Assembly: GCF_020745735.1 (NCBI RefSeq)
Contig: NC_083409.1
Span: 10,762,978-10,826,977, forward strand
DNA from: Hemiscyllium ocellatum
Lineage: Eukaryota
DNA: 64,000 bases
Direction: 5' to 3'
Shown: piece after piece, positions 1 through 64,000 of the stretch
How the letters are laid out: every line of letters begins with the position of its first letter
Position numbering within the stretch: the stretch's first letter is position 1
The notes under the pieces: model-generated
Seen by the model: only the letters and a program-made list of their open reading frames with translations
Told to the model about the DNA's origin: nothing
Databases searched by the model: none
Program-made: the position numbers and the translations under genes

Positions 1-2487
1 TGGACAGTAACAAGGCTGGTGCAAAGTAAGAGCAGGTGTGATTAGGGATCTGAAAGTGAGAATGTGATGTTTCAGTTCCTCCTGGACATCTCAAGGTTTG
101 TATGAACTTTTGGTCTCCTAATTGCAGAAAGAATATAAATCCATTGGAAGTGTTTCAGAGGAGTTTTTCCGACTGATCCCTGGTATGAGGGGGCTGTGTG
201 GTGAGGAAGGATCGGAAAGGCTGGCCTTGATCTCACTGGGAGTTTCAAGAGTGGGGGGTTTTCCTGTCCCACTGTATTCTCCAAACCCTTATCTGACCCC
301 CTCTTGGGTCATACCCTCCTGCCCCTTACTAACATGGAATTGGACTGCCCAGTCCTGAGGCTTACACCTTCCATCTGGAACAAAGTCTCCAGGTAGCTCT
401 GACCCTCCCTGATGTATCAGGATTCTTACAACTCAGCTTCCAATCCAAACCCCTGAGTGGGAGTTGCTGTAGATTTATACAGTCACTACAGATGTATTTA
501 CCCTGAATCATTTCAGTTTAATGAACAAATGCTGATCCACTTACAAATGAAAGAAATCAATTCTTTCATGAAACTAGTAATTGTCCTCAGTCTCTGGATC
601 AATGTTTCAGTACTTTTCATTTCTAGGATTTCCCTATTTGAGGTTTCCTAAGCATACTATTGATATATGGTTCCTTACACAAAGCTCTTCCCAGCTGATC
701 TGGTCAACAGACTCCTGTCCCCTTGTTTATTATTTTGCTATTTTCAAACCAAGTGCATGTGCAGGCTCCCATCAGCTGAAGTGACAGTTCCAAACCAGTT
801 TGGAAAAGCAAAGGTAGACCTCCTTCCCCAGTTCACCGAACTCCCACATTGACCAAACCTCCCAGCATCCCCTCTGTGCCAGCTGCACTGAGTGCCAACT
901 GCAGGATATAGGCTGCCCTGTATTTATTACTGGTGCTAATTGATATCACTTTGTTCTGTCGTGCTATTAGAGTCATAGAGACAGCACAGAGACAGAACCT
1001 TCGGTTCAACTTGTCCACGCTGACCAGATATCCCAACGCAATCTAGTTCCACTTGCCAATGCTCAGGATCTGGGTTAAGTTAGATCATTTCTCAGTCTGA
1101 AGCTTCCTTCTTTCAGCCTGAGAAATACGTTACTTTTATAACCAACAAATGTGACTTTAATGCTGGAATCTGTTTTGAAGATTAATGGGCTCAATGGTTT
1201 GATTCAATGTGGTAAGATAAGAAATATCTGTGTCACTTGCTGTAATTCAGTCTTCTCTAACCAATCTCTTCAGGGGCCAGGATGAGTGTGAGGAGATTGG
1301 GTTTTGATGGAACTACCACAGACTCAAGTCAAAAGAAGCAAAGCAAGAAAGACAGGTGGATCGAATACAAGAGAGCACATTATGAGAAAAACCAAAGGAG
1401 AGAGTGACAACATTGAATTGCTTCTTGTGTCATCCTCTGCGCCCTTACGTTTCACAGTGTCAGCTCCACATCCTTCCATTGACTTTGTCATTGAGAGCCA
1501 ACGGTTCCTTTCCCACAGCCCTTTTTAAAATGCCTGCCCCCAGGGAATCACTCAGACAGAGAATATTTCACCTTTTCTGGGAAGGTTGGAGAAATATTGG
1601 ATGTCGATGAGCTGCTTTCTCAGACTTCAGGGTCTGACAGAAGGATGTGTGTAGGCTGTGGATTCTGGAGACAGATCACTGAGATGTTCCTCACTCCCAT
1701 CAACACCTGACTTTATCCTGAAATCAGTTTCTATTCTTCATTATAAAGTACCCCCACCAGTTTCAGACTAGACATTTCACACCCAGCCCCCATTTCCTCA
1801 CATTGGAATCAAGAACCAAACTTGCCCCATCTCAGGATTGCCCTCTGAATGTGGTGTCAGTGTGCTAATGCTGTGTTTGATGAAAGAGCCACAGTGGAAT
1901 CTGGGACTGAATCCAAGGGGTTTCTGATCCACCAGCAGCCTCCTTGCTGTGTGAGATTCTGTTTGGATAAGATTTCAGCCCCATGGTTCCCACTGATACG
2001 AGAACCATGGAGTGAGATTGCTGGAGCCACGTGTGGACTGAGGAACACAACAGTCAGGACAATGAGCTGCTCTGGAATCCACCCTGAGCCCTGGATGGTT
2101 GTCACTGAGATGGTCCAGGGGCTACAGAATATGACAGCAGAAAGTGGAACCAGTTTATCATTGACTGTACCCCCCCAGCCATGACTCCCAGACTGAACAT
2201 TCTCAATCTGACTCCAGGGGGACACGGGGCAATTCCATCTCATTTGAAGAGTAAAGAAAACCCAGGTCTAATTTATGGAATATTTATTACCCAAACCCTG
2301 TGGAATTGTTATTTTGAGTTCCAAGATTCTGCTGATCATATTGATCAATAGAGTGTCCCAGTGACCCTGATCTGAATTGCTTGGCTCAGGATCTTGCTGT
2401 CCCTGATGGATGGGTTGGTGTGGAGGGGGAATTGCCATCAGAATATTTTGTTCCAGGGATGGATCAAGTTAGTATAGTGGGTGACAA

Positions 2488-2586
2488 GGTGGCTCAGTGG
2501 TTAGCACTGCTGCTTCATAGTGCCAGGGATCTGCGTTCGATCCCTGCCTCAGGAGAATATCTATGTGGATTTTGCACATTCTCTCC
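2488..2586 (+). mobile_element. HE1/V-SINE 5' fragment (also ~55786-55885)
   Basis: ggtggctcagtggttagcactgctgc (A box) ... gttcgatccc (B box) ... start of the V domain. Confidence 0.65.
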
Positions 2587-3451
2587 AAATACAAATCAAA
2601 TGCTGTATGGAATATTACTTTGCAAACCCTGTGGGATTGTTATTCTGGGTAGTAAGATCCTGCTGGTCAAATTGATCAATAAAATGCGAACTGAACTGCT
2701 TGGCTCGGGATCTTGCTGTGCTGAAAAGGATGTGTTGGTGTTCAGGGGAATTCCCATCAGATTATTGTGTTCCCCATTGCCCCCTCTATTCTCCCCTTCC
2801 TGCTCCATACCTGGGGGTGGGGTGGAGCTTTTCACTTCGTACACCTATCCCTGAGGACTCAGCTCTGGCCATTCCCAAAGCACACACAGAGACAGAGACT
2901 GAATCTTCTTCATCTTTATTCCCTTTTCCAGATTGACATTGACAGAAAACAGTCAGCAATTAACAGCCCAGACAGAGGAAGCTGCTCAAATTCACAGCCA
3001 CAATGGAGCTTGAGGAAAACACTTGTGGAGATTTTCTCAATAACATGAGAATCCTGTCCCTTTAAACAGTGACAAAACCTTAAATTGGAACTGGCGGCTG
3101 AGCAGAAAGGAGGTCTGTTTTACTGAAACAGAGACTTTTGAGGTTCACATTGTTTTTGCACAGCTGACAGTCTTTAGCATCTTCGGAGAGGTTTTACTTG
3201 ACATCGCAAGTTAACACTGTCCCCATCAAACACATCCAGGTCAGGGAAAGCATGGGACTAGATAAAGAGTAAAGTTTTCTCTACACTATCCCAACGACCA
3301 GCCTTAACCCCTGAAGCTCAGAAGTATCTCCAAGCCAGTCCTGAGAAGGAAGAGAGTTGAAATTCAGTGCTGACAATGACCTTTGACCTGCCAGCTCAGC
3401 AGCCCTGTTCTATTTAAAGTTGTGTCTCCTCTGTGGACTGTCTCAAACACT

Positions 3452-3779
3452 CTACACACATTCTGATCTCCTGATGCTCTTGCTGAGGGGAGAGGGGAGG
3501 GTCACGTGGGTGAGGGCACAGGAGAAGCGAGCGTTGGACTCCCAGTCAGACCAGAGAGGGTCAGCAGGCTGCTGACACTGTAGGTGCTGTCCGAAGCTCG
3601 CAGGTAGTTGCTGGTCTGAACCCCGTCCGAAATGACTGCACCGTCCTTCTTCCACTGCACCTCCAGCTCATCGGGATAGAAGTGATTGGCAAGGCACACC
3701 AGGGTGGCAGTGCCCTTGGCATTGACCTGCTCCGGGGAGGGGGGCAGCAGGGTCAGCTTGGGCTGAGAGTTGTCACGGA
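3452..3779 (-). CDS. Ig light-chain constant (C) exon, copy 1; frameshifted as assembled (1-nt deletion at CC 3551-3552)
   Basis: Acceptor tttcAG at 3780-3781. Reads (x)RDNSQPKLTLLPPSPEQVNAKGTATLVCLANHFYPDELEVQWKKDG...SSLLTLSG/SDWESNARFSCALTHVTLPSPLSKSIRRSECV* across two frames (ORFs 3502-3699 and 3452-3655). TAG at 3452-3454. Length 328 nt versus 329 needed. Confidence 0.93.
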
Positions 3780-4405
3780 CTGAAAGACAAGAGAAACAAT
3801 TTTAATCCCTGCCTTTTGAAGGTACATAAACTCTCTGAACATTAACTGCTAAAACGTTTGAACATTTGTACCCAGTACCTAGCAGACCTGACAAAGCACT
3901 GGCATTTTAAACATTGCTTTTTGGGACGTGTACGGCACTGGCAGAGCCAGTCGCTGCCCATCCCTAACTGTCTCTGAGAAGGTGATGGTGACGCAGCAGA
4001 AATGATAAGGGACAGTCCTGGACCACCATTTGAGGAATGAATGTGGGCAGCTGGAAGGGCTATCAATGTGGGAGCATTTTAGTGACAGTGATCGGAACTC
4101 AGTGAGATTGAGAATAGGGATGGAAATGGAGAACCGTGGAGCAAGTGTAAAAGTTTTGATTTGGGAACAATCCATTTTACCAAACTGTGTGGTAATTTGA
4201 TAAAAGAGTACTGGAACCATCGCCTTGATGGGAGATCAGTGACAGGGCAGTGGGAGGTCTCCAAGGATGAGACAGGCACAGAGATCATTCAGAATCTTTT
4301 CCCAAAAGAGTAAGAGTGGCACACTCCCAAAGAGAGAGTCTCAGCAAAGATGTGAAACTATCGATATGATGTGGAGGCTCTGGTGTCCAACTGGGGTGGA
4401 CATGT

Positions 4406-4580
4406 TCAGGAGTCACATGACACCAGGTTACAGTCCAACAGGTTTATTTAAAATCACGAGCTTGTGAGACGCTGCTCCATCTTCAGGTGAAGCGACTTCA
4501 GTGCTGAAGGAACAGAGCTCTGAAAGCTTGTGATTTGAAATAAGCCTGTTGGACTATAACTGGTGTCGTGTGACTTCTGA
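4406..4580. repeat. Palindromic Penelope-type terminal-repeat pair (also 57698-57873)
   Basis: Arms tcaggagtcacatgacaccaggttacagtccaacaggtttatttaaaatcac and its near reverse complement gtgatttgaaataagcctgttggactataactggtgtcgtgtgacttctga. Confidence 0.7.
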
Positions 4581-4589
4581 CCTCAAATG

Positions 4590-5060
4590 AAGCCCCGTTA
4601 GAGCACAATGAGAGAACTGTGTGCAGTTCTGGTCACCACATTGCAGGAAGGATGTGATCCCCCTAGAGATGGGGACAGTGGAGGTTTTGTCAGGAATGAG
4701 GAGTATTAGCTTTGAGGAATGATTGGTTTGGCTGGGACTGGTTTCTTTGGAACACAGGAGGCTGAGGGGAGATTTGATCGATGGTGTGTAAAATGATGAG
4801 GGGTCTGGATAGAGTGGGTAGGAAGAACTGATTTCCATCAGCACAGAGGGCAATAACCATGGGGAGAGATTGAAATGAATTGGGGGCAGGGTTCGAGGGG
4901 AGTTGAGGAGTAATTGTTTCACCCAGTGGCTGGTGGGATCAGGACCTCACTAGCTGAAAGGGTGAGAGCGGCAGAAACCCTCATCACATTGAAAAAACAC
5001 TTGGATATTCACTTGAAACACCAAAGCCTCCAGAGCTATGGAGCAAGAGCTGGTATGTGG
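4590..5060 (+). mobile_element. CR1-clade LINE 3' fragment
   Basis: tgtgtgcagttctggtcaccacattgcaggaaggatgtg (CVQFWSPHCRKDV) motif and downstream 3' sequence. Confidence 0.75.
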
Positions 5061-6099
5061 GGTGGAGTTCGACACCTCTTTAACAAACCTCCGATCACTC
5101 ACAGCTCGGGAGAACTTTATCCAACAACATTGGAGCAGAGTTGGATCAGCACACTTCAGGAAGGAGTCACGTTGGGTGTCCATGTAGAAGGTTCTAGATT
5201 TTGTTTCAAATCTTCCAGCTCAGCGCTGGGGTAAGGTCAAATGTGAGGGTGCAAAGAGTCTCAGTGTCCTGGGATCAGACAGTGACACTGCTCTTAATGA
5301 TCCCATGTTCCCTGGAAGATGGAAGCGTGCATCCAACGGGCAAGGGTCATGTTCAGGAGACTCCAACCTCAAAGAAAGACTTGCATTTATGTTGCACCTG
5401 CCTCCACCTAAGGATGTTGCAGTGGCTCTTTCCATCAGACTGTGCTCAGCAAGATCCCAGAGAGCTGGGTGACAATGAGGCGAGGATCAGATTTTTAGTG
5501 ATGCTAATTAGGGAATCAATATTGACCAGGACACCAGGAGACACCGTCCTGCTGTCTGTCTAATAGAGCCATGGAATGGCATCTCTGATATCTGAAAGGT
5601 TCCCAGTGCATCAAAAGAGAGACTTGTATGTCAGGCTCTCCCAAAGCATTTACAGAGAGTGAGGGACTTGTCTGGACACTGGTCACTGTTGTAATGCAGA
5701 AAACACAATTTGCACACAGCAATATCGCACAAAAATAAATGAGATTATGAAGCATGTTCAGTGATGTTTCAGGGATAAATATTGACCTGAAGTCAACCCA
5801 AAGAGAAAGCAAATGGGTTCAGTTGCACAAAACGTGAGAAAATGAAAGGCACCGAAGGTGGGAGTCGTGGTTAGTGATGGGTTTGATTGTTACCAGAAAA
5901 TAAAAGGAAGGATCAGAATTTGTGAATGTCATATTGTAACAAGGCAATACAGACAGTAGAAATAACCTAAAGTCTTTGTATGATAACGCATTCGGAATAA
6001 GGTAGACAGAGTGATGCCACAAATTGAGGTTCCCAAGGACTTTAAAATCATTAAAGTGACGCAGGGCTCAGGAGAGGTTAGTAAAGTTCCCAAAATAAT

Positions 6100-7363
6100 T
6101 AATAGGACATAGATTATGGAAAGGGTCAGAAAATTATTTTTAGGCACAGTGCATAAGGGGACAACTATGAAAAGGAGGACAGTCAGTGCAGGACTGAGGG
6201 TGTTGTACCTGAATGCAGGGAGTATCCGAAATGAGGTAAATGAGCTTGTAACACAGATTGGAATTGGCAGGTACGATGTTTTGAGTATCACAGAGACCTG
6301 GCTGTAAGGGTTGAGGGCTGGGAATGAAATACTCAAGGATGCACATCCGATTGACAGGACATGCTGATGGGCAGATGGGGGTGGGGTTACCTTCTTGGTA
6401 AGAAATGAAATGAGATCAATCACAAGAAGGGATTTAGAGTTGGAATGCATTCAATCTGTGTGGGTAGAGGTGAGGAGTTGCAAGGGAGAAAGAGCATGAT
6501 GAGAACTTAGCACAGGACCCCCCAGCAGCAGTCAGGATATGAGGAAGAAAATAAATCAGGAGATAGAGAAGGCCCTGCTACAATAGTCATGAGGGACTTC
6601 AATATGCAGGGAGACTGGAAAATTAAATTGTTTGGGGATCTCAAGGGTAGGAATTAATGGAATGTTTACGACATGGTTTTTAGAGCAGCTTGTGGTAGAG
6701 ATCACTATGGAACAGGCAATTCTGGATTGGGTGATGTGTATTGAAGCAGACCTGATTAGGGAACTTAGGGTGAAGGAATCCCTTGGGGGCATTGACCGTA
6801 ATATGACAGAATTCACCCTGCAGTTTGTGACAGGGAATCTGGAGTCAGTTGTACCGGTAATGCAATTAACTTAAGGTAACTACAAAGACATGAGGGAGGA
6901 GCTGGCCAGAGTTGGTAAGAAAGGAAGCTGAGCATAGAGAGAATGGAGCAGCAATGGCAGGAGTTTCTGGGGGTAATTTGGGAGGCAGAGCAGGAATTCA
7001 ACCCAAGGAAGAAGAAAGGTACTGAGTGGAGGCCAAGGCAACCATGGCTGATGAGGGAAGTCAGGGTCAGCATAAAAGCAAAAGAAAAAACAGGCAATGT
7101 GGTGAAGATTATTGGGAAGCCTTTAAGCCTTTAAAAACAGCAGAGAGTAACTAAAAAAAAGTAAGGGTGGGTGTGTAAATAAAATATAAGGGTCAGCGAG
7201 TTAGTAACATAAAAGAATATTGCAAGAGGTTTTCTTTAGATATATGAAAGGCAAGAGGGAGTCAATAATAGAAATTGTACCACTGGAAAAGCAGAAGTAG
7301 TAATGGGGAACAAAGAAATGGTGGAAAAAGTGCATCGGTGCCTTAAATCAGCTTTCACAGTAG
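6100..7363 (+). mobile_element. CR1 ORF2 AP-endonuclease fragment, decayed
   Basis: LRVLYLNAGSIRNEVNEL..YDVLSITETWL, GDFN-like motif, PWL..EVR.SIKAKEK; multiple stops and frameshifts. Confidence 0.85.
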
Positions 7364-7974
7364 TGTGGCAATGCTGCTCATTTCACAAGTTTGAGTTGTC
7401 CTTGGATTTTTTTTCAAGAGGGGTTGTAAAGGCAGAGGTTCCAATTTGTCTGGGTTAGGGACTTTGCTCATGGCTAACAGATACTGCCTAAGGCAACAGT
7501 CAGGGAAAAGGCTTTTAGGTTTTATATTAAACACTTGTCCAATAAAAGGAGAATGGCCAGTTCTTCCAGTTTGCTGTTTTTGACAAACAGTCGGTTGGAA
7601 GCTCCTGGATAAAGAAAGCTGCTGGTGAGAAAGGTTCCCAATTCAACATTTTCCAGTGGACTCACTTTCTGAAATTCCTCTCTGTAAGAACCCCTGTGTT
7701 TATATTTACCTTTTTGCCAAGGCTATTACAGCAAATTGGAACAACTCTTTGTCAAGTTACATTTTTTCAATCAGTTGGTTTTCAAATAGTTAAGTTATTC
7801 TAAATTCTGTTTTCTTTTGATTGTAAATAAATACTCTTTTCCTTCAAGCTGAGTGGTTTGGCAGTTGTATCATTCCTGGAATATCCAGGTTACATTTGCT
7901 GAACACAATTCGAAAAGGTAAGGTCTGGGCTGCATTCTTAAAATGTTTTGAAGGGTCTGGCCTGGTCCATAACA
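7364..7974 (+). mobile_element. Possible solo LTR interrupting the CR1
   Basis: Begins TG right where CR1 homology (SAFTV) stops and ends ...ggtccataaCA; no clear TSD seen. Confidence 0.3.
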
Positions 7975-7977
7975 ATG

Positions 7978-9350
7978 TCACAGAGTCCTACAGCATGGAG
8001 ACAGGCCATTTGGACCAAACTGGTCCATTTACGCTAATCCTGCACTTGGCCCATATCCTTCTGAATCCTTTCCTTTGCTGTATTTGTCCAAATGCCTTTT
8101 AAATGTTATTAATGTACCCACCTCAACCACTTCCACTGGCAGCTCATTCCATATGCGAACAATCCTATGTGTAAAAAGGTTGCCCCTCAGGTTCCCTTTT
8201 ATTCTTTCCCCTCTAACCTTAAACTGATGCGCTCTAGCTCATATTCGCAAACCTTGGGGAAAAGACCGAGTGAATTCACCCTATCCATGCCTCTCATGAT
8301 CTTATGAGGTCCTCCCTCAGTCTCCTACACTCTAAAGAAAAAAGTACTCTCCCTTTAACCCAAACGATTGAATCCTGGCAACATGCTTGCAAATTTCTTC
8401 TGCACTCTTTCCAGTTTAATAACATCCTTCCTGGAACAAGGTGACCAAAACTGAACACAATATTCCAAGTGTGGCTTCACCAGTGTCCTGTATAACTGCA
8501 ACATAACTTCCCAACATCTGTAGTCAATGCCCTGACTGATGAAGCTCTCTTCTCTGCTCTATTTACTGTGACTCCATTTTCAGAGAACTGCTTATCTGAA
8601 TTCTAAGGACCCTCTGTTCCACTATATTCCTTAAGGTCCTATCATTCACCATGAAACTCCTACCTTGCTTTAAATTTCCAAAATACAAGACCTCACATTT
8701 ATCTGTATTAAACTCTATTTGTCATTTCTCGGCCCACTTCCCCAGCTGAGCAAGGTCCTGCTGCAATTTCTGATAACTGTCCGCACTGTCCACGATGCTG
8801 CTTATTTGAGTGTCATCAGCAAACTCACTAACCATGCCTTGTACATTCTCATCCAAAACATTGTTATAGATAACAAACAGCAATGGGCTCAGCACTGACC
8901 ACTGAGGCACTCCACTAGTCACAGGCCTCCAGTACAAAGGATTCTTCCCCTATTACCCTGTGCTTTCTACCATCAAGCCAATCGTGTATTCAATTTGCCA
9001 GGTCACCTTGGATTCCATGCAATCTAACCTTCCATAACAGCCTGCATGTGGAACCTTATCAAAGGCCTCACTGAAATCCATATAGACCACGTCTACCATC
9101 CTGCCCTCATCAACCTTCCTGGTCAATTCATCAAAGTAACTTAACAAATTTGTGAGGCATATTCTCCCACTCACAAAGTCATGCTGACAACTCCTAATCA
9201 AATTCACTCTTTCCAAATGCATGTGTATCTTATCTTATCAAACAACCTACCCACCACAAATGTTAAGCTTATAATTCCCAGGCTTTTGTTTTTCAGCCCT
9301 TTTTGAACAATGGCACAGTCTTCGCTATCCTCCAGTCTTCTGGCACCTCA
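7978..9350 (-). mobile_element. CR1 RT + 3' end, decayed
   Basis: ORFs CLTNLLSYFDELTRKVDEGRMVDVVYMDFSEAFDKVPH and SGVPQWSVLSPLLFVIY..FADDT. Confidence 0.9.
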
Positions 9351-9389
9351 CCTGTGGCTAACCATGATGCTTAAATATCAGCCAGTACA

Positions 9390-11030
9390 CCTGACCTTCA
9401 AGAGAGTTGGGAGCAGAAGTGAGTGGAGAGGGCATCACTAAGGTGGAGGGGTTGAGGCAGCTGAAAGGTCTGAAGGTGGATAAATCATTCAGACCCGATG
9501 GACTACACTCCAGAGTTCTGATGGAGATAGCTAAGGTAATTGTAGGGCCATTGGCTGTGATCTTTCAGAAATCACTGGAGTCAGGAGTGGTCCCAGAAGA
9601 CTGGAAAATAGTGAATGTAACATCCCTGTTTAAGAAAGGAGGGAGGCAGAGATGGGACATTATAAGCTGGTTAGCCTGACCTCGGTCATTGGTAAGATTT
9701 TAGAGGTCTACCTAAGGGTGAGATTGCAGGTATTTGGAATCTCACCCTTAAGTCTGGTAAAATTGCAGCCTGGTAAAATTGGGCTGAGTCAGCACAGCTT
9801 CATCAAAGGGAGGCATGCCTGATAAATCTGTTAGAAATCTTTGAGGAGGTAACAAGTGAGTTAGACAAAGGAGAGCCAGTGGATGTGATCCATTTGGATT
9901 TCCACCAGGCCTTTGACAGGGTACAATAAAGGAGACTGCTAAGTCAAATCAGAGCCCATGCTGTCAGGAGCAAGGCACTGCGAAGTGTAGAGGATTGGCT
10001 GCCGGCACAAAGGCGAGAGTAGGGACAAAGGGATTTTTTTCTGGATGGCTGGTGGTGCTTTGTGGCGATCTGCAGGGATCTGTGTTGGGACCACAACTAT
10101 TCATATTATCCATTAACAATCTGGATAAGGAACTGAAGATATTGTTCATATGTTTGTAGATGACACAAAAATTGGTGAAAGGACAAGTGGAGTTGAGGAA
10201 GTGGGGGAGATTGCAGAAGGACTTGGTCAGGCTGGGAGAATGTGCAAAGAAGTGGCAGTGGAGTACAATGCGGGGACTTGTGAGGCTAGATACTTTGGTG
10301 GGAAGAATAGAGACACAGACTGTTTTCTAAGTGAGGAAAGATTTCAGAAATCTGAAGCACAAAGAGAATGGGAGTCCTTGCTCAGGTTTCTCTGAAGGTT
10401 AACGTGCAGGTTCACCATGGCTGTTTGAAAGGCAGTTACAGTGTTAGCATTAACTTTAACGTCAGAGGTGTACTGCTGAGTTTGTATAAGTCTGATCAGA
10501 CCACATTTGGAATTTTGGTCTCCTTATTAAGGAAGGATGTGCTGTCATTGGAGAGGGTCCAGAGGAAAAGTGAGAAAGAATAAGAATGATCCTGGGAATG
10601 AAGGGGGTGTCATATAAAGAGCGGTTGAGGATTCTGGATCTGTATGCAATTGAGTTTAGAAAGATGATGGGGGAATCTTATTGAAACTACAGAATATTGA
10701 GAGGCCTGGAGAACATGGAGAAGGTGTTTCCACGAATAGAAGAAACTCGGCCCGAAGGCAAAGCCTCAGAGTGAAGAATGATCCGTCAGAACTGAGATAA
10801 GGAGGCATTTCTTCAGCCACAGGGTGGTGAATCTGCGGAACTCATTGTCACAGAGGTCTATGGATGCCAAGATGTTGAGAGTATTTAAAACAGAGACAGA
10901 TAGGTTCTTGATCAGTAAGGAGATCAAATGTTAAAAGGAGAATGGGGTTGAGAAACACATCACACAAGATCAAATGGCAGAGCAGACTCTCTTCTGACTG
11001 GCCCAATTCTGCTCCTATATCTTAAGTATT
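9390..11030 (+). mobile_element. CR1 RT + 3' end, decayed
   Basis: KSFRPDGLHSRVL..SLESGVVPEDWKIVNVTSLFKKGGR; FVDDTKIG; 3' UTR-like sequence to ~11030. Confidence 0.9.
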
Positions 11031-11076
11031 TTGGGTTTATGTAGAGGTTCCTTGAAACCCTGGAAAACTGGAAGTA

Positions 11077-11413
11077 CGGTCACTTAGTGGTTAGCCCTGC
11101 TGCCTCACAGCGCTATGGACCCAGGTTTGATTCTAGCCTCGGGCGTCTGTCTGTGTGGAGTTTGCATGTTCTCCCTGTGCCTGCGTGGGTTTCCTCCGGT
11201 GCTCTGGTTTCCTCCCACAGTCCAAAGCTGTGCAGGTTCGGTGAATTGGCCATGCTAAATTGCCCATAGTGCAGGTTAGGTACATTAGTCAGGAGTAAAT
11301 GTAGGTTAAAAAGGTAGGGGAATGGGTCTGGGTGGGTTACTGTTCGGAGGGTCAGCGTGGACTTGTTGGACCAAATGGCCTGTTTCCATACTGTAGGAAT
11401 TCTGTGATTCTAT
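11077..11413 (+). mobile_element. HE1-type V-SINE
   Basis: tRNA-like head, V domain gtgtggagtttgcatgttctccc..gcgtgggtttcctccggtgctctggtttcctcccacagtccaaag, CR1-like tail. Confidence 0.88.
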
Positions 11414-11479
11414 GGACATTGAAAGTACTGGTTTGTGAGCCCTGCTGTTGCTGTTTCTCAAAAGTACTTTGACAAAAGA

Positions 11480-12420
11480 TAATCAGGGAGTGGTGAGAGT
11501 GAGCATCAGGTTGCATGAGGGAACTGCTTGTCCTGCTTCCTGGAATACCATGAGCACAGGAAGTGTGGTCAGTGACAGCAGTTGGAACTCGGGTTTCGGA
11601 GCTTGAGCAGCAGCTGGTGTCAGTGAGGAGCGTCCGTGAGGCTGAGAGCTCCGTGGAGAGCACGTTTCTAGATGTGGTCACTCTGCAGCTTCAGAGTATG
11701 CAGGGAGAGAGGGAATGGGGGAGCAGCAGACAGTCCAAAAGGACAGGCAGCTAGTACAGGAATCCCATGAGTGCATCCCACTCTCCAACCAGGATTCAGT
11801 TTGGAATCCTGATCAGAATGATGGTTCATCTGGGGAGTGCAGCCAGAGCCAAGTCCATGGCACCATGGGGGGCTCAGCTGTACACGGGGGGCACAAGGAA
11901 GACTGGAAGAGTGATAGTGAGAGGAGATTCGAGAGTGAGGGCATCGATAGGTGTTTCTGCAGCTGCAGATGGGAATCCAGGATGTTATCTCCCAACATGA
12001 AGGATGTCACTGAGCGACTGCAGAGCACCCTGAGGGGAGAGGGGGAACAGGCAGCAGTCGTGGTCCACATCGGTCCCAGTGACAGAGGGAGAAAAGGGAT
12101 GTGGTCCTCCAGTCAGAATTTAGGGAGTTCCAGAGGGAATTAGCAGCAGGAGCTCAAAAGTAGGAATCTCCAAGATTACCCCCAGTGCCCCACACAACTG
12201 AGAATAGAAAGAGGAGGATAGCACAGGTGACTGTGGAACTGAAAAGACAGTCCAGGAGGAAGGTATTTCGATTATTTTAACATTGGGACTGGCTTTGGGG
12301 GGAGATGGACATGTACAGACCAGACGGGTTGCTCCTGAACAGACCTGGGACTGAGTTCCTTTGGGGTGATTTACTCGTGCTGTTGGAGAGGGTTTAAACT
12401 ATCTTGGCCTGTGGGATCCA
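11480..12420 (+). mobile_element. CR1 ORF1 fragment (coiled coil + SGNH esterase-like)
   Basis: RVSELEQQLVSVRSVREAESSVESTFLDVVT; EQAAVVVHIG; decayed. Confidence 0.75.
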
Positions 12421-12714
12421 GGAGCTAATACCAGAGAGGAACACAGAGGTGCACAGAATCCTGGGAGAGATAGATAGCACCAGAATAAGGAATAGAACTT
12501 CTTACCCAGTTTCAGAGTGAGGAGAGAGAGTAATAAATTCTAAATCAGGGTCACTGTGTAAGGATGGGACTGCACGGAGTGTTGGGAATAAGACTGGGAA
12601 GGTACAGCCACAGAGTGTTAAGTGGAAATCTGATGTGTGTCTCTCACATAGGAAGATAAGATAATAAGAACATTAGAAATAGGAGCAGGAGTGGGCTATC
12701 TGACCCATCGAGGA

Positions 12715-13240
12715 TGAGGGACGTGAGTTATGAAGATAGACTGAAGACGTTGGGACTGTTTTCCTCAGAGAAGAGAAGGCAGAGAGGAGATTGATCGAGA
12801 AATTCAAAATCAGGAGGGGTCTGAACAGAGTAAACCAGGAGAAAATGTTCCCACTGAGAAAGAAATGAGAGAGGTGAGGAGATGAGATTAAAAAAATGAT
12901 TGAAGAAGAGGTCATGATGAAAGCCAGTGAGGAGGTGAAGGAACAGTGGATGTTGAAGAACTGGCCTGAGAGAGCCATGGATTGAATTGGTGAAGCAGTG
13001 AGATGAGGGAAAAACATTCAGCAGTGGGTGGTTAAGGTGTGGAATGCACTGCCTGAGAGTGTGGTGAGCAGCTTCAATTGAACATTCGAAGGAATGAGAC
13101 TGTTATTCAAAAGGAACAATGTGCAGGGTGACAGGGAGAAGGCAGGAGAATGACACTCAGTGAATTGCTCATTCAGAGAGCCGGTCCAGACAGGATGGTT
13201 GAATGGCCTCCTTGTGCACTGAAACGATTCTGTGATTGTG
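12715..13240 (+). mobile_element. CR1/L2-type 3' fragment
   Basis: YEDRLKTLGLFSSEKRRQRGD motif and 3' end ...gaatggcctccttgtgcactg. Confidence 0.7.
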
Positions 13241-13680
13241 TGATTGAGCAGAGTTAAAGCTGGGGGAGGTGGGAGCTCGGTGTCTCACTGTGCTGCTGCT
13301 GTTGCTGCTGCTGAGGTCAGTGAGATCAGAGACTGGGACAGGGAGCCAGAGCTCACATCAAACTCTGCCCGTGTCCGTCACACTGAGACTGGCAGGAGGC
13401 TACTCACTGATTTCACTCCATGCTGCAGGAATGGGACCACAGGCTGCAAATGGACAGAGCTCCTCCACACGGTGAGTAAAACTTACTGACTTATATCTTG
13501 CTGCTTAAAGGGCAATAGGACGACAGAAATACAGCTGGACACCCTGTTAGACACAGTGCTCCTCATTCAACCATTTCATTCACTGCAGCTCCCCACTAAC
13601 ACCTGCATCAATTCAGCATTTGTGATTTAGAAAGTTTCAGTATTGAAAGGGTTAATAACGGAGGATTGAGGTTTACTTAC

Positions 13681-13715
13681 TCAGTCTGAGCTTGGTTCCT
13701 TTACCGAACGTAAGC
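13681..13715 (-). CDS. Ig light-chain J segment (LTFGKGTKLRL)
   Basis: Minus strand G CTT ACG TTC GGT AAA GGA ACC AAG CTC AGA CTG A followed by the GTAAGT donor; FGxG motif; flanked by a 23-RSS. Confidence 0.95.
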
Positions 13716-13754
13716 CACAGTGAGAGCTCCCAGTGTAGAGGCTGTACAAAAACC
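13716..13754 (+). other. J recombination signal sequence, 23-bp spacer
   Basis: CACAGTG (13716-13722) + 23 nt (13723-13745) + ACAAAAACC (13746-13754); perfect consensus. Confidence 0.97.
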
Positions 13755-14161
13755 TCAGCTCTCTGCTTCCCTCTGTCACTCTCACCCTCTCCCTATTTCC
13801 CAGTCTGTCGGTCACTCTCACCCTCTTTTTGCCCCTATCAGTCTCTCCCTCATTCATGTGTCTTTCTGTCTCTGCCTCTGGGTTGTGAACTTTATTTTTT
13901 GTTGTTAAATCTTGCAGCTGTTCTTCACATGTGGCCATGCAGTGGAAGGGGAAACTTGAGGCCTTCAGTGAGCGTTGAGACACCACAGGGACTGGAGTGT
14001 GTCGTGGACAGTGACAATCCCAGCATGGGGTAATTTGTTCAGTTTCATTTAGATCTAACTGTGGGATATGACAGTTCAGGCGGTGGGACTGTGTGTCCAT
14101 TATTATGCATTTTATATAACCGTGGATGTGTCAGTACAGGAGGTGATTCTGTGTGCTTTGA

Positions 14162-14189
14162 GGTTTTTGTATGGCTCTGTGTCACTGTG
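14162..14189 (-). other. V recombination signal sequence, 12-bp spacer
   Basis: Plus strand GGTTTTTGT (14162-14170) + 12 nt + CACTGTG (14183-14189), i.e. perfect CACAGTG-12-ACAAAAACC on the minus strand. Confidence 0.97.
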
Positions 14190-14486
14190 TCGAGGGTAGC
14201 TGTAATCCTGCTACAGTAATAGTCAGCGACATCCTCATTCTGAACGTTGCTGATTTTCAGGGTGAAACTGGTCCCTGATCCACTGCCGGTGAATCGATCG
14301 GAGACTCCTGTGAATCGATTTGTTGCAGCATAGATCAGGAGAGAGGGTTTCTGACCTTCTCGCTGCTGGTACCAGGAAAGCTCATTGCTAACAGATTGAC
14401 TGGCCGTACAGGTGAGTGTTGCGGTCTGGCCCAGTCCCACTGACAGCACCGGGGAGACTGAGTCATGATGATGTCCCCACTGATAC
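14190..14486 (-). CDS. Ig light-chain variable (V) exon; FR1 frameshift as assembled
   Basis: Acceptor ctcAG at 14487-14488. G|[11 protein letters not shown] then, after a 1-nt shift at GGGG 14451-14454, [79 protein letters not shown]; canonical Cys23/Trp35/Cys88. Confidence 0.93.
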
Positions 14487-14672
14487 CTGAGGGGTCAGAG
14501 AGAAACACAGTGAAGTCAGAACTGTCACAGAAAGAGCCGGTCAAATGAGAGATTGTTGGAGACACTGAGCATTCCTCTGGTTTCAGCATTTTCCCTTCAA
14601 TCACAAGTCAGTGGAATTGGAGTGAAATGGAGAGCAGCTAAAGATTCAAGGTGGAAGGAGAGAGATTTGTAC

Positions 14673-14721
14673 CTGCGACACAGAATGCCAGGGGCCAGAT
14701 CAGCTGGATGTGTGAAATCAT
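14673..14721 (-). CDS. Ig light-chain leader (signal peptide) exon, cluster 1
   Basis: ATG at 14721; MISHIQLIWPLAFCVA(G), 49 nt (phase 1); GT donor 14671-14672; 186-nt intron to the V exon. Confidence 0.9.
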
Positions 14722-14781
14722 GGTGTGTGCTCCTGTCCCTGTGCCTGGTTCCTGATAAACTCTCCCTTCACTGGGCTCTGC

Positions 14782-14861
14782 TTTATAAAGCTGCAGCCTG
14801 TGAGAGTCTGACTGGGTGTTCCTCAGTATGTAAATGGCATCAGGCAGAGAGAGCCACGTCA
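14782..14861 (-). promoter_or_regulatory. V promoter: TATA-like TTTATAAA, octamer variant ATTTACAT, TGACGT (CRE-like) motif
   Basis: TTTATAAA 14782-14789; ATGTAAAT 14828-14835 (7/8 match to the Ig octamer ATGCAAAT); ACGTCA 14856-14861. Spacing is typical of Ig V promoters and all three are conserved in the inverted copy. Confidence 0.72.
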
Positions 14862-16639
14862 GCCCTCACACTTCCACTCTCTCTCATCTCTCTCTTTGTC
14901 TCAGAGAGTGATTGATGTGAACAGCACTGAATGAGGCCATTTGTCCATTGTGTCTGTGCTGGTAAACAAAGATCTGATGACACTAATCCCATCCTCCAGC
15001 TCTGGCCCATTACCCTGGAGGTTACAGCAACACAAGGGAATATCTAAACACTGCTCCAATGTCACAAGAGTTTGTGACTCAACCAGCCTTTCAGGCAGTG
15101 AGTTCCAGACTCCCCCACCCTCTGGTTGAAAACATTTCTCCTCAATTCTCCTCTCACTCTGCAACTCAACTGGGCCTGGATTCACTCGAGTTTAGAAGGA
15201 TGAGAGGGGATCTGATTGAAACATATAAAATTGTAACAGGGCTGGGCAGGGAGGAGGTTCCCCTGGTTGGGGAGTCTGGAACCAGGGGACACAGGCTCAG
15301 GGGGATACAGGGTAGACCATTTAGGACTGAGATGAGGAAACATTTCTTCACTCAGAGATGGTCAACCTGATGAATTCTCTACCACAAACGGCTGTGGAGG
15401 ACAAGGAACTGAATATATTCAAGAAAAAAGAGAGTTGTTTTGCATTTTAACAGCATGAAGGAAATAGGGAGAAAGCAGCAACACAGCATTGAGAGAGAGG
15501 ATCAGCCATGATCATACTGAATGACACACAAGACTCAAAGGGCCGAATGGCCTGCTCCTGCTCCAAGTTTCAATGTGTCCATGTCTGTGTTACCTTCAAT
15601 CTCTGTCCCTGGTTATTGAGTCCTTTACTCTTGTATAAAGTGCCTTCCTATGCAACACATCACTGCCAACAATTATCTTATACCTCTCTATCAGGTCCCT
15701 CTCAACCTTCAATGCTCCAAGGAAAACAGCCCCAACCTTTCCAATCTTTCCTCATAGCTGACCCTTCATCCCAGGCAGCATCCTGGGAAATCTCCTCTGC
15801 CCCCTCTCAAGTACAATCACATCCTTCCCAGAATGTGGTGACCAGGACCTCTCTCTCTCTCTCTCTCTTTTCCCCTTTCTGTCTCACATCTGCTACTTTG
15901 ATCTCTCTACATCTATCTCTCTCTCCACTGTTAATCTCTCTCATATTCCCTCTCTCTCACTCTGTCTCATAGCCACTCTCTCCAACTCACTCACGCTTCC
16001 TCACTCCGTCTCATAATCTTTCTCCATCTCTCACTGTCTCCGTCACTTGCTCCATCTCTCACTTCAATTGAAAGCCTCCAAATGTTATCTCCCCCTCTCT
16101 ATTTCTCCCTCTGTCTCTCCCTCCTTCTCCGCATCCCACTTGACCTCTATTTCTCTTTCTCTGTCTCACTTCTCTCTCTTTCTCAGTGTCCCAGGTGGTG
16201 ACAGTTGAATTCAGGATAAATCTCTCTCTGCTCTGCCCCACAAATGGATGTTAACCTTTGACCCCAGAAGCATGTCTTCTCCTGGAGTAAAGGCCCATTT
16301 CCACATTGACCAGGTTTTGGTATCTCTCAGGAAGATGGACAGATTCTTGTTAAATGAAGGGCAGTTCTGTGCTGTTGGCCTATTCTCACTGGGGACTGGT
16401 TTGGACACAAACCTCATTCCATGAAGGCCCAGCAGAGAGAGGAGATCCTCAGGCCATCAGTGTGAGCTGGAGGGACAGAACAGGCTCTGACCCACTGACC
16501 CATCCTGTCCATTCACAACATGTTCCAATCCCTTCCCCTCTCCTTCCCCTTCCATGGTCAGTCTCTGAGTCAGTTGGACCATCACACATGTTACAACAGA
16601 AAGGAACTGAACCCCACACCCACCATGGTGTCCACGATG

Positions 16640-16915
16640 CACTGGACTCTCCAACAGATTCCAGTAAACATGGACGTCAGTTCACGAGAGTGCCCCATAG
16701 AGAGACATGGGCCTCCTTTCCACTGAGCTCCCAATAGAGACCAGTAAACATGGGCATTGTTCCTGCTTGAGCCTCCGATAAAGACCAGTAATGTTGGCCT
16801 CCTTCCTAATGGACTCTCCAAAGAAGACCAGTAAACATGGACCTCCTTCTGACTGGATACTCCAAGAAGACCAGTAAATGTGGGCCTCCTATTCACTTGT
16901 CCTTCTAATGGAGAC
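16640..16915 (+). repeat. Degenerate ~43-bp minisatellite (resumes ~18145-18210)
   Basis: ccagtaa(a)catgg core at 16661, 16741, 16785, 16828, 16871. Confidence 0.75.
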
Positions 16916-18142
16916 AAGTGGATAGTTGAGTTTTTGAAGAAATAGATAGATTAAGATAGATCAGTACACATCGTCGACATGGACTTTAGCAAGGCCTTAG
17001 ACAAGGTTCCCCATTGTAGACTGCTTAGTAAGATTATATCACAGAGGATCCAGGTAGAGCTAACTAATTAAATATAAAATGGGCCTAATGGTAGGAGGCC
17101 GAGGCTGGTGAGAGAGGGTTGTTCTTCAGACTGGAGGCTAGTGACCAGCTGTCTGCCACAAGAATCGATCCTGGATCCACTGTTGTTCATCATTTATATG
17201 AACAATTTGTATGAGAAAATAGCAGGAATGGTCAGTAAGTTTGTGGCATCGTTAACAGGGAAGAAGGTTATCTAAGAATGCAATGTCATCTTCATCAACT
17301 GGACCAGTGGATCAACAAATCCAGATGGAGTTTAATTTCGATAAATGCAAGGAGTTGCATTTTGGTAAGACCAACCAGGGCAGGAATTGCACAATTAATG
17401 GTGGAGCCATGGGGAGTGTTGTTGAACAGAGAGACTGAGGGGTACAGGTACATAGTTCCTTGAAAGTGGTGTCACAGGTAGACAGGATGGTGAAGAAGGT
17501 ATTTGGCACGTGCACATTCACTGGTCAAAGCAGGGAGTACAGGAGCTGGGACATCATGTTACAGCTGTACAAGGCATTGGTAAGGCCACATGTGGACACT
17601 GTGTACATTCCTGCTCACCCTTCTATAGGAAGGAAGTTATTACACTGGTTTGGATAAAAGAAAGATTAACAGGGATGTTACCAAGGTTGGTGAGTTTGAA
17701 TTATAAGGCGAGGATGGATTGGCCGAGAGATTTTTCCAGTGAATGCAGGAGATTGAGGGGTGACCTTAGACAGGTTTATAGAACCATTAGGGCCATGGAT
17801 AAGGTGATTAGCCAAAGTTTTTTTCCCCCCAGGGTAGGAGAGTCCAGTATGAGAAGGAATAGATTTAAGTTGAGAGGGGAAAGAATTAGAAGGGCCCTGA
17901 GAGACAACCTTTTCACACAGAGGATGGTGTGTATGTGTAATAAGCTGCCACAGGAAGTGGTAGAGGTGAGTACAATTATTACATTTCAAGGACATTTTTA
18001 CAGGAACATGGATAGGAAGGATTTAGAGAGGATTGGGCCAAACGCATGCAGATGGAACTAGTTCAGTTTTGGAAACTTGGTCGACATGGATGAGTTGAGC
18101 TGAAGGGCCTGCTGCCACGCTGTAAACCTCTATGGCTCTATG
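16916..18142 (+). mobile_element. CR1 RT C-terminal half + 3' end
   Basis: MDFSKALDKVPH, WSLISINARSC-type frameshifted RT, LQLYKALVRPH, RLRGDL..VY. Confidence 0.88.
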
Positions 18143-19029
18143 ATGATGTAAACATGGGGCACCTTCCCATAGGACCAGTCAACATGGGCCTCCTTCCCAT
18201 TGTATTGTCCAGTACCTGAGCTGCAAACCCCACATCTTGTCCATTACGTAGGTCTCTTATTTCAATCTGCACAACATTGTTTGTCTCTGCACTACCTCAG
18301 CCTCTTGACCACTGAAACCCCAATTCCTGCACATCCCACCTCCTGACTCTATGATGTCAATGTCCTCTCCCAGCTTCCTGAAGCCACATTCCATAAACCC
18401 CAACTTGTCTGATATGGAGTGGTCCCTTCCCTGTCTTACAACTACAGTTGTTCCAGAATCTGACCTCACTGCCAGCCAATTGCCTCCATAGCCTCCCTCC
18501 TCCCTCACTCTGTGTCCTGCTGTAGACTCACATTCCCTCCCTCCCCCTTCCACCTTCTGTCTCTGGTCTCCTACCCATTGCTGCTTCCTCCATCCCACCA
18601 TTGACAGCAGAGCCTTCAGACCCCGAGAGTATCCTTTCTGCCTTCCTGCCCTTCATCCCTCCCTCTCTCGTTGTTTGTGCTATTGAATATACTGTTCAGT
18701 TCCATCACTTTTGGTTCGCTGTTCCCTTGCCATTGATTTGCTGATTTATTCTGGTAAATCTAGACTGGTGTGTTCTCTGAGTTGGTTCAAGAGTGTTTTG
18801 CTTGAGAAAACACTTCTGTGAACTGGTTTGTCTGTTTCTTCCAGTCTTTGTGTAAAGGTGAGACTAAGTGTGTAAATGCTGTCATTTCATGGAGCAATCC
18901 AGTCAGTCCCACCCCCTCCCCTACTCGACCCAGAGCCTTGCAGGTTTATTTCCATCAAGAGCCCATCCAATCTGCCATTGCAATCACTGAGTGTCTTCAC
19001 CTGCCTCACCTGAATGGGCACTAATTTCC

Positions 19030-19610
19030 AAGTCATTACCAATTGCTGCTAAAAAAAGTTCTTCCTGGCATCCCATATCTCTTGCCCAACAAAATGCAAG
19101 GTAATCTCAATGTGAAGATGGGATTTTGTCTCCACACGGACTGTGCGGCGGTCACCCTTACTGATACTGTCATGGACAGATACACCAGCAGCAGGCAGGT
19201 TGGTGAGGGTGATAGTGAGTATGTTTTTCCCTCTTGTTGGTTCCCTCACCACCTGCCCCAGGTCCAGTCTAGCAGCTGAATCAGGTGGAACTTGACCAGC
19301 TTGCTCAGTAGTGATGCTTCTGAGCAGGTCTTGATGGTGGACTTTGAAGTCCCTTACTCAGAGTATATCCTGCATCCTTCTCCCCCTCAGTGCTCCCTCC
19401 AAGTGTTGTTCAACATGGAGGAGGACTGACTGCTCAGTTGAGGTTGGAGTGGAGGGTGGTGCTATGTGGTTTCAGCAGGAGGTTTGCTTCCCCATGTTTG
19501 ACCTGCTGTCATGAGGCTTCATGGATTCCATAGTTAATGGTGAGGACTCTCAGGGCAACTCCCTTCCAACTGTACACACCACTGTGTTGCCTCCCCTGCT
19601 TGGTCTATCT
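19030..19610 (-). mobile_element. Second LINE family, AP-endonuclease fragment (related copy ~44860-46160, -; 3' tails ~44030-44300 and ~52950-53290)
   Basis: VREPTRGKNIL..LTNLPAAGVSVHDSISKGDRRTVRVETKSHLHIE; clade not determined. Confidence 0.65.
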
Positions 19611-20699
19611 TGCCAGTTAGAAACTGAATGAGGGAACAATTCTGTGCAGGTTTCACAGCTTGGAGACAGAGCTGCTGCTGGATTCTGTTTCTCATCTCCG
19701 AGTGCAGCCATGTGTGTTTGTGAGAGAATGACAGACACTTTTTCCATCGTTGTGCTGTTTCTGAAAAGAAAAATCCCAGAACCAGCCTCCTGTGCTGTCA
19801 GGTTCCAGGGAGTGCAGATGGTTCACAGTTTTCTCCCATCTCAGTAACAAACACCCAGCAGCTCCGAGCTCCTTCTTTCACTTCCTCTTTTGGTGAAGTT
19901 TCAACCTTGTGCTCTGACAGTCTTTGCAGTTATTTTTTACACTGGGGCTTTCTGCTGTGGTCAGAAACTCTAATAATAAGTGTCCAATCCGTGACAATCA
20001 CAGCAGCTAAGAGTAGTCAGGACTGAGGAGCCAGGCTCACTGTGAAACATATTGGGAAGATCAAAGCCATTCCCTTCAGCTCCTGGTATAAACTCCATCC
20101 CTCTCCCTGAGCACTATCTGCTGCTCAACCAGACTCTTTACAAACTTGGCCTCATCTTTGAGGCTGATCTGAGCACCATATCCTCCATCCACAAAGATCA
20201 GCCACTGAAAATGTCTGTCATGTCCATGGGACTCCAAACATGACCATGCCAATGTTGTGCTTGCACACATCACAGCCACTGCCCTCCGTAACCTTCAGCT
20301 CATCCCAAATTCTGCTGCCCATATCCAAACTCGCACCAAATCCCATTCCTCCAACCTCCTGCACCCTGTGCCTACATTGGCTCCTGGTCCAGCAACATCT
20401 CGATTTTCAAATTCTCATCCTTGTTCTCAAGTCCCTCCCTGTCCTCCACTCTCCCTATCTCTGTAACCTCCTCCAAACTGCCTCACTCAGTGTGATCAAC
20501 AATCTTGGATATATGGCTGTCTATTCCTTCATCCAAGTCATTTAGAAATATCGTGAAATGCTGAGGTTCTAGCCCAATTCCCTGGGGACACCACTATCCA
20601 CATTTTGCTCATTGGAGAGCGCACACATTATCCCTCCTCTCTGTCTCCTCCCTCCAAACTAATTTCTGACCAAAGATAAATATTTTTCCCTAACTGGCG

Positions 20700-21735
20700 A
20701 GAATGGGAGAAAGCAGAGGGACATAGTGGAAGGATACTTGTCAGATTGGAGGCCTGAGTCTAGTGGAGTTCCTCAGGATTGATGCTGGGCCCATTACTGT
20801 TTGTCATCAATATCAATAATTTAGAAAACATGAGAATAGCCGGTATTGTGGACAATGAGGAAGGTTATCAGATATTGTAGCAGGACCTTGATCAGCTGTG
20901 GAGGTGGGAAAAGAAATGATAAATTGAGTTTAATGTAGATAAGTATGAGGTCTTGCATTTTGGAAAGTTAAATCAATGTAGGAGTTTCATGGTGAATGGT
21001 AAGGCCTTAAGGACTGTAGTGGAACAGTGGGATCTCGGAGTTCAGGTGCACAGTTCTCTGAAAGTTGAGTCACAGTTAGACAGGGCAGTGAAGAAGGCTT
21101 TTGGCATACTGGCCGTCATCAGTCAGGGCACTGGGTGTAGAAGTTGGGAAGTTATGTTTCAATTGTACATGACATTGGTGAGGCTGCACTTGGAGTATTG
21201 TGTTCAGTTTTGGTCACCTTGTTTTAGGAAGGATATTATTAAACTGGAAAGAGTGCAGAATAAATTTACAAGGATGTTGCCAGGTTTCAACATCTGAGTT
21301 TTTGGGAGAGTTTGGACAAGCTAGGACATTTTTCTTAAGAGTGTCGGAGACAAAAGGGGAATCTTTTAGAAGTGTATAAGATCTTGAGAGACATGGATAG
21401 GGTGAATGCACTCAGTCTTTGTCCCAGGGCTGGGGAATCAAGGACTAGAGGGCATCAGTTGAAGGTTAGAATAAACGGGAACCTGAGGGGCAACATTTTT
21501 ACACAGAGGGTGGTAGTCGTATGGAATGAGCTGCCAGCTGAAGTGATTGAGGCGGGTACATTAACAACATTTAAAAGGCATTTGGACAAATACATAGATA
21601 GTATGCAATTTGAAGGATATGGACCAAATGGAGGGAAATGGGGTTAGTGTGGATGGATATTTTGGTCAGCACGGTCCAGTTTGGGCCAAAGGGCCTGTAT
21701 CTGTGCTGTAGGACTCGATGACTCTATGACTCTAC
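20700..21735 (+). mobile_element. CR1 RT 3' part + tail
   Basis: HFGKLNQ..DLGVQVHSSLKV..LVRLHLEYCVQFWSP; gactctatgactctac tail. Confidence 0.9.
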
Positions 21736-21769
21736 AATTCCATATGTTTCTATGTTTATGAACAGTCTC

Positions 21770-22980
21770 TCAAACATAGAAACAGAGGAACTAGGAGCAG
21801 GAGGAGGCCATTCAGCCCTTCGAGTCAGCTCTGTCAGTCAATATGACCATGACTGATCATCCAACTTAGTCTCCTGTTCCATTTTTTCTCCATAACCTTA
21901 ATCCCTTTAGTCCTAAGATCTATACCTGTCGCTTTCTTGAAAACATTTAATGTTTTGAGCTCAACTGCTTTCTGTGACAGAATATTCCACTAGCTTCCCA
22001 CTCTCTGGCTAAAGAACTGTTCCTCATCTCAGTCCAAAATGGCCTTTCCATTTTCTTTAAACTGTAATTCCTGGTTCTGGACTCTCAAGTCATCATGAAC
22101 ATAATTCCTGTATTTTCTGGTCTTGTTCTGTTAGGATTTTACAGGTTTCAATGTGATTCCTCTCAAATTTCTAAACTCCAGTGAATATAATCCTAACTGA
22201 TCCAGTTTCTCATCAGATCTAAGTGCTGTCCTTCGGAATCAGTCTGGTAAACCTTCGCTGCCCTCCCTCCACAACCAGAACATCCTTCCTCAGGTAAGGA
22301 GACCAAAACTGCACACAACAGAAACATAAAATCACACAGTACAGAAGAGGCCCTTCAGCCCATTAACTGTGTACTAGCCAAACTACAGTAAACCTATACC
22401 AGTCCCACTTTCCAACATCAGACCCATAGCTTGAATGTTCTGATATTTCAACTGCTCACCCAACTCTTTTTAAAGTTTGTGAGGTTTCCCACGTCAACTA
22501 CCCTCCCAGGATGTGCGTTCCAGACCCCCACCACCCTCTGGGTAAAAAACACTTTCCTCAAAACATCTGAAACCTCCTATCTTTGACATTGAATGTGAGC
22601 CAACTTGTTCTTGACCTTCCCAAGAAGGAGAACAGCTGCTTTCTCTCCTCCCTGTCCATTCCCCTCATAACCTTATACACCTCTACCAGGTCCCCCCTCC
22701 ACCTTCTCTGCTCTGAAGAAAACAACCCGAGCTGATCCAATTTCTCTTCATCACTGAGATGTTCCATCCCACACAACATCCTGGTGATTCCCCTCTGCAC
22801 CCCATCCAGTGCAATCACATCCTTCCTACAGTGTGGTGACCTGAACTGCACACAGTACTCCAGCTGTGGTCTCACCAATGTTCTGCTTAACAGCAACATC
22901 TCCTCCTGCTGTTATAACCAATACCTGACATGACAAAGGCAAGTGTCCCCTGTGCCTTCATAACTGCTCTGTTAACCTGT
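21770..22980 (-). mobile_element. Two CR1 3' fragments
   Basis: LVRPQLEYCVQFRSPHCRKDVIALDGVQR ORF 22558-22899; tails near 21770 and 22320. Confidence 0.8.
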
Positions 22981-23049
22981 CTTGCCATTTTCAGGGATCA
23001 GTGGAGAAGCACCCAAGATCACTCTGTTCCTTTGTGCTTCCTCAGTTCA

Positions 23050-26000
23050 AAGACCAAAGAGCAATGAAAATTACAGCACAAGAACTGGCCCTTCGGCCCT
23101 ACTAGCCTGCACTGGTCCATATCCTCCAACTAAACCTGTCATCAATTTTCCAAGGGTCTATCTCCCTTTGCTCCCTGCCCATCCATGTATCTATCTAGAT
23201 ATATCTTAAATGATGCTATTGTGCCTGCCTCTACCACCTCCACTGGCAACGTGTTCCAGGACCAATCACCCTCTGTGTGAAGAACTTTCCATACATATCT
23301 CCTTTCAATGTTTCCACTCTCACCTTGAACTCATGACCCCTGAGTAATTGAGTCCCCCACTCTGGGAAAAAGCTTCTTGCTATCCACCCTGTCTATACCT
23401 CTCATGATTTTGTAGACCCCAATCAGGTTCCCCCCTCAACGTTCGACTTTCTAATGAAAATAATCCTAATCTACTAAGCCTCTCTTCATAGCTAGTGCCC
23501 TCCATACCAGTCAATCCTGGTGAACCTCCTCTGCACCCTCTCCAAAGCATTCACATCTTTCTGGTAATGTGGCAACCAGAACGGTACACAGTATTCCAAA
23601 TGTGGCCAAGCCAAAGGCGGATATAATTCTAATATGACCTTCCAACTCTTTTGCTGAATACCACGTCTGGTGAAAGAAGGTATGCCATATGCCTTCTTGA
23701 ACACTCTATCGATCTGTGTTGTCACCTCCAGGGTACAATGGACCTGAACACCCAGGTCTCTCTGGGCATCAATTTTCCCAGGGTGTTCCATTCACCGTAC
23801 AGTTTACTCCAGATTTGGATCTTCCAAATTTCTTCAGATCGCATTTGCCTGGTTGAACTCCATCCATCCGTTTCTCTGCCCAACTCTCCAATCTATGTAT
23901 ATTCTGCTACATTCTCTGACAGTCCCCTTCCCTATCTGCTACTCCACCAATCTTAGTGTCATCTGCAAACTTGCTAATCAGACCACCTATACCTTCCTCC
24001 AGATCATTTATGTCTTTCCAAAACAAGAGTGGTACCAGCACGGATTCCTGTTCTCCATTTTGAGAAACTCCGTCCTTTACTATCGTCTGTCTTCTGTTGC
24101 CCAGCCTGTTCTCTATCCAACTAATGAGTACACTCTGGACCCCATGCGACTTAAATTTCTTTATCAGGCTGCCATGGGGAACTTTATCAAACGCATTCCT
24201 GAAATCCATGTGTATGACATCCACAGCCCTTCCCTCATCAATCAACTTCATCACTTCTTCAAAAAATTCTATAAAGATGGTAAGACATGACATTCCCTGC
24301 ACAACTTCACGCTGTCTATAACTAATAAGTCAATTTTCTTCCAAATATAAATAGATCTTATCCCTCAGTATCTTCTCCAGCAGCTTCCCTACCACTACAT
24401 CAGGCTCACTGGTTGATAGTTACCTGGATTATACTGGCTACCCTTCTTAAACATTAGTAATTCTCCACTCCTCTGGGACCTCATCCATGTTCAAAGTTGC
24501 TACAAAGATATCGATTAAGGCCCCAGCTATTTCCTCTCTTGCTTCCCTCAGAACCTGGGATCGATCCCATCCCGACCTGGGGACTTGTCCACCTTGATGC
24601 CGTTTAAAATACCCAAAACTTCCTCCCTCCTTAAACCGACTTGACCCTGAGTAATCAAACATCTATCCCCAACTTCAACACCTGTCATTTCCCTCTCCTT
24701 GGTGAATACCGACGTAAAGCACTTATTAAGAATCTCATCCATTTTCTCTGCCTCCACACATAACTTTCCTCCTTTGTCCTTGAGTGGGCCAACCCTTTCT
24801 CTAGTCACCCACTTGCTCCTTATATATGAATAAAAGGATTTGGGATTTTCCTTAATCCTGTTTGTTAATGATATTTTGTGACCCCTTTTAGCCCTTTTAA
24901 TTCCTCACTTCAGGTTGGTCCTACTTTCACAATATTCTTCCAAAGCTTTGCCTGTTTTCAGCTACCTCGACCATATGTATTCATCCTTTTTCCTCTTAGC
25001 TAGTCTCACAATTTCATCTGTCATCCAGCGTTTCCTAGTCCTGCCATTTCAATCCCTTATTTTCACAGGGACATGTCTGTCCGGACTCTAGTCAACCTCT
25101 CTTTAAAAGCCTCCCACATATCAAATATGGATTTCCCTTTAAACAGCTACTCCCAATCCACATTCCCCAGCTCCTGCCAAATTTTGCTATAGTTGGCCTT
25201 CCCCCAGTTTAGCCATCTTCCTTTCGGACCACTCTCGTCTTTGTCCAGGAGTATTCTAAAACTTATGGAATTGTGGTCACTGTTACCAAAATAATCCCCT
25301 AGTGAAATTTCAACCACCTGGCCGGGCTCATTCCCCAATACCTGGCCCCTTCCTGAGTTAGATTATTTCCACATTACTCTGTAAAATCCTCCTGAATGCT
25401 CCTTGCAAATTCTGCTCCATCTAAACTGCTAACATGAAGTGAATCCCAGTCAATGTTGGGAAAATTAAAATTTTCCATCACCCACCACCTTGTTACTCCT
25501 ACATCTTTCCATAATCTGATTACATATTTGTACCTCTATCTCACGTTCACTGTTAGGAGGCTTGTAGGATAGCACCAACATTGTTACTGCACCCTTCCTA
25601 TTTCTGAGCTCTGCCCATATTGCCCCACTGCTCGAGTCCTCCATAGTGCCTTCCTTCAGCACACCTGTGATAACCACTCTGACCTGTAATGCAACTCCTC
25701 CATCCCTTTTACCTCCCTCTCAAACCCATCTGATACATCTGTATCCTGGGATATTTAGTTGCCAATCTTGCCCTTCCCTCAACCACGTCTCAGTAATAGC
25801 AATAACATCATACTCCCAGATACTATTCCAATCCCAAAATTCCTCTGCCTTACCTACTACACTTCTCACATTAAAACAATACACCTCAGACCATTTGTCC
25901 CTTTGCTTTCATCATCTGCCCCCAACCTACTCTTAACCTTAGTCACGCTGACTTCAATATCTAGTTCCTGACAGGCTTTAGTTACTCCCTCCTTATTGTC

Positions 26001-26500
26001 CACTAACTTCCTCATTTGGTTCCCATCCCTCTGCTACACTATTTTGAACGTGATCAAACATATCCCACAGGACACTGGTTCCAGTCCTGCCCAGGTGTAG
26101 ACCACTCGATTTGTAATTGTCCCACCTCCCCAGGAACCAGTCCCAATGCCCCAAAAATCTGAACCCCTCCCTCCTGCACCATCTCTCAAGCCACGCATTC
26201 ATCCTGCCTATACTTTCATTTTGACTCTGACTAGCACATGGCACTGGGAGCAATCCTGAGATTACTACCTCTGAGATCATACATTTTAATATGGTTCCTA
26301 ACTCCCTAAATTCTGCTTGTCCGCCCTCATTCCATTTATTACCGATATCATCGGCGCTTACATGCACCATCACAGCTAGCTGTTCACCTCCCCCTTCAGA
26401 ATGTCCTGCAGCTGATCTGAGACATGCCTGAGCCGTACAACTGGGAGGCAACATGCTATTCGTGAGTCTTGTCTTTGACCACAGAACCGCCGATCTACTC
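23050..26500 (-). mobile_element. Long decayed CR1 (ORF1 esterase, endonuclease, RT, 3' end)
   Basis: VVISGLLPVP..MNAWLERWCRREGFRFLGHW (esterase); GNSDHNSISF; MDFRNAFDKVPH..SKFADDTKIGG. Confidence 0.88.
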
Positions 26501-29500
26501 CCTTTACAAAGTCCAAACAAACCATATCCATGGGCCCCCCCTTATCAAATCCACTCACTACATCCTCAAACAATTCCAGTCGATTTTTTAAGCATGATTT
26601 CCCTTTCAACAATTCATGCTTACTATCTCCAGTTCTGTCACTGTTTTCAAAGTGCTAAGCTATCAAATATTTGGAATGAACTTGAGCATTTTCTCCACTG
26701 CTGATTTCTGGCTAATTGGTCTAAAATGTTTTATTTTCCCCTCTCTATCTCTCTCTCTTTTTCAATAATTGTGTTAAATTAGGTCCCTCCACTCTGTTTG
26801 ACCTATTCCACAGTCGACAAACAGATAACCATCAATGTTTCTAATATTTTACAACCCACTTCCTGAAGCACTCCTGAAAATAGATTATTTGGCCCTGCTG
26901 ATTTAACACACTTTAATTTTCCCAGAACCATTTTCCTCAACAACTGATTTCCTTCAGCTCCTTCCTCTGATAAAACTCCAAGTTCACCAACATGTCTGAG
27001 ATTTATTTGAGAATTCATTTGTGCAGAAAGATTCAGAATATGTTTATCTGTCATCTCTTTGTTCCAACTATAACATTATAACACTTGTGTGAAGCTTCCT
27101 TGAATGTCATCTGGACGTCCATATAAACAACACATTCCCTTATCTCACACATTAGTGACCTCGTTAAAACATGTAACCAGGTTAGTTAAAAATGTCTGAC
27201 CCTTTTTAAATCCATGCTGACTTACTCTGATCTGTTCATATATGTCAGACATTCTGTCTCTAAACCAGCTTCAATTACTTCCCAACAATAGACATTCGAC
27301 GGAGATGTTCATTGTGAGTGAGGTTAGTAAACAGCTAGCACTGACATGACGGGCTGAACAGCCTCCTCCTAGAGTCACAGAGTCAAAGAGATATTCAGCA
27401 TGGAAACAGACCCTTCGGTCCAACTTGTCCATGCCGACCAGACATCCCAAACCAATCTAGTCCCACCTGCCAACTCCTGGCCCAGATCCCTCCAAACCCT
27501 TCCTATTCATATACCCATCCAGATGCCTTTTAAATGTTGCAATTGTACCAGCATCTACCACTTCCTCTGGCAGCCCCATTCCGCACTCGCACCACCCTGT
27601 GCGTGAAAAAGTTGCTCCTCAATTCTCTTTTATATCTTTCCTCTCTTACCCTAAACCTATGCCCTCTATTACTGGACTCCACCACCCCAGGGAAAAGACT
27701 TGGTCTCTTTGCCCTATCCATGCTCCTCATGATTTTATAAACCTCTGTAAGGTCACTCCTCAGCCTCCGACACTCCAGGGAAAACATCCCCAGCCTATTT
27801 AACCTCTCCCTATAGCTTAAATTCTCCAACCCTGGTAACATCCTTTTAAATCTTTTCTGAACCCTTTCAAGTTTCACAACATCTTTCTGATAGGAAGGAG
27901 ACCAGAATTGAATGCAATACTCCAAAAGTGGCCTAGGTGACCTCCCAATTCCTATACTCAATAATCTGACCATTAAAGGAAAGCATATCGAATGTCTTCT
28001 TCATTATCCTATCCACCGACTACTCTACTTTCAAGGAGCTATGAACATGCACTCCAAAGTCTCTTTGTTCAGCAACACTCCCAAGGACCTTACTATTAAG
28101 AGTATAAGTGCTGCTCAGATTTGCTTTCCCAAATGCAGCACCTTACATTTATCTAAATTAAACTCCATCTGCCATTCCTCAGCTCAATGGCCCATTGGAT
28201 CAAGATCCTGTTGTAATCTGAGGTAACCTTCTTCACTGTCCACTTCACCCCCAATTTTCGTGTCATTTGCAAACTTACTAACTCTACCGCCTATGTTCAT
28301 ATCCAAATCATTTATTTAAATGACAAAAAGTAGTTGACTCAGCACCATTCCTTATGACACTCCACTGGCCACAGGCCTCCAATCTGAAAAACATCCCTCC
28401 ACTACCACCCTCTGTATTCTACCTTTGAGCCAGTTCTGTATCCAAATGGCTAGTTCTCCTGTATTCCATGAGATCTAACCTTGCTAACCTATCTCCCATG
28501 GGGAACCTTGTCGAATGCCTTACTGAAGTCCATTCAGATCCTGTCTAAGGCTGTGCCCTTATCAATTCTTTCTGTTACTTCTTCAAAAGATTCATTCAAG
28601 TTTGTGAGACATGATTTCCCACACACAAAACCATGCTGCCCAACCCTAATCAGTCTTTGCCTTTCCAAATGTATGGACAATTTGTCCCTCAGGATTCCTT
28701 CCAAGAACTTCCTCACAATCGACGTCTGGCTCATTGGTCTACAATTCCCTGACTTGTCCTTACCACCTTTCTTAAATAGTGGCACCAATTAGTGAACCTC
28801 CAGTCTTCTGGCACATCATCTGTGACTATTGAGGATACAAATATCACAGTATGATGCCCAGCAATCACTTCCCTAGCTTCCCACAGAGTCCTGGGGTACA
28901 CCTAATTAGGTCCTGGGGATTTATCCACTTTTATGCATTTCAAGACATCTAGCATCTCCTCGTCTGAAATAAGAACATTTTTCAAGATGTCACCATCCAT
29001 TACCCTACGTTCTATAATCTTCAATATCCTTCTCCACCGTTAAACTGAAGCAAAATACTCGTTTGGTATCTGCCCCATCTCGTGCGGCTCCACACAAAGG
29101 TCGCCTTTCTGATCTTTGAGGGGCCCTATTCTCTCCTTAGTTACCCTCTTGTCCTTAATGTATTCGTAAAACCCCTCTGGATTCTCCTTAACCTTATTTG
29201 TCAAAACTTCTCATGTCCCCTTGTTGCCCTCCTGATTTCCCTCTTAAGAATACTCCTACTGCCTTTGTATGCCTCTAAGGATTCACTCGATCTATCCTGT
29301 CAATACCTGACATATGCTCCATTCTTTTTCTTAACCAAACCCTCAATGTTTCTTGTCATCCAATATTCCCTACACCTACCAGCCTTTCCTTTCACCCTAA
29401 CTAAAATATACTTTCTCTGGACTCAAGTTATATCACTTCTGAAGGCTTCTCATTTTCCAGCTGTCCCTTTACCTGTGAGCAACTTCCCCCAATCAGCTTT

Positions 29501-29510
29501 TCAGAGTTTT

Positions 29511-29819
29511 AGATTAGATTGCTTAGTGTGGAAACAGGCCCTTCAGCCCAACAAGTCCAGACGGACCCTCCGAAGAGCAACCCACCCAGACCCATTCCCC
29601 TATGTTTACCGCTTCACCTAACACTATGGACAATTTAGCATGGCCAATTCACCTAACCTGCACTTTTTTAGACTGTGGGAGGAAACCGGAGCACCCGTAG
29701 GAAACCCACGCTGACATGGGGAGTATGTGCAAACTGCACACAGACAGTTGCCTGAGGTGGGAATTGAACCCGGGGCTCTGGCACTGTGAGGCAGCAGTGT
29801 TAACCACTGTGCCACCGTG
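29511..29819 (-). mobile_element. HE1-type V-SINE nested in CR1
   Basis: Minus strand cacggtggcacagtggttaacactgctgcc...; (AATCT)n tail at 29511-29520. Confidence 0.9.
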
Positions 29820-30739
29820 CCTGATACTGGCAAAATTAGCCTTCCTCCAATTTAGAACTTCAACTTCTGGATCTGGTCTATCCTTTTCCATCACTATTTT
29901 AAAATGAATAGAATTATGCTCGCTGAGCAAAAGTGCTCCTCCACTTGCACCTCAGTCACCTGCCCTGCATTATTTCCCAAGAGAAGGTCGAGTTCTGCAC
30001 CTTCTCTAGTAGGTACATCCACATACTGAATCAGAAAATTGTCTTGTACACACTTAACAAATTCCTCTCCATCTAAATCCTTAACACTATGGCAGTCCCA
30101 GTCTATGTTTGGAAAGTTAAAATCCCCTACTATAACCACCCCATTATTCTTACTGATAACTGAAATCTCCTTAAAAATTTATTTCTCAATTTCCCGCTGA
30201 CTACTGGAGGGGGCTATAGTATAATCCCAAGAAGGTGATTATCCCCTTCTTTTTTCTCAGTTCCACCCAAATAATTTCCCTGGATGTATTTCTGGGAATA
30301 TCCTCCCTAAGTACAGCTGTAATGTTATCCCTTATCAAAAATGCCACTCCCCCTCCTCTCTGGCCTCCCTTTCTGTCCTTCCTATAGCATTTGTATCCTA
30401 GAACATGAAACAGCCAGTCCTGTCCATCCCTGAGCCATGTTTCTGTAATTGCCATGCTATCCCAGTCCCACGTTCCTAACCATGCCCTATGTTCATCTTC
30501 CTTCCCTGTTAGGCCTCTTGCATTTGTTCCCGCCTGCCCTGACTCTTTGACTTGCCTTTGTTCTCAACTATACCAATCTCAGATTGAAATATTTCCTCAC
30601 TATCTCCCTGGGTCCCTCCCACCCATCTTACTAGTTTAAATCCTCCCAAGCAGCTCTAGCAAACTCCCTGCCAGTATATTAATCCCCTTCCAATTTAGGT
30701 GCAATCCGTCCTTCTTGTACAGGTCACTTCTACCTCAAA

Positions 30740-31390
30740 TTTGCCACCCAGGTAAATAGTGCTGTGAGGAAGGCATATGGTGTACTGGGCTTTATTGGTA
30801 GAGGAATTGAGTTCCGGAGTCCTGAGGTCATGTTGCAGTTGTGTAAGACTCTGGTGTGGCCTCATCTGGAGTATTGTGTGCAGTTTTGGTCGCCATACTA
30901 TAGGAAGGATGTGGAGGCATTGGAACGAGTGCAGAGGAGGTTTACCAGGATGTTGCCTGGCATGGTAGGAAGATCATATGAGGAAAGGCTGAGGCACTTG
31001 GGCCTGTTCTCATTGGAGAAAAGAAGGTTTAGGAGATTTGATAGAGGTGTATAAGATGATTAGGGGTTTAGATAGGGTAGACACTGAGAACCTTTTACCG
31101 CTAATGGAGTCAGCTGTTACTAGGGGACACAGCTTTAAATTAAGGGGTGGTAGGTATAGGACAGATGTTAGGGGTAGATTCTTTACGCAGCGGGTTGTGA
31201 GTTCATGGAATGCCCTGCCAGTAGCAGTGGTGAACTCTCCCTCTTTATGGTCATTTAAGCGGGCATTGGATAGGCATATGGAAGTTATTGGGCTAGTGTA
31301 GGTTAGGTAGGATTTGGTCGGCGCAACATCGAGGGCCGAAGGGCCTGTACTGCGCTGTATTTTTCTATGTTCTATGTTCTATGTTCTATT
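30740..31390 (+). mobile_element. Young 5'-truncated CR1 nested in the older CR1
   Basis: CpG-rich, near-open LCKTLVWPHLEYCVQFWSPYYRKDV..; (TTCTATG)n tail ~31363-31389; host CR1 homology resumes on both sides. Confidence 0.88.
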
Positions 31391-32969
31391 TAAAACAGCT
31401 TCCAAAGATTCAAAAATGTGAATCCTTCTCCCATACACCAGCTCCTTAGCCATGCATTCATCTGCTCTATCCTACTATTCCTGCCCTCACTAGCTCATAG
31501 CACTGGGGGTAATTTAGATATTACTACTCTCGAGGATCTCCTTTTTAACTTCCTGCCTAACTCTCTGCAATCTACCTTCAGAATCTCAACCTTTTCCCTT
31601 CCTATGTCGTTGGTTCCAAAGTGTACAATGACCTCCTGCTGGTCCCTCTCCACCTTAAGAACATTTTGCACCCTCCCTGAGACATCCTTGATCCTGGCAC
31701 CAGGGAAGCAACACAACATTCTGGCTTTTCACTGCTGGCCACAGAAACATCTGTCTGTACCTCGGGCTAGAGAGTCCCCTAACACAGTCGATCATTTGGA
31801 ACCCGACATACGTCCCATTACATTAGAGCCAGTGTCAATACCAGGAACTTGGCTGCTCATGCTAAGTACCCCTGAGTTTCCATGACTCCCTACATTTTCC
31901 AAAGCAGCATACTTGTTTGAAATGGGAATAGCCACAGAAGACACCTGCACCTCTCTGGCCTTTCCTGAAGTTATGGTAAGAGCCCATGGGATCCAAGGCA
32001 TTTTGGCAAATTGGATCCAAATATGAGGCAAAGAGTAATGGTGGAGGGTTGTCTTTGTGATTGGAAGCCTGTGACCAGTGGTGTAAGACAGGGATTGGGG
32101 CTGGGACCCTTGCTGTTTGTAATGTACATTAACAAATTGACTGTGATTGTATAATTCAAAAGTTTTCAGAGGCCACATAAATTGGTGGTGTTATTGATAT
32201 TGATTTGATTTTTATTTTAGTGTATTGTCACGTGTACTCGAGTGCAAAAGTATTGGAGTACAGTGAAAAGTATGTAACGTCACCTCACAAGGTGCCATCT
32301 TAGGTACAAGGACCTCAGTACAGAATCGTAAGAACAAGGTAGAAAGAAAGAATAAAGTTCAAAGTTACACGTTGCAGATCTTTTTAGTTTTAAGTAGAAA
32401 ATGAAGAAATAAAGCTGAAAGTTCAAGCATTAAAGCCTTTCTTTAGAACTTAGCAACCATGGGATCATACTTTAAGTAATCATCTCGAGACCAGAAGTCC
32501 GGGCTGAGGCCTTCCCTGGTGGAGAGACCACCATTACAGAAAGGACCACTATGTGGGCTGAGAGACACCCACTCTGGGCCACTCAGAGATCGCCACACTA
32601 GGCCGAGTGACCATCACGCTGGGCTGACAGTCTAGCATGCTGGGCTGACAGGCCACCATATTGAACTGAGAGGCCATCATGTTGGACCAAGAGTCTGTCT
32701 CGTTGGGCTGGAAGATCTCCCTGCCAGGCCAGGACACTGCCACACCAAGCCAGGAGGCCACATCATTAGGTCTGCACTAGGTCAGAGGCCTGGTGACTGA
32801 GGCTGGGAGTCCGTGCCCAGGAGAAGAAATAAGGGAGAAGGACAAAAGAAAAACACAAAAGAAAAGGAAAAGAGAAGTGGAATAGAAAGAAGAAAAGGAA
32901 ACAGACGAAGCAGATGAACTCGGGCTGAAGCATCCTACTCTGCTGCCATCTTGGATGACTGGGTCTCAG

Positions 32970-35297
32970 GCTAGAGTCTGATATTGGTCAGCTGGTAACT
33001 TGGGCAGAGCAATGGCAGATGTAATTTAATCCTGATACCTCTGAGGTGATCTAACTTGGGAGGTCTAATAAGGGTAGGATATTCACAATGAAAGGCATGT
33101 GCCTTGAGTGTCCTCATGCATGAATCACAGAGGGTTGGTCGACAGGTACAATAAATAATTAGGAAGGCAAATGGAATTTTGTCCTTCATTGCTAAAGGGA
33201 TTGAGTTTAAAAAGCGGGAATGTTATGTTGCAGCTGTACAGGGTGTTGGTGAGGCCACACCTGGAGTACTGCGTGCAGTAATAGTCTCCTTACTTGAAAA
33301 AGGCAATATTGGCACTAGAGAGGTGCAGAGTTCACTAGGCTGATTCCGGGGTGGAGGGGGTTGGCTTATGAAGGGAGACTGCATCGACTGGGATATATTC
33401 ATGGGAACTTAGAAGAATGAGGGGAACCTTATAGAAACAAATAAAATTATAAAGATAATAGATAAGACAGAAGTAGAGAGGATGTTCCCACTGGCAGGTG
33501 AAACTAAAACAGGAGGGTTTAGCCTCAGAATTAGGGGGAGCAAATTTCGGACTGAATTGAGAAGGAACATCTTCATCCAGAGGGTCATAAATCTATGAAA
33601 TTCTTTGCTCAATGAAGAAAGTGATGCTACTTCATTAAATGTTTTAAAACTAAGATAGATTTTTTTCACAACAAAGGAATTAAGAGATACAGTGAGAGCA
33701 AATGCCAGGTCTTGCACATTAGAAAAAATAATACAGGCATGGTCTAGGTTCTAAACGGTGAGAAAATTCCTAAAACCAAAGTACAATGGGATCTAGGAAT
33801 GCTAGTCCCGGATTCTCTAAAGGTTCACTTGCAGGTTGAGTCTGTGGTTAAGGAAGCAAATGTAATATTGTAATTTATCTCAAGAGGATTGGAATGTAAA
33901 ATGAGATGTGCTGCTGAGACTTTATAAAGCTCTGGTTAAGCCCAATTTAAAACACTGTGTCCAGTTTTTGGCCCCATACCTCAGAAAGAACATACTGGCA
34001 CTGGACCGTGTCCAGTGGAGATTCACATGGATGAGCCCTGGAATGGTAAGCCTAATATATGATGAATGACCAAGGATCCTGGGATTGTATTCATTTGAGT
34101 TTAGAAGGTTAAGGGGAGATCTGATAGAAACTTACAAGATATGCATGGCTTAGAAAGGTTGGATGCTGGGAAATTGTTTCCGTTAAGTAGGGATACTAGC
34201 ATCTGTGGGCACATCCTTAGAGTTAGAGGGGGTCAGTTTAAAATGGAACTGAGGAGACATTTCTTCAGCTAGAGAGTTATGGGCCTGTGAAATTCATTGC
34301 CACAGAGCGCAGTGGTGGCCAAGATATTAAATGTCTTCAAGGCAGAGATTGATAAATTCTTAATCTTGCAATGAATTAAGGGCTACAGGGAGAGTGCGAG
34401 TAACTGTCGTTAAATGCCCATCACCCATGATTGAATGGCGGAGTGGACTCGATGGGTCAAATGGCCTTACTTCCACTCCTATGTCTTATGGTCTTATGTG
34501 GAACTGAGTCATGAAAAGATCAACCATGATCTTATTGAATGGCAGAGCAGGGTTGAAGGGCCAGATGGCGTCCTCTTGCTCCTAGTTCTTATGTTCTTAT
34601 GTTCGTTGGGAGTACTGAGGAATGAAGGGACCTTGGTATACAAGTCCATCAATCCCAGAAGGCATCAACTCGACAGGGTGGTGAAGAAAGCATATGGGAT
34701 GCTTGTCATCATTAGCCAGGGTGTAGAATATAGAAAGGAAGAATTCTTGTTGTTACCTGACAGAGCATTGGTTAGGTCATGTCTGGAATACTGTGCACAT
34801 TTCTGGTCATGACACTGTTGGAAGAACATGATTGGACTGGAGAAGATGCAGAGGAGATTAACCAGAATGTTCCCTGGGATGGAAAGTGTTAGTTCTGAGG
34901 AGAGACTGGATAGACTGGGTTTGTTTTCTCTGGGGGAATCTGATTGAGGTATACAAAAATATGAAAGGCATAGTCAAAGTCAATTGTGAGAATCTTTTCC
35001 CCATGTCAGACATGTCTATGACCAGAGGGAATAAGCTTACCGTGTGAAAATGTGGTTTAGACGGGTTGAGGACTTGTTTTCCCCAGAGGGTGGTAGAAAT
35101 ATGGAAGGTGCTGCTTGAGAAGGTGGTGGAGGCAGCTCCTCTCACAACATTTAAGAAACATCCAGATGAGCACATAAAATGCCAGGGCATGGAAGGCTAT
35201 GGACCAACTGCAGGTAAATGGAGTTTGGTGATTACTGATTGGCATCAACATGTCGACAAACAGAAGGGCCTGTTTGTTTGCTGTATGACTCTATGAC
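32970..35297 (+). mobile_element. Three stacked CR1 3' fragments
   Basis: Repeated HLEYCVQ-type RT C-terminus and 3' ends near 33700, 34500 and 35297. Confidence 0.8.
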
Positions 35298-38290
35298 TAT
35301 GAAGAGAAGGATGTGGAAGCATTTTTCATGTTGTTTCAGAAGATAGCAACACAAGTGAGGTGGGAAAAACAGGTTGGACCTTGCCCGTGCAAAATGAACT
35401 TGAGAAGCACAAGAGGTTTCTACATCCCTGTCAGAGGAATGTTCTCGGGATCATGAGGAAGTGAAATCGGCTATTCTAAGCACATATGAGTTGGCCCCAG
35501 AAACATACAGACAGATGTTTCAGAACTTACACAAACAGCCTGGACAAACCTCTACTGAGTTTAAGAGAGTTTAACAAAATAATATTGACAGGTGGATAAG
35601 AGCATTAACAGCTGAGAATACTTACAATGCTCTCAGAGAAGTTATATTTTGAGAAGAATTTAAAGCTTCCTTCCCTTCTAGAGTTAGAAATTAATGTCGA
35701 AGACCAAAGGGAACGACAGCAAGACAAACAGCTAGAATGGCTGATGATTGTAGACTTTGTTAAACCAAAACCCTGCAGATGCTGGAATCCAAAGTAGACA
35801 AACAGGAGGCTGGAAGAGCACAACAAGCCAAGCAGCATCAGGAGGTGGAGAAGTCACCTGATGGGAGATTAATCCAGAAACCTTTTTCCCATCAGGCCCA
35901 GAAATGGGAGAAAAATAAAAATTGGGAGAGTGTGAGGATGGAAGGTAGCCAGGGGAGAGAAGGGTCAGGAGGGAACAGCCCAAGAACTCCTCCTCAGATT
36001 AAGGAGGAAATTGCTGAGGGTGGAAGTGATGATCAGAAGCTGAAATGTTTCTCTTGGAATAAGGTGGGCCATGTATGTTTGGAATGTTGGAAGTTGTGAG
36101 GTAAACCCAGGGATTTATGGGAGTTAGTAAAATGAATCAGAGAAGGGAACACAAACTGACAATCCCACAGAGCAGGTTGTAGCTGTAACTATAGCAAAAA
36201 GGCCGGAGGTGAATTATGTCATGAGTAAAGGAAGTTGTCAGGTAGATGAGAGGTGGACAGGACTTTTATCAAAAGGAATGGTGACTCCTTTTTCTTCAGC
36301 TAAACCCAGAACCAAACTGAGAGATACAGGAGCAACACAGTCACTTTTACTGGAGAAAAAATTGATTTTCCCTCCAGAGAGCTCAATGGGAGCTAATGTA
36401 TTAATCAATGGGATTGGTGGAGAATATGTTCCACTTCCATTGTATACAGTACAACTGGAATGTGATTTGTTATCAGGAGAAGAAATTGTCGGAATGTGAA
36501 AACATTCCCTGTTGAAGGAGTCGATTTCCTTCTGGGGAATGGTTTGTCAGAACTAAAGGCAGTAGCTTCCCCGATAATTACAGAATGTCCAAAGGAGGGC
36601 CAAGAAACAGAACAATGACAGGAACAGGTTCCTGGTCTCTCTCCTTCGTGTGAGGTAACCAGGGCAATGGTTAAACAAAATCCATCAATAAGGGTTGATG
36701 TGACAAGACAGCAAGTGAAAGGATCGCTGAAACGTTCCAAAAGGGTGAAGATAATCCAGGTGGAGTGGTTGGTATGATGTCACTAATTCCAGCAGATCCA
36801 AAAAGCAGATCCTGAATGAAATAAATGAGCACAGTCAGCTCATAATGAGGTCAAGGCTGAAGGAGTTTCAGAGTGTTATTGTGTTCAGAATGGAGCGCTG
36901 ATGAGGAAGTGGAGACCCCCTCAAAGACCCCCAGAAGAATGGTCGGTTAGACATTGGCTAGTGGTCCCACCCAGCTATCAGAGGGAGATAGTACAAGGGG
37001 CACATGAGACTTTTATGGCAGGTCACATGGGGATTTGGAAAACACAGGCATTCAGAAACAGGTATTTTACTGAGCTACAATTGGATAAAGATGTGGTGCA
37101 GTTTTATAAAACGTGTCTTACTTGTCAAGTTATAGGTAAACATCAATACAAAACCAGCATCCTTAATTCCTTTCCCAGTTTTGAGGAACCATCCCGTCAT
37201 GTACAGGTTTGTCAAGTAGTGAGTATAATAGAGGAGGGGATCAGAAAAAGCTTGAGATCAAAAAAGACCTGGACACTTCCCAAAGTAAACTTCCTGTTAT
37301 TAGATGAACAAATTCAGAGATATTTGAGACTTCAGACACAATTTTTGTATCTGGAGAAAGATCAACAGGTAGATTTAGTGAGGCTGCTCAGACAATACAA
37401 AGATGTTTGTATGAGGAGTCATTGAGGACTTTGGTTCTGTCCTTGATGGAGCTTAGAAAGATGAGAGGGAATGTAATTGAAACTTACAGAATACAGGGTG
37501 GCCTGGATAGAGTGGACATGGAGGAGATGTTTCTAATAATAGGAGAGTTGGAGACGAGGGAACAGCCTCAGAGTGAAGAGATGATCTTTCGAACTGAGTT
37601 GAGAAGGACTTTCTTCAGCCAGAGTGTCATTAATCTGTGGAACTGCAGAGGGCCTTGGAGACCAATTCGTTGAGTGTATTTAAGACAGAGATAGATTGGC
37701 TCTTGATTGGTCAAGGGATCAAGATTTACAGGGAAAAGGGAAGAGATTGGGGCTGAGAAACATTATCAACTGTAAATGACCAGACATGATGGGCCAAATG
37801 GCCCAATTCTGCTCCTTTATCTTGTGGACTTGTATTGATACACTTAGATCTATCACATGAATCAAATATAACATGAATTTGGTAATTCAGACAAAATAAA
37901 ACAAAAACCAACCGAAACCGGCAATGGAACAGAGGGCTTCCATGTTGGAGAATCAGCTGATTGAACCATATCAGAGTAATTGGAGTTCTCCTGTAGTATT
38001 GGCTCCTGAACCAAACTGTTCAATTTAATTCTGTGTAGACTTGAGGAATCTGAGTCTCGTCATAAAACCAGATTCATTCCCTATTCCCAGCTGAGAAGGT
38101 TGTATAAAGAGGGTTTGTAGCATATCATTCTTGTATAAAATTGATTTGTTAAAAGGATGTTGACAAGAACTCACTGATAACTAGAACTAAGCGAGTTTCT
38201 GTATTTATCACACCTAATGGATTATACCCAATGGCAGGTTTTGCTCTGTGGACTTAACAACTCTCCAGGCACATTTGAATGATTATTGTG
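35298..38290 (+). mobile_element. Gmr1-like Ty3/gypsy LTR-retrotransposon relic (gag SCAN-like, CCHC, protease, integrase Zn finger, RT), with a CR1 insert ~37412-37830
   Basis: VKSAILSTYELAPETYRQMF..EEFK (gag); CFSWNKVGHVCLECW; LRDTGATQSLL; HETFMAGH..CLTCQVIGK; then MLENQLIEPYQSNWSSPVVL..FCVDLR..DSFPIP..KIDLLKG (RT). Confidence 0.82.
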
Positions 38291-38690
38291 AAAGTGAACA
38301 AGGTCACACTCCCCCACATTACACTCCATCTGCCCAATATTTCTTCAAAGCCCAGCTGTATCTAATATTCAGCAGGATGGATCTTCACTGAGAAATAACC
38401 ATTTGTAACTAGAATAATGATATCTCTGAGAATCATATTAATAATTGTTTTTATTGAAGCTTTCATAAGTTCTGTGTTGATTGACACAATGCTCTGGTTT
38501 GGGCTTTGCTGTCTGTACAAATCATCTGTCATGTCTTTGCTGCAATGGTTCACATTTACATCATCAAACTCACACTCCAAATACCCGTCATTATTCTCCA
38601 TGGGATTCACTGGCATTGGCTCAGATCGAACTCCCAGCAGCTGAAATGGAGGGAGGGATACGGCTTAGAGAGCAAGAGATGGAGCACAGG

Positions 38691-38723
<33 letters not shown>

Positions 38724-38899
38724 CAATGAAGCACTAAAAGAGAGGGGGATAGACCTTGGACAGAGAAAGAGGTTTGGAATTCAGAGTGAGATCTATGCAG
38801 CTGAGTTAGAGAGGGGTGGGGAGAGTGAGTGAGTGAGAGAGATGGAGTCAAGGAGTTCTATGTCAAAGATAAATTATACTCTGTTAAAGATTGGACTGG

Positions 38900-41800
38900 A
38901 TGAATGCTGACTCTCTGACTCTATGAACACTACCTAGAAAGCTGCCTAACTTTGTGTCATTAGCAAACTAGAGTATCTGACTTTCTATGTCATTATCCAG
39001 TGCATTAATAAATAATATAAATAATTGAGGTGTGCGCACACATTCCTATTGAACACCACTGGTCACATCCTGCCAATTTCAGCAGTTACCCATTATCTCT
39101 GTTTTCTGTCACCTGTCACTCAACCAATTTCGGTATGGCAGTATTTTAGCCTCAATTCTGTGGATTTCTAACTGAGTTGAACAGTTTCTTACATGGGATT
39201 TTATCAAATGCCCTCTGGAAGTGCCTATAAACAACATCCATTGACATTACTGTCTCCAGTAATTTTGTTTCCTCTTCAAAAATGTTCAATGAGATTTTTC
39301 ACCATGACCAACTTGTCATGAATCCTTGCTGATTCTCCCTGATTAACTGATCATTTTCAAGGTCTTCAGTTACCCCCATCCTTGATTATAGACTACAACA
39401 ATTTCCACACCACAAACGTTGGCTTAATGACCTGTAATTCCCTGGCTTTTCTCTGACATCTTTGTTAAATGTGAAATGAAATTTGCAATTTTCCAGTTCA
39501 GAGGTACGACTCCTGAATCCAGGTAACTCTGAAAGATTATAGTCAGGGTGTCTGCAATGTGGTTTATTACTACTTTTTACCCTCAGGTTCTGAGGATTTG
39601 TCACTCTTTAGTTCCATTATTTTCCTTATTACACATGTTCTATTGACATTAACTTTATTGAGGTGACACAGTGGTTAGCACTGCTGCCTCACAGCACCAG
39701 AGTCCCAGGTTCAATTCCAGCCTTGGGCAATTGCCTGTGTGGAGTTTGCACATTGTCTGCATGGGTTTCCTCCTACTATCCAAAGATGTGCAGGTCAGAT
39801 GAATTGGTCATACTAAATTGCCCATAGCGTTAGGTGCATTAGTCAGAGGGAAAATGGGTCTGGGTGGGTTACTCTTCGGAGGGTCGGTGTGGACTGGTTG
39901 GGCCAAAAGGCATGTTTGCACACTGCAGGGAATCTAATCAGTCCCTGACACAGATCCTCTGTTAATTCCTTTGGGACTTCAGGCAAGTCCTCTTCCTTTT
40001 CTACTGCAAATCTTGAGGTAAAGTATTTATTTAACATGGCTGTCATTTCCCCATTGTCACTGACAATATCCCTCACTTTCAGTCTTTAATGGCCAACATT
40101 GCTCCTGACCTCCCAGCTTCCCTTTTATGGAACTGTAACATTTCTCCTGATTGATTTTGTTACATGTTTCCTTTCAGAATCCCTTTTGGTAGCTCTTAGA
40201 AGCTGATATGTGGCCCTTTTGTATCCTTCCCATTCAGCGGAATCTGTCCTTATTTTTTGCTTTTCTATAAGCCTTTTTTAACATTTTATTCTTTCCCTTA
40301 TCTCTTTAATTGACCATTGTTGTTTGTTCGCTTTTCCCTCTCAGGTATAAAGTAGCTTTGTTTTGTGTTGAATGTTCCTTTAAATATTCCCCACTGTTCT
40401 TCAGTTGTTTTACCCATGAGCTGATTTTCCCAGTTTATTGTGGACAGTTTCTGTCGCATCTTGTTAAAGTCGGCCCTTACCTTAATCTCAAAATCGAGCA
40501 GCTGATTCATTCTTTTTACTTTCAAATGCGACACTGAACTAGATCATGTTATGATCACTATTTGATAAATTTCATGCACAAATAGTTACGAACTAAATCT
40601 GGCTCATTATTCATTACTAATTCCAATATTGCTTGTCCCCTTGTTGTATCCAGGACCTATTGCTGTTGGAAACTATTCTGGACACACAGCAGCAATTCAC
40701 TACCTTTCTGACAGAGGGCTTGTCTGTCTCCCAATCTAAGTTAAAGTTAAACTTCCCCATTAATAATACACTGGCTTTGCTACACACTTGTCTAATTCCT
40801 CCATTTATATAATCCAGCACCTCAGAGCTGCTGTCAGGGGGGTCTGTATCCAACATCTACTACAGTTTTAGATCCTTTCCTGCTCCTCAGTCCCACTGAT
40901 GTTTTCCCTCATTATGACCTCCCTCACCATTGAAGCCATTTTTTCCCTCATCAATGAAGCTGCTCCACCTCTTCTGCCATTTCCCATATCCATCCTGTGA
41001 ACCTTCTAACCCGATAGATATCGTTCCCAATCTGAATGATTCTGCAACTATGGCTCAGTAATTGATCCGGTACCACAATCTTAAATTTGAATTTGTGCCT
41101 GCAGATTATTGTATTTATTCCTTACGCTCCGTGCATTCGTATGTAGGACTCTTATTTGGTCCATTCACTGGACTCTGTTCCTCAGCACTGATGCTGTACT
41201 CACCTCTTTCTTATTTCTCTCCATCTGTTTAATCAATATCCTTCTGATAGCTTTCCAGATATTGTCCAAATAGGGCTTTTGCCGATTTTTGCTGATGTTG
41301 TTGGTCCCAACACAGACAACAACAACTGGATCCTCAACCGCCCCCACCCCCACCCCCCACCCACCCCCCCCCCAAGTCTGTTATACTTAAAAGCCGGCTC
41401 GAGATGCCCTTACCTTGAAACCAGGCAGGCAACACACCATGTGGGGCTCTCAATCCTGCTCACAAAGGATGCTATCAGTTCCCCTCATTATCAAGACCCC
41501 TCTTTTCTTTATGCTCCCCCAATCTGAGTGGCCTCCTGGACCATGGTGCAGTGGTTTCCTTCGTTCATTCATAGGAAATGGACATCTCTGGCCAAGCCAG
41601 CAATGACTGCCCTTAGGAGTCATCGAATCATAGAATCCATACCGTGTGAAACAGGCCATTCAGACCAATGAGTCCACACCAACATTCTGAAGAGCATCCC
41701 ACCCAGACTTGTCTCCCTACCTTATCCCTGTAAATCTGCATCTCCCATGGCTAATGCACCTAACCTACACATCCCTACATTTTCCCCAGTTTAGACATTA

Positions 41801-42290
41801 TAATTTCTGCTCTATCTTTATCTTTTTATATAATGACTTTGAAACTTACAGAGTTATGGTCACTATCACCAAAATCCTCAAACGACATTTGCCCATTCTC
41901 CCGACAATCCTTTTCCTCATTGACACAGGGAGCAAGTCCCTCATTCCTGTTGGACAAGGAGCTGAGGCACCTGTAAGGCTAAATCCAGGCTGCATCGACC
42001 TGTTCACTTTTGGTCACACCCTCCTGTCCCTGACCACTGGCCATAATTTGAAGTATTTAACCTACAAGGTGTGACTGTCTCCCCAAACACAGTGCCCAGG
42101 TAACTCTCCCCCCCCTGGTGTGTCGCAGTGTTTGAAGCTCAGATTCCAGCTCATCAACTCTGAGCTGGAGTGCCTTGAGCAACCAACACTTGCTGTAGAT
42201 GTGGTCACTCTGAGCTACAATGGGCTCCACCACCTTCCCCATCGTACAATTACTACACATCGCCCGGCCCTGTATGTGGAAATTATTTGA
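38900..42290 (-). mobile_element. Fragmented CR1 (RT, endonuclease, ORF1) with insertions
   Basis: ORF1 N-terminus CSNCTM..CWLLKALQLRVDELESELQTLRH 42057-42260; VVVVCVGTNNI; LLMGKFNFNLDW; RADFNKMRQKL. Confidence 0.75.
39662..39939 (+). mobile_element. HE1-type V-SINE
   Basis: ggtgacacagtggttagcactgctgcc..ggttcaattcc..V domain..aatctaatc tail. Confidence 0.85.
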
Positions 42291-42849
42291 GGAGTTTTTA
42301 ATTTATATTTAAAATTTGCTGCTGGTCTTTAGTTTTTAATCTGTAAAATATTTCCGTCCAGGAGACAGAGAATGTGCCAGCACAGGAGGAGGCTGTTCAG
42401 CCCCTCGTGTCAGTGCTAGCTGTTTACGAGCCTCAATCACAATGAACATCTCCATTGAATGTCTGTTGTCAGGAAGTGATTGAGTCTGTTTTTAGAGACA
42501 GAATAACGGACAAATATGAACTGGTCCGAGAGAGTCAGCATGGATTGACAAAGGTTCAGACATCTTTAACTAACCGGGTTACACTTTGTTAGGAGCTCAC
42601 TAGTGTGGGATATAAGGGAATGTCGATGGCTATTGTCTATAGGGAATTCCAAAAGATATTTAAGAATGTTCCACAAAAGAAACATTGATTCAGATCTTAC
42701 ACTCCACAACCATCTGATGAAGGAGCAGCGCTCCAAACGCTAATGCTTCCAAACAAACCTGTTGCATTAGAATCTGGTGTTCTGTGATTTTTAACATTTA
42801 CATAACAGTCCAACACCGGCATCTCCAAATCATGGAATTGGATGGAATT

Positions 42850-43772
42850 TGAGAAATGCATTTACGTTGGGTCAGGAATGAGTCTGTCTAGGAGACAGAG
42901 AGGAAGGATAATGTGCATGTGTTCCAATGAGCCAGATGTGAGTAGTGGTATTCCCAGGGATCTGTGCTGGGACCACAGCTTTTCACGATATTTCTCAGTG
43001 ACTTGGATGAAGAAACAGAGAGCCGTATATCCAAGATTATTGATCACACTGAGTGAGGCAGCTTGGAGGAGGTCACAGAGATAGGGAGGGTGGAAGAACA
43101 GGGAGCAGATTGAGAACAAGGATGGGAATTTGAAAATCGAGGTGTTGCTGGACCAGGAGCTGATGTCAGTCAGCTAGGATTGTGTGGTTATAGTGGGGTG
43201 GGGAGGCATGGGCAGGAGTATGGGGTGGACTTGGTGTGAGTTTGAACACAGACAGCAGAGTTTGGAATGAGTTGATGTTTACGGAAGTCAGTGGCTGTGA
43301 TGTGGGCCTGGATAACATTGGAATGGTCTCAAAAACATGGTTGAGATTTTCAGTGGCTGATAATTGTGATGTGGAGGATTTGGGCCTCAAATCAGCCCAA
43401 AGATGAGGCCAAAGTTGTAAAGAGTCTGGTAGAGCAGCAGACAGTGCTCAGGGAGAGGGATGGAGTTTGTACCGGGAGCTGAAGAGGATGGCTTTGATCT
43501 TCCCAATGTGTTTCCCAGTGAGCCTGGCTCCTCAGTCCTGACTGCTCTTAGCTGCTGTGATTGTCACTGATTGGACACTTATTATTAGAGATTCTGACCA
43601 CAGCAGAAAGCCCCAGTGTAAAAAATAACTGCAAAGACTGTCAGAGTACAAGGTTGAAACTTCACCAAGAGAGGAAGTGAAAGAAGGAGCTCGGAGCAGT
43701 TGGGTGTTTGTTACTGAGATGGGAGAAAACTGTGAACCGTCTGCACTCCCTGGAATCTGACAGCACAGGAGG
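42850..43772 (-). repeat. Inverted duplicate of ~19785-20690
   Basis: E.g. 19840-19900 tcagtaacaaacacccagcagctccgagctccttctttcacttcctc is the reverse complement of ~43673-43718 gaggaagtgaaagaaggagctcggagcagttgggtgtttgttactga; includes unique sequence plus shared LINE fragments. Confidence 0.88.
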
Positions 43773-44358
43773 AGGCCATTCAGCCCATCATGCCTTTGAA
43801 TGATCCAGTTAATCCCACTGCTCCCCTCTCTCTCCCCGTAACCCAGCAAATCTTTCCTTTACAGCTCAATCTCCAATTCCCTCTCATAACCTCATGTCCA
43901 CAGAGTGAGACTGCCCTGAACCTGGGCTTCAAATTGGCATCTCATTCATTCATTGGGAGACAAACTGCCTGGGCTGGGAAATGGAGTTCAGTACCCTGAA
44001 CATTCCCTCTCCCCTCCTGAGGGACACTTCATTTGGTTTTGCATATTCACTTGTGGGAAGTGGGCTTCACCGGCTGGGCCAACATTTTTTACCCTGTCCC
44101 TAGTTGCCCTGGAGTAGGTGGTGGGAAGCTGCCATCTTGAATTGTTGTCGTCTACAAGCTGTAAGTTGACCCACAATGCCAGCATTTTAACCCAGCAAGG
44201 CTGAGGGATCAGCGACATATTTCCAAGTCCGGATGCTAAGCTTTTTCGAGGGGAACTTGCAGCTCAGTGTTCCCATGTATCTGCTGCTCTTGTTCTAAAT
44301 GGAAGTGAACGTGGGTTGGAAGGGAAACCAAAAGAACTGCAGATGCTGTAAATCTGAG

Positions 44359-44516
44359 ACAAAAATAGAAAGTGCTGGAAAAGCTCAGCAGGTCTGGCAG
44401 CATCTGTGAAGAGAAATCAGAGTTAATATTTCATGCTCAACCAGAAATGTCAATTCTGATTTCTCTCCAAGATGCTGCCAGACCTGCTGAGCTTTTCCTG
44501 CAATTTTTATTTTTGT
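44359..44516. repeat. Palindromic Penelope-type terminal-repeat pair
   Basis: Arms ..ggaaaagctcagcaggtctggcagcatct..gagaaatcaga and tctgatttctc..agatgctgccagacctgctgagcttttcc.. Confidence 0.7.
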
Positions 44517-46959
44517 CCATGGGTTTGGAAGGTGCTATCTGAAGATCGGTGATGAATTTCTGCAGTGCATCTTATCAATAATATACACTGCTGCTATGGA
44601 GCGTCAGTGACGGTGAGTTTGGATGCTTTGAGAATGCGATGCCAATCAAGGAGTTTGCTTTGCTCTGGATGGTATCAAGTTTTTTGAGTGGATAAGAAAG
44701 ACATAGGATACAATCGACATAGATAGGAAAGGTTTCAAGGGATATGTGTGAAATGCAGGCAAATAAGATGAGTTCACTTCAGAAAACCTGGTCAGCATGT
44801 AGAAGTTTGGCTTAAGGGTTTGTTTCTGTGCTGTATGACTCTGTGACACTATCAATCTATGAATGTTGTTGGAGCTGCACCTGTCCAGGCAAGTGGGGAG
44901 TATTTGCTCACACTCCTGACTTGGTTGACAGGCTTTGGGGGATCAGGAGGTGAGTTACTGGATGCAGTATTCCTAGCCTCTAACTTGCTCTTGTAACCAC
45001 TGTGTTTCTTTGGTGAATCCAGTTGTGTTTCTGGTCAATGGCACCTCAAGAATGTTCATAGTGGGGATTCAGTGATGGTAATAGCATTGATTATCAAGGG
45101 GCTATGTTAAGATTGTCTCTTATTGGTGATGGTGATTGGCTGGCATTTGCATGGCACCAATGGGAAATGTCACTTCTCAGACAAAACCTGGATATTGTCC
45201 AGATATTGTTGCATTTGCACGTGGACTGCTTCAGTATCTGAGCAGTTGGGAAGAGTGCTGAGCATTGTGCAATACGAGTTTGCCTTGAGTTGCAATATCT
45301 GTTCGGGGTCTGTCCTATTTAGTACGGTGATAGTACCACACAACACAATGGAGGGGATTCTCAATGTGAAGGTCAGACTTTGTTTCCACAAGGACTGTGT
45401 GATGGTCACTCTTACCAATACTGTCAAGGACAGATGCATCTACAGCCACAAGATTGGTGAGGATGGGGTCAAGCATCTTTTTCCATCTTTTGGTTCCAGC
45501 TGCAGAGCCAGTCCCTCAGCTACATCCATGAGGAACCAACCAGCTCGATCAGTAATGCTGCTGCCGAGCCACTCTCAGTGGTAGACATTGAAACCCCCCA
45601 TCCAGTGTACACTCTCTGCTGTCATCACCCTCAGTGCTTCCTCCAAATATTGTTCAACATCCAGGAGAGACTGATTCATCAGCCGAGGGAGCAAGATATC
45701 TTGTAATCACCAGGAGGTTTCCTCGCCCATGTTTAACCTGGTGTCATGAGTCTTTATAGGGTCCAGAGCCAACTTTGAGACTTCCCAGGGTAACTCCCTT
45801 CTGGCTGCAGACCACTGTGTCATCAGCTCTGCTGGGTCTGCCTTTCTGGTGGGACAGGACACATGCAGGGACAGTGATGGTGGTGTCTGGGACATTGTCT
45901 GTAAGGTGTGGTTCTGTGAGTATGGCTGTGTCAGGCTGTTGCTTGAGTCATCTGTAAGACAGCTCTCCTGAATTTGGCACTAGCTCCCAGATGTCAGTAA
46001 GGAGGACAGAGCAGGGTAGACAGGATGTTTCTGTCATTGTCTTTTCGGTGTCTAGATCGATGCCTGTGGTCTCATTTCTTTGTTGAAACATTGTCATAAT
46101 TGATACAACTGAGAGCCTTGCTCGGCCATTTCAGAGGGCACTAGAGAGTCAACCACATTGCTAGAGGACAGTGCCGTGTACCTCGGCAGTACATTCCGAC
46201 CTCCCCACTTCCCCATTCTGTATATGGAAGGCGGAAGCCTGCCAGCAGGATATTCACCCGCAGGAGCTATCACAGCCCGTGTGCAATTCTGTCCCCACAT
46301 TAAATCCACACAAATCCTGAATTCACATAACACCTTCAATGTCCAAACATTCCAAGAATGTTCACAAAGTTGCAGTAGAGGGATGGGGGAGAGGGTGGAG
46401 GAACATAAGAACTAGGAGCAGGAGCAGGCAATTCAGCCCCTCGAGCCCACTCCACCATTTAATACAATCATGGCTGATCCCATCTCAGACTCAACTCCAC
46501 TTTCCTGCCCACTCTCCATCATCCTTTAACCCATTACCCATTAAATATCTGTCCATCTCCTCCTTGGTGTGAGACAGGGAAGGGACCACTCCATTTCAGA
46601 AAAGACTGACCATGGAAGGGGAAGGAGAGGGGAAGGGATTGGAACATGTTGTGAATGGACAGGATGGGTCAGTGGGTCAGAGCCTGTCCTGTGCCTCCAA
46701 CTCACGTGATGATCTGAGGATCTCCTCTCTCTGCTAGGCCTTCACGGAATGAGGTTTGTGTCCAAATCAGTCCCCAGTGAGAATAGGCCAACAGCACAGA
46801 ACAGCACAGAACTGCCCTTCATTTGACCAGAATCTGTCCATCTTCCTGAGAGAGGCCAAACCTGGTCAACGTGGAAATAGGGCCTTACTCCAGGAGAGAC
46901 GGGGTCAGGGTTAACATCCATTAGTGGGACAGAGCAGAGGGAGATTTATCCTGCATTCA

Positions 46960-47660
46960 CTGTCACCACCCAGGACACTGTCAGAAAGAGAGAGCAGTGA
47001 GGCAGAGAGAGAGATGGAGGGAAAAAAAGTGTGTGTGTGTGGTGTGTGGTGTGTGAGTGAGAGAGAGAGAGAGAAAGAAAGAAAGAAAATGAGAGAGAGA
47101 GATAGAGGGACGAGCATCTGATACGGTGTAAGATATGTGAGGGGACCGAGAGAGGTAGAAGGAGGTAAAAATGGTGAGGTTGAGGGATAGAGAGAGAAAC
47201 AAGATGTGAGACAGTGTGACTGAGAGGGATGGAGAGAGACAAAGACAACAAGGAGAGAGAGGAAAAAGAGACAGGATGGGTGTGAGACTAAGCATGAAGA
47301 GAGTTGAGAGGGAGGGTAGGGTTGAGTGTGAGAGAGAAGAGAGATGAGTATGGGTAGATTTATAATGACAGAGAGAGAGGGAGAGAGACTGCAAATTGGG
47401 TTGAGAGAGGGAGGAGAGAGAAAGAGGAGGAATTAGAGAGTGACAGATAACATTTGGAGGCTTTTAATTGAAGTGAGAGAGGGAGCGAGTAACAGAGACA
47501 GTGAGAGATGGAGAAACAGATGATAAGATGGAAGTAGAAAGCATCAGTGAGTTGGAGAGAGTGGCTATGAGACAGAGTGCGTGTGTGGTTGTGAGAGAGG
47601 GAGAGAACATGAAAGAGATTAACAGTGGGAGAGAGAGATAGAGGTAGAGAGAAAGAAATG
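46960..47660 (+). repeat. GA-rich low-complexity tract (counterpart CT-rich ~15850-16180)
   Basis: Imperfect (GA)n/(GT)n runs seen directly. Confidence 0.8.
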
Positions 47661-48192
47661 GCAGATGTGAGTCAGAGGAGAGAGGGACAAGTCCTGGTCA
47701 CCACACTCTGGGAAGAATGTGATGTACCTGAGAGGGTACAGGGGAGATTTCCAGGATGCTGCCTGAATGTGAGCTTTGGGCACACCTCCTCCCTGCCCAG
47801 CCCTGTTGATTTTTATATGTTTCAATCAGATCCCCTCTCATCGTTCTGAACACGAGTGAGTCCATGGCCAGGCGAGTTGGAGAGTGAGAGGGAGAGTTGA
47901 GAAGAAATGTTTTCACCTAAGGGTGTTGGGAGTCTGGAACTCACTGCCTTAAAGGTCTGGTTGAGTCACAAACTCTCGTGACATTGGAGCAGTGTTTAGA
48001 TTTCCCTTGTGTTGCTGTACCCCCAGGGTAATGGGCCCAAGAGCTGGAGGATGGGATTAGTGTCATCAGATCTTTGTTTACCAGCACAGACACAATGGAC
48101 CAAATGCCTCATTCATGCTGTTTTCACATCAATGACTCTGAGCAGAGAGAGTGACAGGAGAGAGAGAAGAGAGAAGAGGAAGTGTGAGGGGC

Positions 48193-48272
48193 TGACGTGG
48201 CTCTCTCTGCCTGATGCCATTTACATACTGAGGAACACCCAGTCAGACTCTCACAGGCTGCAGCTTTATAAA
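48193..48272 (+). promoter_or_regulatory. Second (inverted) V promoter
   Basis: TGACGT 48193-48198, ATTTACAT 48219-48226, TTTATAAA 48265-48272; reverse complement of 14782-14861. Confidence 0.72.
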
Positions 48273-48331
48273 GCAGAGCCAGTGAAGGGAGAGTTTATCA
48301 GGAACCAGGCACAGGGACAGGAGCACACACC

Positions 48332-48380
48332 ATGATTTCACACATCCAGCTGATCTGGCCCCTGGCATTCTGTGTCGCAG
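48332..48380 (+). CDS. Second Ig light-chain leader exon, opposite orientation; downstream V lost in the assembly gap
   Basis: MISHIQLIWPLAFCVA(G), identical to 14673-14721; GT at 48381-48382; only 32 nt of intron before the Ns. Confidence 0.88.
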
Positions 48381-48412
48381 GTACAAATCTCTCTCCTTCC
48401 ACCTTGAATCTT

Positions 48413-48425
48413 NNNNNNNNNNNNN
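48413..48425. other. Assembly gap (13 N)
   Basis: 13 consecutive N; the sequence on the two sides is not continuous with the expected leader intron. Confidence 0.99.
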
Positions 48426-48952
48426 CCCACCCCCAGTTGCTTGGACGAAGTTCTTTGCTGAGCCAGATCATGGGGTCATTAAAAATGGATCATGTCACGG
48501 TGGGGCAGGAGTCACAGACCAGGCACCCTCGCCAAAAGAACATTTGTGAACATCACATTGAATTTCATGTCTTTTTTTGTACAAATTCCAGCACCTTCCT
48601 TTCCAGATATTACTTTGCTCACCACCGCCCTCTCCAGGACAATTAGGGGAAGGCAACCAATAACCAACACGTCAACGCCTGCCCCATCCCGGGAGAAATC
48701 AGGAGAAATGATGTAAAATTAAAATGATCAAACTGGTGAGGCTTGAATTCATCTCTTTGAAAGACTGGACTCTCGGTCAGAAACAGAGCCATGACATGGG
48801 TGAACCTGGTTTGTCAGACTGAAAGGTGGAGAGTCCTTTGGATTGACGCTGGGATCAGCAAAAAAATGAATTGCACTCAAAGATTGAACAAACAGCTATC
48901 AAAGTGGGTCACCAAACTGCAGAGTACAGCACTTGCAGCGACGCGTCCCCAC

Positions 48953-49258
48953 CACGGTGGCACAGTGGTTAGCACTGCTGTCTCACAGCGCCTGAGACCC
49001 GGGTTCAATTCCCACCTCAGCGACTGACTGTGTGGAGTTTGCACGTTCTCCCCCGTGTCTGCGTGGGTTTCCTCCGGGTGCTCCGGTTTCCTCCACAGTC
49101 CAAAGATGTGCGGGTCAGGTGAATTGCCGTGCTAAATTGCCCTTAGTGTTAGGTAAGGGTCAAATGTAGGGGTATGGGTGGGTTGCGCTTCGGCGGGTCG
49201 GTGTGGACTTGTTGGGCCGAAGGCCTGTTTCCACACTGTAAGTAATCTAATCTAATCT
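48953..49258 (+). mobile_element. Young, intact HE1-type V-SINE
   Basis: A box TGGCACAGTGG, B box GGTTCAATTCC, full V domain, many intact CpGs, (AATCT)n tail. Confidence 0.92.
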
Positions 49259-50119
49259 CTCTCCTTGCTGTTGCCCTTCCCTAACTGTCCTGGAGAGGGC
49301 GGTGGTGAGCCATGAGTTTCTTGAAGAGAATCTGACAGAGGGACAAGGTCATGTCCTCGGCCTGAGCACAACTGCCTGACCTGCTGTGCTTTTCCAGCAC
49401 CACACTTTTTGACTCTGAGTAAACTATCCTTCAGGAGAATGAGCTGTGGCACATGGGAAAACCTGGGAGTATTGGAAAGGCATCAGCAACCTGGTCAGCC
49501 TGCAGAGGGACAGAAACAGATTTGATGAATGAGATGATATCCTTTCAGAGCTACACAGTTTACATTGTTACTGACGGTGACTCCATGGGCAATGCTCCTG
49601 CTTCAGAGTCAAATGGTCATTGCATTGAAAGCCACCTCAGAAATGAGAACACAGAATCCAGGCTGAGACTGCAGTGAACTCTGACACAATGTTATGTATG
49701 GGATGTTCATTTAAAGCCCCACCAGCACCATCCAGACCCCAATCCCTCCACCTCAGGGGGCTCAACAAGATCCCATTCTGAAGAGATTCCCTCAGGTATC
49801 CTGCTCAATATTCAACTAATGCCACCAAAAGGATTTGTCTCATCATTCGTTTGCTGATTTTGGGACCTCAGCATTTTGTCTTGTGAAGGTGATTGCACTG
49901 TGCAGGCAGCTTTAAATATCCTGGGACGATTACAAAATAACACTGCACCAACAAGTGTTCTCTCTTCCTGTCACATAACAGGGGAGCCAATCAGTAACTG
50001 AAAATCCACACTGAAGGCAAACACTGAAGCTTCAGCTGAAAGGCTTTTTGTACCACGTTAACCTGCACCCTGGGCATTTCCTTCCAGTGTCCGAGATGGT
50101 TACCAGGCTGGGATGGAGG

Positions 50120-51610
50120 CTTACAGGAGGCTGGAAGAACACAGCAAGTCAGGCAGAATCTGGAGGTGGAGCAGTCAACATTTCGGGTATAACCCTTCTT
50201 CAGAACTGCAGGTGGGGGTAGGGGGGGCTGCAAATCAAGGTGGGATCGGTTGTTTGCGTGGGTGGAGGGGAATGGTGGAGTGGAAGGTATTGATGGATGA
50301 ACACAGGTAGAGGGTTGGAAGTGCTTAGTCGATGGGAGGAATGAATCCATATGGTGGCTGGAAGGGAGGGTCCGTAAGTGGAATAGAATGGAGGAGGGGG
50401 ACTGGAAAGGGAGTCGAAAGTTGGGAAAGGCAGGCTTTTTGAAACTGGAGAACTCAATGTTGATTCCTCTGGGTTGTAAGCAACCCCGGGCAAAAGATAA
50501 TTATTTGTTCCTCCAATTTGCAGTCTGATTGCTTATGGTAATGGAGGAGGCAGAGGATAGTCATGTCAGAGAGGGAATAGGAAGGGGAATTGAAATAGGC
50601 AGTGACTGGGAGGCCAGGTCAGCCTTTGTGAGCATGGCTGAGATGCTCATCAAAACATGTCCTTAGTTTACGTTTGGTCTCACCGATGCAGAGAAGACCA
50701 CAACGGGTGCACCGGATACAATAAACTAGGTTGGAGGAGAGGCAGGTGAACCTCTGTCTGACCTGGAAGGACTGGGGCCCTGAATGGAAATGACAGGGTT
50801 TGGTGTGTGGGCAGGTTTTGCATCTTTTACAGTTGCAGGGGAAGGTACCAGGGTTTTGTTGGGGAGGAGGGGGTAGGTGTGAAGTGTGGTGAAAACCAAG
50901 GATTGGCAAAGGGAACAGTCCTTGTGGAAGGCAGAGAGGGTGGGGAGGGGAAGATGTTCTTGATAGTGGGGTCGAGCTGGAGTTGTCAGAATTGTTTGAG
51001 GATGATACGTTGGATGCGGAGATTGATTGGACGTAAGGTGAAGACAAGGGGGACCCTGTCTCTATTGCATTTTGGAGGGGAGTGTTTAGATTTGGGGAGC
51101 AGGGAATGGAGGAGGTGCGGTGGAGGGCTTTCTGGATGGCAGAGGTGGGAAAAGTACATTGTTCAAAATAAGTGGACATCTGGGACACTTGGGAGGGGAG
51201 CATCTCCTCGTTCGAGCAGATATCAATGAGATGGAAGAATTGGGAAAACGGGATGGTGTTCTTGCAGGATACTGGTTGGGAGGAGGTGTTGACCAGGTAG
51301 TTGTGTGAGTCTGTGGATTTACAGTAAATGTCTGTTCCTAGACTGTCACCGGAGATGGAAATGGGGCAGTCAAGAAAGGAGAGGGATTTGTCCAAGATAG
51401 ACTACGTGAATTTGAGGGTAGGTTGGAAGTTGTTAGCAAAGTCGATGAACAGCTCCAGTTCAGCCTGAGTGCAGGATGCAGTACTGATGGAGTCACTGAT
51501 GTAATGGTGGATGATTTGGGGAATGGTGCCTGTGCATGTACTGGTGAGGTGTTGTTTGATGTAGCCGACAACAAGCAGACATAGCTGGGATCCATGGCCA
51601 CCCACTGGAT
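50120..51610 (-). mobile_element. Penelope-like element (RT C-terminal part + GIY-YIG endonuclease + terminal repeat)
   Basis: ELELFIDFANNFQPTLKFT; SLSFLD..DIYCKSTDSHNYL; CNCKRCKTC; FTCLSSNLVYCIRCTRCGLLCIGETKRKLRTCFDEH. Confidence 0.9.
50172..50208 (-). ncRNA. Minimal type I hammerhead ribozyme motif in the Penelope terminal repeat
   Basis: 5'-CAGUU CUGAAGA A GGG-UUAUA-CCC GAAA UGU U GACUG-3': core CUGANGA/GAAA, stem II GGG/CCC, stem I CAGUU/GACUG. Confidence 0.65.
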
Positions 51611-53298
51611 TTGGAGGAAATGGGAAGAGTTGAAGGAAGCTGACAGATCACATGGAAATGTTTGGAAAAGGTTCACAAGGACACAGTCCAGGCTTCCTGC
51701 AAATATCAGCCTTCCTTCTATTGTAGTGCTTCTTCATAGGAGCTTCTCTATGGCGGTTTCAAGTACACATCCTCCGTGGAAATATCACAGACTTTCTGAA
51801 ATGGAATGAACTGAAAGAAGAGAAGGAAATGGGAAGAATTAACCAGACAAGGGTGTGCATCAAGAGAGATGGGAGTGTGTGGGAGACTCTGTGCCATTAA
51901 AAAATCCCAAAGGAGTTTCACAAGAAAAGCTCAAATCTTTACAAGGATTTAACAGGGAGATGACTTACTGACATCAAACAGGTTGGGTGTTAGGGACCCT
52001 GTGCCTCTGGTGCCTAACTCTATATGAGACAATACAGTCAAGGATGGTTGATGTGTAAATAAAGGGTGACTTGATGATGTGGAGTTATTTCATGATCAAT
52101 GACCGCGGGCATAGATTTAAGGGAAATGGCAGAAGATTAAGAGGGAATGTGAGGAAACATGCTTTCATGCAGAAGGTGGTGGTAATTTGTAACTTGCTTT
52201 CTGTAAGGGTAGTTGAGGCAGAAGCTCTCCCATAACATTGACGTACTTTGATGTGCAGCTGTGATGCCAAGGTTTACAGGGCTGCGGGCCAACTGCTGGA
52301 ACATGGAATTAGAATAGTGAGGTGGTTGTTCGGCTGGCTTTGGCTCATTGGGCCGAAGGGCCTTGTTCTTGTAGACCTGTTGTAGACATCTGACTCTGCC
52401 AGGACTCCAGCAATGTGGCTGACCCTTACCTGCCATTTGAAAGGCCAAGCAAGCCACTCAGTTTCAGGGCAGTTAGGGATGGGAACAAATGCTGGTCTTG
52501 TCAGTGACACCCACATCCCAGGAAAGAATAGACGGCCTCAGTGATAACACCGTCACCTGAACCTGCAGGTTTCAAGCACCACTCCAGACACTGGAGCACT
52601 ATCCTGAGGCTGGCAAAGGTAAAGACGCCATCTGCTGGATGATCGGTTAAACCACTGCCCTCTCAGGTCAATGTGAATAAAAGGGCTTTGTGACCATCTC
52701 AGGAAAACTCTCCCCAGTGTGCTGACTAATGCTTCTCTTATCACAGATACAAGAGTAAAATACAGCAAATCTCAAATAAAACAAGATGCTGGAAAGGGAA
52801 CAGGTGCAGCCACATTAGAGAGAGGAGGTAATAATGTTTTGGATTCAGTGATGTTTTATCAAAAAGAAGCCACAGTTTTTGATGATTTTATTTCATTTTA
52901 ACCTGTTTTATGTTATTTTGTTTATTTAAATCTTGTTTATCAAATTGCAGCCGGCTTGATTGGCACCACATCGACATATATCCATTGCCTCCACACTGAC
53001 CCTCAGTAACAGCTGTGAGCACTATCTACAAGATACATTGCAGAGGTTCAGCAAAGATCCTGAGAGAGCACCTTCCAAACCCATGACCACGTCCATCAAG
53101 AAGGACATGGTAGCAGATACACAGGAACACCACTCTTTGCAAGTTCCCCTCATTGAAATATATCGCTGTTCCTACATTGTTATTGGGTCAGACTCATGGA
53201 ATTCCCTTCCTCAGCACATTGTGGGTCTACCTACAGCACACAGACTGTAACAGTTCGAGAAAGCAGCTCAGCGCCACTGTGTACATGACAATGAGAGA

Positions 53299-56200
53299 TG
53301 GACAGTAACAAGGCTGGTGCAAAGTAAGAGCAGGTGTGATTAGGGATCTGAAAGTGCGAATGTGATGTTTCAGTTCTTCCTGGACATCTCAAGGTTTGTA
53401 TGAACTTTTGGTCTCCTAATTGCAGAAAGAATATAAATCCATTGGAAGTGTTTCAGAGGAGTTTTATCCGACTGATCCCTGGTATGAGGGGGCTGTGTGG
53501 TGAGGAAGGATCGGAAAGGCTGGCCTTGATCTCACTGGAGTTTCAAAGAGTGGGGGGTTTTCCTGTCCCACTGTATTCTCCAAACCCTTACCTGACCCCC
53601 TCTTGGGTCATACCCTCCTGCCCCTTACTAACATGGAATTGGACTGCCCAGTCCTGAGGCTTACACCTTCCATCTGGAACAAAGTCTCCAGGTAGCTCTG
53701 ACCCTCCCTGATGTATCAGGATTCTTACAACTCAGCTTCCAATCGAAACCCCCTGAGTGGGAGTTGCTGTAGATTTATACAGTCACTACAGATGTATTTA
53801 CCCTGAATCATTTCAGTTTAATGAACAAATGCTGATCCCACTTACAAATGAAAGAAATCAATTCTTTCATGAAACTAGTAATTGTCCTCAGTCTCTGGAT
53901 CAATGTTTCAGTGCTTTTCATTTCTAGGATTTCCCTATTTGAGGTTTCCTAAGCATACTATTGATATGGTTCCTTACACAAAGCTCTTCCCAGCTGATCT
54001 GGTCAACAGACTCCTGTCCCCTTGTTTATTATTTTGCTATTTTCAAACCAAGTGCATGTGCAGGCTCCCATCAGCTGAAGTGACAGTTCCAAACCAGTTT
54101 GGAAAAGCAAAAGTAGACCTCCTTCCCCCAGTTCACCGAACTCCCACATTGACCAAACCTCCCAGCATCCCCCTCTGTGCCAGCTGCACTGAGTGCCAAC
54201 TGCAGGATATAGGCTGCCCTGTATTTATACTGGTGCTAATTGATATCACTTTGTTCTGTCGTGCTATTAGAGTCATAGAGACAGCACAGAGACAGAGCCT
54301 TCGGTTCAACTTGTCCACGCTGACCAGATATCCCAACGCAATCTAGTTCCACTTGCCAATGCTCAGGATCTGGGTTAAGTTAGATCATTTCTCAGTCTGA
54401 AGCTTCCTTCTTTCAGCCTGAGAAATACGTTACTTTTATAACCAACAAATGTGACTTTAATGCTGGAATCTGTTTTGAAGATTAATGGGCTCAATGGTTT
54501 GATTCAATGTGGTAAGATAAGAAATATCTGTGTCACTTGCTGTAATTCAGTCTTCTCTAACCAATCTCTTCAGGGGCCAGGATGAGTGTGAGGAGATTGG
54601 GTTTTGATGGAACTACCCACAGACTCAAGTCAAAAGAAGCAAAGCAAGAAAGACAGGTGGATCGAATACAAGAGAGCACATTATGAGAGAAAACCAAAGG
54701 AGAGAGTGACAACACTGAATTGCTTCTTGTGTCATCCTCTGCGCCCTTACGTTTCACAGTGTCAGCTCCACATCCTTCCATTGGCTTTGTCATTGAGAGC
54801 CAACGGTTCCTTTCCCACAGCCCTTTTTAAAATGGCCTGCCCAGGGAATCACTCAGACAGAGAATATTCACCTTTTCTGGGAAGGTTGGAGTAATATTGG
54901 ATGTCGATGAGCTGCTTTCTCAGCCTTCAGGGTCTGACAGAAGGATGTGTGTAGGCTGTGGATTCTGGAGACAGATCACTGAGATGTTCCTCACTCCCAT
55001 CAACACCTGACTTTATCCTGAAATCAGTTTCTATTCTTCATTATAAAGTACCCCCACCAGTTTCAGACTAGACATTTCACACCCAGCCCCCATTTCCTCA
55101 CATTGGAATCAAGAACCAAACTTGCCCCATCTCAGGATTGCCCTCTGAATGTGGTGTCAGTATGCTAATGCTGTGTTTGATGAAAGAGCCACAGTGGAAT
55201 CTGGGACTGAATCCAAGGGTTTCTGATCCACCAGCAGCCTCCTTGCTGTGTGATATTCTGTTTGGATAAGATTTCAGCCCCATGGTTCCCACTGATACGA
55301 GAACCATGGAGTAAGATTGCTGGAGCCACGTGTGGACTGAGGAACACAACAGTCAGGACAATGAGCTGCTCTGGAATCCATCCTGAGCCCTGGATGGTTG
55401 TCACTGAGATGGTCCAGGGGCTACAGAATATGACAGCAGAAAGTGGAACCAGTTTATCATTGACTGTACCCCCCAAGCCATGACTCCCAGACTGAACATT
55501 CTCAATCTGACTCCAGGGGGACACAGGGCAATTCCATCTCATTTGAAGAGTAAAGAAAACCCAGGTCTAATTTATGGAATATTATTACCCAAACCCTGTC
55601 GAATTGTTATTTTGAGTTCCAAGATTCTGCTGATCATATTGATCAATAGAGTGTCCCCAGTGACCCTGATCTGAATTGCTTGGCTCAGGATCTTGCTGTC
55701 CCTGATGGATGGGTTGGTGTGGAGGGGGAATTGCCATCAGAATATTTTGTTCCAGGGATGGATCAAGTTAGTATAGTGGATGACAAGGTGGCTCAGTGGT
55801 TAGCACTGCTGCCTCATAGTGCCAGGGATCTGCGTTTGATCCCTGCCTCAGCAGAATATCTATGTGGATTTTGCACATTCTCTCCAAATACAAATCAAAC
55901 ACTGTATGGAATATTTACTTTGCAAACCCTGTGGTATTGTTATTCTGGGTAGTAAGATCCTGCTGGTCAAATTGATCAATAAAATGCGAACTGAACTGCT
56001 TGGCTCGGGATCTTGCTGTGCTGAAAGGATGTGTTGGTGTTCAGGGGAATTCCTATCAGATTATTGTGTTCCCCATTGCCGCCTCTATTCTCCCCTTCCT
56101 GCTCCATACCTGGGGGTGGGGTGGAGCTTTTCACTTCGTACACCTATCCCTGAGGACTCAGCTCTGGCCATTCCCAAAGCACACACAGAGACAGAGACTG

Positions 56201-59200
56201 AATCTTCTTCATCTTTGTTCCCTTTTCCAGATTGACATTGACAGAAAACAGTCAGCAATTAACAGCCCAGACAGAGGAAGCTGCACAAATTCACAGCCAC
56301 AATAGAGCTTGAGGAAAACACTTGTGGAGATTTTCTCAATAACATGAGAATCCTGTCCCTTTAAACAGTGACAAAACCTTAAATTGGAACTGGCAGCTGA
56401 GCAGAAAGGAGGTCTGTTTTACTGAAACAGAGACTTTTGAGGTTCACATTGTTTTTGCACAGCTGACAGTCTTCAGCATCTTTGGAGAGGTTTTACTTGA
56501 CATCGCAAGTTAACACTGTCCCCATCAAACACATCCAGGTCAGGGAAAGCATGGGACTAGATAAAGAGTAAAGTTTTCTCTACACTATCCCAACGACCAG
56601 CCTTAACCCCTGAAGCTCAGAAGTATCTCCAAGCCAGTCCTGAGAAGGAAGAGAGTTGAAATCAGTGCTGACAATGACCTTTGACCTGCCAGCTCAGCCC
56701 TGTTCTATTTAAAGTTGTGTCTCCTCTGTGGACTGTCTCAAACACTCTACACACATTCTGATCTCCTGATGCTCTTGCTGAGGGGAGAGGGGAGGGTCAC
56801 GTGGTGAGGGCACAGGAGAAGCGAGCGTTGGACTCCCAGTCAGACCCAGAGAGGGTCAGCAGGCTGCTGACACTGTAGGTGCTGTCCGAAGCTCGCAGGT
56901 AGTTGCTGGTCTGAACCCCATCCGAAATGACTGCACCGTCCTTCTTCCACTGCACCTCCAGCTCATCGGGATAGAAGTGATTGGCAAGGCACACCAGGGT
57001 GGCAGTGCTCTTGGCATTGACCTGCTCCGGGGAGGGGGGCAGCAGGGTCAGCTTGGGCTGAGAGTTGTCACGGACTGAAAGACAAGAGAAACAATTTTAT
57101 TCCCTGCCTTTTGAAGGTACATAAACTCTCTGAACATTAACTGCTAAAACGTTTGAACATTTGTACCCAGTACCTAGCAGACCTGACAAAGCACTGGCAT
57201 TTTAAAAATTGCTTTTTGGGACATGTACGGCACTGGCAGAGCCAGTCGCTGCCCATCCCTAACTGTCTCTGAGAAGGTGATGGTGACGCAGCAGAAAGAT
57301 AAGGGACAGTCCTGGACCACCATTTGAGGAATGAATGTGGGCAGCTGGAAGGGCTATCAATGTGGGAGCATTTTAGTGACAGTGATCGGACCTCAGTGAG
57401 ATTGAGAATAGGGATGGAAATGGAGAACCGTGGAGCAAGTGTAAAAGTTTTGATTTGGGAACAATCCATTTTACCAAACTGTGTGGTAATTTGATAAAAG
57501 AGTACTGGAACCATCGCCTTGATGGGAGATCAGTGACAGGGCAGTGGGAGGTCTCCAAGGATGAGACAGGCACAGCGATCATTCATATTCTTTTCCCAAA
57601 AGCGTAAGAGTGGCACTCCCAAAAAGAGAGTCTCAGCAAAGATGTGAAACTATCGATATGATGTGGAGGCTCTGGTGTCCGACTGGGGTGGACATGTTCA
57701 GGAGTCACATGACACCAGGTTACAGTCCAACAGGTTTATTTAAAATCACGAGCTTGTGAGACGCTGCTCCATCTTCAGGTGAAGCGACTTCAGTGCTGAA
57801 GGAACAGAGCTCTGAAAGCTTGTGATTTGAAATAAGCCTGTTGGATTATAACCCGCTGTCGTGTGACTTCTGACCTCAAATGAAGCCCAGTTAGAGCACA
57901 ATGAGAGAACTGTGTGCAGTTCTGGTCACCACATTGCAGGAAGGATGTGATCCCCCTAGATATGGGGAGAGTGGAGGGTTTTGTCAGGAATGAGGAGAAT
58001 TAGATTTGAGGAATGATTGGTTTGGCTGGGACTGGTTTCTTTGGAACACAGGAGGCTGAGGGGAGATTTGATCGATGGTGTGTAAAATGATGAGGGGTCT
58101 GGATAGAGTGGGTAGGAAGGACTGATTTCCATCAGCACAGAGGGCAATAACCATGGGGAGAGATTGAAATGAATTGGGGGCAGGGTTCGAGGGGAGTTGA
58201 GGAGTAATTGTTTCACCCAGTGGCTGGTGGGATCAGGACCTCACTAGCTGAAAGGATGAGAGCGGCAGAAACCCTCATCACATTGAAAAAACACTTGGAT
58301 ATTCACTTGAAACATCAAAGCCTCCAGAGCTATGGAGCAAGAGCTGGTATGTGGGGTGGAGTTCGACAGCTCTATAACAAACCTCCGATCACTCACAGCT
58401 CGGGAGAACTTTATCCAACAACATTGGAACAGAGTTGGATCAGCACACTTCAGGAAGGAGTCACGTTGGGTGTCCATGTAGAAGGTTCTAGATTTTGTTT
58501 CAAACCTTTCAGCTCAGCGCTGGGTAAGGTCAAATGTGAGGGTGCAAAGAGTCTCAGTGTCTTGGGATCAAACAGTGTCACTGCTCTTAATGATCCCATG
58601 TTCCCTGGAAGATGGAAGCGTGTATCCAATGGGCAAGGGTCAGGTTCAGGAGACTCCAACCTCAAAGAAAGACTTGCATTTATGTTGCACCTGCCTCCAC
58701 CTAAGGATGTCGCAGTGGCTCTTTCCATCAGACTGTGCTCAGCAAGATCCCAGAGAGCTGGGTGACAATGAGGCGAGGATCCGATTTTTAGTGATGCTAA
58801 TTAGGGAATCAATATTGACCAGGACACCAGGAGACACCGTCCTGCTGTCTGTCTAATAGAGCCATGGAATGGCATCTCTGATATCTGAAAGGTTCCGAGT
58901 GCATCAAAAGAGAGACTTGTATGTCAGGCTCTCCCAAAGCATTTACAGAGAGTGAGGGACTTGTCTGGACACTGGTCACTGTTGTAATGCAGAAAACATA
59001 ATTTGCACACAGCAATATTGCACAAACATAAATGAGATTACGAAGCATGTTCAGTGATGTTTCAGGGATAAATATTGACCTGAAGTCAACCCAAAGAGAA
59101 AGCAAATGGGTTCACTTGCACAGAATGTGAGAAAATGAAAGGCACAGAAGGTGGGAGTCGTGGTTAGTGATGGGTTTGATTGTTACCAGAAAATAAGAGG

Positions 59201-62200
59201 AAGGGTCAGAATTTGTGAATGTCATATTGTAACAAGGCAATACAGACAGTAGAAATAACCTAAAGTCTTTGTATGATAACGCATTCAGAATAAGGTAGAC
59301 AGAGTGATGCCACAAATTGAGGTTCCCAAGGACTTTAAAATCATTAAAGTGACGCAGGGCTCAAGAGAGGTTAGTAAAGTTCCCAAAATAATTAATAGGA
59401 CATAGATTATGGAAAGGGTCAGAAAATTATTTTTAGGCACAGTGCATAAGGGGACAACTATGAAAAGGAGGACAGTCAGTGCAGGACTGAGGGTGTTGTA
59501 CCTGAAGGCAGGGAGTATCCGAAATGAGGTAAATGAGCTTGTAGCGCAGATTGGAATTGGCAGGTATGATGTTTTGAGTATCACAGAGACCTGGCTGTAA
59601 GGGGTTGAGGGCTGGGAATGAAATACTCAAGGATGCACATCCGATTGACAGGACATGCTGATGGGCAGATGGGGGTGGGGTTACCTTCTTGGTAAGAAAT
59701 GAAATGAGATCAATCACAAGAAGGGATTTAGAGTTGGAATGCATTCAATCTGTGTGGGTAGAGGTGAGGAGTTGCAAGGGAGAAAGAGCATGATGAGAAC
59801 TTAGCACAGGACCCCCCAGCAGCAGTCAGGATATGAGGAAGAAAATAAATCAGGTGATAGAGAAGGCCCTGCTACAATAGTCATGAGGGACTTCAATATG
59901 CAGGGAGACTGGAAAATTAAATTGTTTGGGGATCTCAAGGGTAGGAATTAATGGAATGTTTACGACATGGTTTTTAGAGCAGCTTGTGGTAGAGATCACT
60001 ATGGAACAGGCAATTCTGGATTGGGTGATGTGTATTGAAGCAGACCTGATTAGGGAACTTAGGGTGAAGGAATCCCTTGGGGGCATTGACCGTAATATGA
60101 CAGAATTCACCCTGCAGTTTGTGACAGGGAATCTGGAGTCAGTTGTACCGGTAATGCAATTAACTTAAGGTAACTACAAAGACATGAGGGAGGAGCTGGC
60201 CAGAGTTGGTAAGAAAGGAAGCTGAGCATAAGAGAGAATGGAGCAGCAATGGCAGGAGTTTCTGGGGGTAATTTGGGAGGCAGAGCAGGAATTCAACCCA
60301 AGGAAGAAGAAAGGTACTGAGTGGAGGCCAAGGCAACCATGGCTGATGAGGGAAGTCAGGGTCAGCATAAAAGCAAAAGAAAAAACAGGCAATGTGGTGA
60401 AGATTATTGGGAAGCCTTTAAAAAACAGCAGAGAGTAACTAAAAAAAAGTAAGGGTGGGTGTGTAAATAAAATATAAGGGTCAGCGAGTTAGTAACATAA
60501 AAGAATATTGCAAGAGGTTTTCTTTAGATATATGAAAGGCAAGAGGGAGTCAATAATAGAAATTGTACCACTGGAAAAGGCAGAAGTAGTAATGGGGAAC
60601 AAAAAAATGGTGGAAAAAGTGCATCGGTGCCTTAAATCAGCTTTCACAGTAGTGTGGCAATGCTGCTCATTTCACAAGTTTGAGTTGTCCTTGGATTTTT
60701 TTTCAAGAGGGGTTGTAAAGGCAGAGGTTCCAATTTGTCTGGGTTAGGGACTTTGCTCATGGCTAACAGATACTGCCTAAGGCAACAGTCAGGGAAAAGG
60801 CTTTTAGGTTTTATATTAAACAGTTGTCCAATAAAAGGAGAATGGCCAGTTCTTCCAGTTTGCTGTTTTTGACAAACAGTCGGTTGGAAGCTCCTGGATA
60901 AAGAAAGCTGCTGGTGAGAAAGGTTCCCCAATTCAACATTTTCCAGTGGACTCACTTTCTGAAATTCCTCTCCTGTAAGAACCCCTGTGTTTATATTTAC
61001 CTTTTTGCCAAGGCTATTACAGCATATTGGAACAACTCTTTGTCAAGTTACATTTTTTCATAAGTTGGGTTTTCAAATAGTTAAGTTATTCTAAATTCTG
61101 TTTTCTTTTGATTGTAAATAAATACTCTTTTCCTTCAAGCTGAGTGGTTTGGCCAGTTGTATCATTCCTGGAATATCCAGGTTACATTTGCTGAACACAA
61201 TTCGAAAAGGTAAGGTCTGGGCTGCATTCTTAAAATGTTTTGAAGGGTCTGGCCTGGTCCATAACAATGTCACAGAGTCCTACAGCATGGAGACAGGCCA
61301 TTTGGACCAAACTGGTCCATTTACGCTAATCCTGCACTTGGCCCATATCCTTCTGAATCCTTTCCTTTGCTGTATTTGTCCAAATGCCTTTTAAATGTTA
61401 TTAATGTACCCACCTCAACCACTTCCACTGGCAGCTCATTCCATATGCGAACAATCCTATGTGTAAAAAGGTTGCCCCTCAGGTTCCCTTTTATTCTTTC
61501 CCCTCTAACCTTAAACTGATGCGCTCTAGCTCATATTCGCAAACCTTGGGGAAAAGACCGAGTGAATTCACCCTATCCATGCCTCTCATGATCTTATGAG
61601 GTCCTCCCTCAGTCTCCTACACTCTAAAGAAAAAAGTACTCTCCCTTTAACCCAAACGATTGAATCCTGGCAACATGCTTGCAAATTTCTTCTGCACTCT
61701 TTCCAGTTTAATAACATCCTTCCTGGAACAAGGTGACCAAAACTGAACACAATATTCCAAGTGTGGCTTCACCAGTGTCCTGTATAACTGCAACATAACT
61801 TCCCAACATCTGTAGTCAATGCCCTGACTGATGAAGCTCTCTTCTCTGCTCTATTTACTGTGACTCCATTTTCAGAGAACTGCTTATCTGAATTCTAAGG
61901 ACCCTCTCTTCCACTATATTCCTTAAGGTCCTATCATTCACCATGAAACTCCTACCTTGCTTTAAATTTCCAAAATACAAGACCTCACATTTATCTGTAT
62001 TAAACTCTATTTGTCATTTCTCGGCCCACTTCCCCAGCTGAGCAAGGTCCTGCTGCAATTTCTGATAACAGTCCGCACTGTCCACGATGCTGCTTATTTG
62101 AGTGTCATCAGCAAACTCACTAACCATGCCTTGTACATTCTCATCCAAAACATTGTTATAGATAACAAACAGCAATGGGCTCAGCACTGACCACTGAGGC

Positions 62201-64000
62201 ACTCCACTAGTCACAGGCCTCCAGTACAATAAGGATTCTTCCCCTATTACCCTGTGCTTTCTACCATCAAGCCAATTGTGTATTCAATTTGCCAGGTCAC
62301 CTTGGATTCCATGCAATCTAACCTTCCATAACAGCCTGCCATGTGGAACCTTATCAAAGGCCTCACTGAAATCCATATAGACCACGTCTACCATCCTGCC
62401 CTCATCAACCTTCCTGGTCAATTCATCAAAGTAACTTAACAAATTTGTGAGGCATATTATCCCACTCACAAAGTCATGCTGACAACTCCTAATCAAATTC
62501 ACTCTTTCCAAATGCATGTGTATCTTATCTTATCAAACAACCTACCCACCACAAATGTTAAGCTTATAATTCCCAGGCTTTTGTTTTTCAGCCCTTTTTG
62601 AACAATGGCACAGTCTTCGTTATCCTCCAGTCTTCTGGCACCTCACCTGTGGATAACCATGATGCTTAAATATCAGCCAGTACACCTGACCTTCAAGAGA
62701 GTTGGGAGCAGAAGTGAGTGGAGAGGGCATCACTAAGGTGGAGGGGTTGAGGCAGCTGAAAGGTCTGAAGGTGGATAAATCATTCAGACCCGAGGGACTA
62801 CACTCCAGAGTTCTGATGGAGATAGCTAAGGTAATTGTAGGGCCATTGGCTGTGATCTTTCAGAAATCACTGGAGTCAGGAGTGGTCCCAGAAGACTGGA
62901 AAATAGTGAAAGTAACATCCCTGTTTAAGAAAGGAGGGAGGCAGAGATGGGACATTATAAGCTGGTTAGCCTGACCTCGGTCATTGGTAAGATTTTAGAG
63001 GTCTACCTAAGGGTGAGATTGCAGGTATTTGGAATCTCACCCTTAAGTCTGGTAAAATTGCAGCCTGGTAAAATTGGGCTGAGTCAGCACAGCTTCATCA
63101 AAGGGAGGCATGCCTGATAAATCTGTTAGAAATCTTTGAGGAGGTAACAAGTGAGTTAGACAAAGGAGAGCCAGTGGATGTGATCCATTTTATTTCCACC
63201 AGGCCTTTGACAGGGTCCAATAAAGGAGACTGCTAAGTCAAATCAGAGCCCATGCTGTCAGGAGCAAGGCACTGCGAAGTGTAGAGGATTGGCTGGCCGG
63301 CACAAAGGCGAGAGTAGGGACAAAGGGATTTTTTTCTGGATGGCTGGTGGTGCTTTGTGGCGATCTGCAGGGATCTGTGTTGGGACCACAACTATTCATA
63401 TTATCCATTAACAATCTGGATAAGGAAATGAAGATATTGTTCATATGTTTGTAGATGACACAAAAATTGGTGAAAGGACAAGTGGAGTTGAGGAAGTGGG
63501 GGAGATTGCAGAAGGACTTGGTCAGGCTGGGAGAATGTGCAAAGAAGTGGCAGGTGGAGTACAATGCGGGGACTTGTGAGGCTAGATACTTTGGTGGGAA
63601 GAATAGAGACACAGACTGTTTTCTAAGTGAGGAAAGATTTCAGAAATCTGAAGCACAAAGAGAATTGGGAGTCCTTGCTCAGGTTTCTCTGAAGGTTAAC
63701 GTGCAGGTTCACCATTGGCTGTTTGAAAGGCAGTTACAGTGTTAGCATTAACTTTAACATCAGAGGTGTACTGCTGCGTTTGTATAAGTCTCTGATCAGA
63801 CCACATTTGGAATTTTGGTCTCCTCTTTAAGGAAGGATGTGCTGTCATTGGAGAGGGTCCAGAGGAAAAAGTGAGAAAGAATAAGAATGATCCTGGGAAT
63901 GAAGGGGGTGTCATATAAAGAGCGGTTGAGGATTCTGGATCTGTATGCAATTGAGTTTAGAAAGATGATGGGGGAATCTTATTGAAACTACAGAATATTG
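53299..64000 (+). repeat. Direct segmental duplicate of 1-10699 (offset ~53.3 kb), including all TE fragments of that interval
   Basis: Position 1 tggacagtaacaagg = 53299; 10690-10699 cagaatattg = 63991-64000; colinear throughout with scattered substitutions and 1-nt indels. Confidence 0.97.
56747..57074 (-). CDS. Ig light-chain C exon, copy 2; frameshifted as assembled (GG 56803-56804 versus GGG in copy 1)
   Basis: Acceptor at 57075-57076, TAG 56747-56749. Same protein as copy 1 except K-S-T versus K-G-T and one synonymous change; 328 nt. Confidence 0.93.

Follow-up and report, generated by a model that had tools for sequence, protein, structure and literature searches.

The window, that is, the whole 64,000-nt stretch of Hemiscyllium ocellatum DNA that was analysed (contig NC_083409.1), contains the kappa light-chain gene parts listed in Table 1. 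Cluster 1 lies on the minus strand and has a promoter, leader, V exon, J segment and C-kappa exon; a second C-kappa exon on the same strand ("cluster 2") lies towards the other end, and a further V gene start is found on the plus strand beside an assembly gap. One V exon and one J segment were found in the window by blastn, and pattern searches returned one 12-RSS, that of V1, and one 23-RSS, that of J1; there is thus no J of cluster 2 in the window, which the initial annotation had named as a joining partner. The C exons of clusters 1 and 2 differ at two positions of the coding sequence (AAG GGC against AAG AGC, and GAC against GAT). Relative to all its relatives, V1 lacks one C in the C run at 14451-14454, which shifts the frame in FR1, and each C exon also lacks one base of a homopolymer run. 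A pseudogene label for V1, C1 and C2 was rejected as unsafe, these being single-base homopolymer frameshifts that differ between the two C copies. Homopolymer errors are present in the assembly, and for this reason "functional" is not a safe label for the plus-strand gene.

Table 1. Kappa gene parts, repeats and conserved elements in the 64,000-nt window (window coordinates)
Feature	Position	Strand	Remarks
C-kappa exon of cluster 1	3452-3779	-	G missing in G run inside 3541-3564
J1 (13680-13715) with 23-spacer RSS (13716-13754)	13680-13754	-	
12-spacer RSS of V1	14162-14189	-	
Cluster-1 V exon (V-set)	14190-14487	-	
Cluster-1 promoter, 5′ UTR, leader exon (14673-14721) and intron start	14641-14874	-	Counterpart of the plus-strand gene start
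Cluster-1 copy of conserved upstream element	19791-20139	-	Composite site at 19876-19885
Right arm of inverted duplication, outer part	42384-43418	+	Matches within 19786-20693 and at 27084-27370
Conserved non-coding element, 4.6-4.9 kb upstream of plus-strand ATG	43419-43767	+	Sequence conservation
Predicted PU.1/IRF composite site GGAAGTGAAA in plus-strand upstream element	43673-43682		
Upstream arm of plus-strand copy	46603-48179	+	Diverged, GA-rich expansions; homologous to 14875-16564 (-), 76-86%
Proximal promoter and 5′ UTR of kappa V gene	48180-48331	+	Equal to 14722-14874 (-) except two homopolymer indels
TGACGTGG in promoter of plus-strand copy	48193-48200	+	
Octamer variant ATTTACAT in promoter of plus-strand copy	48219-48226	+	
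TATA in promoter of plus-strand copy	48265-48272	+	
Leader exon 1, MISHIQLIWPLAFCVA plus one base	48332-48380	+	ATG at 48332; 49/49 identical to 14673-14721 (-)
GT donor after leader exon of plus-strand copy	48381	+	
Leader intron, first 32 nt, then contig end	48381-48412	+	32/32 equal to start of 185-nt cluster-1 intron
Assembly gap, 13 N	48413-48425	.	Flanks discontinuous
Direct repeat of 1-10699, period 53,298 nt	53299-64000	+	Match limited by window at both ends
Second C-kappa exon (cluster 2, C1-set)	56747-57074	-	C missing in C run inside 56795-56814

At 48180-48412, the plus strand carries a second copy of the cluster-1 gene start, from the promoter and 5′ UTR through the leader exon to nucleotide 32 of the leader intron. 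When 46560-48412 (+) and the reverse-complemented 14641-16600 were aligned globally, the 233 nt of this block were free of substitutions and differed by two homopolymer indels of 1 nt each (GGGG/GGG near 48187-48190 and CC/CCC at 48278); the roughly 400 nt upstream of it (47780-48179) had 54 substitutions, an identity of 85.9%. The sequence adjoining the block upstream is about 86-89% identical to its cluster-1 counterpart, and farther stretches are 76-78% identical by blastn. The same leader peptide is carried by annotated Hemiscyllium and Chiloscyllium kappa chains, and the first 32 nt of the leader intron are invariant across four aligned C. punctatum loci, L001, L002 and L003 among them. 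The order by which a kappa V gene is recognised, an octamer-type motif and TATA followed by the family leader exon with its donor, is found in the plus-strand copy. Judged from its sequence, 48180-48412 is a real V gene start of the kappa (shark type III/NS4) family, oppositely oriented to cluster 1 and head to head with it on the same contig, with 33,611 nt from ATG to ATG. These results agree with the initial annotation, which had described a copy of the cluster-1 upstream region ending 32 nt into the leader intron at the gap, about 230 proximal nt free of substitutions with homopolymer indels only and more diverged distal sequence, and a head-to-head distance of about 33.6 kb.

The similarity between the two regions extends well beyond the promoter. 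Within one contig, the diverged inverted arm is collinear with the cluster-1 arm over about 6 kb, including the matches of 42384-42679 to 27084-27370 (79.7%) and of 42848-43772 to 19786-20693 (83%) obtained by blastn. On these alignments, the plus-strand copy and the upstream region of cluster 1 form the right and the left arm, respectively, of an old inverted duplication in head-to-head orientation. A fold-back or palindrome read artefact was rejected, as the arms are 33 kb apart and diverged. Over 2,961 collinear nt, cluster 1 and its orthologue in the bamboo shark Chiloscyllium punctatum, locus L001, have an identity of 93.7%, whereas the upstream DNA of the plus-strand copy outside the block is less similar to cluster 1, L001 and L007, at 83-86% in its proximal and 88-92% in its distal part. 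The plus-strand copy is old, as this upstream DNA falls outside the pair of cluster 1 and L001. No bamboo-shark orthologue of the plus-strand copy was found among seven C. punctatum contigs; L007 gives the longest match, yet is no closer to it than to cluster 1.

Under neutral drift, about 30 substitutions would be expected in the block, where none is observed, and the chance of 233 nt without substitution is at most 1e-12 at a neutral divergence of 11-14%. The block has identities of 94.0-97.4% to seven C. punctatum kappa V loci, and in two of these (L002 and L003) the DNA immediately upstream cannot be aligned and the block is still conserved. The identity gradient is a property of the whole kappa family, and marks a promoter and leader that have not decayed. 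Since the block is 94-97% identical in another genus beside unrelated upstream DNA, there is no pointer to conversion with cluster 1 specifically. Conversion between the two window copies may have occurred but is superfluous as an explanation: both carry the family consensus at variable sites, and at the four sites that separate L001 from cluster 1 both have the state shared with the paralogues. The gradient had previously been taken as a sign of selection or gene conversion; the part that holds is that the block was kept intact while its surroundings drifted, as was a second element farther upstream, and the part on conversion draws no particular support from a gradient that is family-wide. 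Nor does the gradient say anything on the V exon.

The second element, at 43419-43767, is 95.1% identical to its cluster-1 copy and 95.7% to positions 3268-3615 of C. punctatum L002, with flanks of 75-81% identity. The plus-strand copy thus has retained two family-wide elements, the promoter/leader block of about 230 nt and this upstream element of about 350 nt with its predicted PU.1/IRF-type site.

The run of N at 48413-48425 is the only one in the window. The sequence after it has no match to the remainder of the cluster-1 leader intron, the V exon, RSS, J or J-C intron, and none to the interior of any of the seven related kappa loci. Being unlike any kappa-cluster interior, the post-gap sequence does not continue the sequence before the gap, and a reading frame across the gap is meaningless. 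The 15.5 kb assembled after this discontinuous gap correspond to the 3′ flank and C exon of a minus-strand cluster, with no plus-strand J, C or other kappa part. Among the Logan contigs listed, none bridges the gap (pieces of 90-290 nt, best runs of 0.30-0.35 of words, paralogues matched at 90%); one 264-nt contig of high depth lies flush on 48291-48412 and extends 142 nt beyond, an overhang to be expected from a leader intron common to the family. The direct repeat (1-10699 against 53299-64000) has 98.5% identity, with 120 substitutions (1.1%) and 41 indels, and 31 of the 35 one-base indels are in homopolymers. One copy starts 4.9 kb after the gap, and the other lies 37.7 kb before it. In the second 53-kb copy, the plus-strand gene start would be expected to recur about 37.6 kb past the end of the window. 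Bionano Solve writes 13 N at joins whose contigs overlap or touch on the map, and gaps of this kind are known for artificial duplications at their flanks (10.1101/858365; 10.1101/2020.12.28.424581). If this gap is of the Bionano type, the map would leave no room for a hidden cluster of at least 11 kb, and the body of the gene would be elsewhere or nonexistent.

Here it is proposed, with a probability of about 0.55, that a further kappa V gene begins here, in an ordinary self-contained cluster whose body is missing at the assembly break. All seven related kappa V loci examined have a J in the same orientation 0.4-0.6 kb behind the V, with 12-RSS and 23-RSS present where the exact pattern matched, and nurse shark NS4 genes also have their own J behind the V and an octamer common to the members (PMC2193156). 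A self-contained partner cluster is the most likely form because all seven relatives have their own J. The plus-strand gene would be a working transcription unit, now or until recently. The window shows neither a V exon nor an RSS, J or C for this gene. Its V exon would be missing here because the contig breaks off after 32 nt of leader intron, and most likely a J and a C of its own on the plus strand would be missing with it; the sequence scaffolded after the 13 N would not be its continuation. Its rearrangement would proceed by deletion between its own V 12-RSS and its own J 23-RSS, in the usual shark way, with no need for the J of a neighbour. It is probably an ordinary neighbouring gene rather than evidence of a new mode of joining.

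Two other readings are both rather improbable. One is a truncated relic in which promoter, leader and intron piece were copied or survived alone and no V exon follows, left, for example, by a breakpoint of the roughly 53-kb duplication or by a later deletion. This would agree with the unrelated post-gap sequence, with a 13-N gap that may mean little or no missing DNA, and with the period of the direct repeat, which puts a possible unit boundary about at the gap; however, in a relic of the same age as the flanks the block should have decayed, yet the expected substitutions are absent from it, and the upstream element is still 95% identical. A relic would therefore require very recent truncation or recent conversion, and conversion onto a dead fragment could be an alternative source of the promoter identity. 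The other is an assembly artefact, either a misassembled contig end or one locus written twice at the 13-N join, in which case cluster 2 would be cluster 1 again and the true continuation of the leader would lie in the second copy, beyond the window. The exact Bionano number of N (if the assembly was scaffolded in that way), the direct repeat limited by the window at both ends and the large number of homopolymer indels, among them a frameshift in V1 and a different one in each C exon, are in its favour; however, 1.1% substitutions are high for one locus in a single-haplotype assembly, and the diverged collinear arm inside one contig means that the head-to-head placement is not a fold-back.

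The initial annotation had also suggested that the hidden V, if it has a 12-RSS, could be inverted onto J1 or the cluster-2 J, giving 13.7 kb for J1. This figure is the window position of J1, whose distance from the leader is about 34.6 kb. The geometry is right: the leader is on the plus strand and J1, C1 and C2 on the minus strand (for C2 this depends on the scaffold join), and the coding end lies left of the RSS both in J1 and in a plus-strand V at about 48.5 kb. If physically short, the gap would have room for a V exon only; no plus-strand J or C follows it, and zebrafish are documented to join segments of different clusters by inversion across 81 kb (PMC3014032). Against such use, a V exon or RSS of the plus-strand gene is absent from the assembled sequence, each of the relatives has its own nearby J, and reviews place shark V(D)J joining within clusters (PMC5192425; PMC12227049). 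An orphan inverted V that lacks its own J and C and undergoes RAG-mediated inversion to J1 or to the J of the next cluster is therefore very unlikely, and the specific form in which it has a 12-RSS and lies downstream of the 3′ end of a minus-strand kappa cluster, pointing at it, is slightly less probable again. If true, no earlier case of light-chain rearrangement by inversion between clusters would precede it among cartilaginous fish, and it would contradict the textbook account in which shark clusters rearrange only internally. If the V did lack its own J and C, the within-cluster-only rule for sharks would be directly testable at this locus; transcripts could be assigned to a cluster because the two neighbouring C exons differ in coding sequence.

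As assembled, the plus-strand copy is one more member of a large and well-known gene family, cut by an assembly break. Its main import is for annotation, as a kappa gene start stands without a body near V and C exons with probable consensus errors. The comparison also indicates that each kappa gene keeps an almost invariant promoter/leader block together with its own conserved upstream element.

Inverted V segments joined by inversion are found in mammalian V-kappa, and in zebrafish IgL, inverted V segments are joined across clusters by inversion (Zimmerman et al. 2008, PMC3014032). As in zebrafish, the V gene start described here is opposite to a neighbouring J-C tens of kb away, to which it could be joined by inversion only; in contrast, V, RSS and VJ-C transcripts have been shown in zebrafish (PMC3014032), whereas the gene start alone is present here and its relatives have their own J. 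The locus resembles Bionano 13-N joins in its gap length of exactly 13 N and in the long direct repeat, with near-identical copies, on both sides, and differs from those with duplicated contig ends in that the repeats do not abut the gap and have diverged by 1.1% in substitutions. In the literature searched, no description of a head-to-head arrangement with 33.6 kb between ATGs was found. The closest system is that of the V-J-C miniclusters of nurse shark NS4 and horn shark type III (kappa), described by Lee et al. 2000 (PMC2193156). Unlike these, the plus-strand copy is visible only from its promoter through the leader exon to the 32nd nucleotide of the intron. The likenesses between the kappa family described here and NS4/type III include an octamer-type promoter common to the members, many near-identical family members, a V with a 12-RSS followed by a J with a 23-RSS about 0.4-0.5 kb downstream, and a split leader with an intron of about 186 nt, compared with 185 nt in cluster 1 (PMC2193156).

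Cluster 1 contains a kappa V gene on the minus strand, and the 5' end of this gene recurs on the plus strand to the left of an N run, with promoter elements, a leader exon and the start of the leader intron (Table). From ~48180 to 48412, this block shows no substitutions relative to cluster 1 in global alignment and has two one-base homopolymer indels. The ~400 nt upstream of the block are 85.9% identical to cluster 1 and the stretches beyond 76-78%; at the divergence of the upstream sequence, the probability of 233 nt remaining unchanged is <=1e-12. The initial annotation was right in what it observed and the gene start is real: the copy has the identity gradient it described (0 substitutions in the block, 76-86% upstream), and the head-to-head placement at ~33.6 kb between ATGs is confirmed, with the two ATGs 33,611 nt apart on one contig. 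Because this contig carries both the plus-strand copy and cluster 1, their placement is independent of the scaffold join, on which the orientation of the copy relative to the second C exon (C2) does depend. The copy terminates an inverted duplication that is collinear but patchy, with 48412-42384 matching 14641-20693 and 27084-27370. An additional ~6.4 kb (20694-27083), probably transposon insertions, occurs only in the left arm; on the right, the corresponding matching blocks are separated by 168 nt.

Table. Kappa light-chain features and related elements in the window and in one Chiloscyllium punctatum contig (L002)
Feature	Position	Strand	Remarks
Promoter motif TGACGTGG	48193-48200	+	
Octamer variant ATTTACAT	48219-48226	+	
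TATA	48265-48272	+	
Leader exon	48332-48380	+	49 nt, ATG at 48332; followed by a GT donor and 32 intronic nt
N run	48413-48425		13 N, the only one in the window
Conserved non-coding element	43419-43767	+	349 nt, 4.6-4.9 kb upstream of ATG
Conserved element, cluster-1 copy	19791-20139	-	
Conserved element, L002 copy	L002:3268-3615		6.4-6.7 kb upstream of V start
Cluster-1 V exon (V1)	14190-14487	-	V-set domain confirmed
Cluster-1 12-RSS	14162-14189	-	
Cluster-1 23-RSS	13716-13754	-	
Cluster-1 J (J1)	13680-13715	-	
Cluster-1 C exon (C1)	3452-3779	-	C1-set domain confirmed
Second C exon (C2, "cluster 2")	56747-57074	-	

The second C exon belongs to a direct repeat (1-10699 against 53299-64000; period 53,298 nt, 120 substitutions or 1.1%, 41 indels), whose match is bounded at both ends by the window ends. 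The repeat reflects either recent tandem duplication of the entire unit or a single locus represented twice in the assembly, on both sides of the 13-N join. Compared with annotated kappa chains, C1 and C2 have different one-base deletions in homopolymer runs (3541-3564 and 56795-56814, both minus strand), and V1 lacks one C in the FR1 C run (14451-14454, minus strand). One-base indels between the direct repeats fall in homopolymers in 31 of 35 cases, as do both one-base indels that separate the promoter copies; CCC at 48278 is supported by short Logan contigs, from runs of at most ~4 thousand million letters each, with paralogues aligned too. The missing bases in V1, C1 and C2 probably reflect consensus errors in the assembly and not three dead genes, and these kappa genes cannot be called functional or pseudogenes from the current assembly. 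V1 is also one base shorter than its relatives after the conserved Cys (14190-14213, minus strand; TGT AGC AGG versus TGT CAG CAG / ATG CAG), with CDR3 codons SRITATL where relatives end QQDYSYP-like; this shortening may be real, as it lies outside any homopolymer.

What follows the plus-strand leader is most plausibly a normal partner cluster interrupted by a break in the assembly (probability about 0.55), because in all seven related V loci an own J follows on the same strand, 0.4-0.6 kb downstream, with 12-RSS and 23-RSS present where the exact pattern matched. Right of the gap, the sequence does not resume the cluster-1 leader intron (185 nt), and it matches neither the V exon, RSSs, J and J-C intron found elsewhere in the window nor the interior of any of the seven related kappa loci; the flanks are therefore not continuous. 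A 13-N run is the Bionano Solve mark for contigs overlapping or abutting in optical-map space, and artificial duplications are known to flank such joins (10.1101/858365; 10.1101/2020.12.28.424581). Against an ordinary cluster, the 15.5 kb right of the gap hold no plus-strand kappa part. If this putative mark, so read from the N count, implies that no space is left between the contigs, the gap cannot accommodate a hidden cluster of at least 11 kb, leaving a truncated relic, an orphan inverted V, or a join of overlapping or not truly neighbouring contigs. A relic and an assembly artefact are each rather unlikely. A ~300-nt short interspersed repeat (48953-49255, 29509-29819, 11086-11392, 39662-39939) has copies just right of the gap and within the J-C intron, with enormous word depth (up to ~1e7) in all four runs. 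At 50619-51395 (minus strand), a 258-aa open frame that carries Cys-rich motifs and matches nothing in Pfam may be a piece of a mobile element.

An orphan V used by inversion is very improbable. In both J1 and a plus-strand V at ~48.5 kb, the coding end lies left of the RSS, so that RAG joining would invert the intervening DNA and keep the signal joint; the proposed geometry with J1 is sound in this respect, although the distance from the leader is 34.6 kb and not 13.7 kb. The other proposed target, the J of cluster 2, would lie outside the window, since the window holds no second J (and no second V exon), only J1. Inversional inter-cluster joining has been documented in zebrafish (PMC3014032); in sharks, however, reviews state that V(D)J joining takes place within clusters (PMC5192425; PMC12227049), and the own J in 7/7 related V loci also speaks against an orphan V. 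No paper on head-to-head shark light-chain clusters was found in the searched literature. Beyond geometry, inversional use is conjecture, and this most striking proposal of the initial annotation is unsupported.

The plus-strand copy split off before the divergence of Hemiscyllium and Chiloscyllium, because cluster 1 and its C. punctatum orthologue L001 (93.7% identity over 2,961 collinear nt) are closer to each other outside the block (91-94.5%) than either is to the copy, which shows 83-86% (proximal) and 88-92% (distal) against cluster 1, L001 and L007. Under neutral drift, ~30 substitutions would be expected in the block since this split, and 0 are observed. The 349-nt element, about 5 kb upstream of each V start in the window, contains the PU.1/IRF composite site GGAAGTGAAA and shows 92-96% identity among paralogues and across the two genera; the plus-strand element has 95.1% identity to the cluster-1 copy and 95.7% to L002, with flanks at 75-81%, and is a candidate cluster enhancer. 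The plus-strand copy would thus be a gene working now or until recently.

A V1 fragment matches C. punctatum kappa V regions with up to 91% identity, and seven contigs of this species (L001-L007) were compared. The sharp step from ~86% to 100% is the edge of a promoter/leader block kept family-wide, because the block is 94.0-97.4% identical in all seven loci, even in L002 and L003, where the DNA immediately upstream is unalignable with the window. At all four block sites differing between L001 and cluster 1, both window copies carry the paralogue-shared state. The initial annotation took the gradient to suggest selection or gene conversion; the block shows an undecayed kappa gene start and does not show conversion between the copy and cluster 1, which may nevertheless have occurred. 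A promoter/leader block conserved across the family agrees with the nurse shark NS4 genes, which share the octamer (PMC2193156).
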